Below, one piece after another: positions 1 to 64,000 of a DNA stretch of 64,000 nucleotides. The notes beneath the pieces are model-generated. The model was given only the letters and a program-made list of their open reading frames with translations. It ran no database searches and was not told the DNA's origin. Every line of letters starts with the position of its first letter. Positions within the stretch are counted from its first letter, which is position 1. The stretch is from the IMG/VR virus record IMGVR_UViG_3300045973_000169, positions 1 to 64,000 of that record; one strand, written 5' to 3'. Position numbers and translations under genes: made by a program.

Positions 1-1031
1 GGAGATACACCTAACCCAACCCATACTCTTGATTTAAAGTACTCAAGATAAGGTTGAACATCTAATGATTTTCCATTACTTCCTACAAATTCAATTGTAT
101 GTCTAGCATCTGTAGCGATACCACCATCTTGAACAATATGCTGCATATCGCTTTTAGCTCTATCTAATTCTGTAATAGATGAAGCATGATCAATGGTTCT
201 TGGAGTCTCTACTTTATAATGGATGATAGGGAATAAGTCTCTATAGATTAGAAGCTGGATATCTTCTTCTATCTTTCTTAGGGTTCTAATATCATCAATA
301 ACAGGAATAACATCTGGCATCCCAAGTATCATTCCATCTTCTTTAAATAAAGTAAAATGAATAACATCTTCTTTAGGGAAGACTCTCATTTGACCTTTTC
401 TATTAGTTTGTACCCAAGACTCAATCTCCCACTTCCATAGGACATGTCCATTAAATGTGTCTTTTACATATTTGAATCTAGGTTTAATAGTAGTAGGATG
501 AGCTAAGAAATATCCAACTACTGGATGCATCTCTTTCCCATCTTTCTTATAAGAGGAAGCGTATTCAAAGTCTTTATCTCTTACTTTGATTAGGAATGCA
601 TTAGAGCAAACTATAAGATAATAGAGTAATGTCTTAATGATATGATCTAATGATAGACCAGTCGCTAACATCATTACTAAAAATCTTTTATCAAAATATT
701 CTGTAACTTCATCATTCTCTGCATTTATACCAAAGCCTGATTTTGTAGCTAAAGCTAGTTTCTTCTGTGTAGCTTTAAGAAAGAATGACTCATACTTTAA
801 GAACTTAAATACGGCAACTAAGTCATATTCACCTTCTGAGAAATATGTTGAAATCGTTCCTGGAGCTTCAAAGAATCTTATTACAGGAGGTTTAATTGTT
901 TTTAAATTCTTTGTTACTTTTGATAGAAAAGCTGGACTATTAGATATTGCACCTTGAGTTGCATCCATTATCTTAATATAAGACTTAGCTTTATCTAATG
1001 TTTCATGAGATGGTTTAATAAGGAGGTCCAT
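1..1031 (-). CDS. Phage portal protein (runs off window start; not in ORF track)
   Basis: Manual translation from ATG at 1031 (TAATG overlap with the upstream gene): MDLLIKPSHE...VFPKEDVIHFTLFKEDGMILGMPDVIPVIDDIRTLRKIEE...FKSRVWVGLGVS. The 'F..EDVIHF...G.P' and 'GLGV' motifs are portal-like; same operon as the terminase. Confidence 0.75.
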   Translation of the reverse strand, partial: MDLLIKPSHETLDKAKSYIKIMDATQGAISNSPAFLSKVTKNLKTIKPPVIRFFEAPGTISTYFSEGEYDLVAVFKFLKYESFFLKATQKKLALATKSGFGINAENDEVTEYFDKRFLVMMLATGLSLDHIIKTLLYYLIVCSNAFLIKVRDKDFEYASSYKKDGKEMHPVVGYFLAHPTTIKPRFKYVKDTFNGHVLWKWEIESWVQTNRKGQMRVFPKEDVIHFTLFKEDGMILGMPDVIPVIDDIRTLRKIEEDIQLLIYRDLFPIIHYKVETPRTIDHASSITELDRAKSDMQHIVQDGGIATDARHTIEFVGSNGKSLDVQPYLEYFKSRVWVGLGVS

Positions 1032-2506
1032 TAATTATTGTCTCCACAATTTCTCTTTACGGTATTGACTATTTTTATCTGGTTATTGTTATTATAAATA
1101 CTATAATTGCTATCGAGTAGATCGTTTAGTGCTCCGCCTTTTATTAGATCAACTATCTTTTTAGGTGTATCACCTAAATCATAGACTGAAATGATATGGT
1201 CTGGAGTTACATATGTTAGTCCTTTGTTATTAAGTACAATCTTATTTGCTATATCCTCTATATTATTTGAGATGATAGGAATATCACCAGATATAATGCT
1301 AGGGATAGTTGTAGATGTATTATATAATGTATCTAAGTTCCCAATATCACTAGGTTTAAATTGGTCTGCTTGAGGAATACTATTAGGACCACATGGAGAA
1401 ATTCCACATGCTACTGCTATATCAAAGAAATGAGCGGCTATATATTCTAATGTATTTACAAAAGCTTGTATTTCAAGGCCAAAAGCTGATTGTAAATTAA
1501 ACTGTTGGAACTTAAGATTGAAATCTGCATCTCCTACCATTAGTTTAGTAAGCATCTCTAATAGTCTACTCTTAAATGTTTTTATTGTAGAGATAAGCAT
1601 CTGTTGTAGTTTAACAGCCATAGTCCCAAAACATATAGATGGAGTTATAGATGTAATCATATCTTCAATTGGTTTAATTAACTTAGATAGTCCTTCATCT
1701 GCTGCTTGCATTGCTATTGATTCCATCATAAACAATACATGTCTTGCAAAATCCCATAAGCTTTTACCCTCAATATCAGGCATCATAAACTTAAAGTTTA
1801 AACCTAATTTAAGGGCATTGGTGATAATCTTTATTTTATCTAATATGAATGCTGGGGCTGCTAACATTGTAGCTGCAGAAGAGAGAATAGAGCTAGTATC
1901 TTTGGCTGTTCCATTACCAGAGAATAGATTATTTGCAGATGCAGATATATTATCTAAGCTAGCTGCTACTCCACCTATTGCAGTTATTGTTTGGTTAACT
2001 GCTGTAACTCCACTCTTGATTGCTTGTGAGGCATTATTTATTTGTTGTATTGCATTATAGAGTTCATTTCTTGTACTGCAAGATAATGTACTAAGTAAGA
2101 AACAAAATACAGTACATAGAATATCAGTAGCTTTTATATTGAATGCTTGTAATAGGAAAGCAGACTTGATAGACTTATCTATCTCTTCTCCCATTTTATC
2201 AATAGACTTCAATGCTAATGTAGTAGGAGCTAAGTATTGACTTATGTTAATCTGTTTGTCTAAATTACTAACACCACTAGCTACTGAATTATATAACCCA
2301 GTAGATGACTTATCTGTTATACCAATACTAGTCCCATTAATATTTAATAGTTTAGACCCAGGTAAAGATATATCTCCTAGTAGTTTTGAATAACTATCTT
2401 TTTTAGTAAAGTTCTCTATTGAACTATCTATAGCAGATAGACCTGATACATTACCGATGTTCTTAAGTTGATTGCCTATTGCCTGTCCTGGATTTATATC
2501 AGTCAT
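1031..2506 (-). CDS. Hypothetical virion-associated protein (491 aa)
   Basis: Long ORF coupled between portal and terminase; Ser/Ala/Asn-rich helical N-terminal half. Confidence 0.5.
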   Translation of the reverse strand: MTDINPGQAIGNQLKNIGNVSGLSAIDSSIENFTKKDSYSKLLGDISLPGSKLLNINGTSIGITDKSSTGLYNSVASGVSNLDKQINISQYLAPTTLALKSIDKMGEEIDKSIKSAFLLQAFNIKATDILCTVFCFLLSTLSCSTRNELYNAIQQINNASQAIKSGVTAVNQTITAIGGVAASLDNISASANNLFSGNGTAKDTSSILSSAATMLAAPAFILDKIKIITNALKLGLNFKFMMPDIEGKSLWDFARHVLFMMESIAMQAADEGLSKLIKPIEDMITSITPSICFGTMAVKLQQMLISTIKTFKSRLLEMLTKLMVGDADFNLKFQQFNLQSAFGLEIQAFVNTLEYIAAHFFDIAVACGISPCGPNSIPQADQFKPSDIGNLDTLYNTSTTIPSIISGDIPIISNNIEDIANKIVLNNKGLTYVTPDHIISVYDLGDTPKKIVDLIKGGALNDLLDSNYSIYNNNNQIKIVNTVKRNCGDNN

Positions 2507-2688
2507 TATTTAGACTCTAACTCATAACTCTCTAGTGTATTTAACGAAGCATTAGTTCGTAATCTTAAAAGTTTTAATTGTGACCATTGCATTGCAAATA
2601 CTGCATTAGGATTAGTTATATCTTCAGAAAGTTTAGAGATATAAAAATCAACTATATTTTTTGCTGCATTAAATGATTGATCTAACAT
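2506..2688 (-). CDS. Hypothetical protein
   Basis: ORF with 1-nt overlaps at both ends (translational coupling). Confidence 0.6.
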   Translation of the reverse strand: MLDQSFNAAKNIVDFYISKLSEDITNPNAVFAMQWSQLKLLRLRTNASLNTLESYELESK

Positions 2689-3065
2689 TATATTCCATAT
2701 CCAATATTGTTAATAGCACTTCCCTGTTTGACTAATACTCCGTCGATTGGGCCTTCTTTAGGCTTCAACATTGTTTGTTTAGATGGGACTATTGTATTAT
2801 AGTCTACATTCATATTATGGTCCATAAATGATTGCATAACGAAGATCTCTACTTCTTCTCTAGTAGGATAGTCCTTATGCATATAAGGGAATACTAAATC
2901 GTATGTACCTTCATTCTGAACTGAGTCTAATGCCTTCTGTGGTATTTTAGACATATTAGCAGTTACATTAGCTCCTAATCTTTGTAATTGAGCAGCAGAC
3001 ATAACAGCACTAGTATAATCAATCATTAGCAACTCCTGTAAGCCCGATGAGAGCCATATCTTCAT
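2688..3065 (-). CDS. Hypothetical protein (start probably near 3026)
   Basis: ORF in the packed late operon. Confidence 0.55.
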   Translation of the reverse strand: MKIWLSSGLQELLMIDYTSAVMSAAQLQRLGANVTANMSKIPQKALDSVQNEGTYDLVFPYMHKDYPTREEVEIFVMQSFMDHNMNVDYNTIVPSKQTMLKPKEGPIDGVLVKQGSAINNIGYGI

Positions 3066-3408
3066 AACCCTTAACGACTAACTCAACTGCCTTTTTAAAT
3101 AGATCAAAGTCTACTATATTACCTGAGCTTCCAATAAAGCTAATATCTTTTATTAGATCTTCTCTGTTAGTTATATACTGTGGATTTCCAGCAAGTTTAT
3201 TGGCTCCATCAAGTAAATAATCAATAGCAGCAACCCTATCTCTGAAATCTTGTACTGACGATAGATGCTGTAATAGTTTATTAGCTATAGACTCATTTAT
3301 TAAATCACTATCAGTAAATTCATTTGCTTTATTAAGTTGACTAGCAGTAGCCCCATTCTCTATATTAGCAGGAGTATACTTTAAATTTAATCTATCAAAT
3401 TGATCCAT
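3019..3408 (-). CDS. Hypothetical protein (MDQFDRL...)
   Basis: The ATG at 3408 overlaps the stop of the upstream gene. Confidence 0.6.
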   Translation of the reverse strand: MDQFDRLNLKYTPANIENGATASQLNKANEFTDSDLINESIANKLLQHLSSVQDFRDRVAAIDYLLDGANKLAGNPQYITNREDLIKDISFIGSSGNIVDFDLFKKAVELVVKGYEDMALIGLTGVAND

Positions 3409-4031
3409 TAAATAGTTGTCTCCATAGAATATGATACATCTATAAAATAATCTCTTATAGTATATAGCGAAGGAACATCCTTCCATACCATTCTCATTCT
3501 AATAGGGATGTAAGATGTATCTGCCATTCCCGAGGTACCTATAGATGGAATAGCTATAATAGATGATTTTGATTCCCATTCAGAGAAAGATAGTTCATCA
3601 TATCCATAACTAAGTTTAACACTAACCTTGCCATCATCTTCTACAGGAATATACGTTGTCATATATTGGTCAGTTAAAGGAAGACTCCCAGTAGCAGATT
3701 GGCTAAAAAGAAAAGCTGGTTCAACTTTAATATCATTTATTCCGTTTAAAGAGAAAGTAACATCTCTTCCAAGATTAGAGAAGTTAATATTACCAGTAGT
3801 TAAAGCTGGTGTCCCTTCTCCTTCCTTCATTAAACAGATAACTATATTAGAATAGTATTGCTCTTGAGAATCATTCCTAAGATAGATGACTGTTTCCATT
3901 ATATTCTCAGATCCAGTTGTATCAAAAACAAATGGAATGATTACAGGATTAGTATATACACTACTCTTGCTTATAGGAGCATCATACATCTTATTACTTA
4001 ATGGAATTAATTCCTGGTACATTGTTATCAT
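3408..4031 (-). CDS. Hypothetical beta-rich virion protein
   Basis: 207-aa ORF immediately downstream of the terminase. Confidence 0.55.
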   Translation of the reverse strand: MITMYQELIPLSNKMYDAPISKSSVYTNPVIIPFVFDTTGSENIMETVIYLRNDSQEQYYSNIVICLMKEGEGTPALTTGNINFSNLGRDVTFSLNGINDIKVEPAFLFSQSATGSLPLTDQYMTTYIPVEDDGKVSVKLSYGYDELSFSEWESKSSIIAIPSIGTSGMADTSYIPIRMRMVWKDVPSLYTIRDYFIDVSYSMETTI

Positions 4032-4038
4032 TGGACCC

Positions 4039-5892
4039 TCAATTATCTATAGATCGAGAAATTATAGTTCTATTTCTTCGTTTCATTATAGCCTGTAATG
4101 ATGCACTGTTCCTTGCCGTTCCTTTATTATCAAAGGTTCTCGACACAAAAGCTAAACTATCTTCAGTTGGTTCTTTCCATGCTTTACTATCTAAGTGTAT
4201 CGGTTCAGGACTATTGTCTGTTAATAAAACTATACTAGACCCATTAGGCACTTTAAAATCTACATCTTTTTCATCTCTAGGTGATAATAATTCCTTCCCA
4301 TCGAAAGGGACTGAATACAAGAATATCTGTTTAAATAATTCAGAATAGTGCTTTATGATACCATAGACCGCTAACATCATAGCATCCATTGCATGATCTT
4401 CTATGTCACTATTCTTTTCAAAGCCATATTTCTCTACACCTTTATCTGTTATAGCAAGTAATTTATAATTTTCTAATGACTTAGTTAACTGTTCATCAGC
4501 CTTAGAATACATAATAGGGACTTGATCAAAGTCAGGTTCGAATAGTTTAGACACTTGTGATACTATAAATGATTTACATGTTTTCTTTATTATCTCTTTA
4601 GTAAATGGATCTTCAATCTCTAACCAAGAACCAAAATTAACTGGTTCAAGGATATGCTTAACCATTTGGTCTGGATGATTCCCAGGAAGGTTAGATGGTA
4701 ATTCATAGGTAGACCAGAACTTTAATTCTTCATTTGTCCCATGCCCGTAACCAAAATCGGTCATCCAATGCTTACATAACCATTTTCTATTTAATGCTTT
4801 AAAAGTATCTTTAGCAACTTGTTGATTCCATACAGCGGATGATACTACTTGCTTATCTACTAATTTAATTTTATATGTCTCAGGATTAAAGGCTGCTATA
4901 TAGAAGTAAGTCCCAACATTAGGTCCATTCCAGTCAACACCACCAAAATATAACCAACCTGGCTCTCTTCTACAATCCTCATATTCATATTCAAACTGAG
5001 CTAAATCTATACCTTTATAGTTAAATGGTCCCCCAGAAGCGTCTGGGAACTCAGCTAAACATTCTTGAATAAAGCCAGTAGCTCCTAATATCTTCTTGAA
5101 CCTATCTATTTGTGATTTAATTTCATCTACTTCTGTAATAGATACATGATATTCATTAAATGCAGGATCTAACTTACATGAATCATAGAACATATTTCCT
5201 CTACCTTTTGGGGTAGAAGTCATAAAGATAGTAGCTTCATCACCTCTAGCTAGAATAGTACCCATAATAGAGGATAGTTCTTCTGCTGGAATAATAGCTG
5301 CTTCATCCATATAGATAACATCTGCAGTCTGAGATCTAGCTCCAGGGCCTGCAATCATTAATATGATCTTTGATCCATTATCTAACTTAATATTGTAATA
5401 AGGACTCTGTGAGAAGTTCTTACCAATAGACTCTTTAACTTCGGCATTCTTAAAGTACCAATCCCTAAAGATATATTCGTCCCATATCTTCTTAATTTGA
5501 GATTCACGAGGAGTTACAACTAATACTGTCTTATCATCATTAGTAGCTATGTACTGGAATATCTTATACATAAACATAAGAGTCTTACCAGTTTGCCTAC
5601 ATTGACGTCCTACTAAGTTTCTAGATGTACAATATAAGATTCTAGACTGATACCATCTTACTTTAGAACCATAGATATACTCAAAATAATAAACAGGATC
5701 GAACATCATTCTTGCTGTATGTTCATCTGTCCCTTCTCTAAGAGCAGCTTTAACATCATCTTCTACTGTAATTCCATCACACTGACATTCAAACCTACCA
5801 TATTTAATAATATTACGTTTAATGCAAGCTTTACATATATCATTTCTGAACTTCTTGTGATTAGTGTTTATCATAAATCCTTTATCGTCCAA
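4039..5892 (-). CDS. terL: Terminase large subunit
   Basis: YQ motif (RWYQ), Walker A CRQTGKT, Walker B IYMDEAA, coupling motif MTSTP, nuclease GVDW and EDHAMDA. Confidence 0.93.
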   Translation of the reverse strand: MDDKGFMINTNHKKFRNDICKACIKRNIIKYGRFECQCDGITVEDDVKAALREGTDEHTARMMFDPVYYFEYIYGSKVRWYQSRILYCTSRNLVGRQCRQTGKTLMFMYKIFQYIATNDDKTVLVVTPRESQIKKIWDEYIFRDWYFKNAEVKESIGKNFSQSPYYNIKLDNGSKIILMIAGPGARSQTADVIYMDEAAIIPAEELSSIMGTILARGDEATIFMTSTPKGRGNMFYDSCKLDPAFNEYHVSITEVDEIKSQIDRFKKILGATGFIQECLAEFPDASGGPFNYKGIDLAQFEYEYEDCRREPGWLYFGGVDWNGPNVGTYFYIAAFNPETYKIKLVDKQVVSSAVWNQQVAKDTFKALNRKWLCKHWMTDFGYGHGTNEELKFWSTYELPSNLPGNHPDQMVKHILEPVNFGSWLEIEDPFTKEIIKKTCKSFIVSQVSKLFEPDFDQVPIMYSKADEQLTKSLENYKLLAITDKGVEKYGFEKNSDIEDHAMDAMMLAVYGIIKHYSELFKQIFLYSVPFDGKELLSPRDEKDVDFKVPNGSSIVLLTDNSPEPIHLDSKAWKEPTEDSLAFVSRTFDNKGTARNSASLQAIMKRRNRTIISRSIDN

Positions 5893-6250
5893 GTCCTGCT
5901 GCTACTTCTAAAGCTTTAGCCCATACACCAGCAGACTTTTTTACTGTAAAGTTAAATGCTGCTCTACCTTCCATCTGTGCTCTACTTGCAAGGTTAGATG
6001 CTACATTCCCAAATCCTTCAAATGAACTACCATCTAATCCAAAACTTGGTGTTTGGACATTAATTGATCCATGAAACATACTCTGATCGAATATGCCTCT
6101 ACCACCAGTTCTTACCATATATTTAATAGGTTCTTCAACAGATTCAAATGCAGCACGAGAAGCGACACTGCCAGAGACTGGAAGACCATTAGACTGGTCA
6201 TCATCACCTTGGTATGCTTGGTATTGCTGTACATTATCCATTGGTATCAT
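5882..6250 (-). CDS. Hypothetical Gly/Ala-rich protein
   Basis: ORF in the late operon. Confidence 0.55.
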   Translation of the reverse strand: MIPMDNVQQYQAYQGDDDQSNGLPVSGSVASRAAFESVEEPIKYMVRTGGRGIFDQSMFHGSINVQTPSFGLDGSSFEGFGNVASNLASRAQMEGRAAFNFTVKKSAGVWAKALEVAAGLGR

Positions 6251-6582
6251 TTTACTACTTCCTGTGAATATGGTTCACCTACTGCATTTGTACAATGATC
6301 TGGATCTAGCATATCTAAGCATTTACATACGAACTTAGCTAACCAATTCATTGATTGATATCTACCAATTCTAGAACTAATCGTCTCTCTTGAATCTCCA
6401 CCAGCCATTGCATTAACTGCTCTATCAATAGCAAGGAAGTTATTTACTAGATATTGTTTAACAGCTTTATTCCCAAAGAAGATAACTGGGCCAAAACATA
6501 ATGCACATATAATAAACTTAGTTAATTCCATTAAGAATAAAGGAATCTGTAGTATCATTACTATTAGTAAAAAAATATTCAT
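6247..6582 (-). CDS. Phage membrane protein (D..VNA..GGD.RETISSR.G...LD..DPDHC type)
   Basis: N-terminal hydrophobic helices; the ETISSR...DPDHC motif is familiar from phage proteins; GGAG SD. Confidence 0.6.
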   Translation of the reverse strand: MNIFLLIVMILQIPLFLMELTKFIICALCFGPVIFFGNKAVKQYLVNNFLAIDRAVNAMAGGDSRETISSRIGRYQSMNWLAKFVCKCLDMLDPDHCTNAVGEPYSQEVVK

Positions 6583-6593
6583 TTTAATTCTCC

Positions 6594-7412
6594 TTAATTA
6601 ATCGGACGTGTTAGGTGAGATTCGCCTGTCCCAGCCCAAGTAGAAGCGCCAACAGCGCCAAACATTAATGCTTTACCTTTTCTATTATTTACAAAACTAT
6701 TTACATTCTGAAGGAACTCATTACCTTTATATGCTTGGTTCCCAGCCATTCTACCTAATCCACTATGAGCCATACCCATAGCTGCACCCATTACTGCTCC
6801 TTTTAATATAGGAGCAACCATACCTTGGTATTCAAAGTTGTTAGGGAATGCGGTCTGCAGAGCTAGATTAGTTGCTGCTCCAGCTACACCGAATCCAGCT
6901 GCAGCACCCATAAGTCTCATACCAGGACCACCTTTAAAGTCCATTATTGCACCACTGAAGAATGTATGAGCAGCATTAGCCCATTTATTTCCAGAAACAG
7001 CAGTTTCAACTGGTTTCGCTCCTATAGATGCATTTGCTCCTGAATGATCACTACCAAATGACTCAGAGTTTAATACTCTTGTTTCTGTTGCGTGGGGTAG
7101 GACTTCAGGGTTAAATGCTCCTTGTGAAGGACCGGCCATTTTTCTTCCTGGGATTGCATCTCCAAACTTGGAAGCCATAGGGTCCCAATCTCCTGGGACT
7201 ATTTTTGGGGCTCCACTATTTGAATGGAATCCTGGTGCAGAATACCCAGGTTTAACTGCTCTTAGATTAGATTGTGGAGTAGAAATATCTTTTATTATAT
7301 TTCTTATCCCATCCTGTACTGCTCCTCTACGAGAATTCATTAAATGGGCTTCTTCAAGCATTGCCATTCCTGCTTTTTTGCCCATACCTAACATACTATT
7401 CCACTTAGCCAT
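6594..7412 (-). CDS. Gly/Ala/Met-rich protein, possible internal/ejected virion protein
   Basis: Glycine-zipper-like hydrophobic segments; GGAGGA SD. Confidence 0.5.
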   Translation of the reverse strand: MAKWNSMLGMGKKAGMAMLEEAHLMNSRRGAVQDGIRNIIKDISTPQSNLRAVKPGYSAPGFHSNSGAPKIVPGDWDPMASKFGDAIPGRKMAGPSQGAFNPEVLPHATETRVLNSESFGSDHSGANASIGAKPVETAVSGNKWANAAHTFFSGAIMDFKGGPGMRLMGAAAGFGVAGAATNLALQTAFPNNFEYQGMVAPILKGAVMGAAMGMAHSGLGRMAGNQAYKGNEFLQNVNSFVNNRKGKALMFGAVGASTWAGTGESHLTRPIN

Positions 7413-7423
7413 ATATCCTCCAA

Positions 7424-8137
7424 TTACCTTGAATGGTAAACTCTACTTAAACTTACTAACTTAGATTCATAATTATTCATTGCAGATCCTACTTGTTGAT
7501 AAGTAGATTGATCATACTTACCTGTATCAAAGAATCTATTATCATAATGAATTTGTCTCATCATTCTTTTAGATTCCCAAGCTTGATCCATTATATGTCC
7601 AGCAAAACCCATAGCTGAAGATGCAGCCATACTAGCCATTAAAGGAAGAGTCATTATTCCAATTCCTTTCATCATACCCATATTACGCATGAAACCTTTT
7701 GGAGCACCACTTCCTCCCATAAATGGACGTTTAGATATGAATCTAGATAAAGGATTCATATTCTTCTGGAATACTCCTTCAACTCCTTCTGCCATAATAG
7801 TAGCTCTTCTTGCTTCAGTCATTCCACTAAGCATATCATGAGTATAAGCTGTTCCTTTATGTGCTATAGCTTCAGCTCCATTATGTCTTAAACCAAAATA
7901 AGCAAGTGAACCAATACCATTTATAGCAAAGTCAGCACCTGCTCCAAGTAATCCACCACCAGCATAACCAGCATTCTGGAAAGTATTAGGGTCTAATCTA
8001 TTAGCATCATGTAGATAATTAAGACTACCATCTATTGCACTAGTAGCCATAGCTACACCTGATGCAACAGCAGAATAATTAGCTGCTCCAGAAGAAACAA
8101 ATATATCTTTTATTTGTTGAGCACCAGGTATTTTCAT
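7424..8137 (-). CDS. Gly/Ala/Met-rich protein, possible internal/ejected virion protein
   Basis: Composition similar to the neighbouring gene. Confidence 0.5.
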   Translation of the reverse strand: MKIPGAQQIKDIFVSSGAANYSAVASGVAMATSAIDGSLNYLHDANRLDPNTFQNAGYAGGGLLGAGADFAINGIGSLAYFGLRHNGAEAIAHKGTAYTHDMLSGMTEARRATIMAEGVEGVFQKNMNPLSRFISKRPFMGGSGAPKGFMRNMGMMKGIGIMTLPLMASMAASSAMGFAGHIMDQAWESKRMMRQIHYDNRFFDTGKYDQSTYQQVGSAMNNYESKLVSLSRVYHSR

Positions 8138-8140
8138 AGG

Positions 8141-8854
8141 CTATCCTCTTTCTAATAGTTCAGTAAATTTATTGAATTGCTCTACTGTATTATTTCTATT
8201 CCCAAACTGATGATGAAAATTTTTATGACACCTATCACATAAAGTAATGCCATTAGATAATAAAATTCTTTTATCTGGATTGTCAGTATATCCATCTAAA
8301 TGATGTGCATTTAAGTTTCCACCACTTTTATCTTTACAAATCTGGCAAGAATATCCGTCTCTTTCATAAACTGCCTTTCGCCACTCTGTGTATTCTGGAT
8401 ATTTTCTACCTATGACTCTATCTTCTATTGTCAAACTTGGGTTATAGTTAGGATTATTCTTTCCAAGAAAATTCTCTCTATTCAAACACCCACATGACTT
8501 AGTATTCCCAATCTTTAAACTATATCCCTCAACTTCAGTTTCATTCCCACATTCACATTTGCACAACCAGTATGTTTTTCTATTTACAGATTTCCCTTTT
8601 CTTATAACTGTAAGTCTATTAAACTTCTCTCCAGAAATATCTTTTATCTTTCTTTTGAAGTTCGTTTTCCTTTTACATCCGCATGATTTAGTAGTTCCAT
8701 TTGTTAATCTATATGAAACAACAAAAGAGATTTTTCCACAGTCACATGAGCATTCCCATACTACATTTTCTTCATCTTTTGTCTTCCCATGAATTTTATT
8801 TGCTATTAAGAATCCAAATCTTTGTGCTGTTAGGTCTTTTGCTCTTTTATACAT
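8141..8854 (-). CDS. HNH homing endonuclease with two N-terminal WxCxCxCG...SCGC repeats
   Basis: Repeats WECSCDCG..KSCGC and WLCKCECG..KSCGC; C-terminal RDGYSCQIC...AHH...NGITLCDRCH. Confidence 0.88.
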   Translation of the reverse strand: MYKRAKDLTAQRFGFLIANKIHGKTKDEENVVWECSCDCGKISFVVSYRLTNGTTKSCGCKRKTNFKRKIKDISGEKFNRLTVIRKGKSVNRKTYWLCKCECGNETEVEGYSLKIGNTKSCGCLNRENFLGKNNPNYNPSLTIEDRVIGRKYPEYTEWRKAVYERDGYSCQICKDKSGGNLNAHHLDGYTDNPDKRILLSNGITLCDRCHKNFHHQFGNRNNTVEQFNKFTELLERG

Positions 8855-9154
8855 TTAACAACTCAGTAACTGTAATAGGGATTATTTCATTCTCTATATT
8901 TAATAATGTATAAAGTTCATCAATTGAGTCCATTAGTTCAGATTGGTCTCTTGTAAAGTACATTTCTACTAGAGGATATGCTTTTGACATATCCTCTATA
9001 TAGTTAGCAGCATTAAAATTCTCAGGAGTTTCCATCTTTATCCTTTGGTTCTTTGGTATCACAAGTATCAAGAATCTGGACTTTCTTCTTAAATGGCATC
9101 TTTGTATAATCTAAATCCATCTTTTCTACTATATCTTTAGAGATTATCATACTA

Positions 9155-9328
9155 TCACTTCTGCATGATTGATGTAATAGCTAGAACAGCATCACCTAAT
9201 TTAGTCATGCCTTCCTCTACATCTTTAAAGCCATTTTGGATCTTAGGTAAAACTCCCAAGAATAGATATAAAAGAACCCCTACGTTTATTAAAGATAAAA
9301 CTAAAGCTATGATTGTCATTGTTTGCAT
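9155..9328 (-). CDS. Small single-TM membrane protein (57 aa; not in ORF track)
   Basis: MQTMTIIALVLSLINVGVLLYLFLGVLPKIQNGF...; GGAG SD upstream. Confidence 0.55.
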   Translation of the reverse strand: MQTMTIIALVLSLINVGVLLYLFLGVLPKIQNGFKDVEEGMTKLGDAVLAITSIMQK

Positions 9329-9337
9329 TTAATGCTC

Positions 9338-10411
9338 CTATAAATATTGTGATTTTAATCTTTCTATACTAGTTTGACAAACATCAAACCTACCACTACC
9401 CCAATGTGTCAGCATCACTATACAGCGATTGTAAGCGTTTGCACCACCATCTGCATAGTCATCTGTATGTTCACTAAATAAACCGCACAGGAGGACCTGC
9501 TGGACGTCATCAGCACCATGTCTGTAATAGCTCATAGTCTCAAATCTATGGTGATGTCCAACTACTACAGATTTAGCAGTTAGAGATGCAATTGTATTCA
9601 TGATACTCTTCCCTGATACAGGAGAATTAGCAGCATTCATGATTGCATGTGTGAATAAAGTCCCTTGAATAGTTAAGAACTTTCTGTATGGAACATAAGT
9701 AAGACCTAGTTCATCTAACCTTAGATCATCAGCTATATCCATATGCCCTCTTAGTTGCGGGTGAGACTCGATATACTTCTCAATACGACCTTCATCGTGG
9801 TTACCACCAAGAAAATACATACTAGGTTTGTAATCTTTATCCAACTCAGCCAAGAAAATAAGCAAAGCTTGACGACAAACCTTAATATCATCCTTATACT
9901 TTTTACCATGACTTCCTTCTTTACCTGCATCCCAAGCAGAAAGGCTATCTAAATTCCCAAAATCTCCCATAAATACAATATTATTAGGTCTATTTATATT
10001 AGTGTAAATACCTAAAGCTTTGAATCTTTTAAGATCTTGACCAGGAGCAACATGTGAATCTGGTACAACTAAGGTAGTTTCAAACTTATTCTCAACTACT
10101 TTAACAAAAGGCTTAATTATTTCTCCGTTTTGGATATTGTAATGGATTTCTCCGTGTGGTGCTGATGAACTATATGTAATAGTCTGAACAGGAGGAGTTG
10201 GGATTGTATCTCCTACTACTTGAATGAAATTTACTCTTACTTTACTCTCTGCTAATCTGTTTCTCTTATCTCTTATTGATTTATAGCTTCTGACATAACC
10301 TGCTTTAGCGAAAATGGCGACTAATTTTTCTAATTTAACATCTATATGTAGTTTTAAAAGATCTAATTCTGCTTGTTTCCATGTATTTACAACTTTTTCT
10401 TGTTTTTTCAA
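9338..10411 (-). CDS. Calcineurin-like metallophosphoesterase with N-terminal extension
   Basis: PDSH, MGDF, GGNHD, FTH and VGHHH motifs. Confidence 0.85.
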   Translation of the reverse strand: MKKQEKVVNTWKQAELDLLKLHIDVKLEKLVAIFAKAGYVRSYKSIRDKRNRLAESKVRVNFIQVVGDTIPTPPVQTITYSSSAPHGEIHYNIQNGEIIKPFVKVVENKFETTLVVPDSHVAPGQDLKRFKALGIYTNINRPNNIVFMGDFGNLDSLSAWDAGKEGSHGKKYKDDIKVCRQALLIFLAELDKDYKPSMYFLGGNHDEGRIEKYIESHPQLRGHMDIADDLRLDELGLTYVPYRKFLTIQGTLFTHAIMNAANSPVSGKSIMNTIASLTAKSVVVGHHHRFETMSYYRHGADDVQQVLLCGLFSEHTDDYADGGANAYNRCIVMLTHWGSGRFDVCQTSIERLKSQYL

Positions 10412-10414
10412 AAT

Positions 10415-11224
10415 TTACTCCCCAATTTCTTCTTTATAATCTTCATCTTGTAATGGATTTAATAAATTATCTCTAACTTCATCTTTATCTATAGAATTTT
10501 TCATTTTTTCTTTGATAGAAGCCTTAAGAGATGACATAATTTTAGAAGGTCCCTCTCTAGTTTCTTTTAGAGCAGCCTGTTTACGCCATTTTTCTTTTCT
10601 AGTAGCTGTGAATTCTTGTAGAATCTGTAATTTTCTCTTTTGTACGCTCTCTTTTATAGTTAGAGCATAAGAAACTTCTTCAGCCTCTACAATTTCTCCT
10701 TGCTTATCAAGTCCAACTACCCTAGTCCAAGTCATATTAGTATGACTGTTAGATAAAATAGCATTACATCTATACTCTAATACTTCATATTCTACAAGCA
10801 TATTAATTAATACCATTTCTGGCATATTCTCAACATCTACTTCTAAGGATTTAAGATATTCATCCATATAGAACATTAGCATATAGTTCTCATGGAAACA
10901 TTCTTTACCTTCAGGACATATATCATCTTCATATAGAGTGCATCTATTCTTATATAGACAATTATCTTTCTTACAGACAAGAACTAAATTAGTAGCTGCT
11001 CCAGCAGATATATCTTTAAAAGCTCTAGCTAAACCTTTTACATTAGCAGGAGATAAAGCTATATCATTATATTGATTCATTCTTAAAGCTAAAACATTTC
11101 TAACTCTATCTAAGCCTGTATCGTTATCATTTAAGGCTAACATTACATCCCCTAAAGTAGCAGGAGCAGCGATATCTTTTGTAAATCCAGTTCCAGTTTT
11201 AGTCAAGTCTTGTTTATCTGACAT
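10415..11224 (-). CDS. Hypothetical Cys-cluster/coiled-coil protein (possible terminase small subunit)
   Basis: CxxxxC...C...C...C cluster and helical C-terminus, upstream of terL. The function is an inference. Confidence 0.35.
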   Translation of the reverse strand: MSDKQDLTKTGTGFTKDIAAPATLGDVMLALNDNDTGLDRVRNVLALRMNQYNDIALSPANVKGLARAFKDISAGAATNLVLVCKKDNCLYKNRCTLYEDDICPEGKECFHENYMLMFYMDEYLKSLEVDVENMPEMVLINMLVEYEVLEYRCNAILSNSHTNMTWTRVVGLDKQGEIVEAEEVSYALTIKESVQKRKLQILQEFTATRKEKWRKQAALKETREGPSKIMSSLKASIKEKMKNSIDKDEVRDNLLNPLQDEDYKEEIGE

Positions 11225-11529
11225 TCGGTAAATACCTTTATATACTGCTTAAGAAAGCCTTTTGGTTCTATAAAGAATTTTCTAGAATTTAATACTTGAG
11301 CTAACCATGCTCTTCCTTCTAGATATTCTTTGCAACCAACCTCTCTCTTATTTTTAGAAATTATTCTTTTTATTTCTGTTTCCTTAACTAAAGTAGGAAC
11401 TCCATCTAGTATACAGACAAAACTTTCTGTATTGTATCTGACACAAAGCGAATAATGCTTTACCGTTTTAAATTTATTTCTTATCCAATTTTTATCCCAA
11501 AGGATAATCTCGATAAAACATTGCTTCAT
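11203..11529 (-). CDS. Hypothetical protein
   Basis: ORF with GAGGTG SD. Confidence 0.55.
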   Translation of the reverse strand: MKQCFIEIILWDKNWIRNKFKTVKHYSLCVRYNTESFVCILDGVPTLVKETEIKRIISKNKREVGCKEYLEGRAWLAQVLNSRKFFIEPKGFLKQYIKVFTECQINKT

Positions 11530-11538
11530 ATCACACCT

Positions 11539-11955
11539 CTAGATCATAGGAGAACTCTCCTCGATTAAATAATTATCTTCATAACTTCTATAGTCTTCTT
11601 GTGAATTTAATGAACCATACAATTTAAAGTCTGTCTGGTTTATATAAGAGTCATATGCCATCCTACCAACATATGCTTGTACTGTTTTAACAGAACCCAT
11701 AGTTGATTTAAGAGTAGCTATAACCTCAAATGGCTTATGTATACAATATTCTAACTTACTGATAAAAGCCTCTATCCCATTCCTATTAACAATACTAAAA
11801 CAAAATATTTCATCACCAATTGTCTGTCTAGTCCAAAAACTATTCTCTATTAAGAAATCCATGTCTAACTCTGCAGTCTTATCATGGAAATAAAACTTTA
11901 TACTACTTACAGTAAACTCTTCCTTCATCCAATCTAAACTATTAATTGTTTCCAT
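11539..11955 (-). CDS. Hypothetical protein
   Basis: ORF in operon. Confidence 0.55.
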   Translation of the reverse strand: METINSLDWMKEEFTVSSIKFYFHDKTAELDMDFLIENSFWTRQTIGDEIFCFSIVNRNGIEAFISKLEYCIHKPFEVIATLKSTMGSVKTVQAYVGRMAYDSYINQTDFKLYGSLNSQEDYRSYEDNYLIEESSPMI

Positions 11956-11956
11956 A

Positions 11957-12724
11957 TTATTTTAAAAATAACCTCGTTTTTAATTCGTCTTTACATTCAA
12001 GTTGAGGATTCTGGTCAAATCCCATTTGGTCCATTCCAATATTAACTGCTAGTATAAGAGACTTAAGATCAATCTCAGAAGTCTGACTAGCAATATGTGT
12101 AAGCATATAACTTAAAGCACCTTGATATTCTTTATTAATATAAGCATCAGCACTAGTCTGATTAGACATACATCCACTAATAAGGATAATATCACCCATC
12201 TCAGTATTAGCATTAATCTCTTTAACTGAATCAGATATAGGATAAATATCTTTTCTTTCAGTTTCTTCTATTACCATAAATCTATTCTGTTTCTCTAAAC
12301 TAAAATCTCTAACTCCATCACCTGAATGACAACAGTCAAAGATAACATACATTAAAACACCTTTAGGCAATTGAGATAGAATAGAATAAATGTCATCATC
12401 TCTAATAACACCGAAAATATTATAATCATAAGGAACAATAGCTTCATCTAAATAATCAGCCTCTCCACCATTTATAGCAGCAACTTGACATCCATGTCCT
12501 GAATAATGCCATATAAGTATATCTCCACTAACAGAATCTTTAATTAGTTTCCTAAGTTCAGTTGTAATATTCTTCTGTGTAGCATGATCATCTTTAAGAA
12601 ATGTAATATCAGTATACCCATAAGATCTAGCAAGATCAATCATATGATCAACATCATTTAAGCATCCTCTAAGAGAAGATCCATGATAAGCATTAATCCC
12701 AACAAACAATCCTTTGTTAGCCAT
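11957..12724 (-). CDS. Metacaspase / peptidase C14 family protein
   Basis: VGIN.Y...LRGCLNDV, catalytic His HYSGHG, catalytic Cys DCCHSG, SGC...QTSAD, QNPQL; start MANKGL after GGAGGA. Confidence 0.9.
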   Translation of the reverse strand: MANKGLFVGINAYHGSSLRGCLNDVDHMIDLARSYGYTDITFLKDDHATQKNITTELRKLIKDSVSGDILIWHYSGHGCQVAAINGGEADYLDEAIVPYDYNIFGVIRDDDIYSILSQLPKGVLMYVIFDCCHSGDGVRDFSLEKQNRFMVIEETERKDIYPISDSVKEINANTEMGDIILISGCMSNQTSADAYINKEYQGALSYMLTHIASQTSEIDLKSLILAVNIGMDQMGFDQNPQLECKDELKTRLFLK

Positions 12725-12866
12725 TGTTATCCTCCAAAGCTTTCTTAATAATATCAATTAAACTAGGGCCAAACTTATATAGTTTATGTTTAGCTCCATA
12801 TGCCATGACCAAGTGATATAGCTCATCAGGGAAATCAATGGTCCTCTTAGTTAGTTTGTCTTTCAT
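12717..12866 (-). CDS. Ribbon-helix-helix-like DNA-binding protein
   Basis: KRTIDFPDELY...LIDIIKKAL pattern; first gene of the minus-strand operon; AGGAG SD. Confidence 0.55.
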   Translation of the reverse strand: MKDKLTKRTIDFPDELYHLVMAYGAKHKLYKFGPSLIDIIKKALEDNNG

Positions 12867-13181
12867 TAGGTCTCCTTTTAAACCGTTTGACTCGGCTCTC
12901 TTGATGTTAATAACGGTTTTCTTCTCGTACCTCACTTTAGTAATATTATAATATTTCTCTTATTAGGTTTAGAAATAATTTTATATAGGATTTGGTTTGG
13001 TATTTTATAGATTTTCAGTTTTAGTTATGTGGGATTTGGAAAAGTTATTTTTTACATATGGGTAGTTTGGAATGGGATTTAACATCCTAGTAGACTATAG
13101 GTGAGTTGGGGTATGGGACCCTAATTCATAAACCGGAACCCCGGTAGGGTAAGTGTTGTCTACTATGAAAGGAGATTCAAA

Positions 13182-13712
13182 ATGAAAGTACAATCAAAGG
13201 TAGTGTTCAATGATTCAGCAGCCGTTGTTGAGGTAACAGATGCGTTGTTAGTTAGATTAATCACTCTTGACATGCACTATGGGGCATACAAGCTTGTTAA
13301 TGGGGATTGGTCGGTACTGATATACAAGTCTCTTATGGACAGTGACCCAGTGGACACATACACATGTAATGGGGATCTATTTGATATGGAAGCATGTAGC
13401 AGTGCATGCCATGCATGTAAGCATAGTATACCGAATGCTGTGTATACAATGGACAATAGAGTAGCAGGACTACTAGCTGATGCTATGGGTGATATGAGTA
13501 AGACCACATCACGTAAGGATAGATACGATGTATTCTATACATACACTAAAGAACTTAACACTATGGACGAAGAGATAAATGTGCAGGTAGACAAGCAGTA
13601 TCATACCAGTAGTGCATGGGCTGCATGGCATGAGTATCACTGTGCTATACATCAAGTATGGACACTGCTATGGGATATGTATAGGGGTGTAGTACAGCAT
13701 AATAGAGCATAG
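13182..13712 (+). CDS. Hypothetical early protein
   Basis: AAGGAGA SD; first gene after the strand switch. Confidence 0.65.
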   Translation: MKVQSKVVFNDSAAVVEVTDALLVRLITLDMHYGAYKLVNGDWSVLIYKSLMDSDPVDTYTCNGDLFDMEACSSACHACKHSIPNAVYTMDNRVAGLLADAMGDMSKTTSRKDRYDVFYTYTKELNTMDEEINVQVDKQYHTSSAWAAWHEYHCAIHQVWTLLWDMYRGVVQHNRA

Positions 13713-14053
13713 GCAGGGTACCCTTAAGCCCTGTGCGTACATGTACTGCTAGTATAGGGTACATGTGGTGGGTATATAGGACAGTTGAGTCATCCATAAA
13801 GGACTCTTATCCTACAGTCAGGGAGGTGATATCATGACTCTCATGGATGTACTTGGCAATGATGCAGAGGACGTACTATGGGCGATAGGTAAGGCCCATG
13901 GGATGAACCCTATGGACAAGGTACAGCCACAAAAGAAAGAGAGTAGCATTACTGCTGAGTATCATAGGCAGTGCATGCACCCTGCTATAGATGAGGCTAT
14001 GGCAAGGGAAATGGGAATTGTGTAACATAACCAGAAACAAGGAGGATATAACA

Positions 14054-14359
14054 ATGAGTGACTTGATCATGGTAGTACTGGTAGAGTGGATCATGGTAGT
14101 GGGTGGGTACTGGTCAGTGGTACAGGGACAGGGGTACAGTGCATCGTGGTGTATACTGTTCGCTGTAGTAGCAGGTGTTGCTGCTGTATGCGTAGGTGTA
14201 TCAGAGAGGGCCAATGCGAGGTATTCTAAAGAGTTGATAGCTCGTATAGAGGAGAAACTCAAGGAAGAACACTACAATGTAACATCACTGTATAAAGGGG
14301 GGATGGACATAGCGTTTATGGAGCAGGAAGACATTAACAAGAAAGGGGAAAAATCATGA
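14054..14359 (+). CDS. Hypothetical membrane protein
   Basis: GGAGGA SD before ATG 14054; two hydrophobic segments. Confidence 0.55.
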   Translation: MSDLIMVVLVEWIMVVGGYWSVVQGQGYSASWCILFAVVAGVAAVCVGVSERANARYSKELIARIEEKLKEEHYNVTSLYKGGMDIAFMEQEDINKKGEKS

Positions 14360-14526
14360 GTATGTTCCTTATCAACAACGACAAAGTGAAGTACACGATG
14401 GATCAGGCCCTGGAGTTTGGGGAGATGTTGAAAGAGATGAATGGTGGCGGGCTTATCACTATTCGTCCATTGGCCTGTGGCGCTGGTTACGAAGTAAGTG
14501 TAGCATAACTAGAAAGGAGAAACAAA

Positions 14527-14838
14527 ATGAAAAAGAATAATCGCGGCTGGATCAGGGTATTCATTATGAGCATCGTCCTCTTGGCGATAGTACTCTGGCT
14601 TATCACCAGAGCTTTCCAGAAAGGCCACGTGTATTTCGATATGCGTGTTGACCCTTCGTTCGCGCAGACATCGTATCTTGGTGATACTCGGTTAGAATGC
14701 GAATGGACTGAAGGTGAGTCCTTCGCTAGATGCTACGATTCTATGACTGATCGAGGGAAACACAATCCAATACTGATAACCTTGACACCGGCGAAGCTCG
14801 AATGGTGCAGGAATGAGTTAATGAAAGGGAGGATGTAA
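14527..14838 (+). CDS. Hypothetical membrane-anchored protein
   Basis: AAGGAGA SD; N-terminal TM segment. Confidence 0.6.
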   Translation: MKKNNRGWIRVFIMSIVLLAIVLWLITRAFQKGHVYFDMRVDPSFAQTSYLGDTRLECEWTEGESFARCYDSMTDRGKHNPILITLTPAKLEWCRNELMKGRM

Positions 14839-14841
14839 ACT

Positions 14842-15447
14842 ATGAGAACTCTTATCTTTATCATACTGGGAGTACTGTTCGCTGATGTATTGGTTGGTTG
14901 TGGAGATAATGCAACTATCACTCAGCCTGAGCCTAAGCATACTGAGACCTATTCTATTACTACCATCAACACATCTCTCTCATCTGGGACTATTGTAGTT
15001 GAGGGCGGAAATAAAGAAATACATTGGGGTGAATCAAGAACTATCATTATCACTCCTAAACAGGGGATGAAGATCAACTCTGTTAGGTTAGATAATAAAG
15101 AGATATTACTACCAGGATCAGAGTTTGGGTTCTGTACAACGCTCACAGATATCAAAGAAGATTACATTATAACTGTCAGGTACTCATTTGATATCAAGTA
15201 CTATGACATAACAACAAGCTGCGGCCCTGGAGGAATCGTAGAGGTAAGGGGTGGACTAAGTACTCATATCGCTATGGGTAGCAACAGAGCAGTAGCTATT
15301 ATACCCTTTGCAGGGTATCGAATTAAGGTAATAAGAAAGGATGGTGAAGTAATAATCCCAGAAGATCCAAACACAGGCTATATGATTGTATTCACAGTCA
15401 TATCAACTTCACACAACATCAATGCAGAGTTCGAGGAGGTTAACTAA
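14842..15447 (+). CDS. Lipoprotein with two tandem InlB-B-repeat-like ('bacterial repeat') beta domains
   Basis: Lipobox LVGC; repeat Y.ITT....G.[IV].V.GG...I..G..R...I.P..G..I..[VI]R.D...I. Confidence 0.65.
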   Translation: MRTLIFIILGVLFADVLVGCGDNATITQPEPKHTETYSITTINTSLSSGTIVVEGGNKEIHWGESRTIIITPKQGMKINSVRLDNKEILLPGSEFGFCTTLTDIKEDYIITVRYSFDIKYYDITTSCGPGGIVEVRGGLSTHIAMGSNRAVAIIPFAGYRIKVIRKDGEVIIPEDPNTGYMIVFTVISTSHNINAEFEEVN

Positions 15448-15779
15448 TGGAAAAGCTTATTGGGTGGTTGATTGTGGCAGCAGGAGTGGAGTTTCGTGAG
15501 CTGGGGCAGTCTGCACAGCGTTGGACTGACATGGTGGCGATAGGTGGACGTTATCCTCTTGTTGCCTCACTGAATAAGGGCTTTGTTGTAGCTCGTATTC
15601 CCTGTATCATCAAGCAACAGGTGTCTGATGATATCATCATGGGTCAATTGGTCCCTCATACTGAACGCGATGAGGCGGCTAAAGGTGAAGAAACTTACTA
15701 TTACTATGAGATCCGTGATTACAATGTTAAGGATTTCAAGTACAACGATGCTGGTGATATCAGCATTGAACTCATCTAA
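15447..15779 (+). CDS. Hypothetical protein
   Basis: Coupled ORF. Confidence 0.55.
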   Translation: MEKLIGWLIVAAGVEFRELGQSAQRWTDMVAIGGRYPLVASLNKGFVVARIPCIIKQQVSDDIIMGQLVPHTERDEAAKGEETYYYYEIRDYNVKDFKYNDAGDISIELI

Positions 15780-15850
15780 CTGTAGTATCCGGCCAGATGG
15801 ACTCTACATCCATCTAAACTATCACTCTAACCAAACAAAGGAGAAACAAA

Positions 15851-16837
15851 ATGAAAACTATTATTATCATGCTTGCAGCAATTGAGTACGCAATTAACAT
15901 TGAAGATGGCGTTGCTATTACCGTGGAGAAGATCATGGATGCCCTCAGCAATAGGTTGGCTATTATCGATGGTATCCATAGCATCAATCCTAAAGGTAGC
16001 TGGATGCTCCCTGACCTCACGAGCCCTTACCCAAAGGAAAAGGGGGGAAGGACTTGGATGCGATTCACTGGGCTTAAGATCAAGAAGGAGAATGTCATCA
16101 CGCTTACTCCTAATGAGCAGAAATTATGGGAAGTTCGTGTCCAAAGCTGGTTAGACATAGCTAATGGGGTAACTACTAAGTTAGATCTTAGTTATGTTGT
16201 TACCCCTCCTGTTGTCCCCGAAGCTGATCGCCAGGATATCTTTACTGATAAGGATGGAACACAGTATCCTATTATATGGCATGCAAGCGCAAGAGGGCTT
16301 AATGCAAGGGTTGCATGGGAAGTAGAGTGCAGCAAGTGTACCACTAAGATTAAAGGCTATCGGCGTATTGCATCTAAGAATGGAGTGATCCCTGCTATTA
16401 CTGAACTTCAACCTTTCATGTGTGATGATGATGGTTGTGGTAATTCTGGCCGCAATTGGCTGTGCAAGGTACATATGCCATCGTTGGTTACTACAAACCA
16501 GTTGATCGAGGAAGCTCAGAAGCCTACATACATTGGGCAGATGAGTGTTAAACTCTTGAAGGAGCATTGCAAGGGTTTGGAAACACAGGTCCAGTTGGTC
16601 AAACAGCATGAAGAGCAGTACATCCAGGTTATTGACGAACTCGAGAAATCGGTTAAGCGTCTCGAGAAAGAGGTCCTGTCAATAGTCACCGCCAAGCAGA
16701 TGGTTGATGAGTTGGAGTCTTACTGTCAGACTCTGATTGTCAATCCTAACAAAGATGATGCTTCTGACCAGAAGATTGGGATCCTTGTCCGCTTGATTCA
16801 CCACTCAAGGGCTTGGATGTTGAAGGTGACGAAATAA
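15851..16837 (+). CDS. Hypothetical protein with CxxC motifs and a C-terminal coiled coil
   Basis: AAGGAGA SD; CSKC and CDDDGC motifs; heptad-rich tail. Confidence 0.65.
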   Translation: MKTIIIMLAAIEYAINIEDGVAITVEKIMDALSNRLAIIDGIHSINPKGSWMLPDLTSPYPKEKGGRTWMRFTGLKIKKENVITLTPNEQKLWEVRVQSWLDIANGVTTKLDLSYVVTPPVVPEADRQDIFTDKDGTQYPIIWHASARGLNARVAWEVECSKCTTKIKGYRRIASKNGVIPAITELQPFMCDDDGCGNSGRNWLCKVHMPSLVTTNQLIEEAQKPTYIGQMSVKLLKEHCKGLETQVQLVKQHEEQYIQVIDELEKSVKRLEKEVLSIVTAKQMVDELESYCQTLIVNPNKDDASDQKIGILVRLIHHSRAWMLKVTK

Positions 16838-17154
16838 TGGAAGAGACAGATCCTTGTACCCATTGTACACGCCCGTTCTGCTATGGGTGTGAATACCAAC
16901 TTAAAGGAGGTGATTAAAATGCCGTGGAGCTTGACCTACTTCTTCTTGTGTAGGCATTGTCACTATATGGATGAGATTCCTGCTCATTCATTGCCTGTAC
17001 ATGATGGTTGTCCCAAGTGTGGGGCAATCGGCTTCAGGAGACAGGTGCTTGAGGATGATCAGTTGGTTGATTTCAATCCTAAGAAGCATGTGAAGTAAAC
17101 AAACGTTCTGAGCAGGACGTTAAAAGGCTCATACTTAAATAGAGGAGATATATC

Positions 17155-20100
17155 ATGAGTAAGATCAATCGGAACCAATTGGTAACATTGGCCCAGCAGT
17201 TTGGTTTGTCATGGACTAAAAGCAAAACAATGTCATGCGATGATGTGTTGGCATTCATCGTTAAGGCTGGTGGTACTGTTGAAGAGGAACTTGACCGGTG
17301 CCATGAGCATGAAGCATTCGCAAAAGATGGCAAACTCTGCTCCTTGCTGCTCAAAGCAAAGGCAGAGAAAACAAAGGGCAAAGGCCCTAAAAAGGAGGCT
17401 CCTATGACCAAGGAGCATTACGACCCGATGGTGGAAATGAAGCGCCTTCTCGCTGAACAGGAGAAAGGTACGATTGTGACAACTGAGGAGCTGTTGACCT
17501 CTACGTCACCTACTGAGGTGAAAGATGTCAGGACAGGTAAACGCTTCACTCTGATCACTGGAGAGGAAGTCAATGCCTCTGAACAGGTAATGATGCCCGG
17601 TATCCTCGTTAAGCTGTACAAACAGGGTGAGGGTTTCATCATCCGTTTCGAGGATGGTGAGGTACCTATCGGTATCCATGCCATAAACAGGTATGGGGCT
17701 GCAACGATGAAGAATGAAGATGGGACTAATGTCTTCAAACTCATCCGCATTCAGCTCATTGACCCTCAGCTCAGGATCGAGGCTACCAAACAGTGCATCA
17801 GCAAGTTGCACGACCATGGGATGGAGAAGTATGGCCGTCCTCTGTACCCTATCTTCTGGCATTCCGATACCAAAGATATGAAGGGTCTCGTTGGCTTCAA
17901 AGAGGATTTCGATAAGCTGTTGGGTGTCGATATCTTTGCTGGCAAGGATCCGGTCAAGCTCATTGGCTATGATACTCCTACACGTATCATGGTGGCAAAC
18001 TGCACTAAGAACAGTCTCAGGTTCTTGGTTGTTAATCCTGTTGGCCCCAACGGTGAGGCTTACTGCGATGGGCAGGCATACATGAACTTCGAGTTCAAGT
18101 ACATCAAGTGGCTGTCCACAAAGGAAAAGGAAGCTGGGAAAGAGGCTCAGTGGAAGAAAGAGGATACCATGCAGTTCAGGTGCTTCTCTCCTCTGTTCAT
18201 GAAGGGTCAGCAGCTCCTTGGTTGGCAGTATGTCCACGATATCTGCCATTCGTACAACATCGAGAACTGGCAGGACTACGATGGTGTGGTCAACCTCGAT
18301 GTCATGAAGACTAACCCTAATGGCCTGAAACATGGGGATAGCTTCGAAGTCAATCCGATGGATATCAGTATCGTTAACATGATCACTGAGAATCCTTCAT
18401 CCTCTGCTGGTGTGCAGTTGGTCACTCACAAGCCAAGTGTTGTTTGTGCTTTGGCTGATGAGATGGGTGTTGCCGAGAACGGTAAGACCTTCCGTGGTAT
18501 TCTGGATGGCAATCTCGATGACGTCTATAAGATGCTCATGTCCTCCAAGGTTAAGTCCATGGAAGACTCTGACATCGCTCCTGCTATGTTCTTGGGTATG
18601 AGTGTACCCAATGGCAAGGGTAGCTGGCGTCCTCTCGCTATCAAGAGCATCAGGGATCGTGAAGCTGCTCGTATCACGAAGTTCTACCAGACTGATGTGC
18701 TCAAGATGCAGACGTCCGAGTTGGCTCTGTACTCCTGCGCTACACCGGTTATCATCAAGGATGCTAAAGGTAATCTCCGTGATTGCCTGTCAGTATTCGA
18801 GCGCTACACTCTGGAGAATGATGGGAATGCAGTTAACTATGTTATTCTCCCCGATGATATCGCTTTCATCCGCAAGTGGGTAGCCAAGAAGTGCAGGAAC
18901 TCGATGCGCCATCCGGTGGTTGGTATTGGTTCTATTCAGGAGGATACTAATCTCCCTAAGTATTTCGTCGATGAACTCATTCAGATGGGTTTCAAGTCCA
19001 TCTATACGATCAATGTGGATGGTGTCGATTATGCTGTCCATCCTGCTAAACACGGGATTCTTATCTCCTATGATCGGGCAATCGCTCAGAATGGGGACTT
19101 TGATGGTGATATGCAGTATTTCATCATCAGTGACACTGCCAAGTTCGGTGTTGCAAAGATGCCCGAGATCACCATCGACATGGAAGACACTGGCAAAGAG
19201 ATCGATGCCTACAACCACAACGTGTACCACAAGTTCCTGTTGTACAAGTATGTGCAGGTTATCAACTCTCAGCCTCTCATTGGCTTGGTTGACCTCTTGG
19301 TACGTCGTATCATCGAAGAGAATAGGCTCAACAACAAGGGTCTGTCCGTTGCTCAGTACATGAAGTTGGCTCTCATCAGGGAGTCCATGATTCAGGGCAG
19401 GAAGCATCTCACCGATGATATGGACTTGGATAACCCTCCATCCGTGGATGAGGTCTACAAGAACATCAGTGAGCGTTTGATTCGCACGTATCACTGGGCT
19501 GGGAAGATGAATCCCAAGGGTGCTGCTGCTCCTGCTACGCACAAGCTGAAAGTGTTTGGTGCATCTGGTACTGGCATCAGGGCAACTTCAAGCTTCCAGG
19601 CTGTTCAGAACATTGTTGAATTGGTTCCTACAGCCAAGCGCCAGCCTAATTACTCCTTGGACCCTTACTCCAAGGGCTGGGATGAACTGATTGGTGCTCA
19701 GTACATGTACCACAATGAGGATGCTGTTTACTGGATGACCAAGTTCGATACCCTTTGGACTGCTCTTCAGAAGGGCAATAGCACCATCCTCGGTGTTGAA
19801 GTATCTGCCAAGCGTATCATCAGTGTAGTTTCGTTCTGCCACTACTTGGTGTACGGTAACTCTGGCAAGACCTGGTTGGGTTACACTGCAAGTGCACGTG
19901 ACCTGCTCTCTATCAGGGATGAGAATGTTCAGCGTCAGGCATTCTTTGACCTCAACAAACAGATCGATGCTCTCGTTGCTGGATTCGTTGAGGAGCAGTG
20001 TGGTCTGGACCCTCACCGTCAGGATCTGCTCAAGAAGATGTTGACCATTTACTTGGGTAAGATTGGCTTCGGTGGTCGCTTGGGCAAGGGCATTTACACT

Positions 20101-20247
20101 CTGCCTGATAATGGTGGTATCATTGGTCATTCTGGTGGTTGCTTCTGGCGTATGAAAGCCAAGTACATCATCTGGGTTGCCAAACTCATCCATCCCAATA
20201 ACCCGATGCTGGACCGTCTCATCGACGATTACAACATCAAGATGTAG
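17155..20247 (+). CDS. Single-subunit double-psi-beta-barrel RNA polymerase (YonO / eukaryotic RdRP-like)
   Basis: Catalytic NGDFDGDMQY preceded by MRHP; upstream CDGQAY and QFR...MKG motifs in the same order as DG / QxR..KG / RxP / DxDGD in QDE-1-type polymerases; GAGGAG SD. Confidence 0.85.
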   Translation: MSKINRNQLVTLAQQFGLSWTKSKTMSCDDVLAFIVKAGGTVEEELDRCHEHEAFAKDGKLCSLLLKAKAEKTKGKGPKKEAPMTKEHYDPMVEMKRLLAEQEKGTIVTTEELLTSTSPTEVKDVRTGKRFTLITGEEVNASEQVMMPGILVKLYKQGEGFIIRFEDGEVPIGIHAINRYGAATMKNEDGTNVFKLIRIQLIDPQLRIEATKQCISKLHDHGMEKYGRPLYPIFWHSDTKDMKGLVGFKEDFDKLLGVDIFAGKDPVKLIGYDTPTRIMVANCTKNSLRFLVVNPVGPNGEAYCDGQAYMNFEFKYIKWLSTKEKEAGKEAQWKKEDTMQFRCFSPLFMKGQQLLGWQYVHDICHSYNIENWQDYDGVVNLDVMKTNPNGLKHGDSFEVNPMDISIVNMITENPSSSAGVQLVTHKPSVVCALADEMGVAENGKTFRGILDGNLDDVYKMLMSSKVKSMEDSDIAPAMFLGMSVPNGKGSWRPLAIKSIRDREAARITKFYQTDVLKMQTSELALYSCATPVIIKDAKGNLRDCLSVFERYTLENDGNAVNYVILPDDIAFIRKWVAKKCRNSMRHPVVGIGSIQEDTNLPKYFVDELIQMGFKSIYTINVDGVDYAVHPAKHGILISYDRAIAQNGDFDGDMQYFIISDTAKFGVAKMPEITIDMEDTGKEIDAYNHNVYHKFLLYKYVQVINSQPLIGLVDLLVRRIIEENRLNNKGLSVAQYMKLALIRESMIQGRKHLTDDMDLDNPPSVDEVYKNISERLIRTYHWAGKMNPKGAAAPATHKLKVFGASGTGIRATSSFQAVQNIVELVPTAKRQPNYSLDPYSKGWDELIGAQYMYHNEDAVYWMTKFDTLWTALQKGNSTILGVEVSAKRIISVVSFCHYLVYGNSGKTWLGYTASARDLLSIRDENVQRQAFFDLNKQIDALVAGFVEEQCGLDPHRQDLLKKMLTIYLGKIGFGGRLGKGIYTLPDNGGIIGHSGGCFWRMKAKYIIWVAKLIHPNNPMLDRLIDDYNIKM

Positions 20248-20769
20248 TATTGTCTCGTAGTATAATGGTTTGGTAGTAATATCCTTAAAACTACCAATAT
20301 ATTAGGAGGTAAGTATGTCAGACAGAATGTTTAAGCACGATATTTGTTTGCCAATAGGTGATTGCGATGATGATATAGGTGATTTCTTTAGTACTCTTGG
20401 CTGGGTTATTTATTTATCTATCCCAGCATTTGAAGGGATGGTTATCCAATTTGAGAATGGTGAACACTTAATGTTCTATGTTAAAGACATCATATACTCT
20501 TACTGGAAAAATACAGCTGTAATAACGCTAGTTAAATACAGAGGGAGTTGCTCCCCATACAAGAAAGGAGTATGATATGTCAAATAACTTACGTGAACGT
20601 TTTATTGAAACATATACGACATTATCTCTTTTAGTTAGAGAGTTTTATGGTGGTCGGCGTGTATCTAATAAAAGGAGGAAATCATGATTGAAGTTCACTT
20701 ATCGTTAATGGGGTGGTATTACGTTGTGATACCTATTTGTGCTAAAGTATCTGTTTATCTGATCTATTA

Positions 20770-21207
20770 ATGGAGGGTGATATGAGAAGGGGATATAAAC
20801 AACCTAAACTTGTTGATAAAGTTAAATCTCTTATTGAAGCAGATGCTATCTCATTAGATAGAGTTAGATGCTATGATAACTCTTTGGAGAGTATCCCAGC
20901 TAAAACAGGCAGGACATCCAGAACTCATGGGTTCGAACGTGTCATAATAGAGAGGAATCAGAAGCATCGTGTAAGGTTGAAGAAAGAAAAGAGAATGAAA
21001 GAGATATTTAAAAGGGGCAAGGAAGTCCTAGCAAAGCAAGGAAGTGATCACAACTGTATTAGGAGAGGTAAACGAACTTATAGTAAAGAAGAAGCTGATG
21101 TATATATTAAAGGTTACAAGCAAAAGAAACTTGGGAAATACTATTGTAAGAAGTGTAGAGGTTGGCATCTAACTTCTAAGCTGGAGGTGAGTAATGGTGA
21201 TACTTAG
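20770..21207 (+). CDS. Basic hypothetical protein with C-terminal YxCxxCxGWHLTS zinc motif
   Basis: The YYCKKCRGWHLTS motif is common in small phage proteins. Confidence 0.55.
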   Translation: MEGDMRRGYKQPKLVDKVKSLIEADAISLDRVRCYDNSLESIPAKTGRTSRTHGFERVIIERNQKHRVRLKKEKRMKEIFKRGKEVLAKQGSDHNCIRRGKRTYSKEEADVYIKGYKQKKLGKYYCKKCRGWHLTSKLEVSNGDT

Positions 21208-21714
21208 ATTCATATGGTTATCATTAATGGACCTATTCTTTCTATTCACTCAATTTAAATTAATAGGACTAATAGTATTCTTCCTATTGTTCTGTATTAT
21301 GTTCTACTTGAAGCGTAAATAGAATTTCATGGATTCTTCTGGAGTCATTCGAGAGAGTGGCTCCTAGAGAGTGCGCGAGCATTCTAACTGCAGTACACGT
21401 TACACCTGTTATACCTGTAGTTTACAAGTTACACCTGTTGTACCATAGTACCGTTTAACCGTTACACATTAGTAAATATACCGCTGCTCCAGTCCCCCTA
21501 AAGTCAAGGGCGTGGTGCTATTTGTTGTGTTGAGTTATTAAGTGAGTGATTGTGTTAGTTGTAGCATTGTAGACGTAAGTGTAGCATTTGTCCGAAGATG
21601 TCTTATCGTTGGTTAGTGTTCGTTCGTGGAGTCGTGTTAGTGTATGAAATTTTGAAATGGTGTTAGTGTTTGGCACCATTCAATAAAAAAAAACGTGTTA
21701 GGAAGGAGATTGTC

Positions 21715-22200
21715 ATGATTAAAAAGCGTTCCATGGTAGCAACTGTTGAGAGTCTCAAGACCGATTTCGTGAAGTTTGGTAGCAATGCTGCCATCCGCCA
21801 GATCGATATCAATCTTGGTGACCAGACCCGCATCCGCTGTAATGAAGGCGATGCACTGTTCGACTCTGTTGTAAAGTCCGTTCGCGGTGGCTGTACTCTG
21901 TCGTTCGACTATGCCGACATCCGTGAGGACAAGAAGACCGAGGCTTTGATTTCGGGCGGTACTGGTTCTGTTGGTTCCGGTTGGTTCACCGTGCATGGCG
22001 TCGAGATTACCGATGCGAAACCCGGCGAGATCAGCAAGTTGCTGGAAGAGCGTTTGGAAGCTGCTGCTGTTCCGCTGTCCTTCCCCGAGGCTCCGCGTGA
22101 AATCGTTACCGGTAAGACAAAGGGTGACATTGTTCCCGAGTACAAAGCTGGGGCACATGCTGAAGCCTCTGCTACTGGTGACACGGTTGAGAAGTTCTAG
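21715..22200 (+). CDS. Hypothetical protein, strongly codon-biased (likely highly expressed)
   Basis: AAGGAGA SD before ATG ~21715; GC-rich third codon positions. Confidence 0.65.
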   Translation: MIKKRSMVATVESLKTDFVKFGSNAAIRQIDINLGDQTRIRCNEGDALFDSVVKSVRGGCTLSFDYADIREDKKTEALISGGTGSVGSGWFTVHGVEITDAKPGEISKLLEERLEAAAVPLSFPEAPREIVTGKTKGDIVPEYKAGAHAEASATGDTVEKF

Positions 22201-23719
22201 CCTTTTGTGCTAGTGTACGATTTTGGTAGGGGTACCGAATCCCTGCAGAGGGATAGGATTGAGTTGCTAATCCCTATCAAACGGTAGAGGGGCCTCCATT
22301 GTTATGCATACAGTGGAGCCGAAAAGCCCCTCACCGTATTATTCTGTATCGAAGGAAGGAGAACTTAAACCAATGGTTATCGAAATTAAGAGTGACACCG
22401 TAGTCAGCTCAAATCGACCATGCCATGGATGTCGAAACTTCCAGTTTAGGAGAGTAACAACGGAAGAGACCGATCCTGAAGCTAGGATTGAGGCGCAACA
22501 ACTTACAAAAGAAACCTGTTTAACTTGTGGTATCACTCGACCACGAACTTCTTTAAAGATTTATAGAGTGAAAAGTCCACCTGAACGTCGAAAACAAGAA
22601 AGGGGATGATATTTTGAAAAACTTCTTTAAAAAAGTATTCAAGTATGGGTCCCTCTTTATTATGGGATATGCATTACACATACTTGTAGAGGCATTTGTT
22701 GTAACGAATATACTTGCTATGTTCGGGATGCATATTCCCGTTCTAGTATAAGGGGGTGAACTTATGATCCATCCCATACTTCTGGCTTTCATTTCTATGA
22801 TTGTTGGGAGTGTTGCACTCGTTATTACATTCGCTACAGGTCGTTGGTTCTTTAGGAACTTTATTGATCCACCCAACATGGAACTTGTTCGTGAGTTTAA
22901 CTCTTGTGTTGAAACTATAACTCGAGAACATCAACGTGGGAAACAACTCTATCGTAAATTCGGTACTGCTGAAATGAGAATCGCACAAAAGAATTGGGGT
23001 GCTGAAACACTTAGCACTTTCAAGTGAGGTGGTATATCATGCTCATGGTATTCTATGTTGGATTCGGAACTGGCATATTGTTTTATATCATTAAACTTGT
23101 CATGTTCTTTATTAGTACCCGTGGTTGGTTAAACTGGCTATGGAGATTAGCTCATCGTAATGGATTAGCTTTATTCATATTCGACTTTATATTCGGATTG
23201 ATAATCTCTAGTGCCATACACACTGCTGGAGCCGAAGGGTTAACTACCCTATTTGTATTTATCGGCTTCACTGTAAGCTCATGTTTTTACGTTATCACAC
23301 ACCTTAGTTGTCGAAAGGGAAAGGAGTTAGCATGCGCATTTGGCCGTTCGTATTAATGATGACAATGTGCATACTCTTCTTTGGTGTAATGTTCTTTGCA
23401 TTCTATAAGTTTATCATCCTCTTAATCGGGGCTGCTTGCTTTGCATGTGCAATGTTCGTAACACTTAAGGTCTGTATCCCATTTGTCAATTGGTGCTATG
23501 GTTTGAAACACAGAATTAAAGATTGTACTGGTAGATAGCGTTCGCGGACTGCCATCCTGAGAGATAGAGACTCTAAGTGCCAACTCAAAAAGGCATGTAC
23601 AGTTTCTTTGGCTGATATACGTGAACATACGCTAAATGATCCTATATTACGACTCTTGCCTGACTGGTCATCGGGTAAAAGCATATTTAGAGGATTAGTT
23701 CTACCAGTGCATTAAATAA

Positions 23720-23806
23720 GCCTCTATGGTGGAATTGGTAGACACAAGGGACTTAAAATCCCTCGACAGTAATGTCGTCCCAGTTCGACTCTGGGTAGGG
23801 GCACCA
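23720..23806 (+). tRNA. tRNA-Leu(TAA)
   Basis: GCCTCTA/TAGGGGC acceptor stem, D-loop GG, anticodon loop CTTAAAA, long variable arm, GTTCGAC T-loop, CCA end. Confidence 0.93.
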
Positions 23807-23828
23807 CTCTTACACGAAAGGAGATACA

Positions 23829-24032
23829 ATGAAACTGCCTAACATGACTAAGTTAAAAGACATCAAAGGGGAACCTATGTATGTTAATGCTGACAGGGTT
23901 ACTTCAGTTACTCTTGATGCAACGGGTACGAACACTGTCATCTGTCTTGATGGCAATGTCCAAGGCTTTTATGTCAAGGGTACGCCCGACGAAGTTGTTG
24001 CACTCATCGACGCTGCACATATCATCTCGTAG
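23829..24032 (+). CDS. Hypothetical small protein (FlbD-like pattern: KL...G.P.YVN.D.V...TVI)
   Basis: AAGGAGA SD; motif resemblance only. Confidence 0.5.
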   Translation: MKLPNMTKLKDIKGEPMYVNADRVTSVTLDATGTNTVICLDGNVQGFYVKGTPDEVVALIDAAHIIS

Positions 24033-24060
24033 TATAAACTCGCTTGAAAGGAGAATTACC

Positions 24061-24435
24061 ATGAACAAGAAAGAACAGGATGCATTCCTCCTTGCCTACA
24101 ATGGCAGGACATTCGAACAACTGACTGAAGCAAAGAAATCCGATTTCAGCGGAAAAGAAGACATCTACTTCGATATCATGAAAGCTAAGGGAGCTGATAA
24201 ACCTGCTGGTGCATCTACACTTATCGTCATGGGCCTGAAAAAGAAAGTCATCGACGGTGTTGTCGAATCCATCACCGGTCTCAAAGCAACTGGCGCTCAG
24301 GCTATCATCGAGTCTGATGCCGAGAAAGAAAAGAACGCCCTGCTGGAAGGTATCGCTGAAGCAACCAAAGACATGCCGCAACCTGCTGTAGCTGCCATGC
24401 TCAAAGCTTTGAACGATGCCAAACAGCACCCGTAA
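24061..24435 (+). CDS. Hypothetical protein
   Basis: AAGGAGA SD before ATG 24061; codon-biased. Confidence 0.6.
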   Translation: MNKKEQDAFLLAYNGRTFEQLTEAKKSDFSGKEDIYFDIMKAKGADKPAGASTLIVMGLKKKVIDGVVESITGLKATGAQAIIESDAEKEKNALLEGIAEATKDMPQPAVAAMLKALNDAKQHP

Positions 24436-25902
24436 CAATCCGCAAACCATGGAGGTTAGGTGTTAGTTTTGAATCTAACCTTCATGGTTGTAGTACACTT
24501 GAGGAACATATATTCTTCAGTGCATATTATATTACGAAAAGGAGCTTCAAATGTTTACCACAAAAACTTATTCCCGTCAAAAGCTTAAACAGTGTCGTAC
24601 TAAGATAGTATTACTCCTCGCAAGAAATCCTCGAACGTATAGTTCTGGAAGTGTCTCATCGTGATGTACATTCCTTGTATGTTTACTATTACTAAATTTT
24701 TTAGTTAAATTGTTAGATCCGACTCTTGTAAAAAGTTAGCCTTTTAATTTTGACATTTTTTGGAAACTTAATCAAATCAATAGCTTGTGTTAATTACGCA
24801 GAGATAGTATATTTAGTATCACTAAAAACTTCTATATGCGTATAACATGAGTATGATTGTATTTCTAATAGAAACTTATACCGTAACTTATTGATATTGT
24901 TAAATAAAGGGGGAATATGCATAAATTGTACAGTCACTGTTCTATTAATGTCTATTTCAAGTTGTCTCTATTTAGACTATAAACTTATTCCCAACTTATC
25001 CAAACTTATACTCATCTCACTCCACTATAATCACTTCTCTACAGAAACTTATTCCTTTCCTCGTCCTTACCCATCTAACTTAGTGTTATTGTTCGGAGTT
25101 ATCTTCCCACTGTATATAGGTGTTATTGTTTGGTGTTTAATCTATTATTTAAAAGGTGGTATTGTATGAAAAAGGTTATATTTGAAGAAGAAGTTAGTGA
25201 TACTGTTAAGTTTAATGATTGTAATATTCGTTCTCGGCCTATTGGAGTCCAAGTAGGTAATAAGAAATATTTTACTACTGATGCTGATATGAAAGATTCT
25301 GCTTATCAGTTAGTTGATCTTGATGAGAATTTTAAATTCGTCCTTGGTTCTTGTGTTAGAGGTCAGGATACTCAAAGCTTCCTTAAGGATATTAAGATTA
25401 AGTTTCCTCTTTGTCTTATTTATGAGTTTAATTCTTCTCGTGAATTGCTTGTTTGGTTACTTAAATAAAAGGGGTGTTATATGTTCTGGTTATTAGTTTG
25501 GTTTACTCTTGGTGTTATACCTTGGTTCTATGATATTAAGAAACATAAGGTTCTTGTTATAGGGGATATATTGTCTTTTATAATATGTGCGGCTTTCGGT
25601 CTCTTTGGTTTTATTTGGTTTGTTGTTCTCCTTAGTCGTGATGATAAGGTTTGTCTTGACAATCCATTTTATAAAAGGTGACCTATGTTCCCTATTCTTA
25701 TGAGCCTTGTTCTCTGGTATATTATAGGAGTTGTATTATCCTTGTATACATTCTCAATCAATGATTGTTCTGATAAGTATATTGACCCTGTTGTTTTTAT
25801 ACTTGCTTTACTTGGACCTTTTGTTATTGGGATGGTGTTCTTTGCTTTACTTGAACGTTATTTAAATCGTGTTAAAATTAAGAATCCATTTTGTAAAAGG
25901 AG

Positions 25903-26310
25903 ATGGTAGTGGAAAGACCTGAATTAATTAAGCATGGTGAGTCTTTCATTAAGTCAATGGAAGAGTTAGTTACTCATTACCTTGGGGCTGTTGAGCTTGG
26001 TATATCAAAGAATAATTATACTATTAAGTTTGGTAAACCCTGTTTATTGTGTAATCCTCTTGATTGTGATGAGAGTTATCATTCTGTAGTTGCTCCACCT
26101 TTTGATCATATGGCTAGCTGTGTTGCTCTTGGTTGTCCTTGGATAGTTATGACAGGTTTGACCTGTGATGGTTATTATAAGACATTAAGTAATCCTAGTG
26201 TTACATACTTAGGGCCTATTTATCATTCAACTGATAAAGCATATCAGATGTTTCGTGTTATCCAGTTACGTGAATGGATAGCTGCATATAAAAAATACTT
26301 TGGAGTGTAA
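25903..26310 (+). CDS. Cys-rich paralog family member (CxLC...CPWxxxTGxxC)
   Basis: Motif shared with 27008, 29996 and 59355. Confidence 0.6.
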   Translation: MVVERPELIKHGESFIKSMEELVTHYLGAVELGISKNNYTIKFGKPCLLCNPLDCDESYHSVVAPPFDHMASCVALGCPWIVMTGLTCDGYYKTLSNPSVTYLGPIYHSTDKAYQMFRVIQLREWIAAYKKYFGV

Positions 26311-27007
26311 GGAGCTTGTATGGATTTAGTATATGAGCTTGATCGTATTATATTCATCATTAACCGTGATGGACCTGATGAAGGTAAGAAGTTTGCTAAA
26401 CGTATAACTAAAATATATCTTGATACATGTAAGGGATTTCGTAAGAAGTTTCATTCAAGATATCATCCTATGCGTTATGCATATATTCAATCAGCTTGGT
26501 CAGCCAGGTATATATTAAGAGAGATGTTGTGAAGTGTAAGAAGTGTCATTCTGTCCTTGATGGTAAGTGGTGTTGGAGCTGTATGAAATTTGAATGGGAG
26601 ATATAATATGTCATTTAATGTCTTTAAACCAGTTCGTAAAAATGTTGATCCTAAGCTTTGGATAGAGTGGAAGAAGTTGAGAGACATTGAGCAGAAGATG
26701 AGACAGAGTATTATTACTCTTGATGCTATTAAGGAAGATACATGTGATTTTGAAGTTGCATGTGATTCTGTTGTTGAGTTGATGAATAAACTATCTAAAA
26801 GGATGGGTTCATAATATGGCTATTATCTGTAATTGCAGGAAGTGTGGTACGCTTGTTGAGATAGCTGAGTTTATTGATACTAAGGCTGGTGTTAAGGATT
26901 TAGTTAAAGCTACTTGTCATGGTGAGACTCAACCTTTATCAGTTACTGGACATCGTAATCTTGATGGATCTGATGTTGTTTTAAATTTCTTTTAAGAAAG
27001 GTGGAAT

Positions 27008-27349
27008 ATGACTACTAAAGAAAAGATCAATATAGAAAAGATAATTGAAGCTCTCTTATTGTTACGTTCGTATTATGAACGTTCTATTAAAGGCAATGTA
27101 TCATATGCTCTCTATCTTTATGGTAATGATCTTGAATGTCCATTGTGCGATGCTATGTGTGACATTTATGGTTATATAAACTGTAAGCAATGCCCTTGGG
27201 CAGTTATGACTGGCTTGCCTTGTTGTGAATTATCGGATGGTCCTTCAAAGAATCTTTTTACTCGTATAAGTAATGATCCTGATGTTAAGCAAGCTCGTAT
27301 TAATGAAATTGATGAATGGATTGAGTTTTACTCAAATCTAACTAATTAA
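27008..27349 (+). CDS. Cys-rich paralog family member
   Basis: CPLC...CKQCPWAVMTGLPC. Confidence 0.6.
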   Translation: MTTKEKINIEKIIEALLLLRSYYERSIKGNVSYALYLYGNDLECPLCDAMCDIYGYINCKQCPWAVMTGLPCCELSDGPSKNLFTRISNDPDVKQARINEIDEWIEFYSNLTN

Positions 27350-27370
27350 TTAAGAAAGGAGAAGCATAGT

Positions 27371-28618
27371 ATGGCTAAGTTTATCCGTTTCAATGGTTGG
27401 GACAAAAGAGATTTAGAATGTATGTATGCTAATCCTGGTTATAGTAGTGGTATGGCTGATACTTATAGTGAAAGTGATAAAGATTTACATTATGAGTATG
27501 ATCCAAGTAAGAAGAAAGCTATACCTGCTGTTGAGCTTGAAGAGAGATTTAAAATTATCATTGATTCAACTGTTGTCTGTATGCTTGGTGTTGCTAAACA
27601 AATGACTCATAAATCTGTTTGTATTATATATGGCAGAGATATGTATCCTGTTTGTGAAGTTATCCGAGTGTTAGGATATAAGTTAAGAGGGACTTATATC
27701 TATATTGAAGGTGCTTCAAGATATACTTCTTCTGAAGAAGTTTTCAGGAAAAGATTTGCTGATGAGTTCAGTCCTATTTTTGAAAAGGCTGATAAGGTTA
27801 TTGGCTTTGATACTGGTTATCAAGGTACAATTCCAAGTAATATGATTAGAAAGAATCCTCATATTGCTAAATCAGTTAAAGATAAACATGTAATAAGGCT
27901 GATGGCTGCTACATCTGATCCTAAAGAGCATTGTATCTTTAGGGATTATATAGACACAGATAGCCAGTATCATTGGAAAAATGTAGTTAGTTATCTTGAA
28001 GACTTTTATAAGCCTATTACAAGGCCGACTAGAGTCTATAAGAATATGCCTATTCTGAATGTTGCTGATAAAGAATCTATTGAGAAAACATATGCTCTCT
28101 TGGGTTTAATAGCAGCTAAATGTAAAGAATTAGAGCCTATACTGTCTTATCTTCTGCATCCAGAAATTGATATAGTTGATGAATTACTTTCCTTAAAGAA
28201 AAAAGTTGAAGTTAAGCTGGAAGAAAAGAAAGAAGAAGCTAAAACTGATATTGATCCATTATTTAAACCAGGGGTTAAGGTTAAACTAAAAGAATCATCT
28301 AAATATTATGACCAATATAAAAAATATGGTGATCATTCTTTTGGTGTTATTCAAGAAGATTCTTGTGATACGTCTTGGGTTGAAGTTAAATGGCCTATAG
28401 ATAATCAGGAGTTTTGTTATCCAAAAGAAGATCTTATCATTGTAAATGGATTTGCTGTTGGTGATAAGATTAAGCCTAAAGCTAATGCCCCTTATTTAAT
28501 GATTGTTGGTTCATGGAGAGGAGAGGTTATTGGCGTAGATAGTGATATGTGCTCTGATAAACTTCAAGTAAGTGGTGGATATTTTGTTGATGAAGATTTT
28601 TTTGAATTAGATATTTAA
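27371..28618 (+). CDS. Hypothetical protein (415 aa) with C-terminal SH3/KOW-like repeats
   Basis: AAGGAGA SD; FKPGVKVKLK and FAVGDKIKPK repeat starts. Confidence 0.6.
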   Translation: MAKFIRFNGWDKRDLECMYANPGYSSGMADTYSESDKDLHYEYDPSKKKAIPAVELEERFKIIIDSTVVCMLGVAKQMTHKSVCIIYGRDMYPVCEVIRVLGYKLRGTYIYIEGASRYTSSEEVFRKRFADEFSPIFEKADKVIGFDTGYQGTIPSNMIRKNPHIAKSVKDKHVIRLMAATSDPKEHCIFRDYIDTDSQYHWKNVVSYLEDFYKPITRPTRVYKNMPILNVADKESIEKTYALLGLIAAKCKELEPILSYLLHPEIDIVDELLSLKKKVEVKLEEKKEEAKTDIDPLFKPGVKVKLKESSKYYDQYKKYGDHSFGVIQEDSCDTSWVEVKWPIDNQEFCYPKEDLIIVNGFAVGDKIKPKANAPYLMIVGSWRGEVIGVDSDMCSDKLQVSGGYFVDEDFFELDI

Positions 28619-28684
28619 GCAAAGGAGCTTAGTAAATGAAAACGCATGGCTTGTAACTGTAACGGAATGTGGAATATATAACGA

Positions 28685-28978
28685 TTAGTCATCTTATATA
28701 GGAAACATAGGATTGCAGTATAAAGATCTTGTCTAATTTGATTAGCGGTGTGATGGCCGAAGGGTAAGATGTGGAAGAGAGCGATACTCTCCTATGAGGG
28801 CTTATATATTATTAGACAATATACATCATTAGGATTCCTGTAATTTGATCAATTGTGGGGCCTAGACAAACATATATGGATGTAGAGCGATATGCTCGTA
28901 GCTTAGGCTATTAGACAGCATGCAGATACCGTATATGGACTAACTCTGTCTTAGAGAATTGGTGACATAAACTCTAAG
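28685..28978 (+). ncRNA. Putative structured non-coding RNA
   Basis: ORF-free; nested helices TTAGTC/GACTAA and TTGTCTAAT/ATTAGACAA, two GAGCGATA-containing hairpins, GU-rich hairpin at 28830-28864. Confidence 0.5.
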
Positions 28979-28993
28979 TAAAAATAAAAAATG

Positions 28994-29021
28994 TTGACAA
29001 TTAAACTGAAAGGTAGATACT
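28994..29021 (+). promoter_or_regulatory. Sigma70-type promoter
   Basis: TTGACA-16 nt-GATACT with an A-rich UP element upstream. Confidence 0.55.
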
Positions 29022-29995
29022 GTCATGAATTCAGACTCTTCGTAGCTTGAGATTGTAACTTTATTTTATACTTATATGATTATACTATTGGATATATTAT
29101 TGGAAGAATTAGGAGATTATAGGAGCTAGCATACCTTCTTAGATATCGACGGATATCAGTATGCTATATAGAGTAAAGTACATATTGTGTATTTTATTGT
29201 GTATATCAAATTGAAAGGATATTATCATGGCTTATACGTTATCTCAGATTGAAAATGAAATTTTAGTTTCAATTAAAGCAAAGATTCCATCGTTGTTAGG
29301 TATAGTTAGTAAGGATAGATATCAAGAGAAGATTGATAAAGCTGCTAATATAATAGAGGTTCTTATTGCACATATAAGAAAACTCGATAGAAACATTGCT
29401 TTATTAGAACTTGATAAGAAATATAGTTTATCTAAACAAAAATCTAAAGTTAAGTCTGATTCTGCTGAACGAGCATTTGATAATGATGTTCGTAAGGAAT
29501 GGGCTAAACGAGTAGTTCGTGATATGCCTAAATTAACAACTGAAAATGTATTAAATCTTGTACGCTCTGCTTATATAGAGGGTTATAAGAAAGGAGAATA
29601 ATATGCTTGAATTTATACTTGGGTTAGCATTTCTTGTAGCTCTAGGATGTATTGCATTTGGACTGTTTGCATTTTATCATAACTTCTCTTCATTTTGTAA
29701 CTGGGGTATGGTATTGCTAATAACAATTGGTATCATAATTATATTCATTGACACTGTTCATAGTCTTGGAGTTATCGTATTAAAGGTCTTTGGATAGTAT
29801 GTCTGAATTTGCCATGAAGTATTTAGCATTCGTTATTATGTTATTGATTGGGGTTGAATGCTCTGTAATGAATACAAAAGATAAGGATGCATTACAATCA
29901 GTTATATCGTTTGTTGCATTAATAGTTTATGTTGTTATTTATATCATAAAGAAAGGTGTTATTGTTTGGCACCTATTTAGCTAAGGAGAATAAAC

Positions 29996-30322
29996 ATGTC
30001 AAAGCAAGTAACAAAAGAGATGTATTATGCTATGGTAGATCTTCTAGCATGGTATAAAGATGGTGTTAGTCTCAAAGATAAATATGGGGCTGAATGTCCA
30101 TTGTGTTGTGCTTCTTCTCCTGGATGTACTAAATGTGCATGGATGATCTTTGAAGGTAAAGATTGTTTTGATTGGGAAGAAGAGATGGGTTTTGGTGAAG
30201 ATGCAATTGTCCGTGCTCGTATAGCACCTGATCTTTGTGAATCTAATCTTGTTAAACTCAGGATAGAAATGCTTGAACGTTGGTGTAAGGAAAGTAAAAT
30301 AATGCTTGGAGACCAGGTATGA
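29996..30322 (+). CDS. Cys-rich paralog family member
   Basis: CPLCC...CTKCAWMIFEGKDC; AAGGAG SD. Confidence 0.6.
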   Translation: MSKQVTKEMYYAMVDLLAWYKDGVSLKDKYGAECPLCCASSPGCTKCAWMIFEGKDCFDWEEEMGFGEDAIVRARIAPDLCESNLVKLRIEMLERWCKESKIMLGDQV

Positions 30323-30826
30323 CAATATCAATGGTTTGTATCATTGGGGCTATTCTTGTGTCTGTCAATGGGAAAAGAGGCTGGGGATGGTTATTATTCT
30401 TTGCTTTTCTTTTTTCAGGAGTGAAGTAATATGACCAATGAAATGATTAAGCATTATGTTGAACATGTGCTAATAGGTGATATATCTCAGTTAGATGAGA
30501 TGGAAGCTACATTAGCAGGTAAGGTTGTACAAGCTTTTATAATACGAGTAGATGAGATCAGAACCAAACATGCTAACAGGGCATTAAGGGTTAAGAAAGG
30601 ATAGTATATGTTACATCATGTTCGAGGAGTCTATTTAAATGGACAATTTGAAGACAGTAAGGTTAAGAGTGAAGATTTAGCAAATCATCTCTACTATGAT
30701 ATCCATTTCAGACCTGGTAGAGCTTTGTTTCTTGATGGTAAATGTCTTCACAAAGGACATCTTGAAATGTCTAGATGTATGGATATTCAGAATGCTCTTG
30801 TAGTTTCGTTACAACAATGAGTAATT

Positions 30827-30911
30827 GGGGTTGTAGCGGATCGGCCTTCTAAGCCGTGCACATAACACCGTAATGGATCGCATGCTGGTTCGAATCCAGT
30901 CAGCCCCTCCA
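30827..30911 (+). tRNA. Atypical D-armless tRNA-Arg(TCT)-like RNA
   Basis: GGGGTTG/CAGCCCC acceptor stem, CGGC-CTTCTAA-GCCG anticodon arm, GCTGG-TTCGAAT-CCAGT T arm, CCA. No D arm; long variable region. Confidence 0.7.
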
Positions 30912-31253
30912 TTATTCATTTGAATGTAAAATTGAATGACAATTAGCACATAGTAAAATGCATTTATCTAGTTCTTCGTTTATTGAACTTTGTGATCTTA
31001 AACGCAGCTTACCCCAATCAAAATCTTTTTGAGAAGGGTTTGTATGATGGAATTGCATTGCAGCATAGTGATATTCATTATTACAATGATTACATTTAGA
31101 TCCAAGATAAATAATTGCATCTTTTTTACGTTGGATCCATCGCTCAATGCAGTAAGCATTAAAACAAGTTTTACAATAAGTTTGTAACTTAGTGCCTTTA
31201 GTATAGAATTCTGATTTATTTTTTTCTGTGTTACATTTTGAGCATGTTTTCAT
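30912..31253 (-). CDS. HNH endonuclease inserted in the tRNA cluster (opposite strand)
   Basis: CSKC...CKTC, LGSKCNHC, FHH...KDF, ELDKCILLCANCH; AAGGAGA SD. Confidence 0.88.
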   Translation of the reverse strand: MKTCSKCNTEKNKSEFYTKGTKLQTYCKTCFNAYCIERWIQRKKDAIIYLGSKCNHCNNEYHYAAMQFHHTNPSQKDFDWGKLRLRSQSSINEELDKCILLCANCHSILHSNE

Positions 31254-31322
31254 ATATGTCTCCTTATTTGTTAATAACTAGATTAGAATTAAAGTGTCTA
31301 TCCAGTCAGGCGCACCAAATTT

Positions 31323-31397
31323 GGGTCTCTCTTCCAGTGTGCAGGAAGATCCGCTCATAACGGATTAAGTAGAGTTCGATTCTCTAGGGACCCACCA
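31323..31397 (+). tRNA. tRNA with CAT anticodon (Met or Ile2)
   Basis: GGGTCTC/GGGACCC acceptor, ATCCG-CTCATAA-CGGAT, TAGAG-TTCGATT-CTCTA, ACCA. Confidence 0.85.
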
Positions 31398-31398
31398 T

Positions 31399-31530
31399 GG
31401 GATTAGTAGAAAATTGGTAAATCGGGGTGAGCCCATGAGGGTAACCTGTCACTGTCTAACAGGGATAAATGAGTAGTTTTAAATAATGAAAATCTATTCG
31501 TTGTAGGTTCGAGTCCTACCTATCTCACCA
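31399..31530 (+). ncRNA. Expanded tRNA-like RNA (Asp GTC-like loop)
   Basis: tRNA-like ends (GGGATTAG...CTATCTC-ACCA), TGGTA D-loop, GTAGG-TTCGAGT-CCTAC T arm. The interior has three hairpins, including CCTGT-CACTGTCTA-ACAGG. Confidence 0.6.
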
Positions 31531-31868
31531 ATAAAAGGAGACGTATGGCAACAAAAGAATTATATATAGTTATTGTGAATGGAGGAGATGGGAGTTATTC
31601 TTCTCAATATACATTCAATAAAGAGTTCATAGATAAAATGGAAAAGATGGAAGCTGAAAGTGATCCTGATTTTGATTATGAAAGTTATTCTGATGGTGAT
31701 GGTTTCCACTATGATGTGTTAACTGTTCCTGAAGAATGTACTCTTGAATCACTTGGGGTCACTTATGATTTTGCAAAGGATTGGTAAATGTCATTTGCAG
31801 GTTGTGGTGAATGTGGACAAGTATGTATGTCTCCATGCATTATGCTATTTTTGATGAAGGAGAATAAA

Positions 31869-32282
31869 GTGTTACATGTTGGATTTACTGGTACTCAGTC
31901 AGGGATGACAGAGCAACAGTATAAAATAGTAAGTGGTTTGCTTCGTCAGCTTAAACCAACTCATGCTCATCATGGTGATTGTGTTGGAGCAGATGCTGAT
32001 TTTCATAACATCTGCAGAAGTATGCAAACAAAGATACAAATGGTAGGACATCCTCCTATTAAAAAGAATAAACGTGCTAATTGTGAGTTTGATATTCTTC
32101 GTGAGACTAAAGAGTATCTTGTTCGCAATCATGACATTGTTGATGAATCAACCATAATGGTTTCTACCCCATTTGGTCCTGAAGAACTTCGATCCGGAAC
32201 ATGGTCGACTATTCGTTATGCAAAAAGAAAAAAAGTTAAACTCTACATTGTATGGCCTGATGGCCGAATTGAGGAACACTGA
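31869..32282 (+). CDS. SLOG superfamily (YspA/DprA-like) nucleotide-binding protein
   Basis: VGFTG, HGDCVGAD, RNHDIVD, SGTWSTIRYA; AAGGAG SD before GTG 31869. Confidence 0.75.
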   Translation: MLHVGFTGTQSGMTEQQYKIVSGLLRQLKPTHAHHGDCVGADADFHNICRSMQTKIQMVGHPPIKKNKRANCEFDILRETKEYLVRNHDIVDESTIMVSTPFGPEELRSGTWSTIRYAKRKKVKLYIVWPDGRIEEH

Positions 32283-33762
32283 TGGATATTAATATTGAGA
32301 TTGAGTTAAAAAGAGATTCTACTAACTCATATCCTGGTAAAGTTAAGATTAATAATGCTAGTGATGGCAGAGTTAGATTAGCTTTAATAAATCCTGATAG
32401 AATTATTATATTGGATGGGAAAGAACTTACTCAAGCCATAAGTATTGTTATAGGAGAAAACTTATGAAAGGTGATGTTGTGTTATTGCCTGGAGATGTTG
32501 TCTTATTGTCTTTAGAAGAGAAGCCAACATCATTCTGCCATATAATCGACGTTCAATCAGATCCTGATTGTGTTAGTGGTATAGGATTTCATGTTACATT
32601 TAATCATCTTCAATTACCGGTTACTCAAATGACTTGGAAACTTAATCAGGATCATCTTAATCTTGGATGGACTATGGGTGGACAATTCATGAAATTTGAT
32701 TTGGTAAGTACACCAGTTAAACCTGTTGAAAAGAAAAAAGCAGAAGCTGTTAAAGTGGAAGATAACGAATTTATATGAAAGGATAACAAATGGCAGATGG
32801 TAAAGTTTACCCTATTGTCCCTGGCTTAAAGATGATAGGAGAAAAGGGCATAGAACGAATAGAATCGCTTGATGAAGCCTTTTTAATTCGTCTCTATGGT
32901 CATACTAAGGATTGTGTTCAGAAGATCCTTATACGCAAAATCTGTGAGCTTAAAGGGTATAATCTTGTTGTTGATGACAATGATCCTCTTATAGCTTAAA
33001 AAGGAAAGAATATGATTAATGTAATACTCTGTATAGTTTTAGCTGTACCATTTATTGCTATTTTTGGGACTGTCTTTTATAAGGTCTTTATCAAAAATGA
33101 AGTGCTAGATGGGGATATGGAAGACTTTGTTGGTGCTGAACCCGAACTTTCTGAGTTCGGAGAAATTACAATCGAGGAGACTGCTGATGGCGAAGAAGGA
33201 GTATAGTATTGAGAAGGTTGTTGCTGAAGTTTCAAGGCGCACAAAGATGGCTGGTAAAGTCATCGATGTTAAACGTGGTTCTGTTGGGATTGCTTTTCTT
33301 GGCAAGTTGGATTTTCTTGGTAAGATGGGCTATATTGTCCGTTTTGTTGGGTAAGTAATATGTATCCAGAATGGTATGGCCGCTTTAGTAGAATAGTAGG
33401 AAAAGACTTTGTTGTAAAGTTTATTGAAAGATGTATTGGGACAGTTGTTTGGGCTGAACCAGATGCTTCACATAAGGTTGGTGAATTCAGAAATGATTGG
33501 CTGACTGAAGCATTCACAAAAATTGATTATGAAAAGGAAAAAGAAATGGGAAAATTAAAAAAAGGTGATATCATCATTGGTAGTCAGCATAAGACTACCG
33601 GAGCAATCAGTATTGCTGCTGAACCAAAAGTTCACACAAATCTGCTTACTGCACAGCAGGAAGGCGAGCGTCTCGCCAAAGTTACAACTGACAAGAAGTT
33701 TGTTGTCCTTGAAGTAAAAGGTGTTGTCTCAGTAGCTACAACTATCTGGGAATAAGAAATAC

Positions 33763-33885
33763 AGCGCGATAGGCCAATAGGTAGGCCCCGAGAAATCAAG
33801 TGTCTCTGTATAAGAGAACGTTCGGCAATCAAAACTTTCACTCTTAATGACGAAATTCCAGGTTCGAGTCCTGGTCGCGCTGTCA
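33763..33885 (+). tRNA. tRNA-Lys(CTT)-like RNA with a ~48-nt insert between the D and anticodon arms
   Basis: AGCGCGA/TCGCGCT acceptor, GGCC-AATAGGTA-GGCC D arm, TCA-CTCTTAA-TGA anticodon arm, CCAGG-TTCGAGT-CCTGG T arm; no encoded CCA. Confidence 0.7.
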
Positions 33886-33944
33886 AATTTTAAGATAGCT
33901 TAAACGGTAGAGTATTACAGTTATTAACATGTAAGATACAATAC

Positions 33945-34460
33945 ATGGAGGTAACTGTAATGCCAACTTGCATAAAATGTAATGATGTTTTTCCTGTCTG
34001 GATGTGGATAGATGGAAAAAAGAAAAATTTAAATAATAGAAAATATTGCATTGAATGTTCTCCTTTTGGGTCACGTAATACAAAAAAACTTGAATTAGAA
34101 GATGATTCTCCTTTTAAGATTTGTATTGTTTGTAAAAAGCAATTTGAATATATAAGAGAGAAAGGACATAGAAAAACAAAATGTAATTCTTGCCACACAA
34201 GAGAAAAAAATCAGTCTGTTAAAATAAGAGCGGTTAATTATCTTGGTGGAAAATGTTCTATTTGTGGTTATAAGAAGAACTATAGTGCATTATCTTTTCA
34301 TCATAAAGATATAACACAAAAAGATTTTCCTATAGCTAATAGTAAAGGGTTAAAATGGGAGCTTATGCAAAATGAACTTGATAAGTGTGTTCTACTTTGC
34401 TCTAACTGCCATGCAGAATTACATTATCCAAGTCTTGATGTACAAAGTTATCTGTTTTAA
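33945..34460 (+). CDS. HNH endonuclease (same family as 30912-31253)
   Basis: LGGKCSICGY...FHH...KDF...ELDKCVLLCSNCH. Confidence 0.88.
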   Translation: MEVTVMPTCIKCNDVFPVWMWIDGKKKNLNNRKYCIECSPFGSRNTKKLELEDDSPFKICIVCKKQFEYIREKGHRKTKCNSCHTREKNQSVKIRAVNYLGGKCSICGYKKNYSALSFHHKDITQKDFPIANSKGLKWELMQNELDKCVLLCSNCHAELHYPSLDVQSYLF

Positions 34461-34487
34461 AAATTCAAAACTCAAAAAGGAAAAGAA

Positions 34488-35117
34488 ATGGCAAGAGAAA
34501 TTACAGTTTGTGAGGCGCTAAAAGAGTTGAAGACTCTTGATGCACGTATCAATAAAACAACCAAAGATGCACTGTTTATCACTGTTTCTGTTGGTGGTAA
34601 GTTGCCTGTTGGACAGAAGTCTGAAACTGACTTCGAGACCAAAGCTAAAGGTTCCTTGCAGTCGATCAGAGATCTGATTGCACAACGCAATGAGATTAAA
34701 GCTTCTATCGTTGCTTCTAATGCAGTTACCAATGTTACTGTTGGTAATATTCAGTACACTGTTGCTGGTGTTATTGAGCGTAAGAAGTCAATTGAATACG
34801 AAAAGGAGCTTGTAAAGGCTTTTGGTCTTCAGTTGCTTAAGGCATTACGTGAAATCGAGAATACTAATGCGAGAGCATCACAGGTTCTTGATGGCCATAT
34901 CTCTACTATCCTTGGTAAGGATGCCAAAGAAAAGGGCGGTAAAGAAGTTGATGACTTCACTGCTCAGTTCATGGCAAGGAATGAAGCAAAGGTTGTTGAT
35001 CCGATCAATGTGAAAGAGGAACTTGATAAACTGGATGCTTCAGTTAGAGAGTTCGAAGCAAATGTTGATACAGCTTTATCTATCAGCAATGCTACAACAA
35101 AGATCACTGTGAAATAA
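34488..35117 (+). CDS. Coiled-coil protein, DIP1984/septicolysin-like pattern
   Basis: 'EALKELKTLDARI', 'I..SNA.T.V', C-terminal 'VD.ALS.SNATT.I'. Confidence 0.55.
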   Translation: MAREITVCEALKELKTLDARINKTTKDALFITVSVGGKLPVGQKSETDFETKAKGSLQSIRDLIAQRNEIKASIVASNAVTNVTVGNIQYTVAGVIERKKSIEYEKELVKAFGLQLLKALREIENTNARASQVLDGHISTILGKDAKEKGGKEVDDFTAQFMARNEAKVVDPINVKEELDKLDASVREFEANVDTALSISNATTKITVK

Positions 35118-35123
35118 TAGTTC

Positions 35124-35463
35124 TATCCTTGGCTATACGAAAACGATTAATAAAGATACCTTCTCATAATAGGTTAATTATGAACTTCGACTTGATATCG
35201 GATCATAATTTTGACTGTCTAATACACATGATAAATTATATTTAAGCGCGTAGCGCTCATCTAAAAGCTCAGGTACATCAGGAGTTAGGTTACAAGAATC
35301 ATTTAAACTGCGTAGAAGCCTTTCGTGGGTGGAGCGGGATTCAAGTCTTTTTAGTTCAAGATATAAGACTTATGTTTACATGATTCGATAAAACCCATGA
35401 ATTATTTTATAAGCATTTATCTTTTAAGCTTTTCGTTTGTACATGGCTGTATAGCCAGGGATA
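35124..35463 (+). ncRNA. Putative ~340-nt structured RNA
   Basis: Closing 15-bp helix TATCCTTGGCTATAC/GTATAGCCAGGGATA (one G-U), inner helix GAAAA..TTAATAAAGATA/TATCTTTTAA..TTTTC; ORF-free. Confidence 0.7.
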
Positions 35464-35476
35464 TAATATAAATTTA

Positions 35477-35554
35477 AGACTAGTTTCTGCAAACCACACA
35501 AACATGAGAAGCCCTGAACTGGGCAAAGTGGGGTAGAGGGAGAGAACTAGTCTG
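35477..35554 (+). ncRNA. Stem-C(A/T)GCAA element 1 (in the 5' leader of the DUF2828 gene)
   Basis: TAAG-start, AGACTAGTT/AACTAGTCT stem, CTGCAA, A/C-rich linker, ends CTG. Confidence 0.65.
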
Positions 35555-35600
35555 TTAAAATCAATCTTCCTCTACCTCACCCAAATTAAAGGAGAGAAAA

Positions 35601-36977
35601 ATGGCTGCAAAATATACATTAACAGAAAATGGGGCTAAGACCCTATCCGATAGTGGCAATCCTTTAGTGAATTTGTTTTTTACTATTGGGTCTGCTCGTA
35701 ATAACCCTGAAGTAACAAGAGCTAACTTTAAGAAAGCTTTTGAGTTTGATGCATTGAGAGCTTCTGCTATAGTTCTTTGTGCTCGTGATATTCGTCATAA
35801 TGGTATGGGCGAACGTCAGATCTTTCGTACGCTTCTTAAAGACATGGCTGGTAGTGGTAAGATCTATACTCAGAAGATAGTTGAGCTTATCCCTGAGATT
35901 GGCCGTTTTGATGACCTCAAAGCAGTTGAAGGTACTGTTTATGAGAAGATGGCTATTGATATCTTTGCTAAGGCTATCCGTGAGCGTAATGTTCTTGCTG
36001 CTAAATGGGCAAAGCGTGAAGATAAGAAACTTCAGTTAGCTTTAGGGCTGAATGAAGCTGGACTCCGTAAGCTCTTAGCATCAATTCGCAAAGAGCATAT
36101 CGTTGAGGCCAAGATGTGTCTTAAGGACTGGAAATCTATCGAGTATGGTAAAATTCCTTCAGTTGCTGGTACACGTTATTCAAAAGCATTTCATAAGAAT
36201 GATGGTATTCGTTATCGTGCTTTCATTGATAACCCTGATACTAAGGTGAATGCATCTGCTTCTTTCCCTTATGATGTATATCGTATGTGGAGTAGCAGAA
36301 CTTGTCAGCCTCCTGAGATTAACAAGTATTGGAATAATCTGAAAGAGCTTGAGCTTTCAGGTAGTGTCCTTGCTATTGTTGATACATCAGATTCTATGAC
36401 TTGGTTTAAGGTTGCTGGTAGCCTTGTTCCAAGGGATATTGCTGTATCATTGGGCGTCTACTGTGCTCAGAAGATTGAGGGTAAGTTCAAGAATAATATG
36501 ATGACCTTCAATTCTAACCCTGAGTTCTTTACATTGCCTACAGGTGATGTATGTCAGGCATTTGATAAGGTAATGAGATCCAATATTGGTGGCAGTACTA
36601 ACATTCAGAAAGCTTATGAGAAGATTCTTTCCATGGCTCAGACTGTTAATGCTACTGATAAGGATATGCCTAAGTTCATCCTTATTATATCTGATATGCA
36701 GTTTAATGGCTGCACAGATAGACCTTCTGATACTGTCTATGACAATATGAGAAAGAAATATAAGGCTGCTGGATTCACTATGCCTAAAGTGATATTCTGG
36801 AATATGGATGCTCGTCATGATCAGTATCCTACTGCTTCATTTCAGAAAGAAACTGCTTTAATTAGTGGTTTTAGTCCTAATATTCTCAAGGCAGTTCTTA
36901 AGGGGCAAGATGTTGTTATCACCCCTGAAGGAATAATGAATGAGGCAATTGCTCCATTCATTGAGATGTTAAAATAG
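35601..36977 (+). CDS. DUF2828-family helical + vWA (MIDAS) protein, Ro60/TROVE-like by inference
   Basis: TENGA, RDIR..G.GER..FR, G..DDL, LAAKW..RE, MIDAS DTSDS, ISDMQF, VIFWN, SGFSP. Confidence 0.8.
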   Translation: MAAKYTLTENGAKTLSDSGNPLVNLFFTIGSARNNPEVTRANFKKAFEFDALRASAIVLCARDIRHNGMGERQIFRTLLKDMAGSGKIYTQKIVELIPEIGRFDDLKAVEGTVYEKMAIDIFAKAIRERNVLAAKWAKREDKKLQLALGLNEAGLRKLLASIRKEHIVEAKMCLKDWKSIEYGKIPSVAGTRYSKAFHKNDGIRYRAFIDNPDTKVNASASFPYDVYRMWSSRTCQPPEINKYWNNLKELELSGSVLAIVDTSDSMTWFKVAGSLVPRDIAVSLGVYCAQKIEGKFKNNMMTFNSNPEFFTLPTGDVCQAFDKVMRSNIGGSTNIQKAYEKILSMAQTVNATDKDMPKFILIISDMQFNGCTDRPSDTVYDNMRKKYKAAGFTMPKVIFWNMDARHDQYPTASFQKETALISGFSPNILKAVLKGQDVVITPEGIMNEAIAPFIEMLK

Positions 36978-37173
36978 ACCAGCCGAGCCTATGCTCTACC
37001 TAGTAGGATTCTTTCTGGGATTTGAACCCAGCAGAAGATACAAAGTGATTGAGTAAGCTCAAATAGGATTCATGAAGGTACTGCAGTGCATCATGATTAA
37101 CTGGTTGCGAATTAGTAGAGAGGGACTGTTGCTATTACGATTGAGCTTTACGTGTATAGATGCTTGTCCCTCT
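36978..37173 (+). ncRNA. Multi-hairpin structured RNA
   Basis: ACCAG/CTGGT closing helix with internal hairpins (TCTTTCTGGG/CCCAGCAGAAGA, TTGAG/CTCAA, TCATGA/TCATGA), then an AGAGGGAC/GTCCCTCT hairpin. Confidence 0.45.
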
Positions 37174-37180
37174 AGTTTTT

Positions 37181-37364
37181 GGGCACATGACGAAATGGTA
37201 AACGTGAGAGGAAAGTATATACTTAGTATTTATTTAATAAGTGGATTAATTGCCCATAAGTTAATTATTAGAAAAGTATATGACTACCTCTTGGTGATGA
37301 TGGTGACGGCTAGCCTTTATTATGTCATCTAGCCTTACAGGTTCGAGTCCTGGGGTGCCTACCA
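37181..37364 (+). ncRNA. Expanded tRNA-like RNA (184 nt)
   Basis: GGGCAC/GTGCCT-ACCA acceptor, ACG-AAATGGTAAA-CGT D arm, AGAGG/CCTCT anticodon stem extended by an ~80-nt AT-rich hairpin, long variable arm, CAGG-TTCGAGT-CCTG T arm. Confidence 0.65.
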
Positions 37365-37376
37365 ATAATAAATTTA

Positions 37377-37625
37377 AGAGAGATTACAGCAAACAAAAAC
37401 TTTTTTTAGACAAAAAACGATAGGGTTCGATTCCCCTAAGCCGGGTGGTGGTGAGATTTCTCTCTGTATTAAATTAGTAGATATATAAGGATCCATTCAG
37501 CAACTAAAAACTTTTTTAATTGATAAAAAAACAAAAAGTGATCCTGTCTTAAAGATATATAAGGAAGAGTTCAGCAATCCAAAAAACAATCAAATGCTAA
37601 CTTGAAAATGTTAAAAATCTTCCTG
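37377..37625 (+). repeat. Tandem array of three stem-CAGCAA-anticodon-loop elements (37377-37466, 37488-37546, 37562-37625)
   Basis: Each has TAAG start, a covarying stem (AGAGAGA/TCTCTCT, AGGATC/GATCCT, AGGAAGA/TCTTCCT), CAGCAA, AAAAAC, a small hairpin, and a CTG end. Confidence 0.8.
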
Positions 37626-37968
37626 TTTTAATTAAGGTTGTAGGTTATCCAGTATCAAAACCTTCTGCGAATAGATTTTATACGACTTGGCGATTAGGAA
37701 ACTTAAGCGTTACTTTAGAGTATCGAAAGTCCTAGTCCAAATCCAATTAATACGATGACAGCTATTTTAATAATATACCTTGGCACTAGGCGACAAAGGA
37801 CACTGTTATTAATTTAGGGCGATGTGATTATTAATTGAACAACAGTATGCCAATTCATACTGTAATTAATACTGTACGAGCAGTATAAAAGCAGATTGGT
37901 CTCTACTGCTTAACTGGGGCGAAGGACTCAGCAAAAAATGGAGACTACTTAATTAGTTAAGAGGTATT

Positions 37969-38439
37969 ATGAAAGGTAATAAAAAGATCATCGAGACTCT
38001 GAACACAAGACTTGGAGAAGAGTTAACAGCTATTCACCAATATGTAGTTCATTCTCAAATGGTAGAAAATTGGGGCTATAGTAAACTTTCTAAGTATATT
38101 ATGGACCGAGCAAAAGATGAGATGCGCCATGCAGAAATGCTTATGGAACGTATTGTATTCCTTGAAGGTGCACCAGATACAACTAAATTGGGACCTATTG
38201 CAATTGGGCCTAAAGTACCTGATATGTTCAAAAATGATCATTCATCAGAAGTAACAGCAATAAAGAATTATAATGAAAGTATTAAACTTGCAGTAGCTGA
38301 AGGAGATAATGGAACAAGAGAAATCTTAGAGTCTATTCTTCGTGATGAAGAAGGTCACATTGATGCTATCGAAGCCAATCTTTCTCAGCTTGAACAAATG
38401 GGAACTCAGATTTATCTTGCTGAACAACTAGAGGACTAA
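37969..38439 (+). CDS. bfr: Bacterioferritin
   Basis: MKG...ELTAIHQY..H...NWG, DEMRHAE (heme Met), FLEG, DEEGHID ferroxidase ligands. Confidence 0.93.
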   Translation: MKGNKKIIETLNTRLGEELTAIHQYVVHSQMVENWGYSKLSKYIMDRAKDEMRHAEMLMERIVFLEGAPDTTKLGPIAIGPKVPDMFKNDHSSEVTAIKNYNESIKLAVAEGDNGTREILESILRDEEGHIDAIEANLSQLEQMGTQIYLAEQLED

Positions 38440-38879
38440 TATGGATCTCTTAGCTTTTTTTAAGCTTGTAGTAGTAGGAGCTATTGCTTGGTTTAGTGCG
38501 CCATTTATAATGGTATTAGCATTCTTAACTTTAGCATTTGGTCTCTACTTGTCTGTTGATTTTATTGGTTGGGTGTTATATCATTGGTATACATTCAAGA
38601 AAAAGATGACAAATTATAAAAGAAAATAACCCGCCTTCAATAAGGTGAAAACTGTTCTGGAAGTATCTGTGATAGTTGTTTACCTTACCATTCTAAAACT
38701 CTATCACAGAGCTTCCTATATCTAATAGGGAGAATATATATGAAATCCAAAAAACTTAATCCGCTTGAACTTGCAATAAAAGAATTGAAGAAACACCCTG
38801 ACTATATGAATACTGGTAACTTTATAACTGCTCCTGGGGGTAAGAAGCTTGAAGTGCTTGACTTACGAGGTCAATACTA

Positions 38880-39320
38880 ATGAGTGATTTGTCTATGTTT
38901 GAAGTTAGAGACTATGATGATAAACTTAGAGGATGGGTTAATCCACAGCTTATAGCTAAGATGAAAGTATCTCTGGCTAATCTTGAATGTATTAAAGCTC
39001 TCCATCTTAGAAGGTATCATATCTTTGATGAGATGAGAACTCTTGATGAAGAAAGTATGGGTTATAAGAAGATAGCTAGACCTATGCTTAAAGAATTAAC
39101 TCAGATTGAATTTGATTTACAGGAAGCATGGGGCTTTCCTAAAGATAGTAACTTTCATAGGTTCTGGGATATTCCAGGATGTACTTGTCCTACCATTGAT
39201 AACAATGAAAGGATTGGTACTGGTTACTTTATTATTAACGGTGGATGTCCATTACATGGAGGAGACATTGGCAAAGAGAAAAGTGAAGAAGTTGAAACTG
39301 GGAGTGATACTGCCGCCTAA
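38880..39320 (+). CDS. Conserved phage protein (LQ.AWGF.D..FH..W..PGCTCP.DN)
   Basis: Motif familiar from large phages; function unknown. Confidence 0.55.
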   Translation: MSDLSMFEVRDYDDKLRGWVNPQLIAKMKVSLANLECIKALHLRRYHIFDEMRTLDEESMGYKKIARPMLKELTQIEFDLQEAWGFPKDSNFHRFWDIPGCTCPTIDNNERIGTGYFIINGGCPLHGGDIGKEKSEEVETGSDTAA

Positions 39321-39593
39321 ATTAAGATTTATATTACCTCCTAATAAAGCCCATAAAACTGGGAAAGATTATGATAGGAAGAAGGAGAAGAACGTTGACA
39401 ATAATCCTTGATGAATATTATAAGTTCTATCGTAATTGGCATCAGAATCAGAAGCATCAATTACGTTTAGGGCAAGCTTTTTGGAATAAGTATCTTACTC
39501 ATGCTACACAGGAAGAGGATATATTATTCTATGAGCCAAATACTGGTAAGGCTGAAGAGATTATCTTTAAGCATTATATAACGGAGCTTAAAA

Positions 39594-40508
39594 ATGTTTA
39601 GTAAAATTCAAGTATTCCAAGGAGAAAATCCTGATGTTTGGAAGTATGTATTTGAGAAAGATGATATATGTGTAGAAGCTGTTCTCTATAGATATGAGTC
39701 TTTTCAGAAACGTACTGTTCTTTGTATATCAGTCCAGAGTGGTTGTCCTGTTGGATGTGTATTCTGTGGTACTGGTAAGAAGTTTATTCGTAATTTAACT
39801 GCTGATGAAATACAATATCAAGTTGACCATGTAATTAATTGGGTTTCGTCTCAGATTGATTGGCCTCTTAACTCTGTTTGTGAAAAATTTCAGATTATGT
39901 TTATGAGTATGGGTGAGCCTATGCTTAACTGGTCTGAAGTAGATAAAGCAATTCGTAGATTGAATGATACATATCGTAATGCTCAATTGCTTATTTCAAC
40001 TATTGGAGTTAAGGACTACAGTGCATTTTTTAAACTATGTGATCTATCTCGTGAAATAGGTAAAGTTGGCTTACAGTTCTCTTTACATTCAGGTGATGAT
40101 GAAGAAAGAGATGAAATTATCCCATTTAAAAACAAGATGTCTATTCGTGAAATTAGAGATGCTGGTATTATGTGGAATAGTTATACTCATAGACCAGTTT
40201 ACTTGAATATATGTGTGGATGAATTTAATCTTTCTCCTGAAGAACGTGAGAGGATTAAGGATTTGTTTCCCCCAAGTATATTTAGTCTTACGTTCTCTGT
40301 TATATGCGAATATGAGAATGGACAAGTAGTTAACCAAACTTTGAAAGATAAGATTGATAGGAAGATGCAAAATATCATGGCTAACTTCCTTTGTCATAGT
40401 TATAATGTTCGTAAGTTTGATCCTGCTGGACAAGATGATATTGGGGCTGGTTGTGGTCAACTTTGGTACACTCAATCATGGATGAAGGAACATTTTAAAG
40501 GTAAGTAA
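39594..40508 (+). CDS. RlmN/Cfr-family radical SAM RNA methyltransferase-like protein
   Basis: CISVQSGCPVGCVFCGTG (CxxxCxxC), MSMGEP, QFSLH, DIGAGCGQL. Confidence 0.85.
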   Translation: MFSKIQVFQGENPDVWKYVFEKDDICVEAVLYRYESFQKRTVLCISVQSGCPVGCVFCGTGKKFIRNLTADEIQYQVDHVINWVSSQIDWPLNSVCEKFQIMFMSMGEPMLNWSEVDKAIRRLNDTYRNAQLLISTIGVKDYSAFFKLCDLSREIGKVGLQFSLHSGDDEERDEIIPFKNKMSIREIRDAGIMWNSYTHRPVYLNICVDEFNLSPEERERIKDLFPPSIFSLTFSVICEYENGQVVNQTLKDKIDRKMQNIMANFLCHSYNVRKFDPAGQDDIGAGCGQLWYTQSWMKEHFKGK

Positions 40509-40843
40509 GATGGAAAAAGTTAAATGTGATTCATGTAAGGAAACTTTTACAATTAATATGTGGAGAGGTTATCTTAACCTTGAATATAATAGTGAATTAG
40601 AGGCATATGAAACAGTATGTCCTCATTGTGGGCATAAAGGATCATAAATGTTAACATTTTGTTTAATAGTTTTAATAGTTTATCTAACTCCTACTTTATT
40701 ACTTTTAGCACTTTGTGTGTATTTAAGAACAATAGCTAAAGCAGATATTGATATAACACTTAAGAATACATTTAGTTGGTCTTTTGCTTGGCCCTGGTGG
40801 GTAATTATAGGGTTGATTGAAGACTTTAAAAGGAGAAGAGAAA

Positions 40844-41671
40844 ATGATTCTAATTGATAATAGAGAAGTTAAGTTTGGTAAGTTTCCAAACGGTGAAAGT
40901 AATCTGAACTATAACACTATCGAATTCTGTCATGATAGTGATGTTATTCTTAAGTTTGAGTCTGATATTGATTTATTTAATCTTTATATTCTCAAGAAGT
41001 ATATGGATTCTTGTATTTGCTATAATAAGATTTCATTAAAGGTTCTTTATTTCCCTTACTCACGTATGGATAGAGAGAATGATTTCTATACTTTTAATCT
41101 TAAGTATGTTGCTCAGATGATTAATGATATGAACTTCTATGAAGTTATTGTTGGGGATATACATTCAGATGTAGCTCCTGCTTTAATCAATAACTATACT
41201 GGATATTCTTCTATTGATATTCTGTTTGAAACATTCAGAGATGAAATTGGTATTTCTGATTTTAGTATTATGTTCCCTGATGCTGGTGCACAGAAACGTT
41301 ATGGAACTGGCTTTGCTTATCATACTCTTGTTGGATTTAAAGAGCGTGATTTTAGTGATGGGCGTATCCTTGGAATGAAAGTCTTTGGTGATGTACATCC
41401 TGGGAAGCCTGTTGTTATCATTGATGATTTATGTTCTAAAGGTGGAACATTTATTGGAGCAGCCAAAGCTTTGAAAGAAGCTGGTGCTGGTGATATCTAT
41501 CTTATTGTTGGACATTGTGAGAATACTATTGATGAAGGAGCTGTCTTTACATCTGGACTCATTAAGAAGGTCTATACTACTGATAGTATCTATAGTAATC
41601 CTACAACTATTTGGAATACTTCTGATAGATTGTATGTCCATAAACTAATTGTACATGAAAAGAGATACTGA
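40844..41671 (+). CDS. Ribose-phosphate pyrophosphokinase-like (probable Adps, NARP1)
   Basis: FPNGE, YFPYSRMDR, DIHS, FPDAGA, IIDDLCSKGGTF, YTTDS. Confidence 0.88.
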   Translation: MILIDNREVKFGKFPNGESNLNYNTIEFCHDSDVILKFESDIDLFNLYILKKYMDSCICYNKISLKVLYFPYSRMDRENDFYTFNLKYVAQMINDMNFYEVIVGDIHSDVAPALINNYTGYSSIDILFETFRDEIGISDFSIMFPDAGAQKRYGTGFAYHTLVGFKERDFSDGRILGMKVFGDVHPGKPVVIIDDLCSKGGTFIGAAKALKEAGAGDIYLIVGHCENTIDEGAVFTSGLIKKVYTTDSIYSNPTTIWNTSDRLYVHKLIVHEKRY

Positions 41672-42156
41672 TGAATATAATTCAATCTCCTAAGAATACA
41701 AATGGATATGAAGTATATTCAATGTTTCTTGCTGGTGGTATATCTGGTTGTGATGATTGGCAGAAGTATGTATGTAATCAATTAGTTGAGCTATATAAGC
41801 CAAATGATGAAGTTTATATATTTAATCCTCGTAGAAAAGGCGACTTAACTAAAGAAGGAGCAATGGCTAGGAAACAAATTCTTTGGGAGTATAAGTATTT
41901 ACAATTATGTGATTTTTATGCATTTTGGTTTCCACAAGAAACATTATGTCCAATAACTTTATTTGAATTAGGAAAATACGCTAATTGTAATGCTGTTGTT
42001 GGTATTCATCCTGATTACAAAAGAAGATTTGATCTTGAAATTCAGCTCCCTTTAATAAGTAAAAAGATTAAGATCGTTTATGACCTTGATGAATTTGTTG
42101 AAGCTATTGCAGAAAAAATGTTATTAGAAAGGAAAGATAATGGAGAATGTAATTAG
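41671..42156 (+). CDS. Nucleoside 2-deoxyribosyltransferase-like protein
   Basis: FLAGGI..C.DWQ, FNPRR, QILWE, FWFP.ET.CPITLFELG. Confidence 0.8.
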   Translation: MNIIQSPKNTNGYEVYSMFLAGGISGCDDWQKYVCNQLVELYKPNDEVYIFNPRRKGDLTKEGAMARKQILWEYKYLQLCDFYAFWFPQETLCPITLFELGKYANCNAVVGIHPDYKRRFDLEIQLPLISKKIKIVYDLDEFVEAIAEKMLLERKDNGECN

Positions 42157-42622
42157 ATTTTATGGTAAGAGTAAACCTTTCTTTGAAGGTAGTAACTTTT
42201 ATCCTGCAAAATTTAAAGATAGTGCTGGTACTATATGGGATACAACTGAACATTATTTTCAGGCTATGAAGTTTGAAGCTGGATCTGAAATTCAAATTGG
42301 ACCAGAAAGCTTTATCCCAATTCGTAAGCATATACATGATCAGCCTACTCCTATGAAAGCAGCAAACGAAGGACGTAGGAGAGATTTTCCACTCCGTAGT
42401 GATTGGGAACAAGTAAAAGACCAAATGATGTATAATGCATTACGTTATAAGTTTACACAGAATCCAGTATGTAAACAGGCTCTTCTTGATACTGGTGATG
42501 CTGAGTTAATTGAAGCTTCTCCTGTTGATTATTACTGGGCAGAAGGTGCAGATGGTACAGGCAAGAATATGCTTGGTAAACTGTTAGTTAAATTACGAGA
42601 GGAGATCAGAAATGAACAATAA
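42140..42622 (+). CDS. NADAR (YbiA-like) protein
   Basis: SNFY, TEHYFQAMKF, R.DW..VK..M...L..KF.QN, LIEASP.D.YW, G.N.LG. Confidence 0.9.
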   Translation: MENVIRFYGKSKPFFEGSNFYPAKFKDSAGTIWDTTEHYFQAMKFEAGSEIQIGPESFIPIRKHIHDQPTPMKAANEGRRRDFPLRSDWEQVKDQMMYNALRYKFTQNPVCKQALLDTGDAELIEASPVDYYWAEGADGTGKNMLGKLLVKLREEIRNEQ

Positions 42623-44261
42623 GTTATTAGCTGTATTAGCATGTGATGGATATAAGATTGGTCATAAAGATCAAGATGCTCCTGGCGTTGAAAATAAGTA
42701 TTATACATGGACTCCTCGTTCAAACAAATATCTTCCTGAAGTTGAGAAGGTAGTTGTCTTTGGTGTTCAAGGTTTTATTAAGATTCATCTTCTTCAGTTC
42801 TTCAATGAGAACTTCTTTGAATTAGATAAAGAGTATGTTGTCTTTGAATACAAGCGTATTCTTAAATCATACTTGTTCAAAGAGGAGATTGATACAACTC
42901 ATATTGAGGAACTGCATGACTTAGGTTACTTGCCTTTAAAGATTAAAGCTATTAAAGAAGGGATAAGAGTCCCAATCAGAACTCCTGTTTTAACTGTTGA
43001 GGTTACTAATGGGAAATTTGCATGGTTGGGTGGATATATTGAAGATATTCTTTCTACTTCTCTTTGGCAGCCAATGACTGTTGCTTCTATTGCTTATGAG
43101 TATAAGAAACTCTTTAAAGAGTTTGCAATGGAAACTGTAGGAAATACTGAATTCTGTAAGTTCCAAGGTCATGACTTTAGTTATCGTGGCTTGATGGCTG
43201 GTCTTGATGCTATTCAGGCTTCAGGTTCAGCTTGGTTACCTTTGTTTGTTGGAACAGATAATATTCCATCTATTCCTTATATGGAAAATGTCTATGGAGC
43301 TGATAGCTCTAAAGAGATTATTGGGTGTAGTGTACCTGCTTCTGAACACAGTGTAGCTGAGACCTATATGGAATTTGATGATGATGGCAATCTTATCCCT
43401 GGTTGGGAAGATGAATATCTCCGTAGATTGATTGTTGATATTTATCCTACTGGGATTGTTTCAATTGTAGCAGATACAATTGATCTCTTTGAGCTTATTA
43501 CTGTTAAGTTAGTTGCTCTTAAAGAAATCATTATGGCTCGTGATGGTAAGACTGTCATTCGTCCTGATAGTGGCAACCCTGCTGATATCCTTTGTGGATA
43601 TGTTATTAAGAAATTAAATAACCCACTTAATGGTGATGCTGATAAGTACTATCTTCCTTTTGATCGTTGGACTGATGATGGATTTAATGCTTACCAGACT
43701 ACTGATGGAAAAGTTTATAACTTTGATCATAAAGAATTATCTATTGCTGAAACTAAAGGTGTAGTTGAACTTCTTTGGGAGATCTTTGGTGGAACTATCA
43801 ATGCCAAAGGATACAAAGAATTAGACTCACACATTGGTACTATCTATGGTGATTCTATTACTATTTCTTTAGCTAGAGAGATCTGTAAAAGACTTAAAGC
43901 TAAAGGCTTTGCTAGTACTAACTGGGTTGCTGGTGTTGGTAGTTACAGCTTGTTAGGACAGTTAAGTCGTGATAGTCTTGGATTTGCACTTAAAGAGACC
44001 TCTATTACTAGAAATGGTAAAGAGATAGCTGTCTTTAAGGATCCTAAGACTGATGATGGAACTAAGAAATCAGCTAAAGGACGTGTAGTAGTTGTACCTT
44101 CTCCTATTGGTGATGGTTCAATGCGTACTATTGATAACCTTACCAAAGAACAGGAAGAAAAGGTTGGAGCTTTCAACTTACTCCAGACTGTATTTGAAGA
44201 TGGTGTATTGCCTGCAGAAACAACATTAGCAGATATTCGTATTTGTTTAGGTGGAATTTAA
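42612..44261 (+). CDS. Nicotinamide phosphoribosyltransferase-like (probable Namat, NARP1)
   Basis: DGYK.GH, HDFSYRG, SVPASEHSV, SIVADT, IRPDSG, IYGDSIT, KDPKTD...KKSAKG. Confidence 0.9.
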   Translation: MNNKLLAVLACDGYKIGHKDQDAPGVENKYYTWTPRSNKYLPEVEKVVVFGVQGFIKIHLLQFFNENFFELDKEYVVFEYKRILKSYLFKEEIDTTHIEELHDLGYLPLKIKAIKEGIRVPIRTPVLTVEVTNGKFAWLGGYIEDILSTSLWQPMTVASIAYEYKKLFKEFAMETVGNTEFCKFQGHDFSYRGLMAGLDAIQASGSAWLPLFVGTDNIPSIPYMENVYGADSSKEIIGCSVPASEHSVAETYMEFDDDGNLIPGWEDEYLRRLIVDIYPTGIVSIVADTIDLFELITVKLVALKEIIMARDGKTVIRPDSGNPADILCGYVIKKLNNPLNGDADKYYLPFDRWTDDGFNAYQTTDGKVYNFDHKELSIAETKGVVELLWEIFGGTINAKGYKELDSHIGTIYGDSITISLAREICKRLKAKGFASTNWVAGVGSYSLLGQLSRDSLGFALKETSITRNGKEIAVFKDPKTDDGTKKSAKGRVVVVPSPIGDGSMRTIDNLTKEQEEKVGAFNLLQTVFEDGVLPAETTLADIRICLGGI

Positions 44262-44590
44262 AATTATAGTAGTGTCCAAAACAAAACTATCGGTATGTCG
44301 TGGCGTAAGTGAACCGAGCTACTATAATAACTTTATGAAAGGAGAAATAGGGAAATGAGACTTTTTACAAAAACAAAAGAAGTAGTTTCAGTTGCATCTA
44401 TTATGTCTACGTTTAATGAAACAATCAGTAAACTGACATCACATGCATCTGATATGGATTCTAAAGCTGTTACTCATGCTGAAGAAATCAAAATTGCAGA
44501 AGCTAATAAAGCTAATGCAGAAAAAGAAGCAAATAAAGCTCGGTCTATTGCAGACAAACTTACAAAAATTGTAGAATAAGGAGAAGTATT

Positions 44591-45466
44591 TTGTTTGAAC
44601 TTTTAAATTCGATAGTTATCCCAGATACTAAGATTAAGTTTAAGCATATCTTAATGGGAATTTTTATTTTCTTTACTCTTATCCTTACAAACTGTTCTTT
44701 CAGACGTGTCAAAATTGATGCCGGTGAACAGGGAGTAATTGTATCTCAACCTTATATCTTTGGTTCTGGTGGAGTAAGTGACACAGTTCTTCATACTGGT
44801 GGTTATTGGGTTTGGAAATCTAATGCTGTTTATGGGATTAGAATTCTTCCTCAGCAGGTATCAGAAGACTTTAAGGATATGATGTCTGGTGATAGTATCC
44901 CTGTGCAGTTTGATGCTCATTTGAATTATAGGATTATTGATCCTGTTGTTTATTGGAGATCTTGGGGTGAGCATTGGTATTCTTCTAATATTCAACAGAC
45001 CTTTAGGACTGTAGCTCGTGATGAGTGTAAGCGTTATACTATGTCTAGTCTTATTACAAATCCTGATACTACAAGGGCTATTGAGCTTAAAATTCTAGAA
45101 GCAGTCCAGAAATATGCTGCTGAAAAGAAAATGCCAATTGAATTTACAAAAGTAAATATTGGTAAGATCAATCCTAAAGATGATGTAATGGCCGAGATTG
45201 GACAGACTGCTGTACAGCAACAGAGACAACGTACAGAGCTTGATCGTAAGAAAGCAGAGGATAACCGTAGGATGACAGAAGTCTCTAGGGCTGCTGCTGA
45301 TAATGCTTATCGTGAAGCTATGAATCTTGCACCTGAACAATATATTCGTCTTGAAGCTGTTAAGGCTTATTCTCATGCTGCAGAGGAATGTGCTAAGAAT
45401 GATAAATGTACAATGATCCTTACTCAGCCTGGGAATGAAGTTAAAGCAACTATCCCAGCTCGTTAA
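44591..45466 (+). CDS. SPFH/band 7/prohibitin domain membrane protein
   Basis: N-terminal TM, 'IDAGEQGV', SPFH core, Ala/Glu-rich coiled coil. Confidence 0.8.
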   Translation: MFELLNSIVIPDTKIKFKHILMGIFIFFTLILTNCSFRRVKIDAGEQGVIVSQPYIFGSGGVSDTVLHTGGYWVWKSNAVYGIRILPQQVSEDFKDMMSGDSIPVQFDAHLNYRIIDPVVYWRSWGEHWYSSNIQQTFRTVARDECKRYTMSSLITNPDTTRAIELKILEAVQKYAAEKKMPIEFTKVNIGKINPKDDVMAEIGQTAVQQQRQRTELDRKKAEDNRRMTEVSRAAADNAYREAMNLAPEQYIRLEAVKAYSHAAEECAKNDKCTMILTQPGNEVKATIPAR

Positions 45467-45858
45467 TTAATCGTGGTTGGTCTCTACACATACCTTGAGA
45501 CCAAATAAAAAGGAGTGTTCATGAAATTATTTATTATATTAATTTGTTTATTAATACCATTAAATTGCTATTCTGCCTATCCCGATATTACTGGTATTGA
45601 TACATTTAGATTCAATGTAGGTGCAGTTGATATGAATGATAGTACAGTAGTTGAAGGTTATTGTACTTGGGATACTACTAATTGGTGGACCTGGACACTT
45701 GAGACTTATATTGATGAACCTGATGGAGTATGGTGTTATTCATATACTAATTATGGAGAAGCGATACAGAAAGAGAAATATCATATAGCTCCTATAGTTG
45801 TAAGTGGTAAACCATTAATTATAAACAATAATAATAGGCTTATTATAAGGAGTTCAGA

Positions 45859-46251
45859 ATGACAATTATATGTTATTTATTGTTAGCTCATTTTTTAATT
45901 GATTGGTGTTGGCAAACAGATTTTATTGCTCAGAATAAACATAGGATGTGGCAGATAATGTTTGCTCATTGTGCTGCTTGGTCTTTAGGTATAGGAGCAG
46001 TTCTAACCTATTGTGGGTTATTTGCTTGGTGGAAACTAGCAATGCTATTTATAGGTCATTGGATTGAAGATCTATGGAAAGCTAAAAAGGTTGCTTGTAT
46101 AAATGAGACTGGGATTGGATCTGGAGAGTTTCAGTTGTCAGGGTATAGTATTCAAGACTTTGATAAATGGAAGATGAAATACTTTTCTAAACTTCTTAAT
46201 ATAGATCAAGGGTTTCATATCTTACAATTATTAATTTGTTTAGTATTTTAA
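45859..46251 (+). CDS. DUF3307-like membrane protein
   Basis: AHFLID..WQ....QNK, H...D..K, DQGFH. Confidence 0.7.
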   Translation: MTIICYLLLAHFLIDWCWQTDFIAQNKHRMWQIMFAHCAAWSLGIGAVLTYCGLFAWWKLAMLFIGHWIEDLWKAKKVACINETGIGSGEFQLSGYSIQDFDKWKMKYFSKLLNIDQGFHILQLLICLVF

Positions 46252-46671
46252 AGGAGTATATATGGAAAATTTTGATTATTTCCCTGTTGTTATGGGATTA
46301 TTATTTGGAGCTTTTGTTACTGGCATTGGTTGGATGGGATTCTTTGAAATAAAACCAGATACAATAGCTAAAAATATAGGTAGAAATGTACTTGGTTGTT
46401 TTCTTTGGCTTATATCTGCATTGGAAGCTTTTATTGCAATAACTCTTTTATTTAAGATATTGTATAAGGTGATGTTATGACATTTACAATTGGATATTGG
46501 ATAATCCCATTAGCTCTGACTGCTTTGTTCTTTTATAATGCTAAGAAGAAAGCAGAGTATGATTCTCGTGGACAGTTTATGTTTGGTGGATTGTTCCATA
46601 TATTGTATTTTGGTATAGCAACTATTGGAGCTTTAATCGCATGGCTTGTTTATTCATTTTTGAGGTAGAAT

Positions 46672-47172
46672 ATGAATTTAATATTAAAAGCATTAAGATT
46701 TGCAGAAAATAAACATAAAGGACAGACACGTAAGGTTACTGGAGAAGAGTATTTTGTACATCCTTTAATGGTAAGTTATATTGTAGCTAACTATAAGATG
46801 TCTCAGAACTTAGAGATACTTATTGTAGCTGCTATCTTGCATGATACAGTTGAAGATACAGATACTACTTTTGAAGAGATACTTAAAGAGTTTGGTATGT
46901 TTGTAGCTACATTAGTATTTGAACTTACAGATGATAAGGCTAAGAAAAGGAAGTTAGGAAACTTAGAGTATTGTAAATTGAGATGGTGTGGTCTATCTAA
47001 CTATGCTTTATATCTTAAACTATGTGATAGACTTTACAATATGTCTGATCATCCTACTAAAGAACAACAAGATACTACACTTCTTATACTTGATCATGTT
47101 GAGAGTAAACGTAAATTAACATTATCTCAACAGCGTGTTGTATTTGAAATAAGAAAGGTGATAAATGGTTAA
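46672..47172 (+). CDS. HD-domain RelA/SpoT-type (p)ppGpp hydrolase-like (Mesh1/SAH)
   Basis: FA..KHKGQTRK..Y..HP..V, AAILHDTVEDT, LTDDK, KLCDR..N. Confidence 0.85.
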   Translation: MNLILKALRFAENKHKGQTRKVTGEEYFVHPLMVSYIVANYKMSQNLEILIVAAILHDTVEDTDTTFEEILKEFGMFVATLVFELTDDKAKKRKLGNLEYCKLRWCGLSNYALYLKLCDRLYNMSDHPTKEQQDTTLLILDHVESKRKLTLSQQRVVFEIRKVING

Positions 47173-47701
47173 AGATATTTATGTATTAGTTGGAGCTGCT
47201 GCTCACGGTAAGAGTACATGGGCTGGAAGTAAGACAACTGAATATTTTGCTAAGTGGATGGATGAAAGATCTAAAAATCCAAGTCAAACTGGATCTTATG
47301 GATATGTAAATGCTGATATGATTAGGAAGCAGCTTTATGGTGATCCTACTATCCAAGGTGATGGCAATGAAGTATTTGGTAAAGTGTTTGAAGCTTATAC
47401 TGGGTTCTTAAGAAACAAGGCAGTTGATTTAATTATTGTAGACAATACATCTCTTAAAGTTAGAGATAGAAAAAGATATTATACATTGGCTCAAACTATA
47501 TGTGAAGCTATGGGTTATGCTTTTAATTATCACCTTGTATTTTTCCCACCTCATTTTGAGAGAGCTTTAGTTTGGAATAAGCAAAGGAATCGTCAGGTTC
47601 CAGAAGATGTTATTGCAAGACATTGTGCTGTATATCAAGGACCAAGTGAATTTGAAAGAGAAAATTGTATAATCGAGACTGTTATACACAAAGAAAGGTA
47701 A
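47165..47701 (+). CDS. Polynucleotide kinase-like P-loop protein (AAA_33)
   Basis: GAAAHGKST, DMIR, VDNT, RxRxVP. Confidence 0.8.
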   Translation: MVKDIYVLVGAAAHGKSTWAGSKTTEYFAKWMDERSKNPSQTGSYGYVNADMIRKQLYGDPTIQGDGNEVFGKVFEAYTGFLRNKAVDLIIVDNTSLKVRDRKRYYTLAQTICEAMGYAFNYHLVFFPPHFERALVWNKQRNRQVPEDVIARHCAVYQGPSEFERENCIIETVIHKER

Positions 47702-49349
47702 AAAATGGGTGAGTATAAGACAGAGAAAATTGTATCATTGAATACTCCAGGCTTTACTAGTATCCATGGTAATTGGAGATCTAGACCTAAGAATGGACGT
47801 TTATTTAATGAAGATGAAATTCGCTTGATTAGAGTCCAAGAAGGATCTCTTCGGCATTTAGCTGAAATCCATGGATGTAGTCAAGTCTTAATTCGCAATA
47901 TTAAAAAAAGATGCATCTATGAAGATGTAATTTAAGAGGAGAAATGAAATGAAAAATATTATGATTCAACCGATTAACCGGTTTAAGAAGATTCTTGTTG
48001 GTGATGACTGTGGCGAAGTATTCGACCCTACACAGGGCAAATTTCTTACTGGGTGTACCGAGAGTTACATCTTTCAGAAAGAACGCTGTGGTGAGCTTGT
48101 AGCTTACAAAGAAGAAGGTTCTGATGCAGTGTATGTTGGCTTTGCTATTATGCATAAAGAAGATATGAAGAAAGGTTATGCTAAAGCAACTACTCGTGAG
48201 AAAGCTTTCCTTGTAGCTGATAAATCTTATCATGCTGACTTCTATACTAATAAGAATGGGGTTGTAGGTGTTCCTCATCTTATTCGTGATAATGTCTATT
48301 ACTTCGCTAAACGTATTGAGCGTTATTTCAAAGGTTGTACTGTCCCATTTTGGGTTAATGAAATTGTTGCTCATTACGAAGCATAGTAGTCAATAGTTAA
48401 AGCTTACTGTAGGTGAACCTACTAGCTGGTGGGCTGTGTAAGTTGTCTGTTTATAGCAGAGCAAACCTATTTATTAAGGAGTATATATGTTTGAAATAAT
48501 TGGTATTATGTTATGTATTCTTGCTATTTTACATATGCAATATCCTCACAAAACAAAATTTTACATAGAACGTATTATGATTTTATTTAACTACTGCCCT
48601 AACTGTAAAAAGTTTTCAATGTATACAATAAAGAATTATAAGGTATGTTCTAGTTGTCGTAAACGGTAATACTATGTCTGGTGTATTATGTAAAGATAAA
48701 TCAGATAAGAAGTATGCGATGTTTAGACATTCAGTAAAGAATCTTCGTATTAGATATGGTATTAGAGCTGATGAAGAATTGTATTTTAAATTATGTAAGT
48801 ATATTAAAAATGCTAAAGGAAACACAGAGTTTACTCATCCTGATGGGACAAGAGTTGTCTTTGTTGACAAGCAATCGTGTACTCGATCTGTATGGCGTAT
48901 ATACTTCAAAGATAAATGTATAATTGCTGCTTATGATAAGACAAGACATATATTATGTACTGTCTTACCTGCTAATCTTAAAGATGAAGATATAATTTAT
49001 AAACGATGGTTAGAAGAAGAATAATCTTATAAACAACGGAGAGTATATGTTAAAGGCAAGAAAAGTTTATTTAGTTAAAATAGCTCCTGCTAATCTTAAT
49101 AAATTTATTTCTTTCTCATCTAATTTTATTCCTACTTTAGATGAGATAAAAGATATAATCGAAAATTTACATGAAGAGAATCCTTTACCATTTGATTTGA
49201 TATATGAATGTCATTGTGGATTAGATATTTGGGGAGTCCCTTCTGAATGTAATGGAAAGACTATCCGTTGGTGGAAAAATAAAGGTGAAGCTGTTTCAAG
49301 AGGATTCATCTCAATAAAAGAACAAAATATTTATTTTAAGTAGGTAGTA

Positions 49350-49928
49350 ATGAAGAATAAAAGAGTTTGTGTAGATTTAGATAATACACTATGTGATTTA
49401 ACTGGTTATGTTTGTGATGAAATTAATTTAGGATTAGGATTAGCTGATCCGGTATTTAATCAACGTATTGAAACATATAATTATCTACAAAATACTTATG
49501 GAGCTTGGATAGAAGAATTTTGGACTACTCCTGGAATTTATGATAAACATATTAAACCATTAGAAGGTTCAATAGAATTTATTAGAGAACTTATCGCTAT
49601 AGTAGGTAGATTCAATGTATCTATTGTAACAGCGACTCCAAAAGGGCTTGAAGAAGAAAAGAAACAATTTTGTTTCAAGAACTATGGGATTAGTAATGTT
49701 ATATGTACCCATGAGAAATGGAAGCATACTAAAGGAGCTATTCTTATAGATGATTATTGGAAACATTGTATGGATCATTTATTACAGAATGATGATCCTT
49801 GTATTTTGTTTAACTATGAAAATGATTATCCTTATGCTGATGCTAAGTATATTACTTTCCCAATAACCAATAAGTTACATAGAGCTGATTCTTATAAGAA
49901 AGTATTAGAGATTATAAAGGAGAAATAA
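49350..49928 (+). CDS. 5'(3')-deoxyribonucleotidase (HAD)
   Basis: VDLDNTL, IVTA, K...ILIDD. Confidence 0.82.
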   Translation: MKNKRVCVDLDNTLCDLTGYVCDEINLGLGLADPVFNQRIETYNYLQNTYGAWIEEFWTTPGIYDKHIKPLEGSIEFIRELIAIVGRFNVSIVTATPKGLEEEKKQFCFKNYGISNVICTHEKWKHTKGAILIDDYWKHCMDHLLQNDDPCILFNYENDYPYADAKYITFPITNKLHRADSYKKVLEIIKEK

Positions 49929-49929
49929 C

Positions 49930-50652
49930 ATGGCACGTTATGCTATAAGTGACATACATGGTTGTTTAAGAACCTTTAAGAAAGTGTTACGTTCAGTTGA
50001 CTTTAATAAGAGCGATACGCTTATATTACTAGGTGATTATATTGATAGAGGGTTAGACTCTAAAGGTGTTATTCAATACATTATTGATCTTATTGCAGAA
50101 GGCTATGATGTTATTCCTTTGTGTGGGAATCATGAACAATTCCTTATAGAGTCTATTGGTAATAATGCAGTTCAAACTATGTGGGAACGTAATGGTGGAG
50201 ATAAATGCCTTAGAAGTTATGGTGTTAATCATCCTAGTTTAATGCCACATGAACATATAAGTTTTATAAGATCTTTACCTCTTATGCATGTTGAAAGAGA
50301 TTATGTCTTTGTTCATGCAGGGTTAGATTTCTGTAAAGAAGATCCTATTGAAGAATCAAGTGATGAGACTATTCTTTGGAGTAGGATGCATCGCCTTGCT
50401 GGAGATTCACGTAGGAAGAAACTTGGTGGAAGAGTCTTGGTTACAGGACATACTCCTACAGATAAGAAAACAATGATTACAATGGCTATGGGTGAAGATA
50501 TGATTACTATTGACAGAGGCTGTGTCTTTGAAGGATCTAATTATAACCATATGGCTATTTTTAATCTAGATACAAAACAGTTTAATTTTATTAAAAATAT
50601 TGATACTTTAGAAAATGATTGGGTGAGTAGACATGGATATGCAGGACGATAG
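49930..50652 (+). CDS. Ser/Thr protein phosphatase family metallophosphoesterase
   Basis: SDIHG, LGDYIDRG, GNHE, FVHAG, GHTP, ID.GC. Confidence 0.9.
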   Translation: MARYAISDIHGCLRTFKKVLRSVDFNKSDTLILLGDYIDRGLDSKGVIQYIIDLIAEGYDVIPLCGNHEQFLIESIGNNAVQTMWERNGGDKCLRSYGVNHPSLMPHEHISFIRSLPLMHVERDYVFVHAGLDFCKEDPIEESSDETILWSRMHRLAGDSRRKKLGGRVLVTGHTPTDKKTMITMAMGEDMITIDRGCVFEGSNYNHMAIFNLDTKQFNFIKNIDTLENDWVSRHGYAGR

Positions 50653-51070
50653 GCTTTTAGTTCATATGAATTATAGAAAATATACACCTGAAAACATTGT
50701 CAGTCTAGAGCCAAATGAAGTGTTTGTCTTCGGTAGCAATACCGAAGGCATTCACGGAGCTGGTGCTGCTAGAGCTGCATTGGATTTGTTTGGTGCTAAG
50801 TTTGGACAAGCAGAAGGATTACAAGGTCAGTCTTATGCTATTGTAACTAAAGATCTTGAATTAGGTATGAGGAGTATCCCTCTTGGAGATATATGTAAAA
50901 GTATATTTAAATTCCTTGAGTTTGCTAAAGAGAATGGAGATAAAATTTTTTATGTAACTAAATTAGGTTGCGCTTTAGCTGGATATTCTATTGATGAAAT
51001 AGGTAAGCTTTTTATGGGATTTAATATTCCGAATAATGTTGTTTTACCAGTTGAATTTTGGGAGTGTTAG
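50633..51070 (+). CDS. Macro-domain-like protein (A1S_2505-type)
   Basis: VFVFGSN..G.HGAGAA, GLQGQSYAI.T, VT.LGC.LAG. Confidence 0.75.
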   Translation: MDMQDDRLLVHMNYRKYTPENIVSLEPNEVFVFGSNTEGIHGAGAARAALDLFGAKFGQAEGLQGQSYAIVTKDLELGMRSIPLGDICKSIFKFLEFAKENGDKIFYVTKLGCALAGYSIDEIGKLFMGFNIPNNVVLPVEFWEC

Positions 51071-51429
51071 AATGAAAGTTGAAATTATTCACGAAGAAGT
51101 AAAGCCAGTTATCCCGCCAGTTAAAGAAGTAGTTATTACTCTTACAGCGAAAGAAGCTTTAATCCTTAAGGTTTTAATGGGACATATAGCTGGAGTTAGT
51201 GGTGGACATGAGCTGAGTATTTTTAGAGATAAAATCTGGGAATCTTTAAGTAAAGATTTACCTGGGATTTATTCTGATAAATTTAAAGCAGTTGAAAATG
51301 AATGTAAAAATGTTAAATTAGCATTTTAGTATAAGGAGTAAATATGTATCAAGCTGTAAGCATATAAATGCAAATGTAGCTATCTGCATTAATGTGTTAT
51401 TAACATCTATCAAAACTAAGGAGTCTCAA

Positions 51430-52167
51430 ATGATAGGTGAAAAGTTTGGTAAGTTAACAGTTGTCTATTTCAATGATTTAAATAAGAGAAAAGAGAAACT
51501 ATGGTTATGTCTTTGTGATTGTGGAAAAGAAATAATTGTAAAAACAAGAAATCTTAAAATTGGAGCAACAAAAAGTTGTGGTTGTTTATCAACAGGCCCA
51601 AAAATTTCTGATCTTACTGGGAATAAATTTGGTGATTTAGAAGTTATATCTTATGCACATCAAGATAAATGGAGAACAAGTTTTTGGAATTGTAGATGTA
51701 TTTGTGGTAATTATACTGTTGCTAGTTCCGCAAATCTTAAATCTGGAAATCGTATTTCTTGTGGATGTAAACATGATGAATGGAAACATAATAAACCAAA
51801 AGGTCAAGATAGTCCACATTGGAATTCAGATATAATTGATAGAAATAGCAGACGACTTGACTATGAAGCAAAAGACTGGGCAATAAGAATTAAAGAACGT
51901 GATAAATATAAGTGTTTAGTTTGTGGTAAATCTCCAAGTGGAGAACTAACAAGTCATCATCTATATAGCTATAATGACTATATAGATTTAAGATATGATA
52001 TTGATAATGGAATTACTTTATGCGAGCAATGTCATTATTCTTTCCATAAAAAATATGGATTCAAAAAGAACACAAAAGAACAATTTAAGGAGTGGAAAAA
52101 TGAGTTATATGGCAGTAATAGCACGGTTGAAGAATGTCCGTGCTCATCCGAATGCAGACCGGATTAA
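51430..52167 (+). CDS. HNH homing endonuclease (paralog of 8141-8854)
   Basis: WLCLCDCG..KSCGC and WNCRCICG..SCGC; RDKYKCLVCG..SHH..NGITLCEQCH. Confidence 0.88.
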   Translation: MIGEKFGKLTVVYFNDLNKRKEKLWLCLCDCGKEIIVKTRNLKIGATKSCGCLSTGPKISDLTGNKFGDLEVISYAHQDKWRTSFWNCRCICGNYTVASSANLKSGNRISCGCKHDEWKHNKPKGQDSPHWNSDIIDRNSRRLDYEAKDWAIRIKERDKYKCLVCGKSPSGELTSHHLYSYNDYIDLRYDIDNGITLCEQCHYSFHKKYGFKKNTKEQFKEWKNELYGSNSTVEECPCSSECRPD

Positions 52168-53470
52168 ATTAGCTAATTGTTTAGGCTATCAAGTTATTGT
52201 AGGGCTTGAGGCTAAAGATGATGATATTGTTATTTTATTTCCTGATGATGGGCAATTAAGTCATGAATATATTTTTAATAATAACCTATATAACAAAGCA
52301 GAGATGAATAAAGATCCTAGTGTTAAAACTGGATTCTTTGATCATAAACGTAGAGTAAGATGTCAGACATTTAGAGGAGAGAAAAGTGAAGCTTATACTG
52401 CTGATATCAGAAGCGTGGAATTTACTGGGGTTGATATTGAAAGTCTCTATGTGGGTGTCCGTTTTGATGTTCTTAATGATATTAGCATTTGCAATAAGTA
52501 TATAACTCAAGCCACTAAGGATGCTGCTAATAAGAATGGGAATAAAGATAAGGTTAAACTTAATGTTATTCTTAAGAAAATGTTCCCTGAGCATATAGAT
52601 ACTGAACAGATTAGATTTGCAAGAGATGAAGATCTAATTGGATTAGTTACTATTACTCATAAGCTTCATGGTACAAGTGCTAGAACTGGATATATTAATA
52701 CTCCTGTTGAAGTACCTTTAAAATGGTATCATAAACTTTGGAATCAGTATGTTAAGTTAGTTGACTATCTCCCTCCTAAGTATACTCACGAGCAGAATGA
52801 AGCTTTATATTTTGCTCCTACTACTATCAAGAAATGGAAAACTATTTTTGGTACACGTAGGGTAATTAAAGGTCCTGTTAATGAAGAAGCAACTGATTAT
52901 CGTTCTTTATGTGCTAAACGATTAGCTCCTTTTATTGAAAAGGGTGAAATCTGGTATTATGAAATTGTAGGGTATGAAGATACTGGTGCTCTTATTATGG
53001 GGAGTGTTTCTACTAAAGAAATGCCTAAAGAATTCCAAAAAAGGTTTGGTGAAACTATTACTTACAAGTATGGTTGCTTACCTGGGACATGGAATATTTA
53101 TGTTTATCGTATTACTCATCAGAATGAAGATGGTGTTATCTATGAACTTCCATGGGCACAAGTAAAAGCTAAATGTAATAATGCTGCTATTAAGCATGTT
53201 CCTGAAATTGATGTTATTTTAACAGAAGTAGCTTTAGATGGTACAATTGATGTTGAAGTTTTAAAGCAAACAATTGAACATTACACTGAAGATGAAGATA
53301 TTGCTGAACCCCTTGATGCTTCTCATATACGTGAAGGTATCTGTGTTAGGATTGATAATCTTGAGACTGGTAAAATGAAAATATTCAAGAATAAAACTTT
53401 TGTATTTAAGGTGCTTGAAGGTATTGTTAAGGATTCTGGTGTAGTTGATACAGAAGAAGCTGAAGGGTAG
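52100..53470 (+). CDS. RNA ligase, Rnl2/DRB0094-like, with N-terminal tRNA-binding OB-like domain
   Basis: HPNADR, motif I KLHGTS, YEIVG, REGICV, K.K.F.F; AAGGAG SD before ATG 52100. Confidence 0.85.
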   Translation: MSYMAVIARLKNVRAHPNADRIKLANCLGYQVIVGLEAKDDDIVILFPDDGQLSHEYIFNNNLYNKAEMNKDPSVKTGFFDHKRRVRCQTFRGEKSEAYTADIRSVEFTGVDIESLYVGVRFDVLNDISICNKYITQATKDAANKNGNKDKVKLNVILKKMFPEHIDTEQIRFARDEDLIGLVTITHKLHGTSARTGYINTPVEVPLKWYHKLWNQYVKLVDYLPPKYTHEQNEALYFAPTTIKKWKTIFGTRRVIKGPVNEEATDYRSLCAKRLAPFIEKGEIWYYEIVGYEDTGALIMGSVSTKEMPKEFQKRFGETITYKYGCLPGTWNIYVYRITHQNEDGVIYELPWAQVKAKCNNAAIKHVPEIDVILTEVALDGTIDVEVLKQTIEHYTEDEDIAEPLDASHIREGICVRIDNLETGKMKIFKNKTFVFKVLEGIVKDSGVVDTEEAEG

Positions 53471-53986
53471 TATGGAAATATTAACAGTTATAAGTTTAGT
53501 TTTAGTAGTACTTATATTTATTTATGGAGCTTATGAAATTGAATATGAATTCAAATATACTCTTAGATATCATTTATTAGCAATGGTTATAGTAACATAT
53601 ACTATTTCATGTTTATGTTTTTATCTTAAAGGATTATAATATGAAGAGTGCTAAAGATGCAAGGCGTGAGACTGAATCTATTGATTCCAATAAAGCTAAA
53701 TTAGAAGTTGAAAAGATAGAAAAGGCAATTCAAGAAGCTATTAATAATGGTAAATTTAATTGCTATATAGATTTCTATCCTTCAGCTCCTGTTAAATATC
53801 AAGTAACTTCACTTGGATATTCTATAGGTCCTAATTATGGTAGATATAACGAAACGTGTGTAGAAATATCATGGTAAAAGTAATCAAATATTTAGAAGAA
53901 CTCTATGATCATTATGACAAAAAGAGTTTAGTTTATCGTGCGGATACTGTAAAGAAAATTATAAAAGAATTAAAAGGAGAAACAAA

Positions 53987-54715
53987 ATGAGTTTCGCAGA
54001 TCTTGGCAAAAAGGCAGATGATGCTAGTCAGGTGGTAGCTGGTGAGGCTACTAAAGTAAAAGGTGAGTTCCTTGGTTTAAGTAAGGCAACTAAGTATGTA
54101 GTATATGGTATTATATTGATTGCTATTCTTGCTCTTGGTTCTTGTATGTTAAAGGGCTGTGGTGCTGATAATCATTCAGCTAAAGCTTCTATCCAGAATG
54201 TTGGGACAGAGTATCCAGCACAGCAGATGCAACAGCCAGTTATTGTACAGCAGAATGATCCTACATCTGGAGTTCTTACTGGTATGGCTATTGGCTATAT
54301 GATGTCTAATGGTCAACGCTATGATGGTCATAATGGGTATGGTGATTCACATTATCGTGGGCCTGCTCAAGTAACAAATAATACAACTGTAATTAATAAG
54401 GCGGCTCCTAATGTACCTGCTCCTGTTTCTCCCGTTGCCAATGTTCCTGCCAAGCCTTTGGCCGCTGTGGCTCCTGTTGCTGCTGTTGTACCTGCTGTTG
54501 TCAAAGTAGCTAACCCTGGGGATGCTGCTGCTGAACAGATTAGAAAGAATGATGCATTGAAAGCAGAACTTAAAGCTAAACAAGCTGCTAGAGCTTCTGC
54601 TCCTATTAGTTTAAGTAAACCGTCTGCTCCTAAAAGTAGCTTTAGTTCTTTTAGTAAAAGTGTTAGTTCACCAACAAGAAGTAGTTCATCTAGTTCTGGT
54701 TCAAGGAGAAGGTAA
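53987..54715 (+). CDS. Membrane/lipoprotein with Pro/Ala/Val linker and Ser-rich tail
   Basis: TM segment followed by Cys; GMAIGYMM; PAPVSPVA linker; SSSSSGSRRR end. Confidence 0.55.
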   Translation: MSFADLGKKADDASQVVAGEATKVKGEFLGLSKATKYVVYGIILIAILALGSCMLKGCGADNHSAKASIQNVGTEYPAQQMQQPVIVQQNDPTSGVLTGMAIGYMMSNGQRYDGHNGYGDSHYRGPAQVTNNTTVINKAAPNVPAPVSPVANVPAKPLAAVAPVAAVVPAVVKVANPGDAAAEQIRKNDALKAELKAKQAARASAPISLSKPSAPKSSFSSFSKSVSSPTRSSSSSSGSRRR

Positions 54716-54827
54716 TGTCAAACTTTGCTAATTATTTGGTTTTACTTGGTATTATTCTTGGAGCATTCCCTGGATATTGGATTGGTAAAAAAGTAGGAAA
54801 ATTACAAGCTAAGAAAGAGGATACGAA

Positions 54828-55232
54828 ATGAATTGTGATATATTATTACCAAAGAATGAAAAAGAAGGAATTCTCCTAATAAAAGCTTTACAAGCAATTG
54901 GAATTGAAGACTGTATTGATGAAACTGATCCTAAGAAAACCTATCAAAGAATATTAAGTACTTGGGACTGTATTAACATTATCCCTTCCTATAAAGATAA
55001 AAATAAATTGATCTTTGGTGGTGGGAATAAAAGACAGAAATATTCAACATTTGGTGAGTTACTAGAAATAGTAGCCGCCTATAGACCAGAAATTGTTGTT
55101 GAAGTTAAACTTAATAATGAATATACTGCAATTGTATCAAAAGATGGGATTAAAGTAGGATGTCAAGAATTTTCTCTTGGGGTGATTGACATTTTAGCCG
55201 CTGCAAAAGAGACAATACTAAAAGGAAAATAA
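54828..55232 (+). CDS. Hypothetical protein, paralog of 57159-57563
   Basis: EVKLN..Y.A.V.KD...VGCQ.F shared. Confidence 0.6.
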   Translation: MNCDILLPKNEKEGILLIKALQAIGIEDCIDETDPKKTYQRILSTWDCINIIPSYKDKNKLIFGGGNKRQKYSTFGELLEIVAAYRPEIVVEVKLNNEYTAIVSKDGIKVGCQEFSLGVIDILAAAKETILKGK

Positions 55233-55233
55233 G

Positions 55234-55947
55234 ATGAAACATATAGTGGTTGGAGATGTACACTCTAATCATCTTGCTCTTATTAAAATCATGTTTAAAT
55301 ATCCCCCTAGTGAGTATAAATATATATTCACTGGGGATTATAATGATTATAGAGAAGAGAATCCTAGAGAGAAATCTAATTATATAACCACTATATTTCA
55401 GGTTATGAAGATAGTTAATCTCCATGGTGGAGTTGCTCTTCTTGGTAACCATGATGATAAATTGAGAAGATGGTTTAATGGTAGGAATGTAGAAATTAGA
55501 GACGGTTTAACTGAGACTATCTATGATATTGAAAAGTTTCGTAAAGAACCTTATGGACAGCTTCATCTTGATACAATCAATGCTTTTCTTAATAATCTCC
55601 CTTTAACTCATATCGAAGAAATTAATGGAATAGTTTATAAGTTTGCTCATGCAATCCATCCAGAATATGATGAAGTGTATATCCAAACAGGACATAATCC
55701 ACCATCTGAGAAAAAATGGAAAGAGCATTGTATTTGGGGGTATCCTAGAACTCTTGATGATGAGAAGGTTTTTCATAGAGTTCACTATTGGAATATTAAA
55801 GAGTATAATGATAGAGTCCCTGAGAATACATTCAAGATAGCTGGACATTATCATGAAGTATTTAAGAATGATAAGTTTCTTATACTTGATGCTACTCCTA
55901 ACATTGCAACTTATATTATAGAAGATAACTTAATAGAGGAATGGTAA
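55234..55947 (+). CDS. Metallophosphoesterase (Pnkp phosphatase-like)
   Basis: GDVH, GDYND, GNHDDKL.R, AHA, GH. Confidence 0.82.
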   Translation: MKHIVVGDVHSNHLALIKIMFKYPPSEYKYIFTGDYNDYREENPREKSNYITTIFQVMKIVNLHGGVALLGNHDDKLRRWFNGRNVEIRDGLTETIYDIEKFRKEPYGQLHLDTINAFLNNLPLTHIEEINGIVYKFAHAIHPEYDEVYIQTGHNPPSEKKWKEHCIWGYPRTLDDEKVFHRVHYWNIKEYNDRVPENTFKIAGHYHEVFKNDKFLILDATPNIATYIIEDNLIEEW

Positions 55948-55948
55948 A

Positions 55949-57169
55949 ATGTTTAGATCTTTAAATGATAAAGCCTACTTAGTTGGAGGCGCAGTACGTG
56001 ATCTCCTATTAGGCCATGAACCTAAAGATCGAGATTATGTTATTGAATGTACAGAAGCTGAATTTGAGAGAGTATTTCCCGATGCTGAAAAGGTCGGGAA
56101 TACTTTCCCTGTTTATTTACATCCTGAGACTGGTGATGAGATAGCTTTAACAAGAACAGAAAGACCAACAGAAACTAAATTTGGTGCTCTTGGTTCATAC
56201 CAAGGATTTGAAATTATTGGAGTTGGAGTGTCTATTCTTGATGATCTTAGAAGAAGAGATTTTACTATTAACTCTATTGCTCAAAAATATCTTACGAAAG
56301 AAATCATTGATCCTACTAATGGTAAGTTTGATTTAAAAAATAAGATGTTACGCTGTGTTAATTCTGAAGCTTTTAATGATGACCCTTTAAGAATCTATAG
56401 AGCTTGTAGATTTGCTGCTAGATTTGATTTTAAAGTTGAGATGCATACATTTAAATTAATGAGAGACAATTGTCATAATCTTTTCTTTGTAGAAAAAGAA
56501 AGAGTAGTTAATGAATTAAAGAAAATGTATTCTCAGACTGATAAGCCAGGTATATTCTTTAGGTTATTATTTGAGCTTGGTGGTATGGCACATCATTTTG
56601 ATCCTATTTTAGACCTTACTGTTATCCCTGCTGGACCTAAACAATACCATGGTACTAATACTGGGTTTGATCATACAATGGAAGTGATAGATAGATGTAA
56701 GGCTAATGGATTAAGCTTTGATTGTTTTATAGCTTGTCTATTCCATGATACAGGTAAAGCTTCAACTGATCCTTCTATATTACCTCACCATTATGGGCAT
56801 GAAAATGGGTCTTATCGTATTAATAAAGAGTTCTTTGCTGAGAATAGGTTTGATGCTAGTACGGTAGATTTAGCTTTAACTGTAGGGAAGAATCATATGA
56901 AGACTCATGTTATAACTAAGATGAGGACTAATAAAGTAGTTGATTTTCTTAGAGGAATTAGAAGATTAGATGAGTTTATTGATTGTTGTAATTGTGATCA
57001 TCCTTTTACTGATAATACTTTAGATTATATCAATCTTTTCAAACAAGTAAGAAAAGAAACTGTTGTTGAAATTCCTAAAGAAACAAAAGATAAATATGAA
57101 TTTGTTGGTAGGTTATACACTAAAGCCCTTGGGCAAAAGATAAAGGAATTTAAAGAAAATGGCAAATGA
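55949..57169 (+). CDS. cca: tRNA nucleotidyltransferase (CCA-adding class II) with HD domain
   Basis: VGGAVRD, DRD, DL.RRDFTIN, DDPLR..R..RFAARF, ERV..E, HDTGK. Confidence 0.9.
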   Translation: MFRSLNDKAYLVGGAVRDLLLGHEPKDRDYVIECTEAEFERVFPDAEKVGNTFPVYLHPETGDEIALTRTERPTETKFGALGSYQGFEIIGVGVSILDDLRRRDFTINSIAQKYLTKEIIDPTNGKFDLKNKMLRCVNSEAFNDDPLRIYRACRFAARFDFKVEMHTFKLMRDNCHNLFFVEKERVVNELKKMYSQTDKPGIFFRLLFELGGMAHHFDPILDLTVIPAGPKQYHGTNTGFDHTMEVIDRCKANGLSFDCFIACLFHDTGKASTDPSILPHHYGHENGSYRINKEFFAENRFDASTVDLALTVGKNHMKTHVITKMRTNKVVDFLRGIRRLDEFIDCCNCDHPFTDNTLDYINLFKQVRKETVVEIPKETKDKYEFVGRLYTKALGQKIKEFKENGK

Positions 57170-57563
57170 ACCAGCTTACAAGATGAAAAATAATGCCGAA
57201 CAGAAAGTAATTGTTACTGCATTAAAAACAATGGGTTTCAAAATATTAAGTGCTGATATGGAAATAGCTAAATATTTAAAAGATAATCCTGCAACTGATA
57301 ATCATTATATTTGGGTTCAACTTACTGATTCAGGTTGGATTATTAATGGATGTAATTTTATGGGAAGCAGGAAAGAAGTCTCTCTTGGAGAATTTCTTGC
57401 TAATGCCGCTGAATCTATACTCAAAAATAGAGTTATTGAAGTGAAACTTAACAGTAATTATAAGGCAGAAGTAACTAAAGATAGTGTTGTAGTCGGTTGC
57501 CAGACATTTACACATAAAGCTATTAAAGAACTTTATAACGCTACCCTTGAAGTTCAGAAATGA
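57159..57563 (+). CDS. Hypothetical protein, paralog of 54828-55232
   Basis: Shared C-terminal motif. Confidence 0.6.
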   Translation: MANEPAYKMKNNAEQKVIVTALKTMGFKILSADMEIAKYLKDNPATDNHYIWVQLTDSGWIINGCNFMGSRKEVSLGEFLANAAESILKNRVIEVKLNSNYKAEVTKDSVVVGCQTFTHKAIKELYNATLEVQK

Positions 57564-57927
57564 AACGTTTGAGAGAAGGTTTTACTTTTACACAAGACCA
57601 ATCAATAGGTATGACTTGTAGAGTAGAAAATAATGAAGTTGTCCTTATCCCTTATATAAGAGAGACTGGACAACTTCTATTTAGATGGATGGCAGAATAT
57701 GAAATTAAATAAAATAAAAGAATCAGGGATCTATTTAGTTATAGGACCACCTGAATGTGTTTCTTTGTTACCTACTGAAAATATATTATTTCTTTATCCT
57801 AATGGTGATCTTGTTATGGAAGGTAATAATTATATGGATTGTTTAAATGATGGTGAAGATGAGATAATTGAAGTTATCTGTCTTGCTAAATCAGAGAACC
57901 ATCCATCTTTGAGAGAAGGTGTTTTTG

Positions 57928-59061
57928 ATGAGTGATGTTAACAAATGGTTAACTCAAAATACTATATTTAAAGGTGTGTTAGGGTCTAGGGCTTATGGTA
58001 TCCATAATGCTGATAGTGATTATGACTATAGAGCTGTAGCTATTGCTCCTAAACAATATTATCTTGGATTAGATAATTTTGAACAACAGGAAACTAAAAA
58101 TCCTGATTCGACAGTTTTTGATATACAAAAATTTACAAAACTTGCTTTAGAATGTAATCCTAATATTATTGAGTATTTATTTCTCCATCCAGAGAATATT
58201 CTTATCAATACTCCTTATTGGGATATATTAGTTGAGAATAGAGATATATTCCTAAGCAAGAGAGCTAAACATAGATATCTAGGATATGCTTATTCTCAAC
58301 TTAAAAGAGTCCAATCTCATAAGCAATGGTTGCTTAATCCTGTAGACCATAAACCTACCCGTGAGGAGTACGGATTGCCTGCTACAGAGTCTTTGAATAG
58401 AGAACTAATAGGACAGATAGAGTTAGTGACTAAAGACTGTTTAAAAGAGAATTTAGACGTTATACTTAATAGTTCTGCAGATGAGTTAACTATTACTGGA
58501 TTAAGAAACTATTTAGAGTTTGATGTAAGAGGTGCTCTTGATGAAGCTTTTGCTGATTTTGTTTATCCTACTATATTTAACTTATTAATTAATAAGATAG
58601 ATGTAATGTCAACTCTTGCAATAGATAATTTCTCAGAAGAGATTGTAGCTGTATATACTAAAGAGAAGTCTTATTCTTCTGCTATGAGTAGATGGAAACA
58701 ATACCAGAATTGGGTTGATACAAGAAACCCTGCTAGAGCTGAACTTGAAGCTAAGTTTGGATATGATACAAAACATATAGGACATGTATTTAGGCTCCTT
58801 AAGCAAGGACAAGAAATCCTGTTGGATAAAACATTAACTGTTAAATTAAAACCAGAGGATAAAGAAGAGATTCTTGCTATTAAAGCTGGTAAATTTACAT
58901 ATGATGAAATAATAGATTTAGCTTCTATGAGGATGGCTTTCTTTGAAGAGTTATATGAGAGATCTACTCTCCCACATAGTCCAGATTTTAATAAAGCAAA
59001 TACATTGCTAGTAAAAACAATAGAAAAATTTTATGAGGATAAAAATGAAACAAATTGTTAA
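57928..59061 (+). CDS. Pol-beta superfamily nucleotidyltransferase (YcgL/RlaP-like)
   Basis: GSRAYG....SDYD.R, NPNIIE.L, GYA..Q, GYDTK...H..RLL. Confidence 0.82.
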   Translation: MSDVNKWLTQNTIFKGVLGSRAYGIHNADSDYDYRAVAIAPKQYYLGLDNFEQQETKNPDSTVFDIQKFTKLALECNPNIIEYLFLHPENILINTPYWDILVENRDIFLSKRAKHRYLGYAYSQLKRVQSHKQWLLNPVDHKPTREEYGLPATESLNRELIGQIELVTKDCLKENLDVILNSSADELTITGLRNYLEFDVRGALDEAFADFVYPTIFNLLINKIDVMSTLAIDNFSEEIVAVYTKEKSYSSAMSRWKQYQNWVDTRNPARAELEAKFGYDTKHIGHVFRLLKQGQEILLDKTLTVKLKPEDKEEILAIKAGKFTYDEIIDLASMRMAFFEELYERSTLPHSPDFNKANTLLVKTIEKFYEDKNETNC

Positions 59062-59354
59062 AAAAATTAAAGAACCATTCGCTGTCATAGAATATGATAA
59101 AAATAAAATTGCTTGTAGTAAAATTTATATTGCTGTAGATAATGTTGGTAATATATATAAGCTTTCTTATGATCATGGAGAAGGACACTGGAATCTATTA
59201 AATAGAGTTGACAATGGTCTTGGAAAGACTAAAAATTGTCCTTCTACTTATGAAGCAATGAAAAATGCTCTTGATGTTGGATATGAAGTGTTTGAATTTG
59301 ATAGTCTGTTAGAATTTTCTAAATGGCTTACTAAACAATTTTAAGAGGATAAAA

Positions 59355-59888
59355 ATGAAAGTATATAAAAAAGAAGAATTTATTGCAGCAATGAAAGCAA
59401 CTGCTAAAGAATATATTGATGGAACGCATGCTTGGGATTGTGATACATGTAAACTTTGTTTGGTTGCTGGAGCTAAAGGTCATTCTGACGAATGTAAGGT
59501 TTGTCCTTGGGTAATTATTACAGGGAAAATGTGTTCATCTTATGATAGCGATTCTTTGTCTAGAGCAACTGAATTACTTGATTGGGTTGAAAAGTATAAA
59601 AAAGCCGATATTGCTAATGGGAAGCCTGTTATTGAGCCATTTTCAATTGAAGTACGTTTCGATAATTTTGAAGAAGCAGCTTTCTTACTGAATGTATTTG
59701 GTGAGTCTAATGCTGACTATAGTGGATCAGTTGGGTCACGTATCTATAATACTATTTTTACTGACTTTAAATCTAAAGGTATTAAATTCAGTTACACTGA
59801 TAAGATTTCCCCTTTCTGGGCTGCTAAGAATGGCAACAGAAACTATTGGTCTGATTTTAAGGCTTATATTAAAGAAGAGTATAAATAA
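59355..59888 (+). CDS. Cys-rich paralog family member with C-terminal extension
   Basis: CDTCKLC...CKVCPWVIITGKMC. Confidence 0.6.
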   Translation: MKVYKKEEFIAAMKATAKEYIDGTHAWDCDTCKLCLVAGAKGHSDECKVCPWVIITGKMCSSYDSDSLSRATELLDWVEKYKKADIANGKPVIEPFSIEVRFDNFEEAAFLLNVFGESNADYSGSVGSRIYNTIFTDFKSKGIKFSYTDKISPFWAAKNGNRNYWSDFKAYIKEEYK

Positions 59889-59894
59889 TAGTAT

Positions 59895-59924
59895 GGAGGG
59901 TCAAAAATGGCCCTCCTATTCTTT
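59895..59924 (+). terminator. Rho-independent terminator
   Basis: GGAGGGTCA-AAAA-TGGCCCTCC followed by TATTCTTT. Confidence 0.6.
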
Positions 59925-60679
59925 AGGAGTAGTTAATGTTACATCTTCACTTAGATAGACAGAAAGTAGTATTAGAGAGCTTGATATATTCTTGTTCTAA
60001 TAAGTCATGTGCTTTCTACAGTCCATTTGCTGTTATTGAATGTGCTGAATGTTATACAAAGAGGAATAAGTCTAATGATGATAATAGAATTGGCACCTGT
60101 TGAGTGTTCTATATGTGGCAATAAGAACTTCTCTTTGTTTAGAACACATCAAGAGTTAATTGATTTTAGATGTATGGAATGTAGAAGTTCTCTTATGGAT
60201 ATTGAGAACCATGCTATATTTGAAAATAATATAGAATTAATAAAGAGAGAAATGATATGAATAATATACCAGAATTGCAAAACTTATCAGATAGATGTTC
60301 TGAAACTTATACTGTTGATTATGTAAAAATATGACATTCGAAGAGATAGTAAAAGAAGAACTTGCAATACAAAGACAAATGATTGAATTACTTCTTGAAG
60401 AGAATGTTGCTTTAAATGCTAAAGTGGCAGCTCTAGAAGAAGCTTTAATTGTACATGAAGTCCTTGATAAATCTGAACTTGAGACACTAGAGCAAGCTTG
60501 GTATCAAGATGTTGCCTTAGAAAGAATGGCAATTCAGTAGAGAGTTATTAACAAGGACATACAGAGTAGTTCCCTACCCATCACCGCAATAGGAAAGGTT
60601 TACTTAGCTTAAATACCGAGTCAGAAGAGGGACTGATAATAAGCGAAGTAAGTGGTACTATTACAGGAGGCGTTCGTGA

Positions 60680-61231
60680 ATGAGACTAAGAACATTAGTT
60701 ATGGTTGTGTTATTTTTGGTAATTAGTATATCGCAGTTAGCATTTAGTGATTATCATCCTACGTTTAGTAAGTATAGCACAGAGGCGTATCAATTAGCTA
60801 GTAAGATTGATACATTAAAAGAAAAGTATCATTTAAAACATAAGAGTTATGAAGACTTATTGGAAACATGTAGTTACATAACAACATATTCACAGTATAG
60901 TAAGTTTGATAAGTATGAAGTTTCAGCTATTGTATTAAAAGAGGCTAAGTTTGACCAATTTGCTTTTAACAAAAATGATGGTGGGATAGGGCTAGGTCAG
61001 ATAACAGGTTTAAAAAAAGGTTGGCATGATGATACTTTATTCTGGATGACAGATCCTTGGAATAAAGAACAGAATATTAGAGGAATCTATTTCTTATTAT
61101 CTGACAATTTACACTGTTATAAAACTAAGTTTAATGCTATCAAAAGGTACAATGGTAAGACAGTAAAGAGTAAAAGATATGCAGAGCATATTGGAAAACT
61201 TAAACAAGAAATAAAAGCAGCAAAAATTTAA
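60680..61231 (+). CDS. Secreted lytic transglycosylase (SLT-like)
   Basis: Signal peptide; AI..KEAKF...A, GLGQI, NI.G, RYNG motifs. Confidence 0.65.
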   Translation: MRLRTLVMVVLFLVISISQLAFSDYHPTFSKYSTEAYQLASKIDTLKEKYHLKHKSYEDLLETCSYITTYSQYSKFDKYEVSAIVLKEAKFDQFAFNKNDGGIGLGQITGLKKGWHDDTLFWMTDPWNKEQNIRGIYFLLSDNLHCYKTKFNAIKRYNGKTVKSKRYAEHIGKLKQEIKAAKI

Positions 61232-61765
61232 AATCCTTTCCTAGGCCCCATCCTGTAACACTATCCCTCAAAAATAGTGTTATGGTTTGGGGTCTAAATA
61301 ATTTTTGGAGAAACAAATGTTAAACTTAGATAAAAAGAATTTCTATAATGCAGGTTTAAATAAACAATATACAAAGGTTTATAAAGTTGTAACTGTAATT
61401 AAAGATGTAATGCTTAGTATGAATGCTCAAAGAGAAAATTATGGTACTATAATCCCTTCTGTAATGAAAATAAAGTATGAGTATGGTAAAGTATCATATC
61501 CTAAAGTTGGTAAATTGTTCTGTTTCCCTGATTATCAATCAGCAAAAAAATGGTGTGATAAAATGACTGATGGAATAATTATAGTAGGGAAAGGAACTAA
61601 TGTTGAAGAATGTGAGATCTCATATCTTTTAGGAGAAAGAGGATTCAGGCATGTTGAAAGATTTTGGAGTACAAAGAATAAATCAACTATCTCTGAAGCT
61701 ATTTGGCACGTCCCTACAAAAACTTATACTTGTGATTCTTTCACTCCACTTAGGAGAGTAATAGG

Positions 61766-62194
61766 ATGCTAATAGATCAAATCAGAGCAGATAGAATTGT
61801 TGCATTTAAAAACAAAGAAAATATCAAGAAAAACTTACTAGGCTGTCTAATTGGGGATGCCTGTAAGATTGATAAAGAGCCTACTGATGCTTTTGTACTA
61901 TCTATTATTAAGAAGTTTATTGATGGTGCTAAGATTGTAATTGAAAATGCTAAAGATACTGATTATGAGTTCTATCAAGCTAACCAGGAGATTGATATTC
62001 TCGAAACTTATCGTCCTAAACAATTGACTGAAGATGATATTAGGGGTAAAATTTATAGGCTTATAACTGCTGGGTCTATTGAACAGCCTAACCTTCTTAA
62101 TCTTGGTGATATTATGAAATATTTTAAAACTAATTTTGAAGGTCAATATGATGGTGCATTAGTATCTAAATTAGCTAAAAAGATGCTAGTATGA
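61766..62194 (+). CDS. GatB/YqeY domain protein
   Basis: I..D...AFK, E..ILE.Y.PKQL.E, G.IMK......G.YDG..VS. Confidence 0.8.
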   Translation: MLIDQIRADRIVAFKNKENIKKNLLGCLIGDACKIDKEPTDAFVLSIIKKFIDGAKIVIENAKDTDYEFYQANQEIDILETYRPKQLTEDDIRGKIYRLITAGSIEQPNLLNLGDIMKYFKTNFEGQYDGALVSKLAKKMLV

Positions 62195-63160
62195 TTTATA
62201 TAATTGTATGGAATATAGTTCTAACATGTGCTGTTGGAGTACTTCTATATAAGGAACTTACACGAAAAAGTATTGAGGTAGAGTAATATGTATCCACCAG
62301 ATTATAATACTGGTGATGATGATATGGCTCCAGATGATAGAGGTAAAGTAGGAATGGGTGAATTTGCTGATATGGCTATTGATTCTATTATCAATGGCCC
62401 TTATGGTATGTGGTCTCCTAGTTATAATTCGAGATATAATTCAAGCTATAGTAGACCTAAAAAGAGAATTTCATGTAATAAGTGTAATTCTACTATGGTT
62501 TATTGGGAACAACTTTCTAGTGGAAGATGGTGCCTATATGATAGTGTTACTGATAAACCACATGTATGTCGTAAAGGTGATAATAAGAAAGATATAATTA
62601 AACATAGACAAATTTACAGTTGTTTTAATTGTATCTATATTAATCATAAAGATAAGAGTTGTGATGAACATAACTTTATAACTACTTATGATTCTATATG
62701 TAATGATTATGAAAGTAGTATATGACTGATGGTAAATTTTTTAATCCTTTCTCTATCAAACTTATGCTAATAATAGGGATTGTTTTAACTGTATGTTGGC
62801 TAGCAGAAAGTGAACCTAAGAAGAAAGATCCACAACAGACTATTGTAATAAAAAATTATATATATCCTAAAGATATTGTATACAAAAATGTGAGTACAAA
62901 ATGAAAAATGCTTTTGAAATATATAGTGATGCAGAGAAACTTGAAGAACAACTTAAACCATTTCAATACTTTATGGCTGGATGTGGGATAACTGGTTTTG
63001 CGAGTGCTTTTTTAGCAATAATATGGTCTCCATTTGTTTATGGGGTATTTGGTTTGTTTTTAGCTGGTATTATTGCTGGGTTTCTTGTCCAATACGAAAA
63101 TAAAATTGGGCGATGGAAAAGAGAAGCTATTAGACTCTATGGTAGAGATGAAGAGGAGTA

Positions 63161-63925
63161 TTGGTAATGCTTGATCTTACTGATAAAAGATCCTTTTATA
63201 ATATATATCCTATTAAGAAGGCTAATGGTAAGATTAGGATTATACATGCTCCTAAAAAAGAACTTAAAGATGAACAGAAAAAGCTTGCAGATGCATTAGA
63301 AAAATGGTATAATCCTCCTGATTGTGTATTCGGTTTTATCAAAGGTAAATCTCCTAAAGACTTAGCTCAACATCATATTAATAAAGATTGGATTGTTACT
63401 CTCGATATTAAAGATTTCTTTCCAAGTATAACTAAAGCTCTGTTAAAAGAGTTATTAAGATTAGATGACTATTGGATAGAAGTTGCAACTTATGAAGATA
63501 AACTTATACAAGGTAGTCCAGCGAGTCCTATATTAAGTAATCTTGTAATGCTATGGCAGGATAAGTTCTTTGAAATGTATGCTTTTGTAAATGGGTATAC
63601 TTATAGTAGATATGCAGATGATTTAGTGTTATCAGGGATGGGTAAGCCTAAATGGGATTATATCAATTATATAGAGAGCCATTTAAATGGATTAGGTTTT
63701 AGATTGAATAAATCTAAGATTAAATTTATGTTTAAGAATCAAGAGCAAAGAGTTCTTGGTATTACAGTAAATGATAAGGTTAGTCTAAACCATAAAGTTA
63801 GAAAGAAGCTTAAAAATACGATTAAATATAATCCTATGAGCAATGTATTACAAGGCTATATGGCTTATGTTAATAGTATCAATAAAGATCAATTTAATAA
63901 AATAAAAGAACAAACAAAAGGGTAA
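63161..63925 (+). CDS. Retron-like reverse transcriptase (compact, 254 aa)
   Basis: IKK.NG..R.I.AP...LK..Q, GF.KGKS, LAQHH (NAxxH-like), LDIKDFFPSI, QGSPASP.LSN, YSRYADDL, LN..K, VLG (VTG-like). Confidence 0.88.
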   Translation: MVMLDLTDKRSFYNIYPIKKANGKIRIIHAPKKELKDEQKKLADALEKWYNPPDCVFGFIKGKSPKDLAQHHINKDWIVTLDIKDFFPSITKALLKELLRLDDYWIEVATYEDKLIQGSPASPILSNLVMLWQDKFFEMYAFVNGYTYSRYADDLVLSGMGKPKWDYINYIESHLNGLGFRLNKSKIKFMFKNQEQRVLGITVNDKVSLNHKVRKKLKNTIKYNPMSNVLQGYMAYVNSINKDQFNKIKEQTKG

Positions 63926-64000
63926 CAAATGGAAGGCAATATTGAACCTATTGGTCTTTATAATCCGGAAATTGTAGATGCTAAACTATTAAAATATATC

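What the first reader, a model, noticed from the sequence alone, without database searches (positions are those of the whole stretch)
40844..44261. NARP1-type NAD reconstitution operon extended by an NDT-like and a NADAR gene
Known: phage Prs-like Adps plus Nampt-like Namat rebuild NAD+ from ADP-ribose to counter NAD-depleting defences (Thoeris, DSR, SIR2-HerA). Seen: two further translationally coupled genes lie between them, a nucleoside deoxyribosyltransferase-like protein and NADAR. Inference: they may free ADPR from ADP-ribosylated targets or degrade signal nucleotides, giving an extended four-gene pathway. SLOG (31869) and macro-like (50633) genes add to this theme.
Basis: partly seen in the sequence, partly recalled or inferred. 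Interest (0 to 1): 0.6.

Follow-up and report, generated by a model that had tools for sequence, protein, structure and literature searches.

The report
NAD-rebuilding phage operon with two extra glycosidases
A 207-kb phage carries the known two-gene pathway that rebuilds NAD+ from its breakdown products, with two sugar-base bond-cutting enzymes wedged inside it. One of them belongs to an unstudied enzyme family that turns up beside every known kind of phage NAD-rebuilding gene set.

Summary
Four overlapping + strand genes fill 40844-44261: an Adps-like gene, a nucleoside-deoxyribosyltransferase-like gene (PF15891), a YbiA-type NADAR, and a Namat-like gene.

Adps and Namat are 41-51% identical to the tested FADO and SPbetaL1 enzymes. 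The genome has no NMNAT or Nudix gene, so NARP1 is its only NAD route.

The same four genes recur in an unrelated short contig with the two inner genes swapped. A third contig has Adps-NDT-small ORF-Namat.

The new point concerns the NDT-like clade, whose only solved relative is the uncharacterised 4MCJ. It is not tied to NARP1. In about 30% of 160 viral and metagenomic loci it lies beside NAD genes of four kinds: NARP1, Nampt/NadM, PnuC/NadR and PncA/PncB/NadE/NadK.

By analogy with the published NARP1 accessories (Macro phosphatase Adpp, RyDEP), I think the two enzymes most likely cut N-linked ribosyl bonds of NAD-derived molecules. That would disarm them and return ADP-ribose to the pathway. 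The substrate is not shown, and a nicotinamide- or ribose-5-phosphate-releasing role fits nearly as well.

Verdict: a new variant of a known system, directly testable.

The parts
40844..41671 (+). Adps-like gene (ADP-ribose pyrophosphokinase of the Prs fold), 275 aa
   Evidence: It is 41-43% identical to the Adps of phages FADO and SPbetaL1, both tested experimentally. It shares their PP-loop variant DDLxSxGGTF and the hairpin K166/R168; in my recollection (not tested here) canonical PRPS carries a DDxxDTxGT loop at this point. phrog_619 scores 2.7e-67. Canonical PRPS structures match only at E about 1e-8.
41671..42156 (+). NDT-like N-glycosidase or transglycosidase of an uncharacterised PF15891 clade, 161 aa
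   Evidence: PF15891 scores 9.3e-17. There are 678 homologues, with invariant motifs FxAGGI, NPRR, QIxWE, ETxCPIxLxELG and YxRxxDxExQ. The AF2 model has pLDDT 92.3. The nearest structures are 4MCJ (uncharacterised), then MilB and RCL/DNPH1, which are NMP N-glycosidases. Its neighbourhoods are dominated by NAD-salvage genes.
42140..42622 (+). NADAR, YbiA subfamily, 160 aa
   Evidence: PF08719 scores 7.7e-34. TIGR02464 scores 119.7 bits against a cut-off of 73.7. The best solved relative is E. coli YbiA 2B3W at 2.9e-28, against 2.4e-8 for the DarT1-type 8BAU. The SNF, TEHYFQAMK and last-strand Glu (LIEAS) motifs are kept.
42612..44261 (+). Namat-like nicotinamide (ADP-)ribosyl transferase with an atypical adenine-clamp helix, 549 aa
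   Evidence: It is 49-51% identical to the FADO, SPbetaL1, Thrax1 and W.Ph Namats, against 27% to a NadM-linked Nampt. The best PDB hits are 9W5X/9W5W, whose aligned stretches match the SPbetaL1 Namat sequence, at 1.5e-139; human NAMPT scores about 1e-48. The clamp motif reads GVGSYSLLGQLSRD instead of GS[FY][TS][YF]Q[YF]xTRD. Only L178 shares this variant.
40648..40857 (+). Small hydrophobic ORF (69 aa) overlapping the Adps start by 14 nt; upstream link of the coupled gene chain
   Evidence: ORF list and sequence. No Pfam or PHROG hit.
39594..40508 (+). RlmN/Cfr-like radical-SAM gene, a recurrent neighbour of the NAD genes; its role in the module is unknown
   Evidence: PF04055 scores 2e-8. 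TIGR00048 RlmN scores 3.4e-31 but lies far below its cut-off. Homologues lie beside NAD genes in the P0016 contig, L108 and L160 and, weaker, L093.

Best explanation
This is a NARP1 NAD+-reconstitution operon. Adps would make ADPR-PP from ADP-ribose and ATP, and Namat would join it to nicotinamide to give NAD+.

Two N-glycosidase-family genes have been inserted into the operon and retained. One is a member of an uncharacterised PF15891 (DrHyd/NDT-fold) clade. The other is a YbiA-type NADAR.

My best reading is that both are accessory enzymes of the NAD/ADP-ribose network. They would cut N-linked ribosyl bonds of NAD-derived molecules that the two core enzymes cannot use. The NDT-like enzyme would act on ring-nitrogen linkages, for example N-linked cyclic ADPR, histidine-ADPR or pyridine nucleotides. 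NADAR would act on exocyclic-amine linkages, for example ADP-ribosylated guanine or cytosine. This would disarm a host signal or modification and return free ADP-ribose, or a free base, to the pathway.

Shown: the gene anatomy, family membership, conserved catalytic motifs, recurrence of the module, and the general linkage of the NDT-like clade to NAD-salvage genes.

Inferred: every substrate and product, and the coupling to Adps and Namat.
For: **Core pathway**
- Adps and Namat are 41-51% identical to experimentally validated enzymes, and Adps has their PP loop.
- The genome has no NUDIX, NMNAT, NAD-dependent ligase or Macro gene, so no alternative NAD route exists.

**Retention of the inserts**
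- L178/L179 carry Adps (54% identical), NADAR (33%), NDT (54%) and Namat (68%). The inner order is swapped and the starts overlap.
- L125 has Adps-NDT-60 aa-Namat.
- NDT-NADAR lie adjacent again in L221.
- The four NARP1-linked NDT genes sit in four different places of an 89-row tree. Well-supported branches force at least two independent events.

**Link of the NDT-like clade to NAD**
- 24 of 80 IMG/VR loci and 23 of 80 JGI loci carry NAD genes within 5-7 kb.
- In an unbiased clustering of 990 neighbouring ORFs, the four most recurrent clusters are NMNAT, PncA, Adps/Prs and Nampt/Namat.
- The domain is fused to an ADP-ribosyltransferase in phage Tunturi_5. It lies beside DUF4326 and NADAR and near TIR genes in a cyanobacterial genome assembled from a metagenome (MAG).

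**Chemistry**
- The family keeps an invariant Glu in the LFELG motif. I take it for the catalytic nucleophile by analogy with the NDT/DNPH1 motif; no residue-level alignment to those enzymes was made. An invariant NPRR pair suggests a phosphorylated ribosyl substrate.
- The fold is nearest to the NMP N-glycosidases MilB and DNPH1.
- NADARs hydrolyse N-glycosidic ADP-ribose on guanine and cytosine (PMC11543638, PMC12945103).

**Precedent**
- Adpp and RyDEP are accessory genes inside NARP1 operons that convert ADPR-1''-phosphate or 2'/3'-cADPR to ADP-ribose (10.64898/2026.01.28.702374; 10.64898/2026.05.28.727677).
Against: - No assay was possible, and no substrate is identified.
- The NDT-like gene is absent from all 74 NARP1 loci retrieved through Adps.
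- It accompanies pathways that do not obviously use ADP-ribose, such as PnuC/NadR in L221. A pure 'feeder of Adps' role is therefore too narrow.
- ADP-ribose released from DNA adducts or signals would be tiny compared with the NAD pool.
- About 70% of NDT-like loci show no NAD gene nearby, although many of those contigs are short.
- Several NAD-linked loci come from related jumbo phages, so they are not all independent.
- The Namat clamp variant leaves open whether this enzyme prefers ADPR-PP.
Confidence: 0.42

Rival explanations
1. Pyridine or ribose-phosphate salvage role. The NDT-like enzyme is a nucleotide N-glycosidase for small metabolites. It would cut NMN, NaMN or NR to release nicotinamide, or AMP and other NMPs to release ribose-5-phosphate. 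This would supply base or sugar-phosphate to whichever NAD route the phage has. NADAR would be an unrelated neighbour.
For: - The fold is nearest to the NMP N-glycosidases MilB and DNPH1, and the family has an invariant Arg-Arg pair.
- The gene is often directly adjacent to nicotinamide users. These are PncA at d=0 in five IMG/VR loci, and Nampt or Namat in L011, the P0016 contig, L140, L108 and L125.
- It sits in full Preiss-Handler clusters next to NadK, alongside NadE and, in L016, NrtR.
- CD38 is grouped by Aravind's group in the same DrHyd superfamily as the NDT fold (PMC9503650). It has NMN glycohydrolase and base-exchange activity (PMC11903787).
- AMP is a by-product of Adps, Nudix, NadE and Prs.
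Against: - An NMN hydrolase beside Nampt, NadM or NadR would undo their product. The gene is directly adjacent to NadM in L177, L183, L210 and L234.
- This role does not explain the repeated pairing with NADAR and DUF4326, the fusion to an ADP-ribosyltransferase, or the TIR neighbours.
Confidence: 0.27
2. Independent counter-defence genes that merely share an early-gene island. NADAR would be an AdfN-like enzyme removing DarT1-type ADP-ribose from phage DNA. The NDT-like protein would have some other nucleotide-directed role. Neither would be metabolically coupled to Adps and Namat.
For: - Phage NADARs from three lineages neutralise DarTG1 on their own (PMC11825919).
- Other NARP1 operons carry unrelated inserts between Adps and Namat. 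Thrax1 has four hypothetical genes and W.Ph an HNH endonuclease.
- The window around the operon is a mixed island of RNA-repair and nucleotide genes.
- NDT-like genes also sit beside Thg1 and RNA ligase.
Against: - The same two families recur inside a second NARP1 operon in swapped order with overlapping starts.
- NDT-NADAR also lie adjacent in a PnuC/NadR cluster.
- The top neighbour clusters of the NDT-like clade are all NAD genes.
- The window's NADAR is the YbiA type. E. coli YbiA has the DNA activity in vitro but does not protect against DarT1 (PMC11125620).
Confidence: 0.22
3. Not NARP1 at all. A true PRPP synthetase plus a true Nampt would make NMN, which the host then finishes to NAD+.
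For: The Namat-like protein lacks the second and third aromatic residues of the published adenine-clamp motif. Its motif tail (LLGQLSRD) resembles the Nampt motif GGLLQKxxRD.
Against: - The Prs-like protein has the Adps-type PP loop. It is 41-43% identical to validated Adps, but matches canonical PRPS only at about 1e-8.
- The PRT is 49-51% identical to Namats and 27% to a NadM-linked Nampt.
- No NMNAT gene is present in the genome.
Confidence: 0.07

Closest known systems
NARP1 (Adps + Namat; Osterman et al. 2024, bioRxiv 10.1101/2024.02.11.579819)
   Same: Both have a Prs-like Adps followed on the same strand by a Nampt-like Namat in a phage. The window's proteins are 41-51% identical to the tested FADO and SPbetaL1 proteins. 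Adps has the same PP-loop variant, and the genome has no NMNAT.
   Different: Two further enzyme genes lie between the core genes. The Namat clamp helix deviates from the signature GSXΦXΦXΦTRD and is shared only with L178.
NARP1-AP (Adps-Adpp Macro phosphatase-Namat; bioRxiv 10.64898/2026.01.28.702374)
   Same: An accessory hydrolase gene is inserted in the NARP1 operon. It is presumed to convert a non-canonical NAD breakdown product into ADP-ribose.
   Different: The inserts here are N-glycosidase families (PF15891, NADAR), not a Macro phosphatase. No Macro domain exists in the genome. The expected chemistry is cleavage of a C1''-N bond, not removal of a 1''-phosphate.
RyDEP in the NARP1 locus of mycobacteriophage DyoEdafos (bioRxiv 10.64898/2026.05.28.727677)
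   Same: A glycosidase gene inside a NARP1 locus whose product, ADP-ribose, feeds Adps and Namat.
   Different: RyDEP is an RyR-R12 domain protein that cleaves the O-glycosidic ribose-ribose bond of 2'/3'-cADPR. The families here are unrelated and are expected to act on N-glycosidic bonds.
AdfN phage NADARs and E. coli YbiA (PMC11825919, PMC11125620, PMC11543638)
   Same: Same NADAR fold, with the catalytic Glu, Lys and last-strand acidic residue kept. It is a stand-alone small protein in a phage.
   Different: The window's protein is the YbiA (Glu) type rather than the T4 gp30.3 (His) or DarT1-associated (Asp) type. It sits inside a NAD-reconstitution operon. Its activity is untested.
MilB, RCL/DNPH1 and classical nucleoside 2-deoxyribosyltransferases; PDB 4MCJ
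   Same: Same Rossmann-like NDT/DrHyd fold, with a conserved Glu in a G-x-x-E-x-G-like motif. 4MCJ is a true family member (E = 2.9e-19).
   Different: Only 12-20% identical to the characterised enzymes. It has its own invariant motifs (NPRR, QIxWE, YxRxxDxExQ). Its genomic context is NAD salvage, not nucleoside antibiotic synthesis or dNMP clearance. 4MCJ has no assigned function.

Membership tests
NARP1 | Adps: Prs-fold protein of the phage Adps clade with the remodelled PP loop and the catalytic hairpin Lys | tested here: met
   41-43% identical to FADO and SPbetaL1 Adps. Invariant DDLxSxGGTF, K166 and R168 in alignment A1. phrog_619 at 2.7e-67. Canonical PRPS matches only at about 1e-8. 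Not aligned directly to the structurally studied F1D1Q1 enzyme.
NARP1 | Namat: Nampt-like protein of the Adps-linked clade | tested here: met
   49-51% identical to four Adps-linked Namats against 27% to a NadM-linked Nampt. PDB 9W5X/9W5W (aligned stretches match the SPbetaL1 Namat sequence) at 1.5e-139, against human NAMPT at about 1e-48.
NARP1 | Namat selectivity-clamp helix signature GSXΦ1XΦ2XΦ3TRD with aromatic X (PMC12774641) | tested here: inconclusive
   The window has GSYSLLGQLSRD. The first aromatic residue and Φ1 are kept, the later aromatics are lost, the motif is one residue longer, and it ends SRD instead of TRD. It is an outlier among about 70 Adps-linked Namats. Only L178 shares the variant, as GSYSYLGKLSRD.
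NARP1 | Adps and Namat encoded together; no NMNAT needed | tested here: met
   Same strand and an overlapping gene chain. No CTP_transf_like or NUDIX gene in the 206,638-bp genome.
NARP1 | ADPR to ADPR-PP to NAD+ activity, and rescue from NAD-depleting defences | not testable with these tools
   Needs enzyme assays and plaque assays.
NARP1-AP / RyDEP-type extended NARP1 | Accessory gene is a Poa1p-like Macro phosphatase (Adpp) or an RyR-R12 glycosidase (RyDEP) | tested here: not met
   The inserted genes hit only PF15891 and PF08719. No PF01661 Macro domain anywhere in the genome.
NADAR superfamily, YbiA subfamily | PF08719 domain with catalytic Glu and Lys and a Glu in the last strand | tested here: met
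   PF08719 at 7.7e-34. TIGR02464 above its cut-off. YbiA 2B3W at 2.9e-28. TEHYFQAMK and LIEAS motifs present.
NADAR superfamily, YbiA subfamily | Hydrolysis of N-glycosidic ADP-ribose (guanine or cytosine) or of ribosylamino-pyrimidine phosphates | not testable with these tools
   Needs biochemistry.
Nucleoside 2-deoxyribosyltransferase / DrHyd fold | NDT-type Rossmann-like fold with a conserved Glu at the position of the nucleophile motif | tested here: met
   AF2 model at pLDDT 92.3. Foldseek matches 4MCJ, MilB, RCL/DNPH1 and NDTs. E99 in LFELG is invariant in 40 sequences. That E99 is the nucleophile rests on motif analogy, not on a residue-level alignment.
Nucleoside 2-deoxyribosyltransferase / DrHyd fold | Deoxyribosyl transfer between nucleobases (the classical NDT reaction) | not testable with these tools
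   The protein matches PF15891 and gave no PF05014 hit. It has no NCBIfam hit. The context argues for a different substrate, but no assay was possible.

The most novel reading that the evidence does not exclude
The 4MCJ-like PF15891 clade may be a so far unrecognised, general accessory enzyme of phage NAD+ restoration. It accompanies NARP1, NARP2-type, NARP3-type and Preiss-Handler clusters. It would work as a retaining N-glycosidase or transglycosidase on TIR-made, N-linked ADP-ribose signals such as histidine-ADPR or N-linked cyclic ADPR. It would either release ADP-ribose for Adps or exchange the leaving group directly for nicotinamide, remaking NAD+ without ATP. With NADAR as its partner for exocyclic-amine adducts, the four-gene operon would turn several kinds of host NAD-derived weapons back into NAD+.
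Probability: 0.17. Interest if true: 0.85.

Novelty: new variant of a known kind. Interest (0 to 1): 0.64.

Why it matters
NAD+ depletion and NAD-derived signals are central to bacterial anti-phage immunity. Each accessory gene found so far inside NARP1 operons (Adpp, RyDEP) revealed a new layer of that arms race, and in one case a new defence system.

This analysis points to a compact, abundant and wholly uncharacterised enzyme family. It has 678 homologues, a solved structure without a function, and very strong active-site conservation. Its most consistent genomic partners are NAD-restoring genes of every known type.

Finding its substrate could do one of two things. It could uncover a new way that phages destroy immune signals. 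Or it could fill a missing step in pyridine-nucleotide recycling. NMN glycohydrolase activity, for instance, is an old observation which, to my knowledge, has never been assigned a bacterial gene.

The atypical Namat clamp in this lineage also offers a natural test of the published rule for ADPR-PP selectivity.

Tried and rejected
- Megablast of the operon against 50,697 phage records gave no match.
- Single-sequence pattern scans of IMG/VR with the NDT-like protein and with Adps found no close relatives. Alignment-based scans were needed instead.
- Promoter and terminator scans of 37-46 kb gave fewer or no more sites than shuffled sequence. The inverted repeat in the 93-nt gap after Namat folds no better than shuffles, z = -0.87. 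No transcription boundaries are claimed.
- The 'macro-like' reading of 50633-51070 is rejected. The protein has no Pfam hit and belongs to the A1S_2505 family. None of its structural neighbour clusters in the Atlas carries a Macro family.
- KptA/Tpt1, DUF4326, NAD-dependent ligase, NUDIX and NMNAT were sought in the whole genome and not found. A link to RNA 2'-phosphate removal, and a NARP2 route, are therefore dropped.
- The roughly 50-aa insert after RPDSG in Namat looked special, but it is common in Namats, where this stretch runs from 7 to 116 residues.
- The idea that the NDT-like gene is preferentially next to nicotinamide-using enzymes was weakened by the JGI loci, where NadM is the commonest direct neighbour.
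- Literature searches for PF15891, deoxyribosyltransferase plus NAD+ reconstitution, and the supplements of the aRES paper found no prior mention.
- Burroughs et al. 2015 could not be retrieved under the two identifiers I tried from memory. De Souza and Aravind 2012 was not looked up. Prior notice there cannot be excluded.
- No complex prediction was run, because I do not claim that the proteins bind each other.

Full report
**What is there**

The window is the first 64 kb of a 206,638-bp IMG/VR phage record that CheckV rates complete. Its GC content is about 32%.

Four + strand ORFs fill 40844-44261:
- a Prs-like protein of 275 aa (PF14572; phrog_619 at 2.7e-67);
- a PF15891 'nucleoside 2-deoxyribosyltransferase-like' protein of 161 aa (9.3e-17);
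- a NADAR of 160 aa (7.7e-34);
- a NAPRTase/NAMPT_N protein of 549 aa (phrog_448 at 1.3e-167).

Successive genes overlap by 1, 17 and 11 nt, each behind a purine-rich site.

The coupled chain also extends upstream through two small ORFs to a radical-SAM gene (39594-40508). It ends at a 93-nt gap after 44261. Promoter and terminator scans and a fold of that gap gave nothing above shuffled controls.

**Is the core NARP1?**

The Prs-like protein is 41-43% identical to the Adps enzymes of phages FADO and SPbetaL1. NARP1 from both phages was shown experimentally to rebuild NAD+ (bioRxiv 10.1101/2024.02.11.579819). It shares their PP-loop variant DDLxSxGGTF and the hairpin Lys and Arg. Canonical PRPS structures match only at about 1e-8.

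The large protein is 49-51% identical to four Adps-linked Namats and 27% to a NadM-linked Nampt. Its best solved relatives are 9W5X/9W5W, whose aligned stretches match the SPbetaL1 Namat sequence, at 1.5e-139. Human NAMPT scores about 1e-48.

The genome has no NMNAT, NUDIX, NAD-dependent ligase, KptA, Macro or DUF4326 gene. NARP1 is therefore the only NAD route it encodes.

One defining feature is not cleanly met. The published adenine-clamp helix of Namat is GSXΦXΦXΦTRD with aromatic X (PMC12774641). Here it reads GSYSLLGQLSRD. That keeps only the first aromatic residue, and the tail recalls the Nampt motif GGLLQKxxRD.

Among about 70 Adps-linked Namats from IMG/VR this is an outlier. The only other case is L178, with GSYSYLGKLSRD.

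**The NADAR**

It belongs to the YbiA subfamily:
- TIGR02464 scores above its cut-off.
- E. coli YbiA scores 2.9e-28, against 2.4e-8 for a DarT1-type NADAR.
- The SNF, TEHYFQAMK and last-strand Glu motifs are kept.

Known NADAR activities are hydrolysis of N-glycosidic ADP-ribose on guanine and cytosine, and of ribosylamino-pyrimidine phosphates (PMC11543638, PMC12945103, PMC11125620). Phage NADARs (AdfN) neutralise DarTG1 (PMC11825919).

NADAR next to phage NadV/NadM genes was noted in 2022 (PMC9503650). In my sample, 7 of 74 NARP1 loci have a NADAR within 7 kb. One lies directly upstream of Adps (L055), and none lies between Adps and Namat.

**The NDT-like protein**

It has 678 homologues at E ≤ 0.001, and the listed best hits are 41-53% identical; almost all are metagenomic. 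The family is tightly conserved: FxAGGI, NPRR, QIxWE, ETxCPIxLxELG and YxRxxDxExQ are invariant in 40 diverse members.

The only solved relative is 4MCJ, annotated as a 'putative nucleoside deoxyribosyltransferase' without an assigned function. A confident model (pLDDT 92.3) next resembles:
- MilB, a CMP N-glycosidase;
- RCL/DNPH1, a dNMP N-glycosidase;
- YtoQ and the classical NDTs.

The conserved Glu in LFELG resembles the nucleophile motif of these retaining enzymes. I did not align it to them residue by residue, so its catalytic role is inferred. The Arg pair suggests a phosphorylated ribosyl substrate.

**Where its relatives sit**

This is the main result. Single look-ups gave these neighbourhoods:
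- Nudix-x-Nampt-NDT (L011/L012).
- NadM, radical SAM, HD, DUF5662, NDT, Nampt, Band_7 on a 167-kb contig. These follow the window's gene order, but as a NARP2-type set.
- NadM-x-x-NDT (L014), and NadM directly before NDT (L176/L177).
- NAPRTase-PncA-NadE-radical SAM-NadM-NadK-NDT with NrtR nearby (L016).
- PncB...Nudix-NMNAT-PncA-x-NDT in Sinorhizobium phage Phosso.
- NDT-DUF4326 with a NADAR 3 kb away (L013).
- An NDT domain fused to ART-PolyVal in a 1262-aa protein next to the portal gene of phage Tunturi_5.

Wider scans agree:
- Of 80 IMG/VR loci, 24 carry NAD genes within 7 kb.
- Of 80 JGI loci, many on contigs under 4 kb, 23 do so.
- I clustered all 990 ORFs within 4 kb of the gene across 63 non-redundant groups, without prior labels. 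The four most recurrent clusters were NMNAT, PncA, Adps/Prs and Nampt/Namat. DnaB, radical SAM and NADAR came next.
- L221 adds NDT-NADAR-PnuC-NadR-NadB, a NARP3-type set (NARP3 is described in PMC13464706).

**Recurrence with NARP1**

- L125 has Adps-NDT-60 aa-Namat.
- L163 has NDT-three small ORFs-Adps-Namat.
- L108 has Namat-46 aa-NDT-Thg1-65 aa-NADAR-radical SAM.
- L178/L179 carry Adps (54% identical, with the same DDLCSKGGTF loop), NADAR (33%), NDT (54%) and Namat (68%). Their starts overlap, and the inner order is swapped relative to the window.

On a tree of 89 NDT-like proteins, the four NARP1-linked members then in the set fall in four separate places. Well-supported branches force at least two independent events. 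The window's own clade (95% support) otherwise holds Nampt/NadM-linked genes.

So the NDT-like gene stays with NAD genes while the NAD route beside it changes. Conversely, none of the 74 NARP1 loci found through Adps has it. It is therefore an occasional accessory of NARP1, not a standard part.

**Interpretation**

Two accessory genes inside NARP1 operons have been characterised:
- The Macro phosphatase Adpp converts ADPR-1''-phosphate to ADP-ribose. It occurs in 15% of NARP1 phages.
- RyDEP opens 2'/3'-cADPR to ADP-ribose (10.64898/2026.01.28.702374; 10.64898/2026.05.28.727677).

By analogy, and given two N-glycosidase families with complementary known chemistry (ring-nitrogen against exocyclic-amine linkages), I favour one model. 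The two enzymes would cut N-linked ribosyl bonds of NAD-derived signals or adducts and return ADP-ribose to the pathway (confidence 0.42).

The breadth of the NDT-like gene's partners, including PnuC/NadR, shows that 'feeding Adps' is too narrow.

I hold three rivals:
- A metabolite-level role (0.27). The enzyme would be an NMN, NaMN or NR glycohydrolase, or an AMP or other NMP glycosidase supplying ribose-5-phosphate. This is plausible from the fold, from PncA and Nampt adjacency, and from CD38's NMN activity (PMC11903787). Direct adjacency to NadM and NadR argues against NMN hydrolysis.
- Mere co-location in a counter-defence and RNA-repair island (0.22).
- A true Prs plus Nampt pair (0.07), which I consider unlikely.

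**Side claims and literature**

The 'SLOG' gene (31788-32282) has no Pfam hit, but its Atlas model matches YpsA-type SLOG clusters. I treat this as a supported lead.

The 'macro-like' gene (50633-51070) is an A1S_2505-family protein with no Macro signal.

I found no paper linking PF15891 to NAD reconstitution. Iyer et al. 2022 state that viral DrHyd members are only of the cyclase type. Burroughs et al. 2015 could not be retrieved under the identifiers I tried, and I did not look up de Souza and Aravind 2012.

**Verdict**

- This is a new variant of a known system.
- The broader and apparently unreported lead is a conserved enzyme family that accompanies all known phage NAD-restoration routes.

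Noticed in passing
window 39594-40508: A radical-SAM gene of 304 aa resembles RlmN/Cfr RNA adenine methyltransferases, but scores far below their cut-offs and lacks their N-terminal part. Homologues recur next to NAD-salvage genes in other phage contigs (the P0016 contig, L108, L160; weaker in L093).
   Followed up: partly
window 42612-44261; L178:1395-2912: The Namat clamp helix reads GSYSLLGQLSRD, and GSYSYLGKLSRD in L178, instead of the published Namat signature. It looks like a hybrid between the Namat and Nampt motifs. So far it is seen only in the two operons that also hold NDT and NADAR.
   Followed up: partly
window 35601-36977, 46672-47701, 49350-50652, 51995-53470, 55949-59061: The operon sits in an island of RNA-repair and nucleotide genes. 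These include a phrog_850 'RNA-binding protein' (possibly Ro60-like, not checked), an HD_4 hydrolase and a Pnkp-like kinase. There are also an NT5C-like nucleotidase, an ApaH/PrpE-like metallophosphatase, an RNA ligase, a CCA-adding enzyme and a second nucleotidyltransferase.
   Followed up: partly
window 44591-45466: An SPFH/Band_7 gene follows the NAD module. The same Nampt-Band_7 order is seen in a 167-kb relative, and Band_7 lies near NadM in L014. This suggests conserved synteny.
   Followed up: no
window 31788-32282: This protein has no Pfam hit. Its Atlas model matches YpsA-type SLOG clusters (TM 0.74-0.75) and DprA-like phage clusters.
   Followed up: partly
window 50633-51070: An A1S_2505-family phage non-structural protein (NF049995, 125 bits). 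In other phages the domain is fused to DUF7666, DUF1810 or VWA. It is not a Macro domain.
   Followed up: partly
window 14000-24000: A GC-rich block (43-49% against about 32% elsewhere) contains a 1030-aa ORF (17155-20247) and a 328-aa ORF with no PHROG hit. Gene orientation switches at about 13 kb, and the terminase large subunit lies at 4039-5892 on the - strand.
   Followed up: no
window 23720-23806 and 31323-31397: Two tRNA genes: tRNA-Leu (anticodon taa) and tRNA-Met (anticodon cat).
   Followed up: no
window 37969-38439: A ferritin/Dps-like gene (PF00210, 5.5e-36) lies in the same early-gene array.
   Followed up: no
own genome G000:C1:81731-82144 (L007:1489-1902), outside the window: A second, weak PF15891-like ORF (27.6 bits, below the cut-off) is flanked by two GIY-YIG homing-endonuclease genes.
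   Followed up: partly
L174:1986-5444 and L175 (cyanobacterial MAG): An NDT-like gene, coupled to an unknown 169-aa ORF, lies 1-3 kb from two TIR_2-GUN4 genes. This is a cellular context that hints at TIR-made NAD derivatives.
   Followed up: no
L015:2417-3735 and L108:6986-8292: The NDT-like gene is directly followed by a Thg1-like tRNA-His guanylyltransferase in two unrelated contigs. An RNA ligase is also a recurrent neighbour (L136).
   Followed up: no
L009:3552-4842 (Bacillus phage Thrax1) and L010:3949-4488 (phage W.Ph.): Other NARP1 operons also carry inserts between Adps and Namat. Thrax1 has four hypothetical genes; the 184-aa one, the only one scanned, has no Pfam hit. W.Ph. has an HNH endonuclease.
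   Followed up: partly
L100, L156, L161: A conserved block NADAR-~155 aa-~280 aa (Clp_N-like)-NDT lies a few kb from a Prs-like gene of 328-334 aa. L100 and L161 also carry a DUF4326 gene. The Prs-like gene looks like a canonical PRPP synthetase rather than Adps.
   Followed up: no

What the first reader, a model, noticed from the sequence alone, without database searches (positions are those of the whole stretch)
63161..63925. Orphan compact retron-like RT in a lytic-type phage accessory region
Seen: YADD RT with retron-like region X (LAQHH) and region Y (VLG), a very short thumb, and no non-coding space upstream; it overlaps a two-TM small gene. Known: retron RTs need an msr-msd RNA and usually serve defence. 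Inference: either it uses a distant RNA in trans (candidates 35124-35463, 28685-28978, 61242-61296) or it is a decoy or anti-retron factor. Its partner may lie beyond the window.
Basis: partly seen in the sequence, partly recalled or inferred. Interest (0 to 1): 0.65.

Follow-up and report, generated by a model that had tools for sequence, protein, structure and literature searches.

The report
Phage retron-like reverse transcriptase module
A 207-kb uncultured pond phage carries an intact, unusually small retron-type reverse transcriptase; in about twenty related phages this gene travels with a Gad2-like nucleotidyltransferase gene and a conserved structured RNA, so these phages appear to use retron machinery themselves, for a purpose not yet known.

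Summary
The ORF is real. It most likely starts at ATG 63167 and encodes 252 aa, an intact retron-lineage RT with YADD, an xAxxH motif and VLG. All 13 best PDB fold matches are retron RTs. It is not a lone orphan. It belongs to a tight clade of about 22 compact RTs (239-261 aa, 46-57% identity) found on large AT-rich phage contigs syntenic with this complete, circular 206.6-kb genome. The nearest outside relatives are 337-aa type III-A retron RTs.

Two partners emerged, both lying partly or wholly beyond the window.
- The next gene (63929-64807) is a Gad2-family nucleotidyltransferase with a CCA-adding-enzyme-like fold. It is the next gene downstream of the RT in 10 of 12 informative contexts.
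- A structured RNA starts 7-14 nt after the RT stop codon in relatives. In this genome it sits 14 kb downstream (77,734-78,188). A covariance model built from this copy alone finds the RT-adjacent copy in a relative (E 0.007), and 22 of 28 base pairs show compensatory changes. Its GC-rich middle is crowded with 6-bp palindromes, which I cannot explain.

No a1/a2 repeats were identified by eye (no dedicated scan was run), and there is no cDNA evidence. I file it as a new variant of a retron-type system, probably working for the phage.

The parts
63167..63925 (+). Compact retron-type reverse transcriptase gene (252 aa, P0001). The stop codon is at 63923-63925. An alternative TTG start lies at 63161.
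   Evidence: RVT_1 scores 1e-21. PADLOC RT_III-A scores 6e-54, but RT_X, RT-TIR_XII and RT_XIII are within 11 bits. NCBIfam retron_St85_RT scores 170 bits, below its cutoff of 235. All 13 best PDB fold matches are retron RTs. The motif A Asp (D80), QGSP and YADD are intact.

A fourth part cannot be listed because it lies outside the window. The candidate cognate structured RNA is on the + strand at 77,734-78,188 of the same contig, whose numbering continues from the window (= L001:17734-18188). Its 5' helices are at 77,809-77,932, its GC-rich palindrome-rich domain at 77,864-78,162 and its terminal hairpin at 78,116-78,163.
62901..63167 (+). Upstream 88-aa ORF with a long hydrophobic stretch fitting two TM helices. 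Its stop overlaps the RT start (TAATG). It is context only, not a conserved partner.
   Evidence: No homologue was found next to the RT in any relative. The upstream genes in relatives differ (a radical SAM gene, a 94-aa soluble protein, the SLT gene, and others).
63929..64000 (+). Start of the Gad2-family nucleotidyltransferase gene (292 aa). It runs to 64807 in the genome, so the window end cuts it. It begins 3 nt after the RT stop.
   Evidence: Orthologues carry a precomputed Pfam PF26128 (Gad2) hit, and the protein is 47% identical to the L002 orthologue. GGK, DxD and a third Asp are invariant. Foldseek best matches are CCA-adding enzymes, bacterial poly(A) polymerase and TENT5 (E 3e-6 to 1e-3).

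Best explanation
Shown:
- The ORF encodes a catalytically intact retron-lineage RT. It belongs to a phage-specific compact clade whose nearest outside relatives are type III-A retron RTs.
- It is the first gene of a conserved cassette, RT followed by a Gad2-family nucleotidyltransferase with a CCA-adding-enzyme-like fold.
- A conserved structured RNA gene of about 250-450 nt accompanies the cassette on the same strand. In several relatives it begins 7-14 nt after the RT stop codon, effectively as the 3' UTR of the RT mRNA. In two others it lies just upstream of the RT. In this genome and its closest syntenic relative it has moved about 12-14 kb downstream, next to an Hc1 gene.

Inferred:
- The RT binds the conserved 5' helices of this RNA and copies part of the variable GC-rich domain into a small cDNA, as a retron RT copies msd. 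In this genome it must do so in trans.
- The nucleotidyltransferase acts on a 3' end of that RNA or cDNA by tailing, repair or primer making.
- The product serves the phage in its conflict with host immunity (counter-defence) rather than killing the host cell as bacterial retrons do.
For: RT identity:
- Retron HMMs score 130-181 bits, against 66 for group II, 47 for Drt2 and 33 for Drt3.
- The best PDB sequence matches are the retron RTs Ec86, Ec67 and Kva2. The top 13 fold matches are all retron RTs.
- D80, QGSP, YADD, H70 and LG are conserved.

Clade:
- 21 relatives share 46-57% identity. Scores then drop from 189 to 148 bits at the first 337-aa RTs.
- Four of the six outside RTs checked with PADLOC match the type III-A model at full length, 430-470 bits.

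Cassette:
- The Gad2-like gene is the next gene downstream in G000, L002, L004, L006, L007, L008, L087, L088, L089 and L171. That is 10 of 12 informative contexts, often with 0-12 nt spacing or overlap.
- Its nucleotidyltransferase catalytic motifs are invariant and its fold is CCA-adding or poly(A)-polymerase-like.

RNA:
- GC-rich palindrome-rich islands directly flank the RT in L006, L007, L090, L172, L173/L174 and L008.
- Each of three phage records has one dominant palindrome hotspot. It is RT-adjacent in G001 and G002, although in G001 the margin is small (6 palindromes against 5 in the next window).
- A model built from the G000 copy alone finds L331 (E 3e-11) and the RT-adjacent L006 element (E 0.007).
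- A model built without G000 finds G000 again at E 5e-12.
- 95.9% of cells are paired, against 32-52% when partners are slid, and 22 of 28 pairs have compensatory changes.

Setting: the surrounding genes are RNA-repair, NAD-salvage and other accessory genes. They include NAMPT, an RNA ligase, a CCA-adding enzyme, a second nucleotidyltransferase (PHROG 388) and E1/E2/JAB genes.
Against: - There is no evidence that any cDNA is made. The only public run holding this DNA is the source metagenome, kept as contigs.
- I could not identify the retron hallmarks in the RNA, meaning terminal a1/a2 inverted repeats and a branching G. I looked by eye only; no dedicated scan was run.
- The RNA usually lies downstream of the RT, not upstream as in retrons.
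- In G000 the RNA is unlinked. In L004, L087 and L089 none was found within 6 kb.
- All relatives are syntenic phages, so adjacency could partly reflect inheritance rather than function. No RT-less relative was available as a control.
- The model matches to L090 and L171 are weak (E about 1-4 in the large searches). The covariation count was made on an alignment fitted to the model.
- Three clade members have YADN or FADN.
- The complex prediction for RT with the nucleotidyltransferase gave no answer.
- The counter-defence direction rests on context and on the Gad2 family name only.
Confidence: 0.4

Rival explanations
1. The RT, the Gad2-like nucleotidyltransferase and the structured RNA are three independent accessory features. 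They sit together only because these phages share an inherited gene order. The RT would then work alone or on a host RNA, and the RNA would be an unrelated phage small RNA.
For: All contexts come from one syntenic phage lineage. In G000 and L331 the RNA is 12-14 kb away, beside an Hc1 gene. L172 and the P0002 contig lack the nucleotidyltransferase directly downstream. The complex prediction gave no support.
Against: The RNA is found on either side of the RT in different relatives, always on the same strand and within 7-360 nt, while the other upstream genes vary freely. RT-nucleotidyltransferase spacing of 0-12 nt or overlap suggests co-translation.
Confidence: 0.25
2. It is a classical retron-style defence cassette carried by the phage to exclude competing phages. 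The RT plus RNA-derived msDNA would hold a toxic effector in check, and a rival infection would release it.
For: Every characterised retron is a defence system, and the RT lineage is sister to type III-A retrons. Phages and satellites are known to carry defence systems. Retron-type RTs occur in P2-like and other phages.
Against: The conserved neighbour belongs to an anti-defence family (Gad2, read in 10.1101/2023.05.01.538930) and has an RNA-end nucleotidyltransferase fold, not a known retron effector fold. No PADLOC effector model matches any neighbour. The only toxin-like candidate, the 2-TM ORF, is unique to this genome.
Confidence: 0.15
3. It is a catalysis-independent decoy or anti-retron factor. 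The compact RT would bind host retron RNA, msDNA or effectors and keep them silent.
For: Three clade members carry YADN or FADN in place of YADD yet are otherwise conserved. The protein lacks the N- and C-terminal extensions of type III-A RTs.
Against: 19 of 22 members keep all catalytic residues. A cognate conserved RNA exists in the phage itself. The host and its retrons are unknown.
Confidence: 0.1
4. It is a selfish retroelement. The RT ORF plus its structured 3' UTR would form a mobile unit, like a retroplasmid or a non-LTR element, that copies its own transcript.
For: In L006, L090 and L171 the RNA begins 7-14 nt after the RT stop, so RT and RNA would share a transcript. The RNA's genomic position varies between relatives.
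Against: RT and RNA are single copy per genome. The RT keeps a fixed syntenic position between the SLT gene and the E2/JAB/ThiF genes. No target-site duplications or extra copies were seen.
Confidence: 0.05

Closest known systems
Type III-A retron reverse transcriptases (PADLOC model PDLC02946; bacterial RT + msr-msd + PRTase-like effector)
   Same: This is the best-scoring PADLOC model for P0001, P0009 and P0021. The nearest outside relatives (337 aa, up to 39% identity) are full-length type III-A RTs. The RT motifs, the xAxxH motif and the V(T/L)G motif are shared.
   Different: The clade covers only model positions 56-280 of 330 and scores 161-181 bits against 430-470 bits. RT_X, RT-TIR_XII and RT_XIII score almost as well. 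The gene is in a large lytic-type phage. There is no upstream msr-msd and no PRTase or DNA-binding effector. The partner is a nucleotidyltransferase.
Retron Ec86 (Eco1) RT-msDNA complex (PDB 7v9u, 7v9x)
   Same: It is the best PDB sequence match (141 bits, profile positions 11-246 against residues 48-300) and a close fold match (TM-score 0.80) that includes the thumb helices.
   Different: Identity is about 24-25%. Ec86 has about 37 more N-terminal residues and an upstream msr-msd with a1/a2 repeats. Its effector is a nucleoside deoxyribosyltransferase-like protein (from my own knowledge of that system).
Gad2, the anti-Gabija protein of SPbeta-like Bacillus phages (10.1101/2023.05.01.538930)
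   Same: Orthologues of the downstream gene carry the Pfam Gad2 family hit PF26128. Both are phage proteins predicted to be nucleotidyltransferases.
   Different: Gad2 is about 400 aa, against 267-331 aa here. tblastn found no match in isolated phages. Gad2 is not reported with an RT or an RNA. Anti-Gabija activity was not tested here, and the RNA holds no GajA-type motif.
Viral retron-like RT clades from a global metagenome survey (RTC3 and RTC5; PMC13681634)
   Same: That survey records retron-like RTs in viral contigs and speculates that they interfere with host defence.
   Different: It describes no partner gene, no RNA and no mechanism. I could not check whether this compact clade is among its clusters.
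RTs that start on the structured 3' end of their own transcript (Mauriceville retroplasmid, non-LTR elements); from my own knowledge, a lead only
   Same: The RT ORF is followed at once by a structured 3' region that ends in a conserved hairpin. A CCA-adding-like enzyme is encoded next door.
   Different: The RT belongs to the retron lineage, not those lineages. There is no evidence of mobility or of 3'-end priming.

Membership tests
Retron (RT + msr-msd ncRNA + effector) | The RT belongs to the retron RT lineage by sequence and by fold. | tested here: met
   Retron models and structures are clearly the best matches. However, the NCBIfam retron_St85_RT score of 170 bits is below its curated cutoff of 235.
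Retron (RT + msr-msd ncRNA + effector) | Retron-specific RT motifs are present: (N)AxxH between motifs 2a and 3, and VTG in motif 7. | tested here: met
   The motifs are LAQHH (H70 invariant) and VLG (L197 and G198 invariant, with Leu in place of Thr).
Retron (RT + msr-msd ncRNA + effector) | A contiguous msr-msd ncRNA gene lies immediately upstream of the RT on the same strand. | tested here: not met
   In this genome the upstream ORF overlaps the RT start, and a protein-coding gene follows 3 nt downstream.
Retron (RT + msr-msd ncRNA + effector) | A cognate structured ncRNA has terminal a1/a2 inverted repeats and a branching G. | tested here: inconclusive
   A conserved structured RNA linked to the RT in relatives was found. 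I could not identify a1/a2 repeats or a priming G by inspecting the folds. No dedicated scan for them was run.
Retron (RT + msr-msd ncRNA + effector) | The system produces msDNA, a branched RNA-DNA molecule. | not testable with these tools
   The only run holding this DNA is the source DNA run, kept as contigs.
Retron (RT + msr-msd ncRNA + effector) | An associated effector of a known retron type is present, and the system defends against phage. | tested here: not met
   No PADLOC effector model matches any neighbour. The conserved neighbour is a Gad2-family nucleotidyltransferase. Function was not tested.
Type III-A retron | The RT matches the type III-A RT model at full length, and a PRTase-like effector with a DNA-binding partner is present. 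| tested here: not met
   The match is partial (model positions 56-280 of 330, 181 bits against more than 430 for true members). No PRTase was found.
Group II intron RT/maturase | The best match is to group II RT models, with maturase and intron RNA domains. | tested here: not met
   TIGR04416 scores 66 bits against a cutoff of 300. Rfam finds no intron. Fold matches are weaker (E 1e-11 against 1e-20).
Diversity-generating retroelement | Template and variable repeat pairs lie near the RT, and the RT is of DGR type. | tested here: not met
   There are no repeats longer than 39 nt or above 84% identity within 12 kb. The DGR RT fold match is weak (E 1e-8).
DRT / UG-Abi defence RTs (Drt2, Drt3, DRT9) | The protein matches the curated Drt models. 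| tested here: not met
   Drt2 scores 47 bits against a cutoff of 390, and Drt3a scores 33 against 200. Fold matches are weaker than to retron RTs.
Gad2 family (the neighbouring gene) | The protein matches Pfam PF26128 and has nucleotidyltransferase catalytic residues. | tested here: inconclusive
   The local Pfam copy appears to lack PF26128: orthologues that carry the precomputed hit gave no match when scanned. Membership therefore rests on precomputed hits to orthologues and on 47% identity to one of them. The catalytic motifs and the fold test are met. Anti-Gabija activity was not tested.

The most novel reading that the evidence does not exclude
A lineage of large lytic-type phages has taken over a retron RT and turned it into a phage-side system. 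The RT copies a dedicated palindrome-rich structured RNA, with help from a CCA-adding-like (Gad2-family) nucleotidyltransferase that prepares or tails the RNA or cDNA end. The resulting small DNA or RNA-DNA molecule disarms or distracts a host nucleic-acid-targeting defence. This would be the first retron-derived counter-defence system and would give the Gad2 family a mechanistic context.
Probability: 0.15. Interest if true: 0.85.

Novelty: new variant of a known kind. Interest (0 to 1): 0.7.

Why it matters
Every retron studied so far is a bacterial defence system. Retron-like RTs in viruses have been counted in surveys, but I found no described partner or mechanism for them in the paper searches. 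This locus gives a concrete three-part hypothesis that can be tested: an RT, a cognate structured RNA and a Gad2-family nucleotidyltransferase, conserved across about 20 uncultured phages.

If the RT copies the RNA, three things follow:
- It would show what a phage does with retron machinery.
- It could explain how the Gad2-type anti-defence enzyme family works.
- It would provide a very small (252 aa) retron-type RT with a separable RNA that works in trans, which is of interest for retron-based DNA-writing tools.

If the three parts prove independent, the finding reduces to a new compact clade of phage RTs.

Tried and rejected
- Near-identical DNA in isolated phages: none found. The terminase is only 27-28% identical to those of jumbo myophages.
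- Rfam: no family matches the RNA or the RT surroundings. The gathering-threshold scan covered five loci. The E-value scan covered the element and 28.4-35.7 kb.
- Two palindrome-pattern scans of viral contigs returned almost only chance matches in GC-rich phages. Only the L008 contig was recovered.
- A search for relatives of the ORF that flanks the RNA found none in IMG/VR, so there is no RT-less comparison genome.
- A plain MAFFT alignment of the elements was uninformative. MAFFT plus RNAalifold on the G000 and L331 pair mis-registered the outer helix. I therefore used a covariance model built from one sequence plus a hand-written structure.
- Gabija-decoy idea: no TNNNCGGGNNA motif (recalled from memory as the GajA site) occurs in any element.
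- Restriction-decoy idea: weakened. The genomic copy would itself be a target, and the element lacks the two palindromes the genome avoids most, GAGCTC and AGGCCT.
- 2-TM upstream ORF as a type-IV-like retron effector: rejected, because it is not conserved.
- Complex prediction for the RT with the Gad2-like protein: score 0.01, verdict 'no answer'. This is not evidence either way.
- Reads: the only holder is the probable source run, a pond metagenome kept as contigs. It shows no joints or extra forms and cannot report depth.
Full report
**Setting.** The window is the first 64 kb of a single 206,638-bp contig with 33.8% GC. The contig's two ends repeat each other, so it is a complete circular assembly. 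It has a large terminase, tRNA genes and many RNA-repair and nucleotide-metabolism genes. It has no close DNA relative among isolated phages, and its terminase is only 27-28% identical to those of jumbo myophages. The only public run that holds it is a pond metagenome, probably its source.

**Observation.** The ORF 63161-63925 is real. The likelier start is ATG 63167, which overlaps the stop of the upstream ORF as TAATG and gives 252 aa. The protein matches Pfam RVT_1 (1e-21). It carries the motif A Asp (D80), QGSP, YADD (149-152), LAQHH (66-70) and VLG (196-198). The upstream 88-aa ORF has a long hydrophobic segment that fits two TM helices. The clade profile aligns to Ec86 RT residues 48-300 of 320, through the thumb helices. 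The AlphaFold model (pLDDT 94.1) superposes on retron RTs with TM-score 0.76-0.85. The protein is small because it lacks the N-terminal extension and the C-terminal tail. It covers positions 56-280 of the 330-position type III-A model.

**Which RT family.**
- Retron models dominate. PADLOC retron RT models score 130-181 bits and NCBIfam retron St85, TIR and Ec67 models score 138-170 bits. Group II scores 66 bits, Drt2 47 and Drt3a 33.
- The 13 best Foldseek PDB matches are all retron RTs (Eco7/Ec78, Eco2/Ec67, Ec86, Ec83). Group II, DRT2, DRT9 and DGR RTs follow at much weaker E-values.
- No template/variable repeat pair lies within 12 kb, and no intron RNA is detected.
The RT does not cluster with group II or DGR RTs, and no canonical msr-msd lies just downstream.
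- No single retron type wins. RT_III-A scores 181 bits, and RT_X, RT-TIR_XII and RT_XIII all score about 170. The NCBIfam St85 score is below its curated cutoff.

**A phage-specific compact clade.** The word-based protein search found 21 relatives of 239-261 aa at 46-57% identity. Scores then step down from 189 to 148 bits, where 337-aa RTs begin. Four of the six outside RTs checked (P0023, P0027, P0037, P0054) are full-length type III-A retron RTs at 430-470 bits on PDLC02946. Of the other two, one matched type XI and XII models best and one matched II-A best. The clade members lie on contigs of up to 167 kb. These contigs are syntenic with this genome in the order SLT, variable small genes, RT, Gad2-like gene, small ORF, Prok-E2_D, JAB, ThiF. 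Within the clade the catalytic residues are conserved in 19 of 22 members. P0009, P0012 and P0019 have YADN or FADN. A published survey has noted retron-like RT clades in viral contigs without describing partners or a mechanism (PMC13681634).

**Partner 1: the downstream gene.**
- The 292-aa ORF at 63929-64807 begins 3 nt after the RT stop and is cut by the window end.
- Its orthologues carry precomputed hits to Pfam PF26128 (Gad2), and it is 47% identical to the L002 orthologue.
- The local Pfam copy seems not to hold that model, so I could not score the G000 protein directly.
- A homologue is the next gene downstream of the RT in 10 of 12 informative contexts. The spacing is 0-12 nt or an overlap in G000, L002, L004, L087 and L089. 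A short or long RNA element lies between the two genes in L006, L007, L088 and L171.
- The two exceptions are L172 and the P0002 contig, where a Gad2-family gene lies about 5 kb downstream.
- The alignment keeps GGK, DxD and a third Asp invariant, which is the polymerase-beta-type nucleotidyltransferase signature.
- The model's confident core (residues 30-240) matches class II CCA-adding enzymes, bacterial poly(A) polymerase and TENT5/FAM46. These enzymes add nucleotides to RNA 3' ends without a template (from my own knowledge of those families).
- Gad2 itself is a phage anti-Gabija protein predicted to be a nucleotidyltransferase; the source I read reports no mechanism (10.1101/2023.05.01.538930).
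- A complex prediction for the RT with this protein gave no answer.

**Partner 2: a structured RNA.** In L006, L007, L090 and L172 the DNA just after the RT is non-coding and GC-rich within AT-rich genomes. In L008 and L173/L174 a similar island lies just upstream of the RT. The orientation always matches the RT. G000 has nothing like this next to the RT. It has exactly one such island, at 77,864-78,162 (GC up to 71%), inside a 455-nt gap between an Hc1 histone-like gene and a 203-aa ORF on the + strand.
- That region folds far better than shuffled sequence (z -7) and has no Rfam match.
- The closest syntenic relative, the L002/L331 phage, has a homologous element at the same Hc1 site. It shares an identical 21-nt hairpin segment and has covarying helices, but a much shorter GC-rich domain.
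- The shared architecture has four parts: a P0 hairpin; a three-tier long hairpin; a GC-rich multi-hairpin domain of variable length; and a terminal hairpin closed by GUAU...AUAC (UAUAG...CUAUA in G000).
- A covariance model built only from the G000 5' domain (77,809-77,932), with a hand-written structure, found L331 at E 3e-11. It found the RT-adjacent element of L006 at E 0.007 in a search of 215 kb on both strands, starting 14 nt after the RT stop. It found the RT-adjacent element of L090 only weakly (E 4.3), starting 13 nt after the stop.
- A second model built without G000 found G000 again at E 5e-12. It also found, weakly (E 1.3), a reduced element 7 nt after the RT stop in L171.
- On the resulting five-sequence alignment, 95.9% of cells are paired, against 32-52% when partners are slid by 1-3 columns. 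Compensatory changes occur in 22 of 28 pairs. That alignment was fitted to the model, so the count leans towards the structure.
- I therefore treat the 77.8-kb element as a homologue of the RT-adjacent RNAs, relocated in the G000/L331 sub-lineage.

**What is not shown.** By inspecting the folds I could not identify a1/a2 terminal repeats or a branching G, and I ran no dedicated scan for them. The RNA usually sits after the RT, not before it. L004, L087 and L089 show no element within 6 kb. No RT-less sister phage was available to test co-loss. No reads can show a cDNA. Membership in 'retron' is therefore met for the RT protein and its motifs. It is not met for the adjacent msr-msd or for a known effector type, and it is untestable for msDNA.

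**The palindromes.**
- The G000 element holds 12 GC-rich 6-bp palindromes (GGATCC three times, CTGCAG twice, and CAGCTG, CTCGAG, GGGCCC, GCCGGC, GCTAGC, AGCGCT and GACGTC once each). Composition-matched shuffles give 3.4 +/- 1.8. It is the only such hotspot in the 206 kb.
- The same words recur in elements that cannot otherwise be aligned. GCTCGAGCTG occurs in four, CTGCAGCTG in four and TGGGATCCGG in three.
- The rest of the genome strongly avoids some palindromes: GAGCTC 0 against 29 expected, AGGCCT 0 against 11, CAGCTG 4 against 30, and GGATCC 12 against 31. This looks like restriction avoidance.
- The element carries GGATCC and CAGCTG but not GAGCTC or AGGCCT. A cDNA acting as a restriction decoy is therefore possible but weakened.
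- A Gabija-site decoy is not supported.
- I leave the palindromes unexplained. Other possibilities are pairing between molecules or a by-product of snap-back synthesis.

- 28685-28978 folds like shuffled sequence (z -0.6).
- 35124-35463 has a 15-bp terminal stem and z -3.2. It lies directly upstream of a vWA/DUF2828/DUF7788 protein that PHROGs calls an RNA-binding protein. No RT link was found for it.
- 61242-61296 is a 21-bp hairpin with z -6.9. It is conserved after the SLT gene in five relatives, with a CCCUCAA loop and an upstream AAUCCUUUCC motif. It is a separate small element, not an msr-msd.

**Mechanism and verdict.** My preferred reading, at confidence 0.4, has three steps, all inferred. 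The RT recognises the conserved 5' helices of its RNA and copies part of the variable GC-rich domain into a small cDNA, in trans in this genome. The nucleotidyltransferase acts on an RNA or cDNA 3' end. The product helps the phage against host immunity. The last step rests on the Gad2 family name and on a neighbourhood rich in RNA-repair, NAD-salvage and E1/E2/JAB genes. The rivals are:
- independent genes held together by synteny (0.25);
- a classical defence retron used against competing phages (0.15);
- a non-catalytic decoy (0.1);
- a selfish RT plus 3' UTR retroelement (0.05).

I rate the finding as a new variant of a known kind. The protein is a retron-type RT, but the host genome, the compact form, the RNA placement and the partner enzyme all differ from described retrons.

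Noticed in passing
genome 66280-69756 (L001:6280-9756), just beyond the window: A phage-encoded ubiquitin-like conjugation set: Prok-E2_D (66280-67014), Prok-JAB (67014-67802) and a ThiF-type E1 (68629-69756). It is conserved downstream of the RT cassette in all relatives. More distant phage RTs (L010, L011, L021, L169; 28-33% identity) also sit beside JAB and ThiF genes.
   Followed up: partly
window 35124-35463 and 35601-36977: A 340-nt non-coding region closed by a 15-bp terminal stem (fold z -3.2). It lies directly upstream of a 458-aa vWA/DUF2828/DUF7788 protein that PHROG 850 calls an RNA-binding protein. This may be a protein-RNA pair in the manner of Ro and Y RNA. It has no Rfam match.
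   Followed up: partly
window 61232-61304: A 21-bp hairpin (z -6.9) after the SLT-like gene. It is conserved in L002, L006, L088 and L090, with covarying stems, an invariant CCCUCAA loop and an upstream AAUCCUUUCC motif. Both motifs look like anti-Shine-Dalgarno sequences.
   Followed up: partly
whole genome G000: Some 6-bp palindromes are strongly avoided: GAGCTC 0 observed against 29 expected (order-4 Markov), AGGCCT 0 against 11, CAGCTG 4 against 30, GGATCC 12 against 31, TGGCCA 1 against 9. This suggests the restriction systems of the unknown host.
   Followed up: no
clade alignment A1 (P0009 = L002/L331, P0012, P0019 = L087): Three otherwise well-conserved clade members have YADN or FADN instead of YADD. 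One of them (L331) has a much shortened GC-rich RNA domain, about 80 nt against about 190 nt.
   Followed up: partly
L004/L005:6783-7616: The Gad2-like reading frame is open from 2 nt after the RT stop for 278 codons, but has no ATG, GTG or TTG before about codon 126. The same holds in two independent samples. This points to an unusual start codon or coupling to RT translation.
   Followed up: no
window 42612-44261, 51995-53470, 55949-57169, 57919-59061: A run of NAD-salvage and RNA-end repair genes: NAMPT, an RNA ligase, a tRNA CCA-nucleotidyltransferase and a second nucleotidyltransferase (PHROG 388). A YqeY-like gene lies at 61766-62194. Together these look like a toolkit against NAD-depleting and tRNA-cleaving defences.
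   Followed up: no
window 13800-22300: A block with GC well above the genome mean. It includes a 1030-aa ORF (17155-20247) with no PHROG or Pfam match and a GC-rich ORF around 21716-22260. It may have been acquired from another source.
   Followed up: no
window 30827-30908: Rfam calls a tRNA here (33 bits, above the gathering score) that ARAGORN did not list. ARAGORN lists tRNA-Leu(taa) at 23720-23806 and tRNA-Met(cat) at 31323-31397. GC-rich islands at 86-91 kb of the genome look like a larger tRNA cluster by eye; no tRNA scan was run there.
   Followed up: no
genome 1-20 and 206619-206638: The last 20 or so bases of the contig repeat its first bases, so the assembly closes on itself and the genome is complete.
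   Followed up: yes
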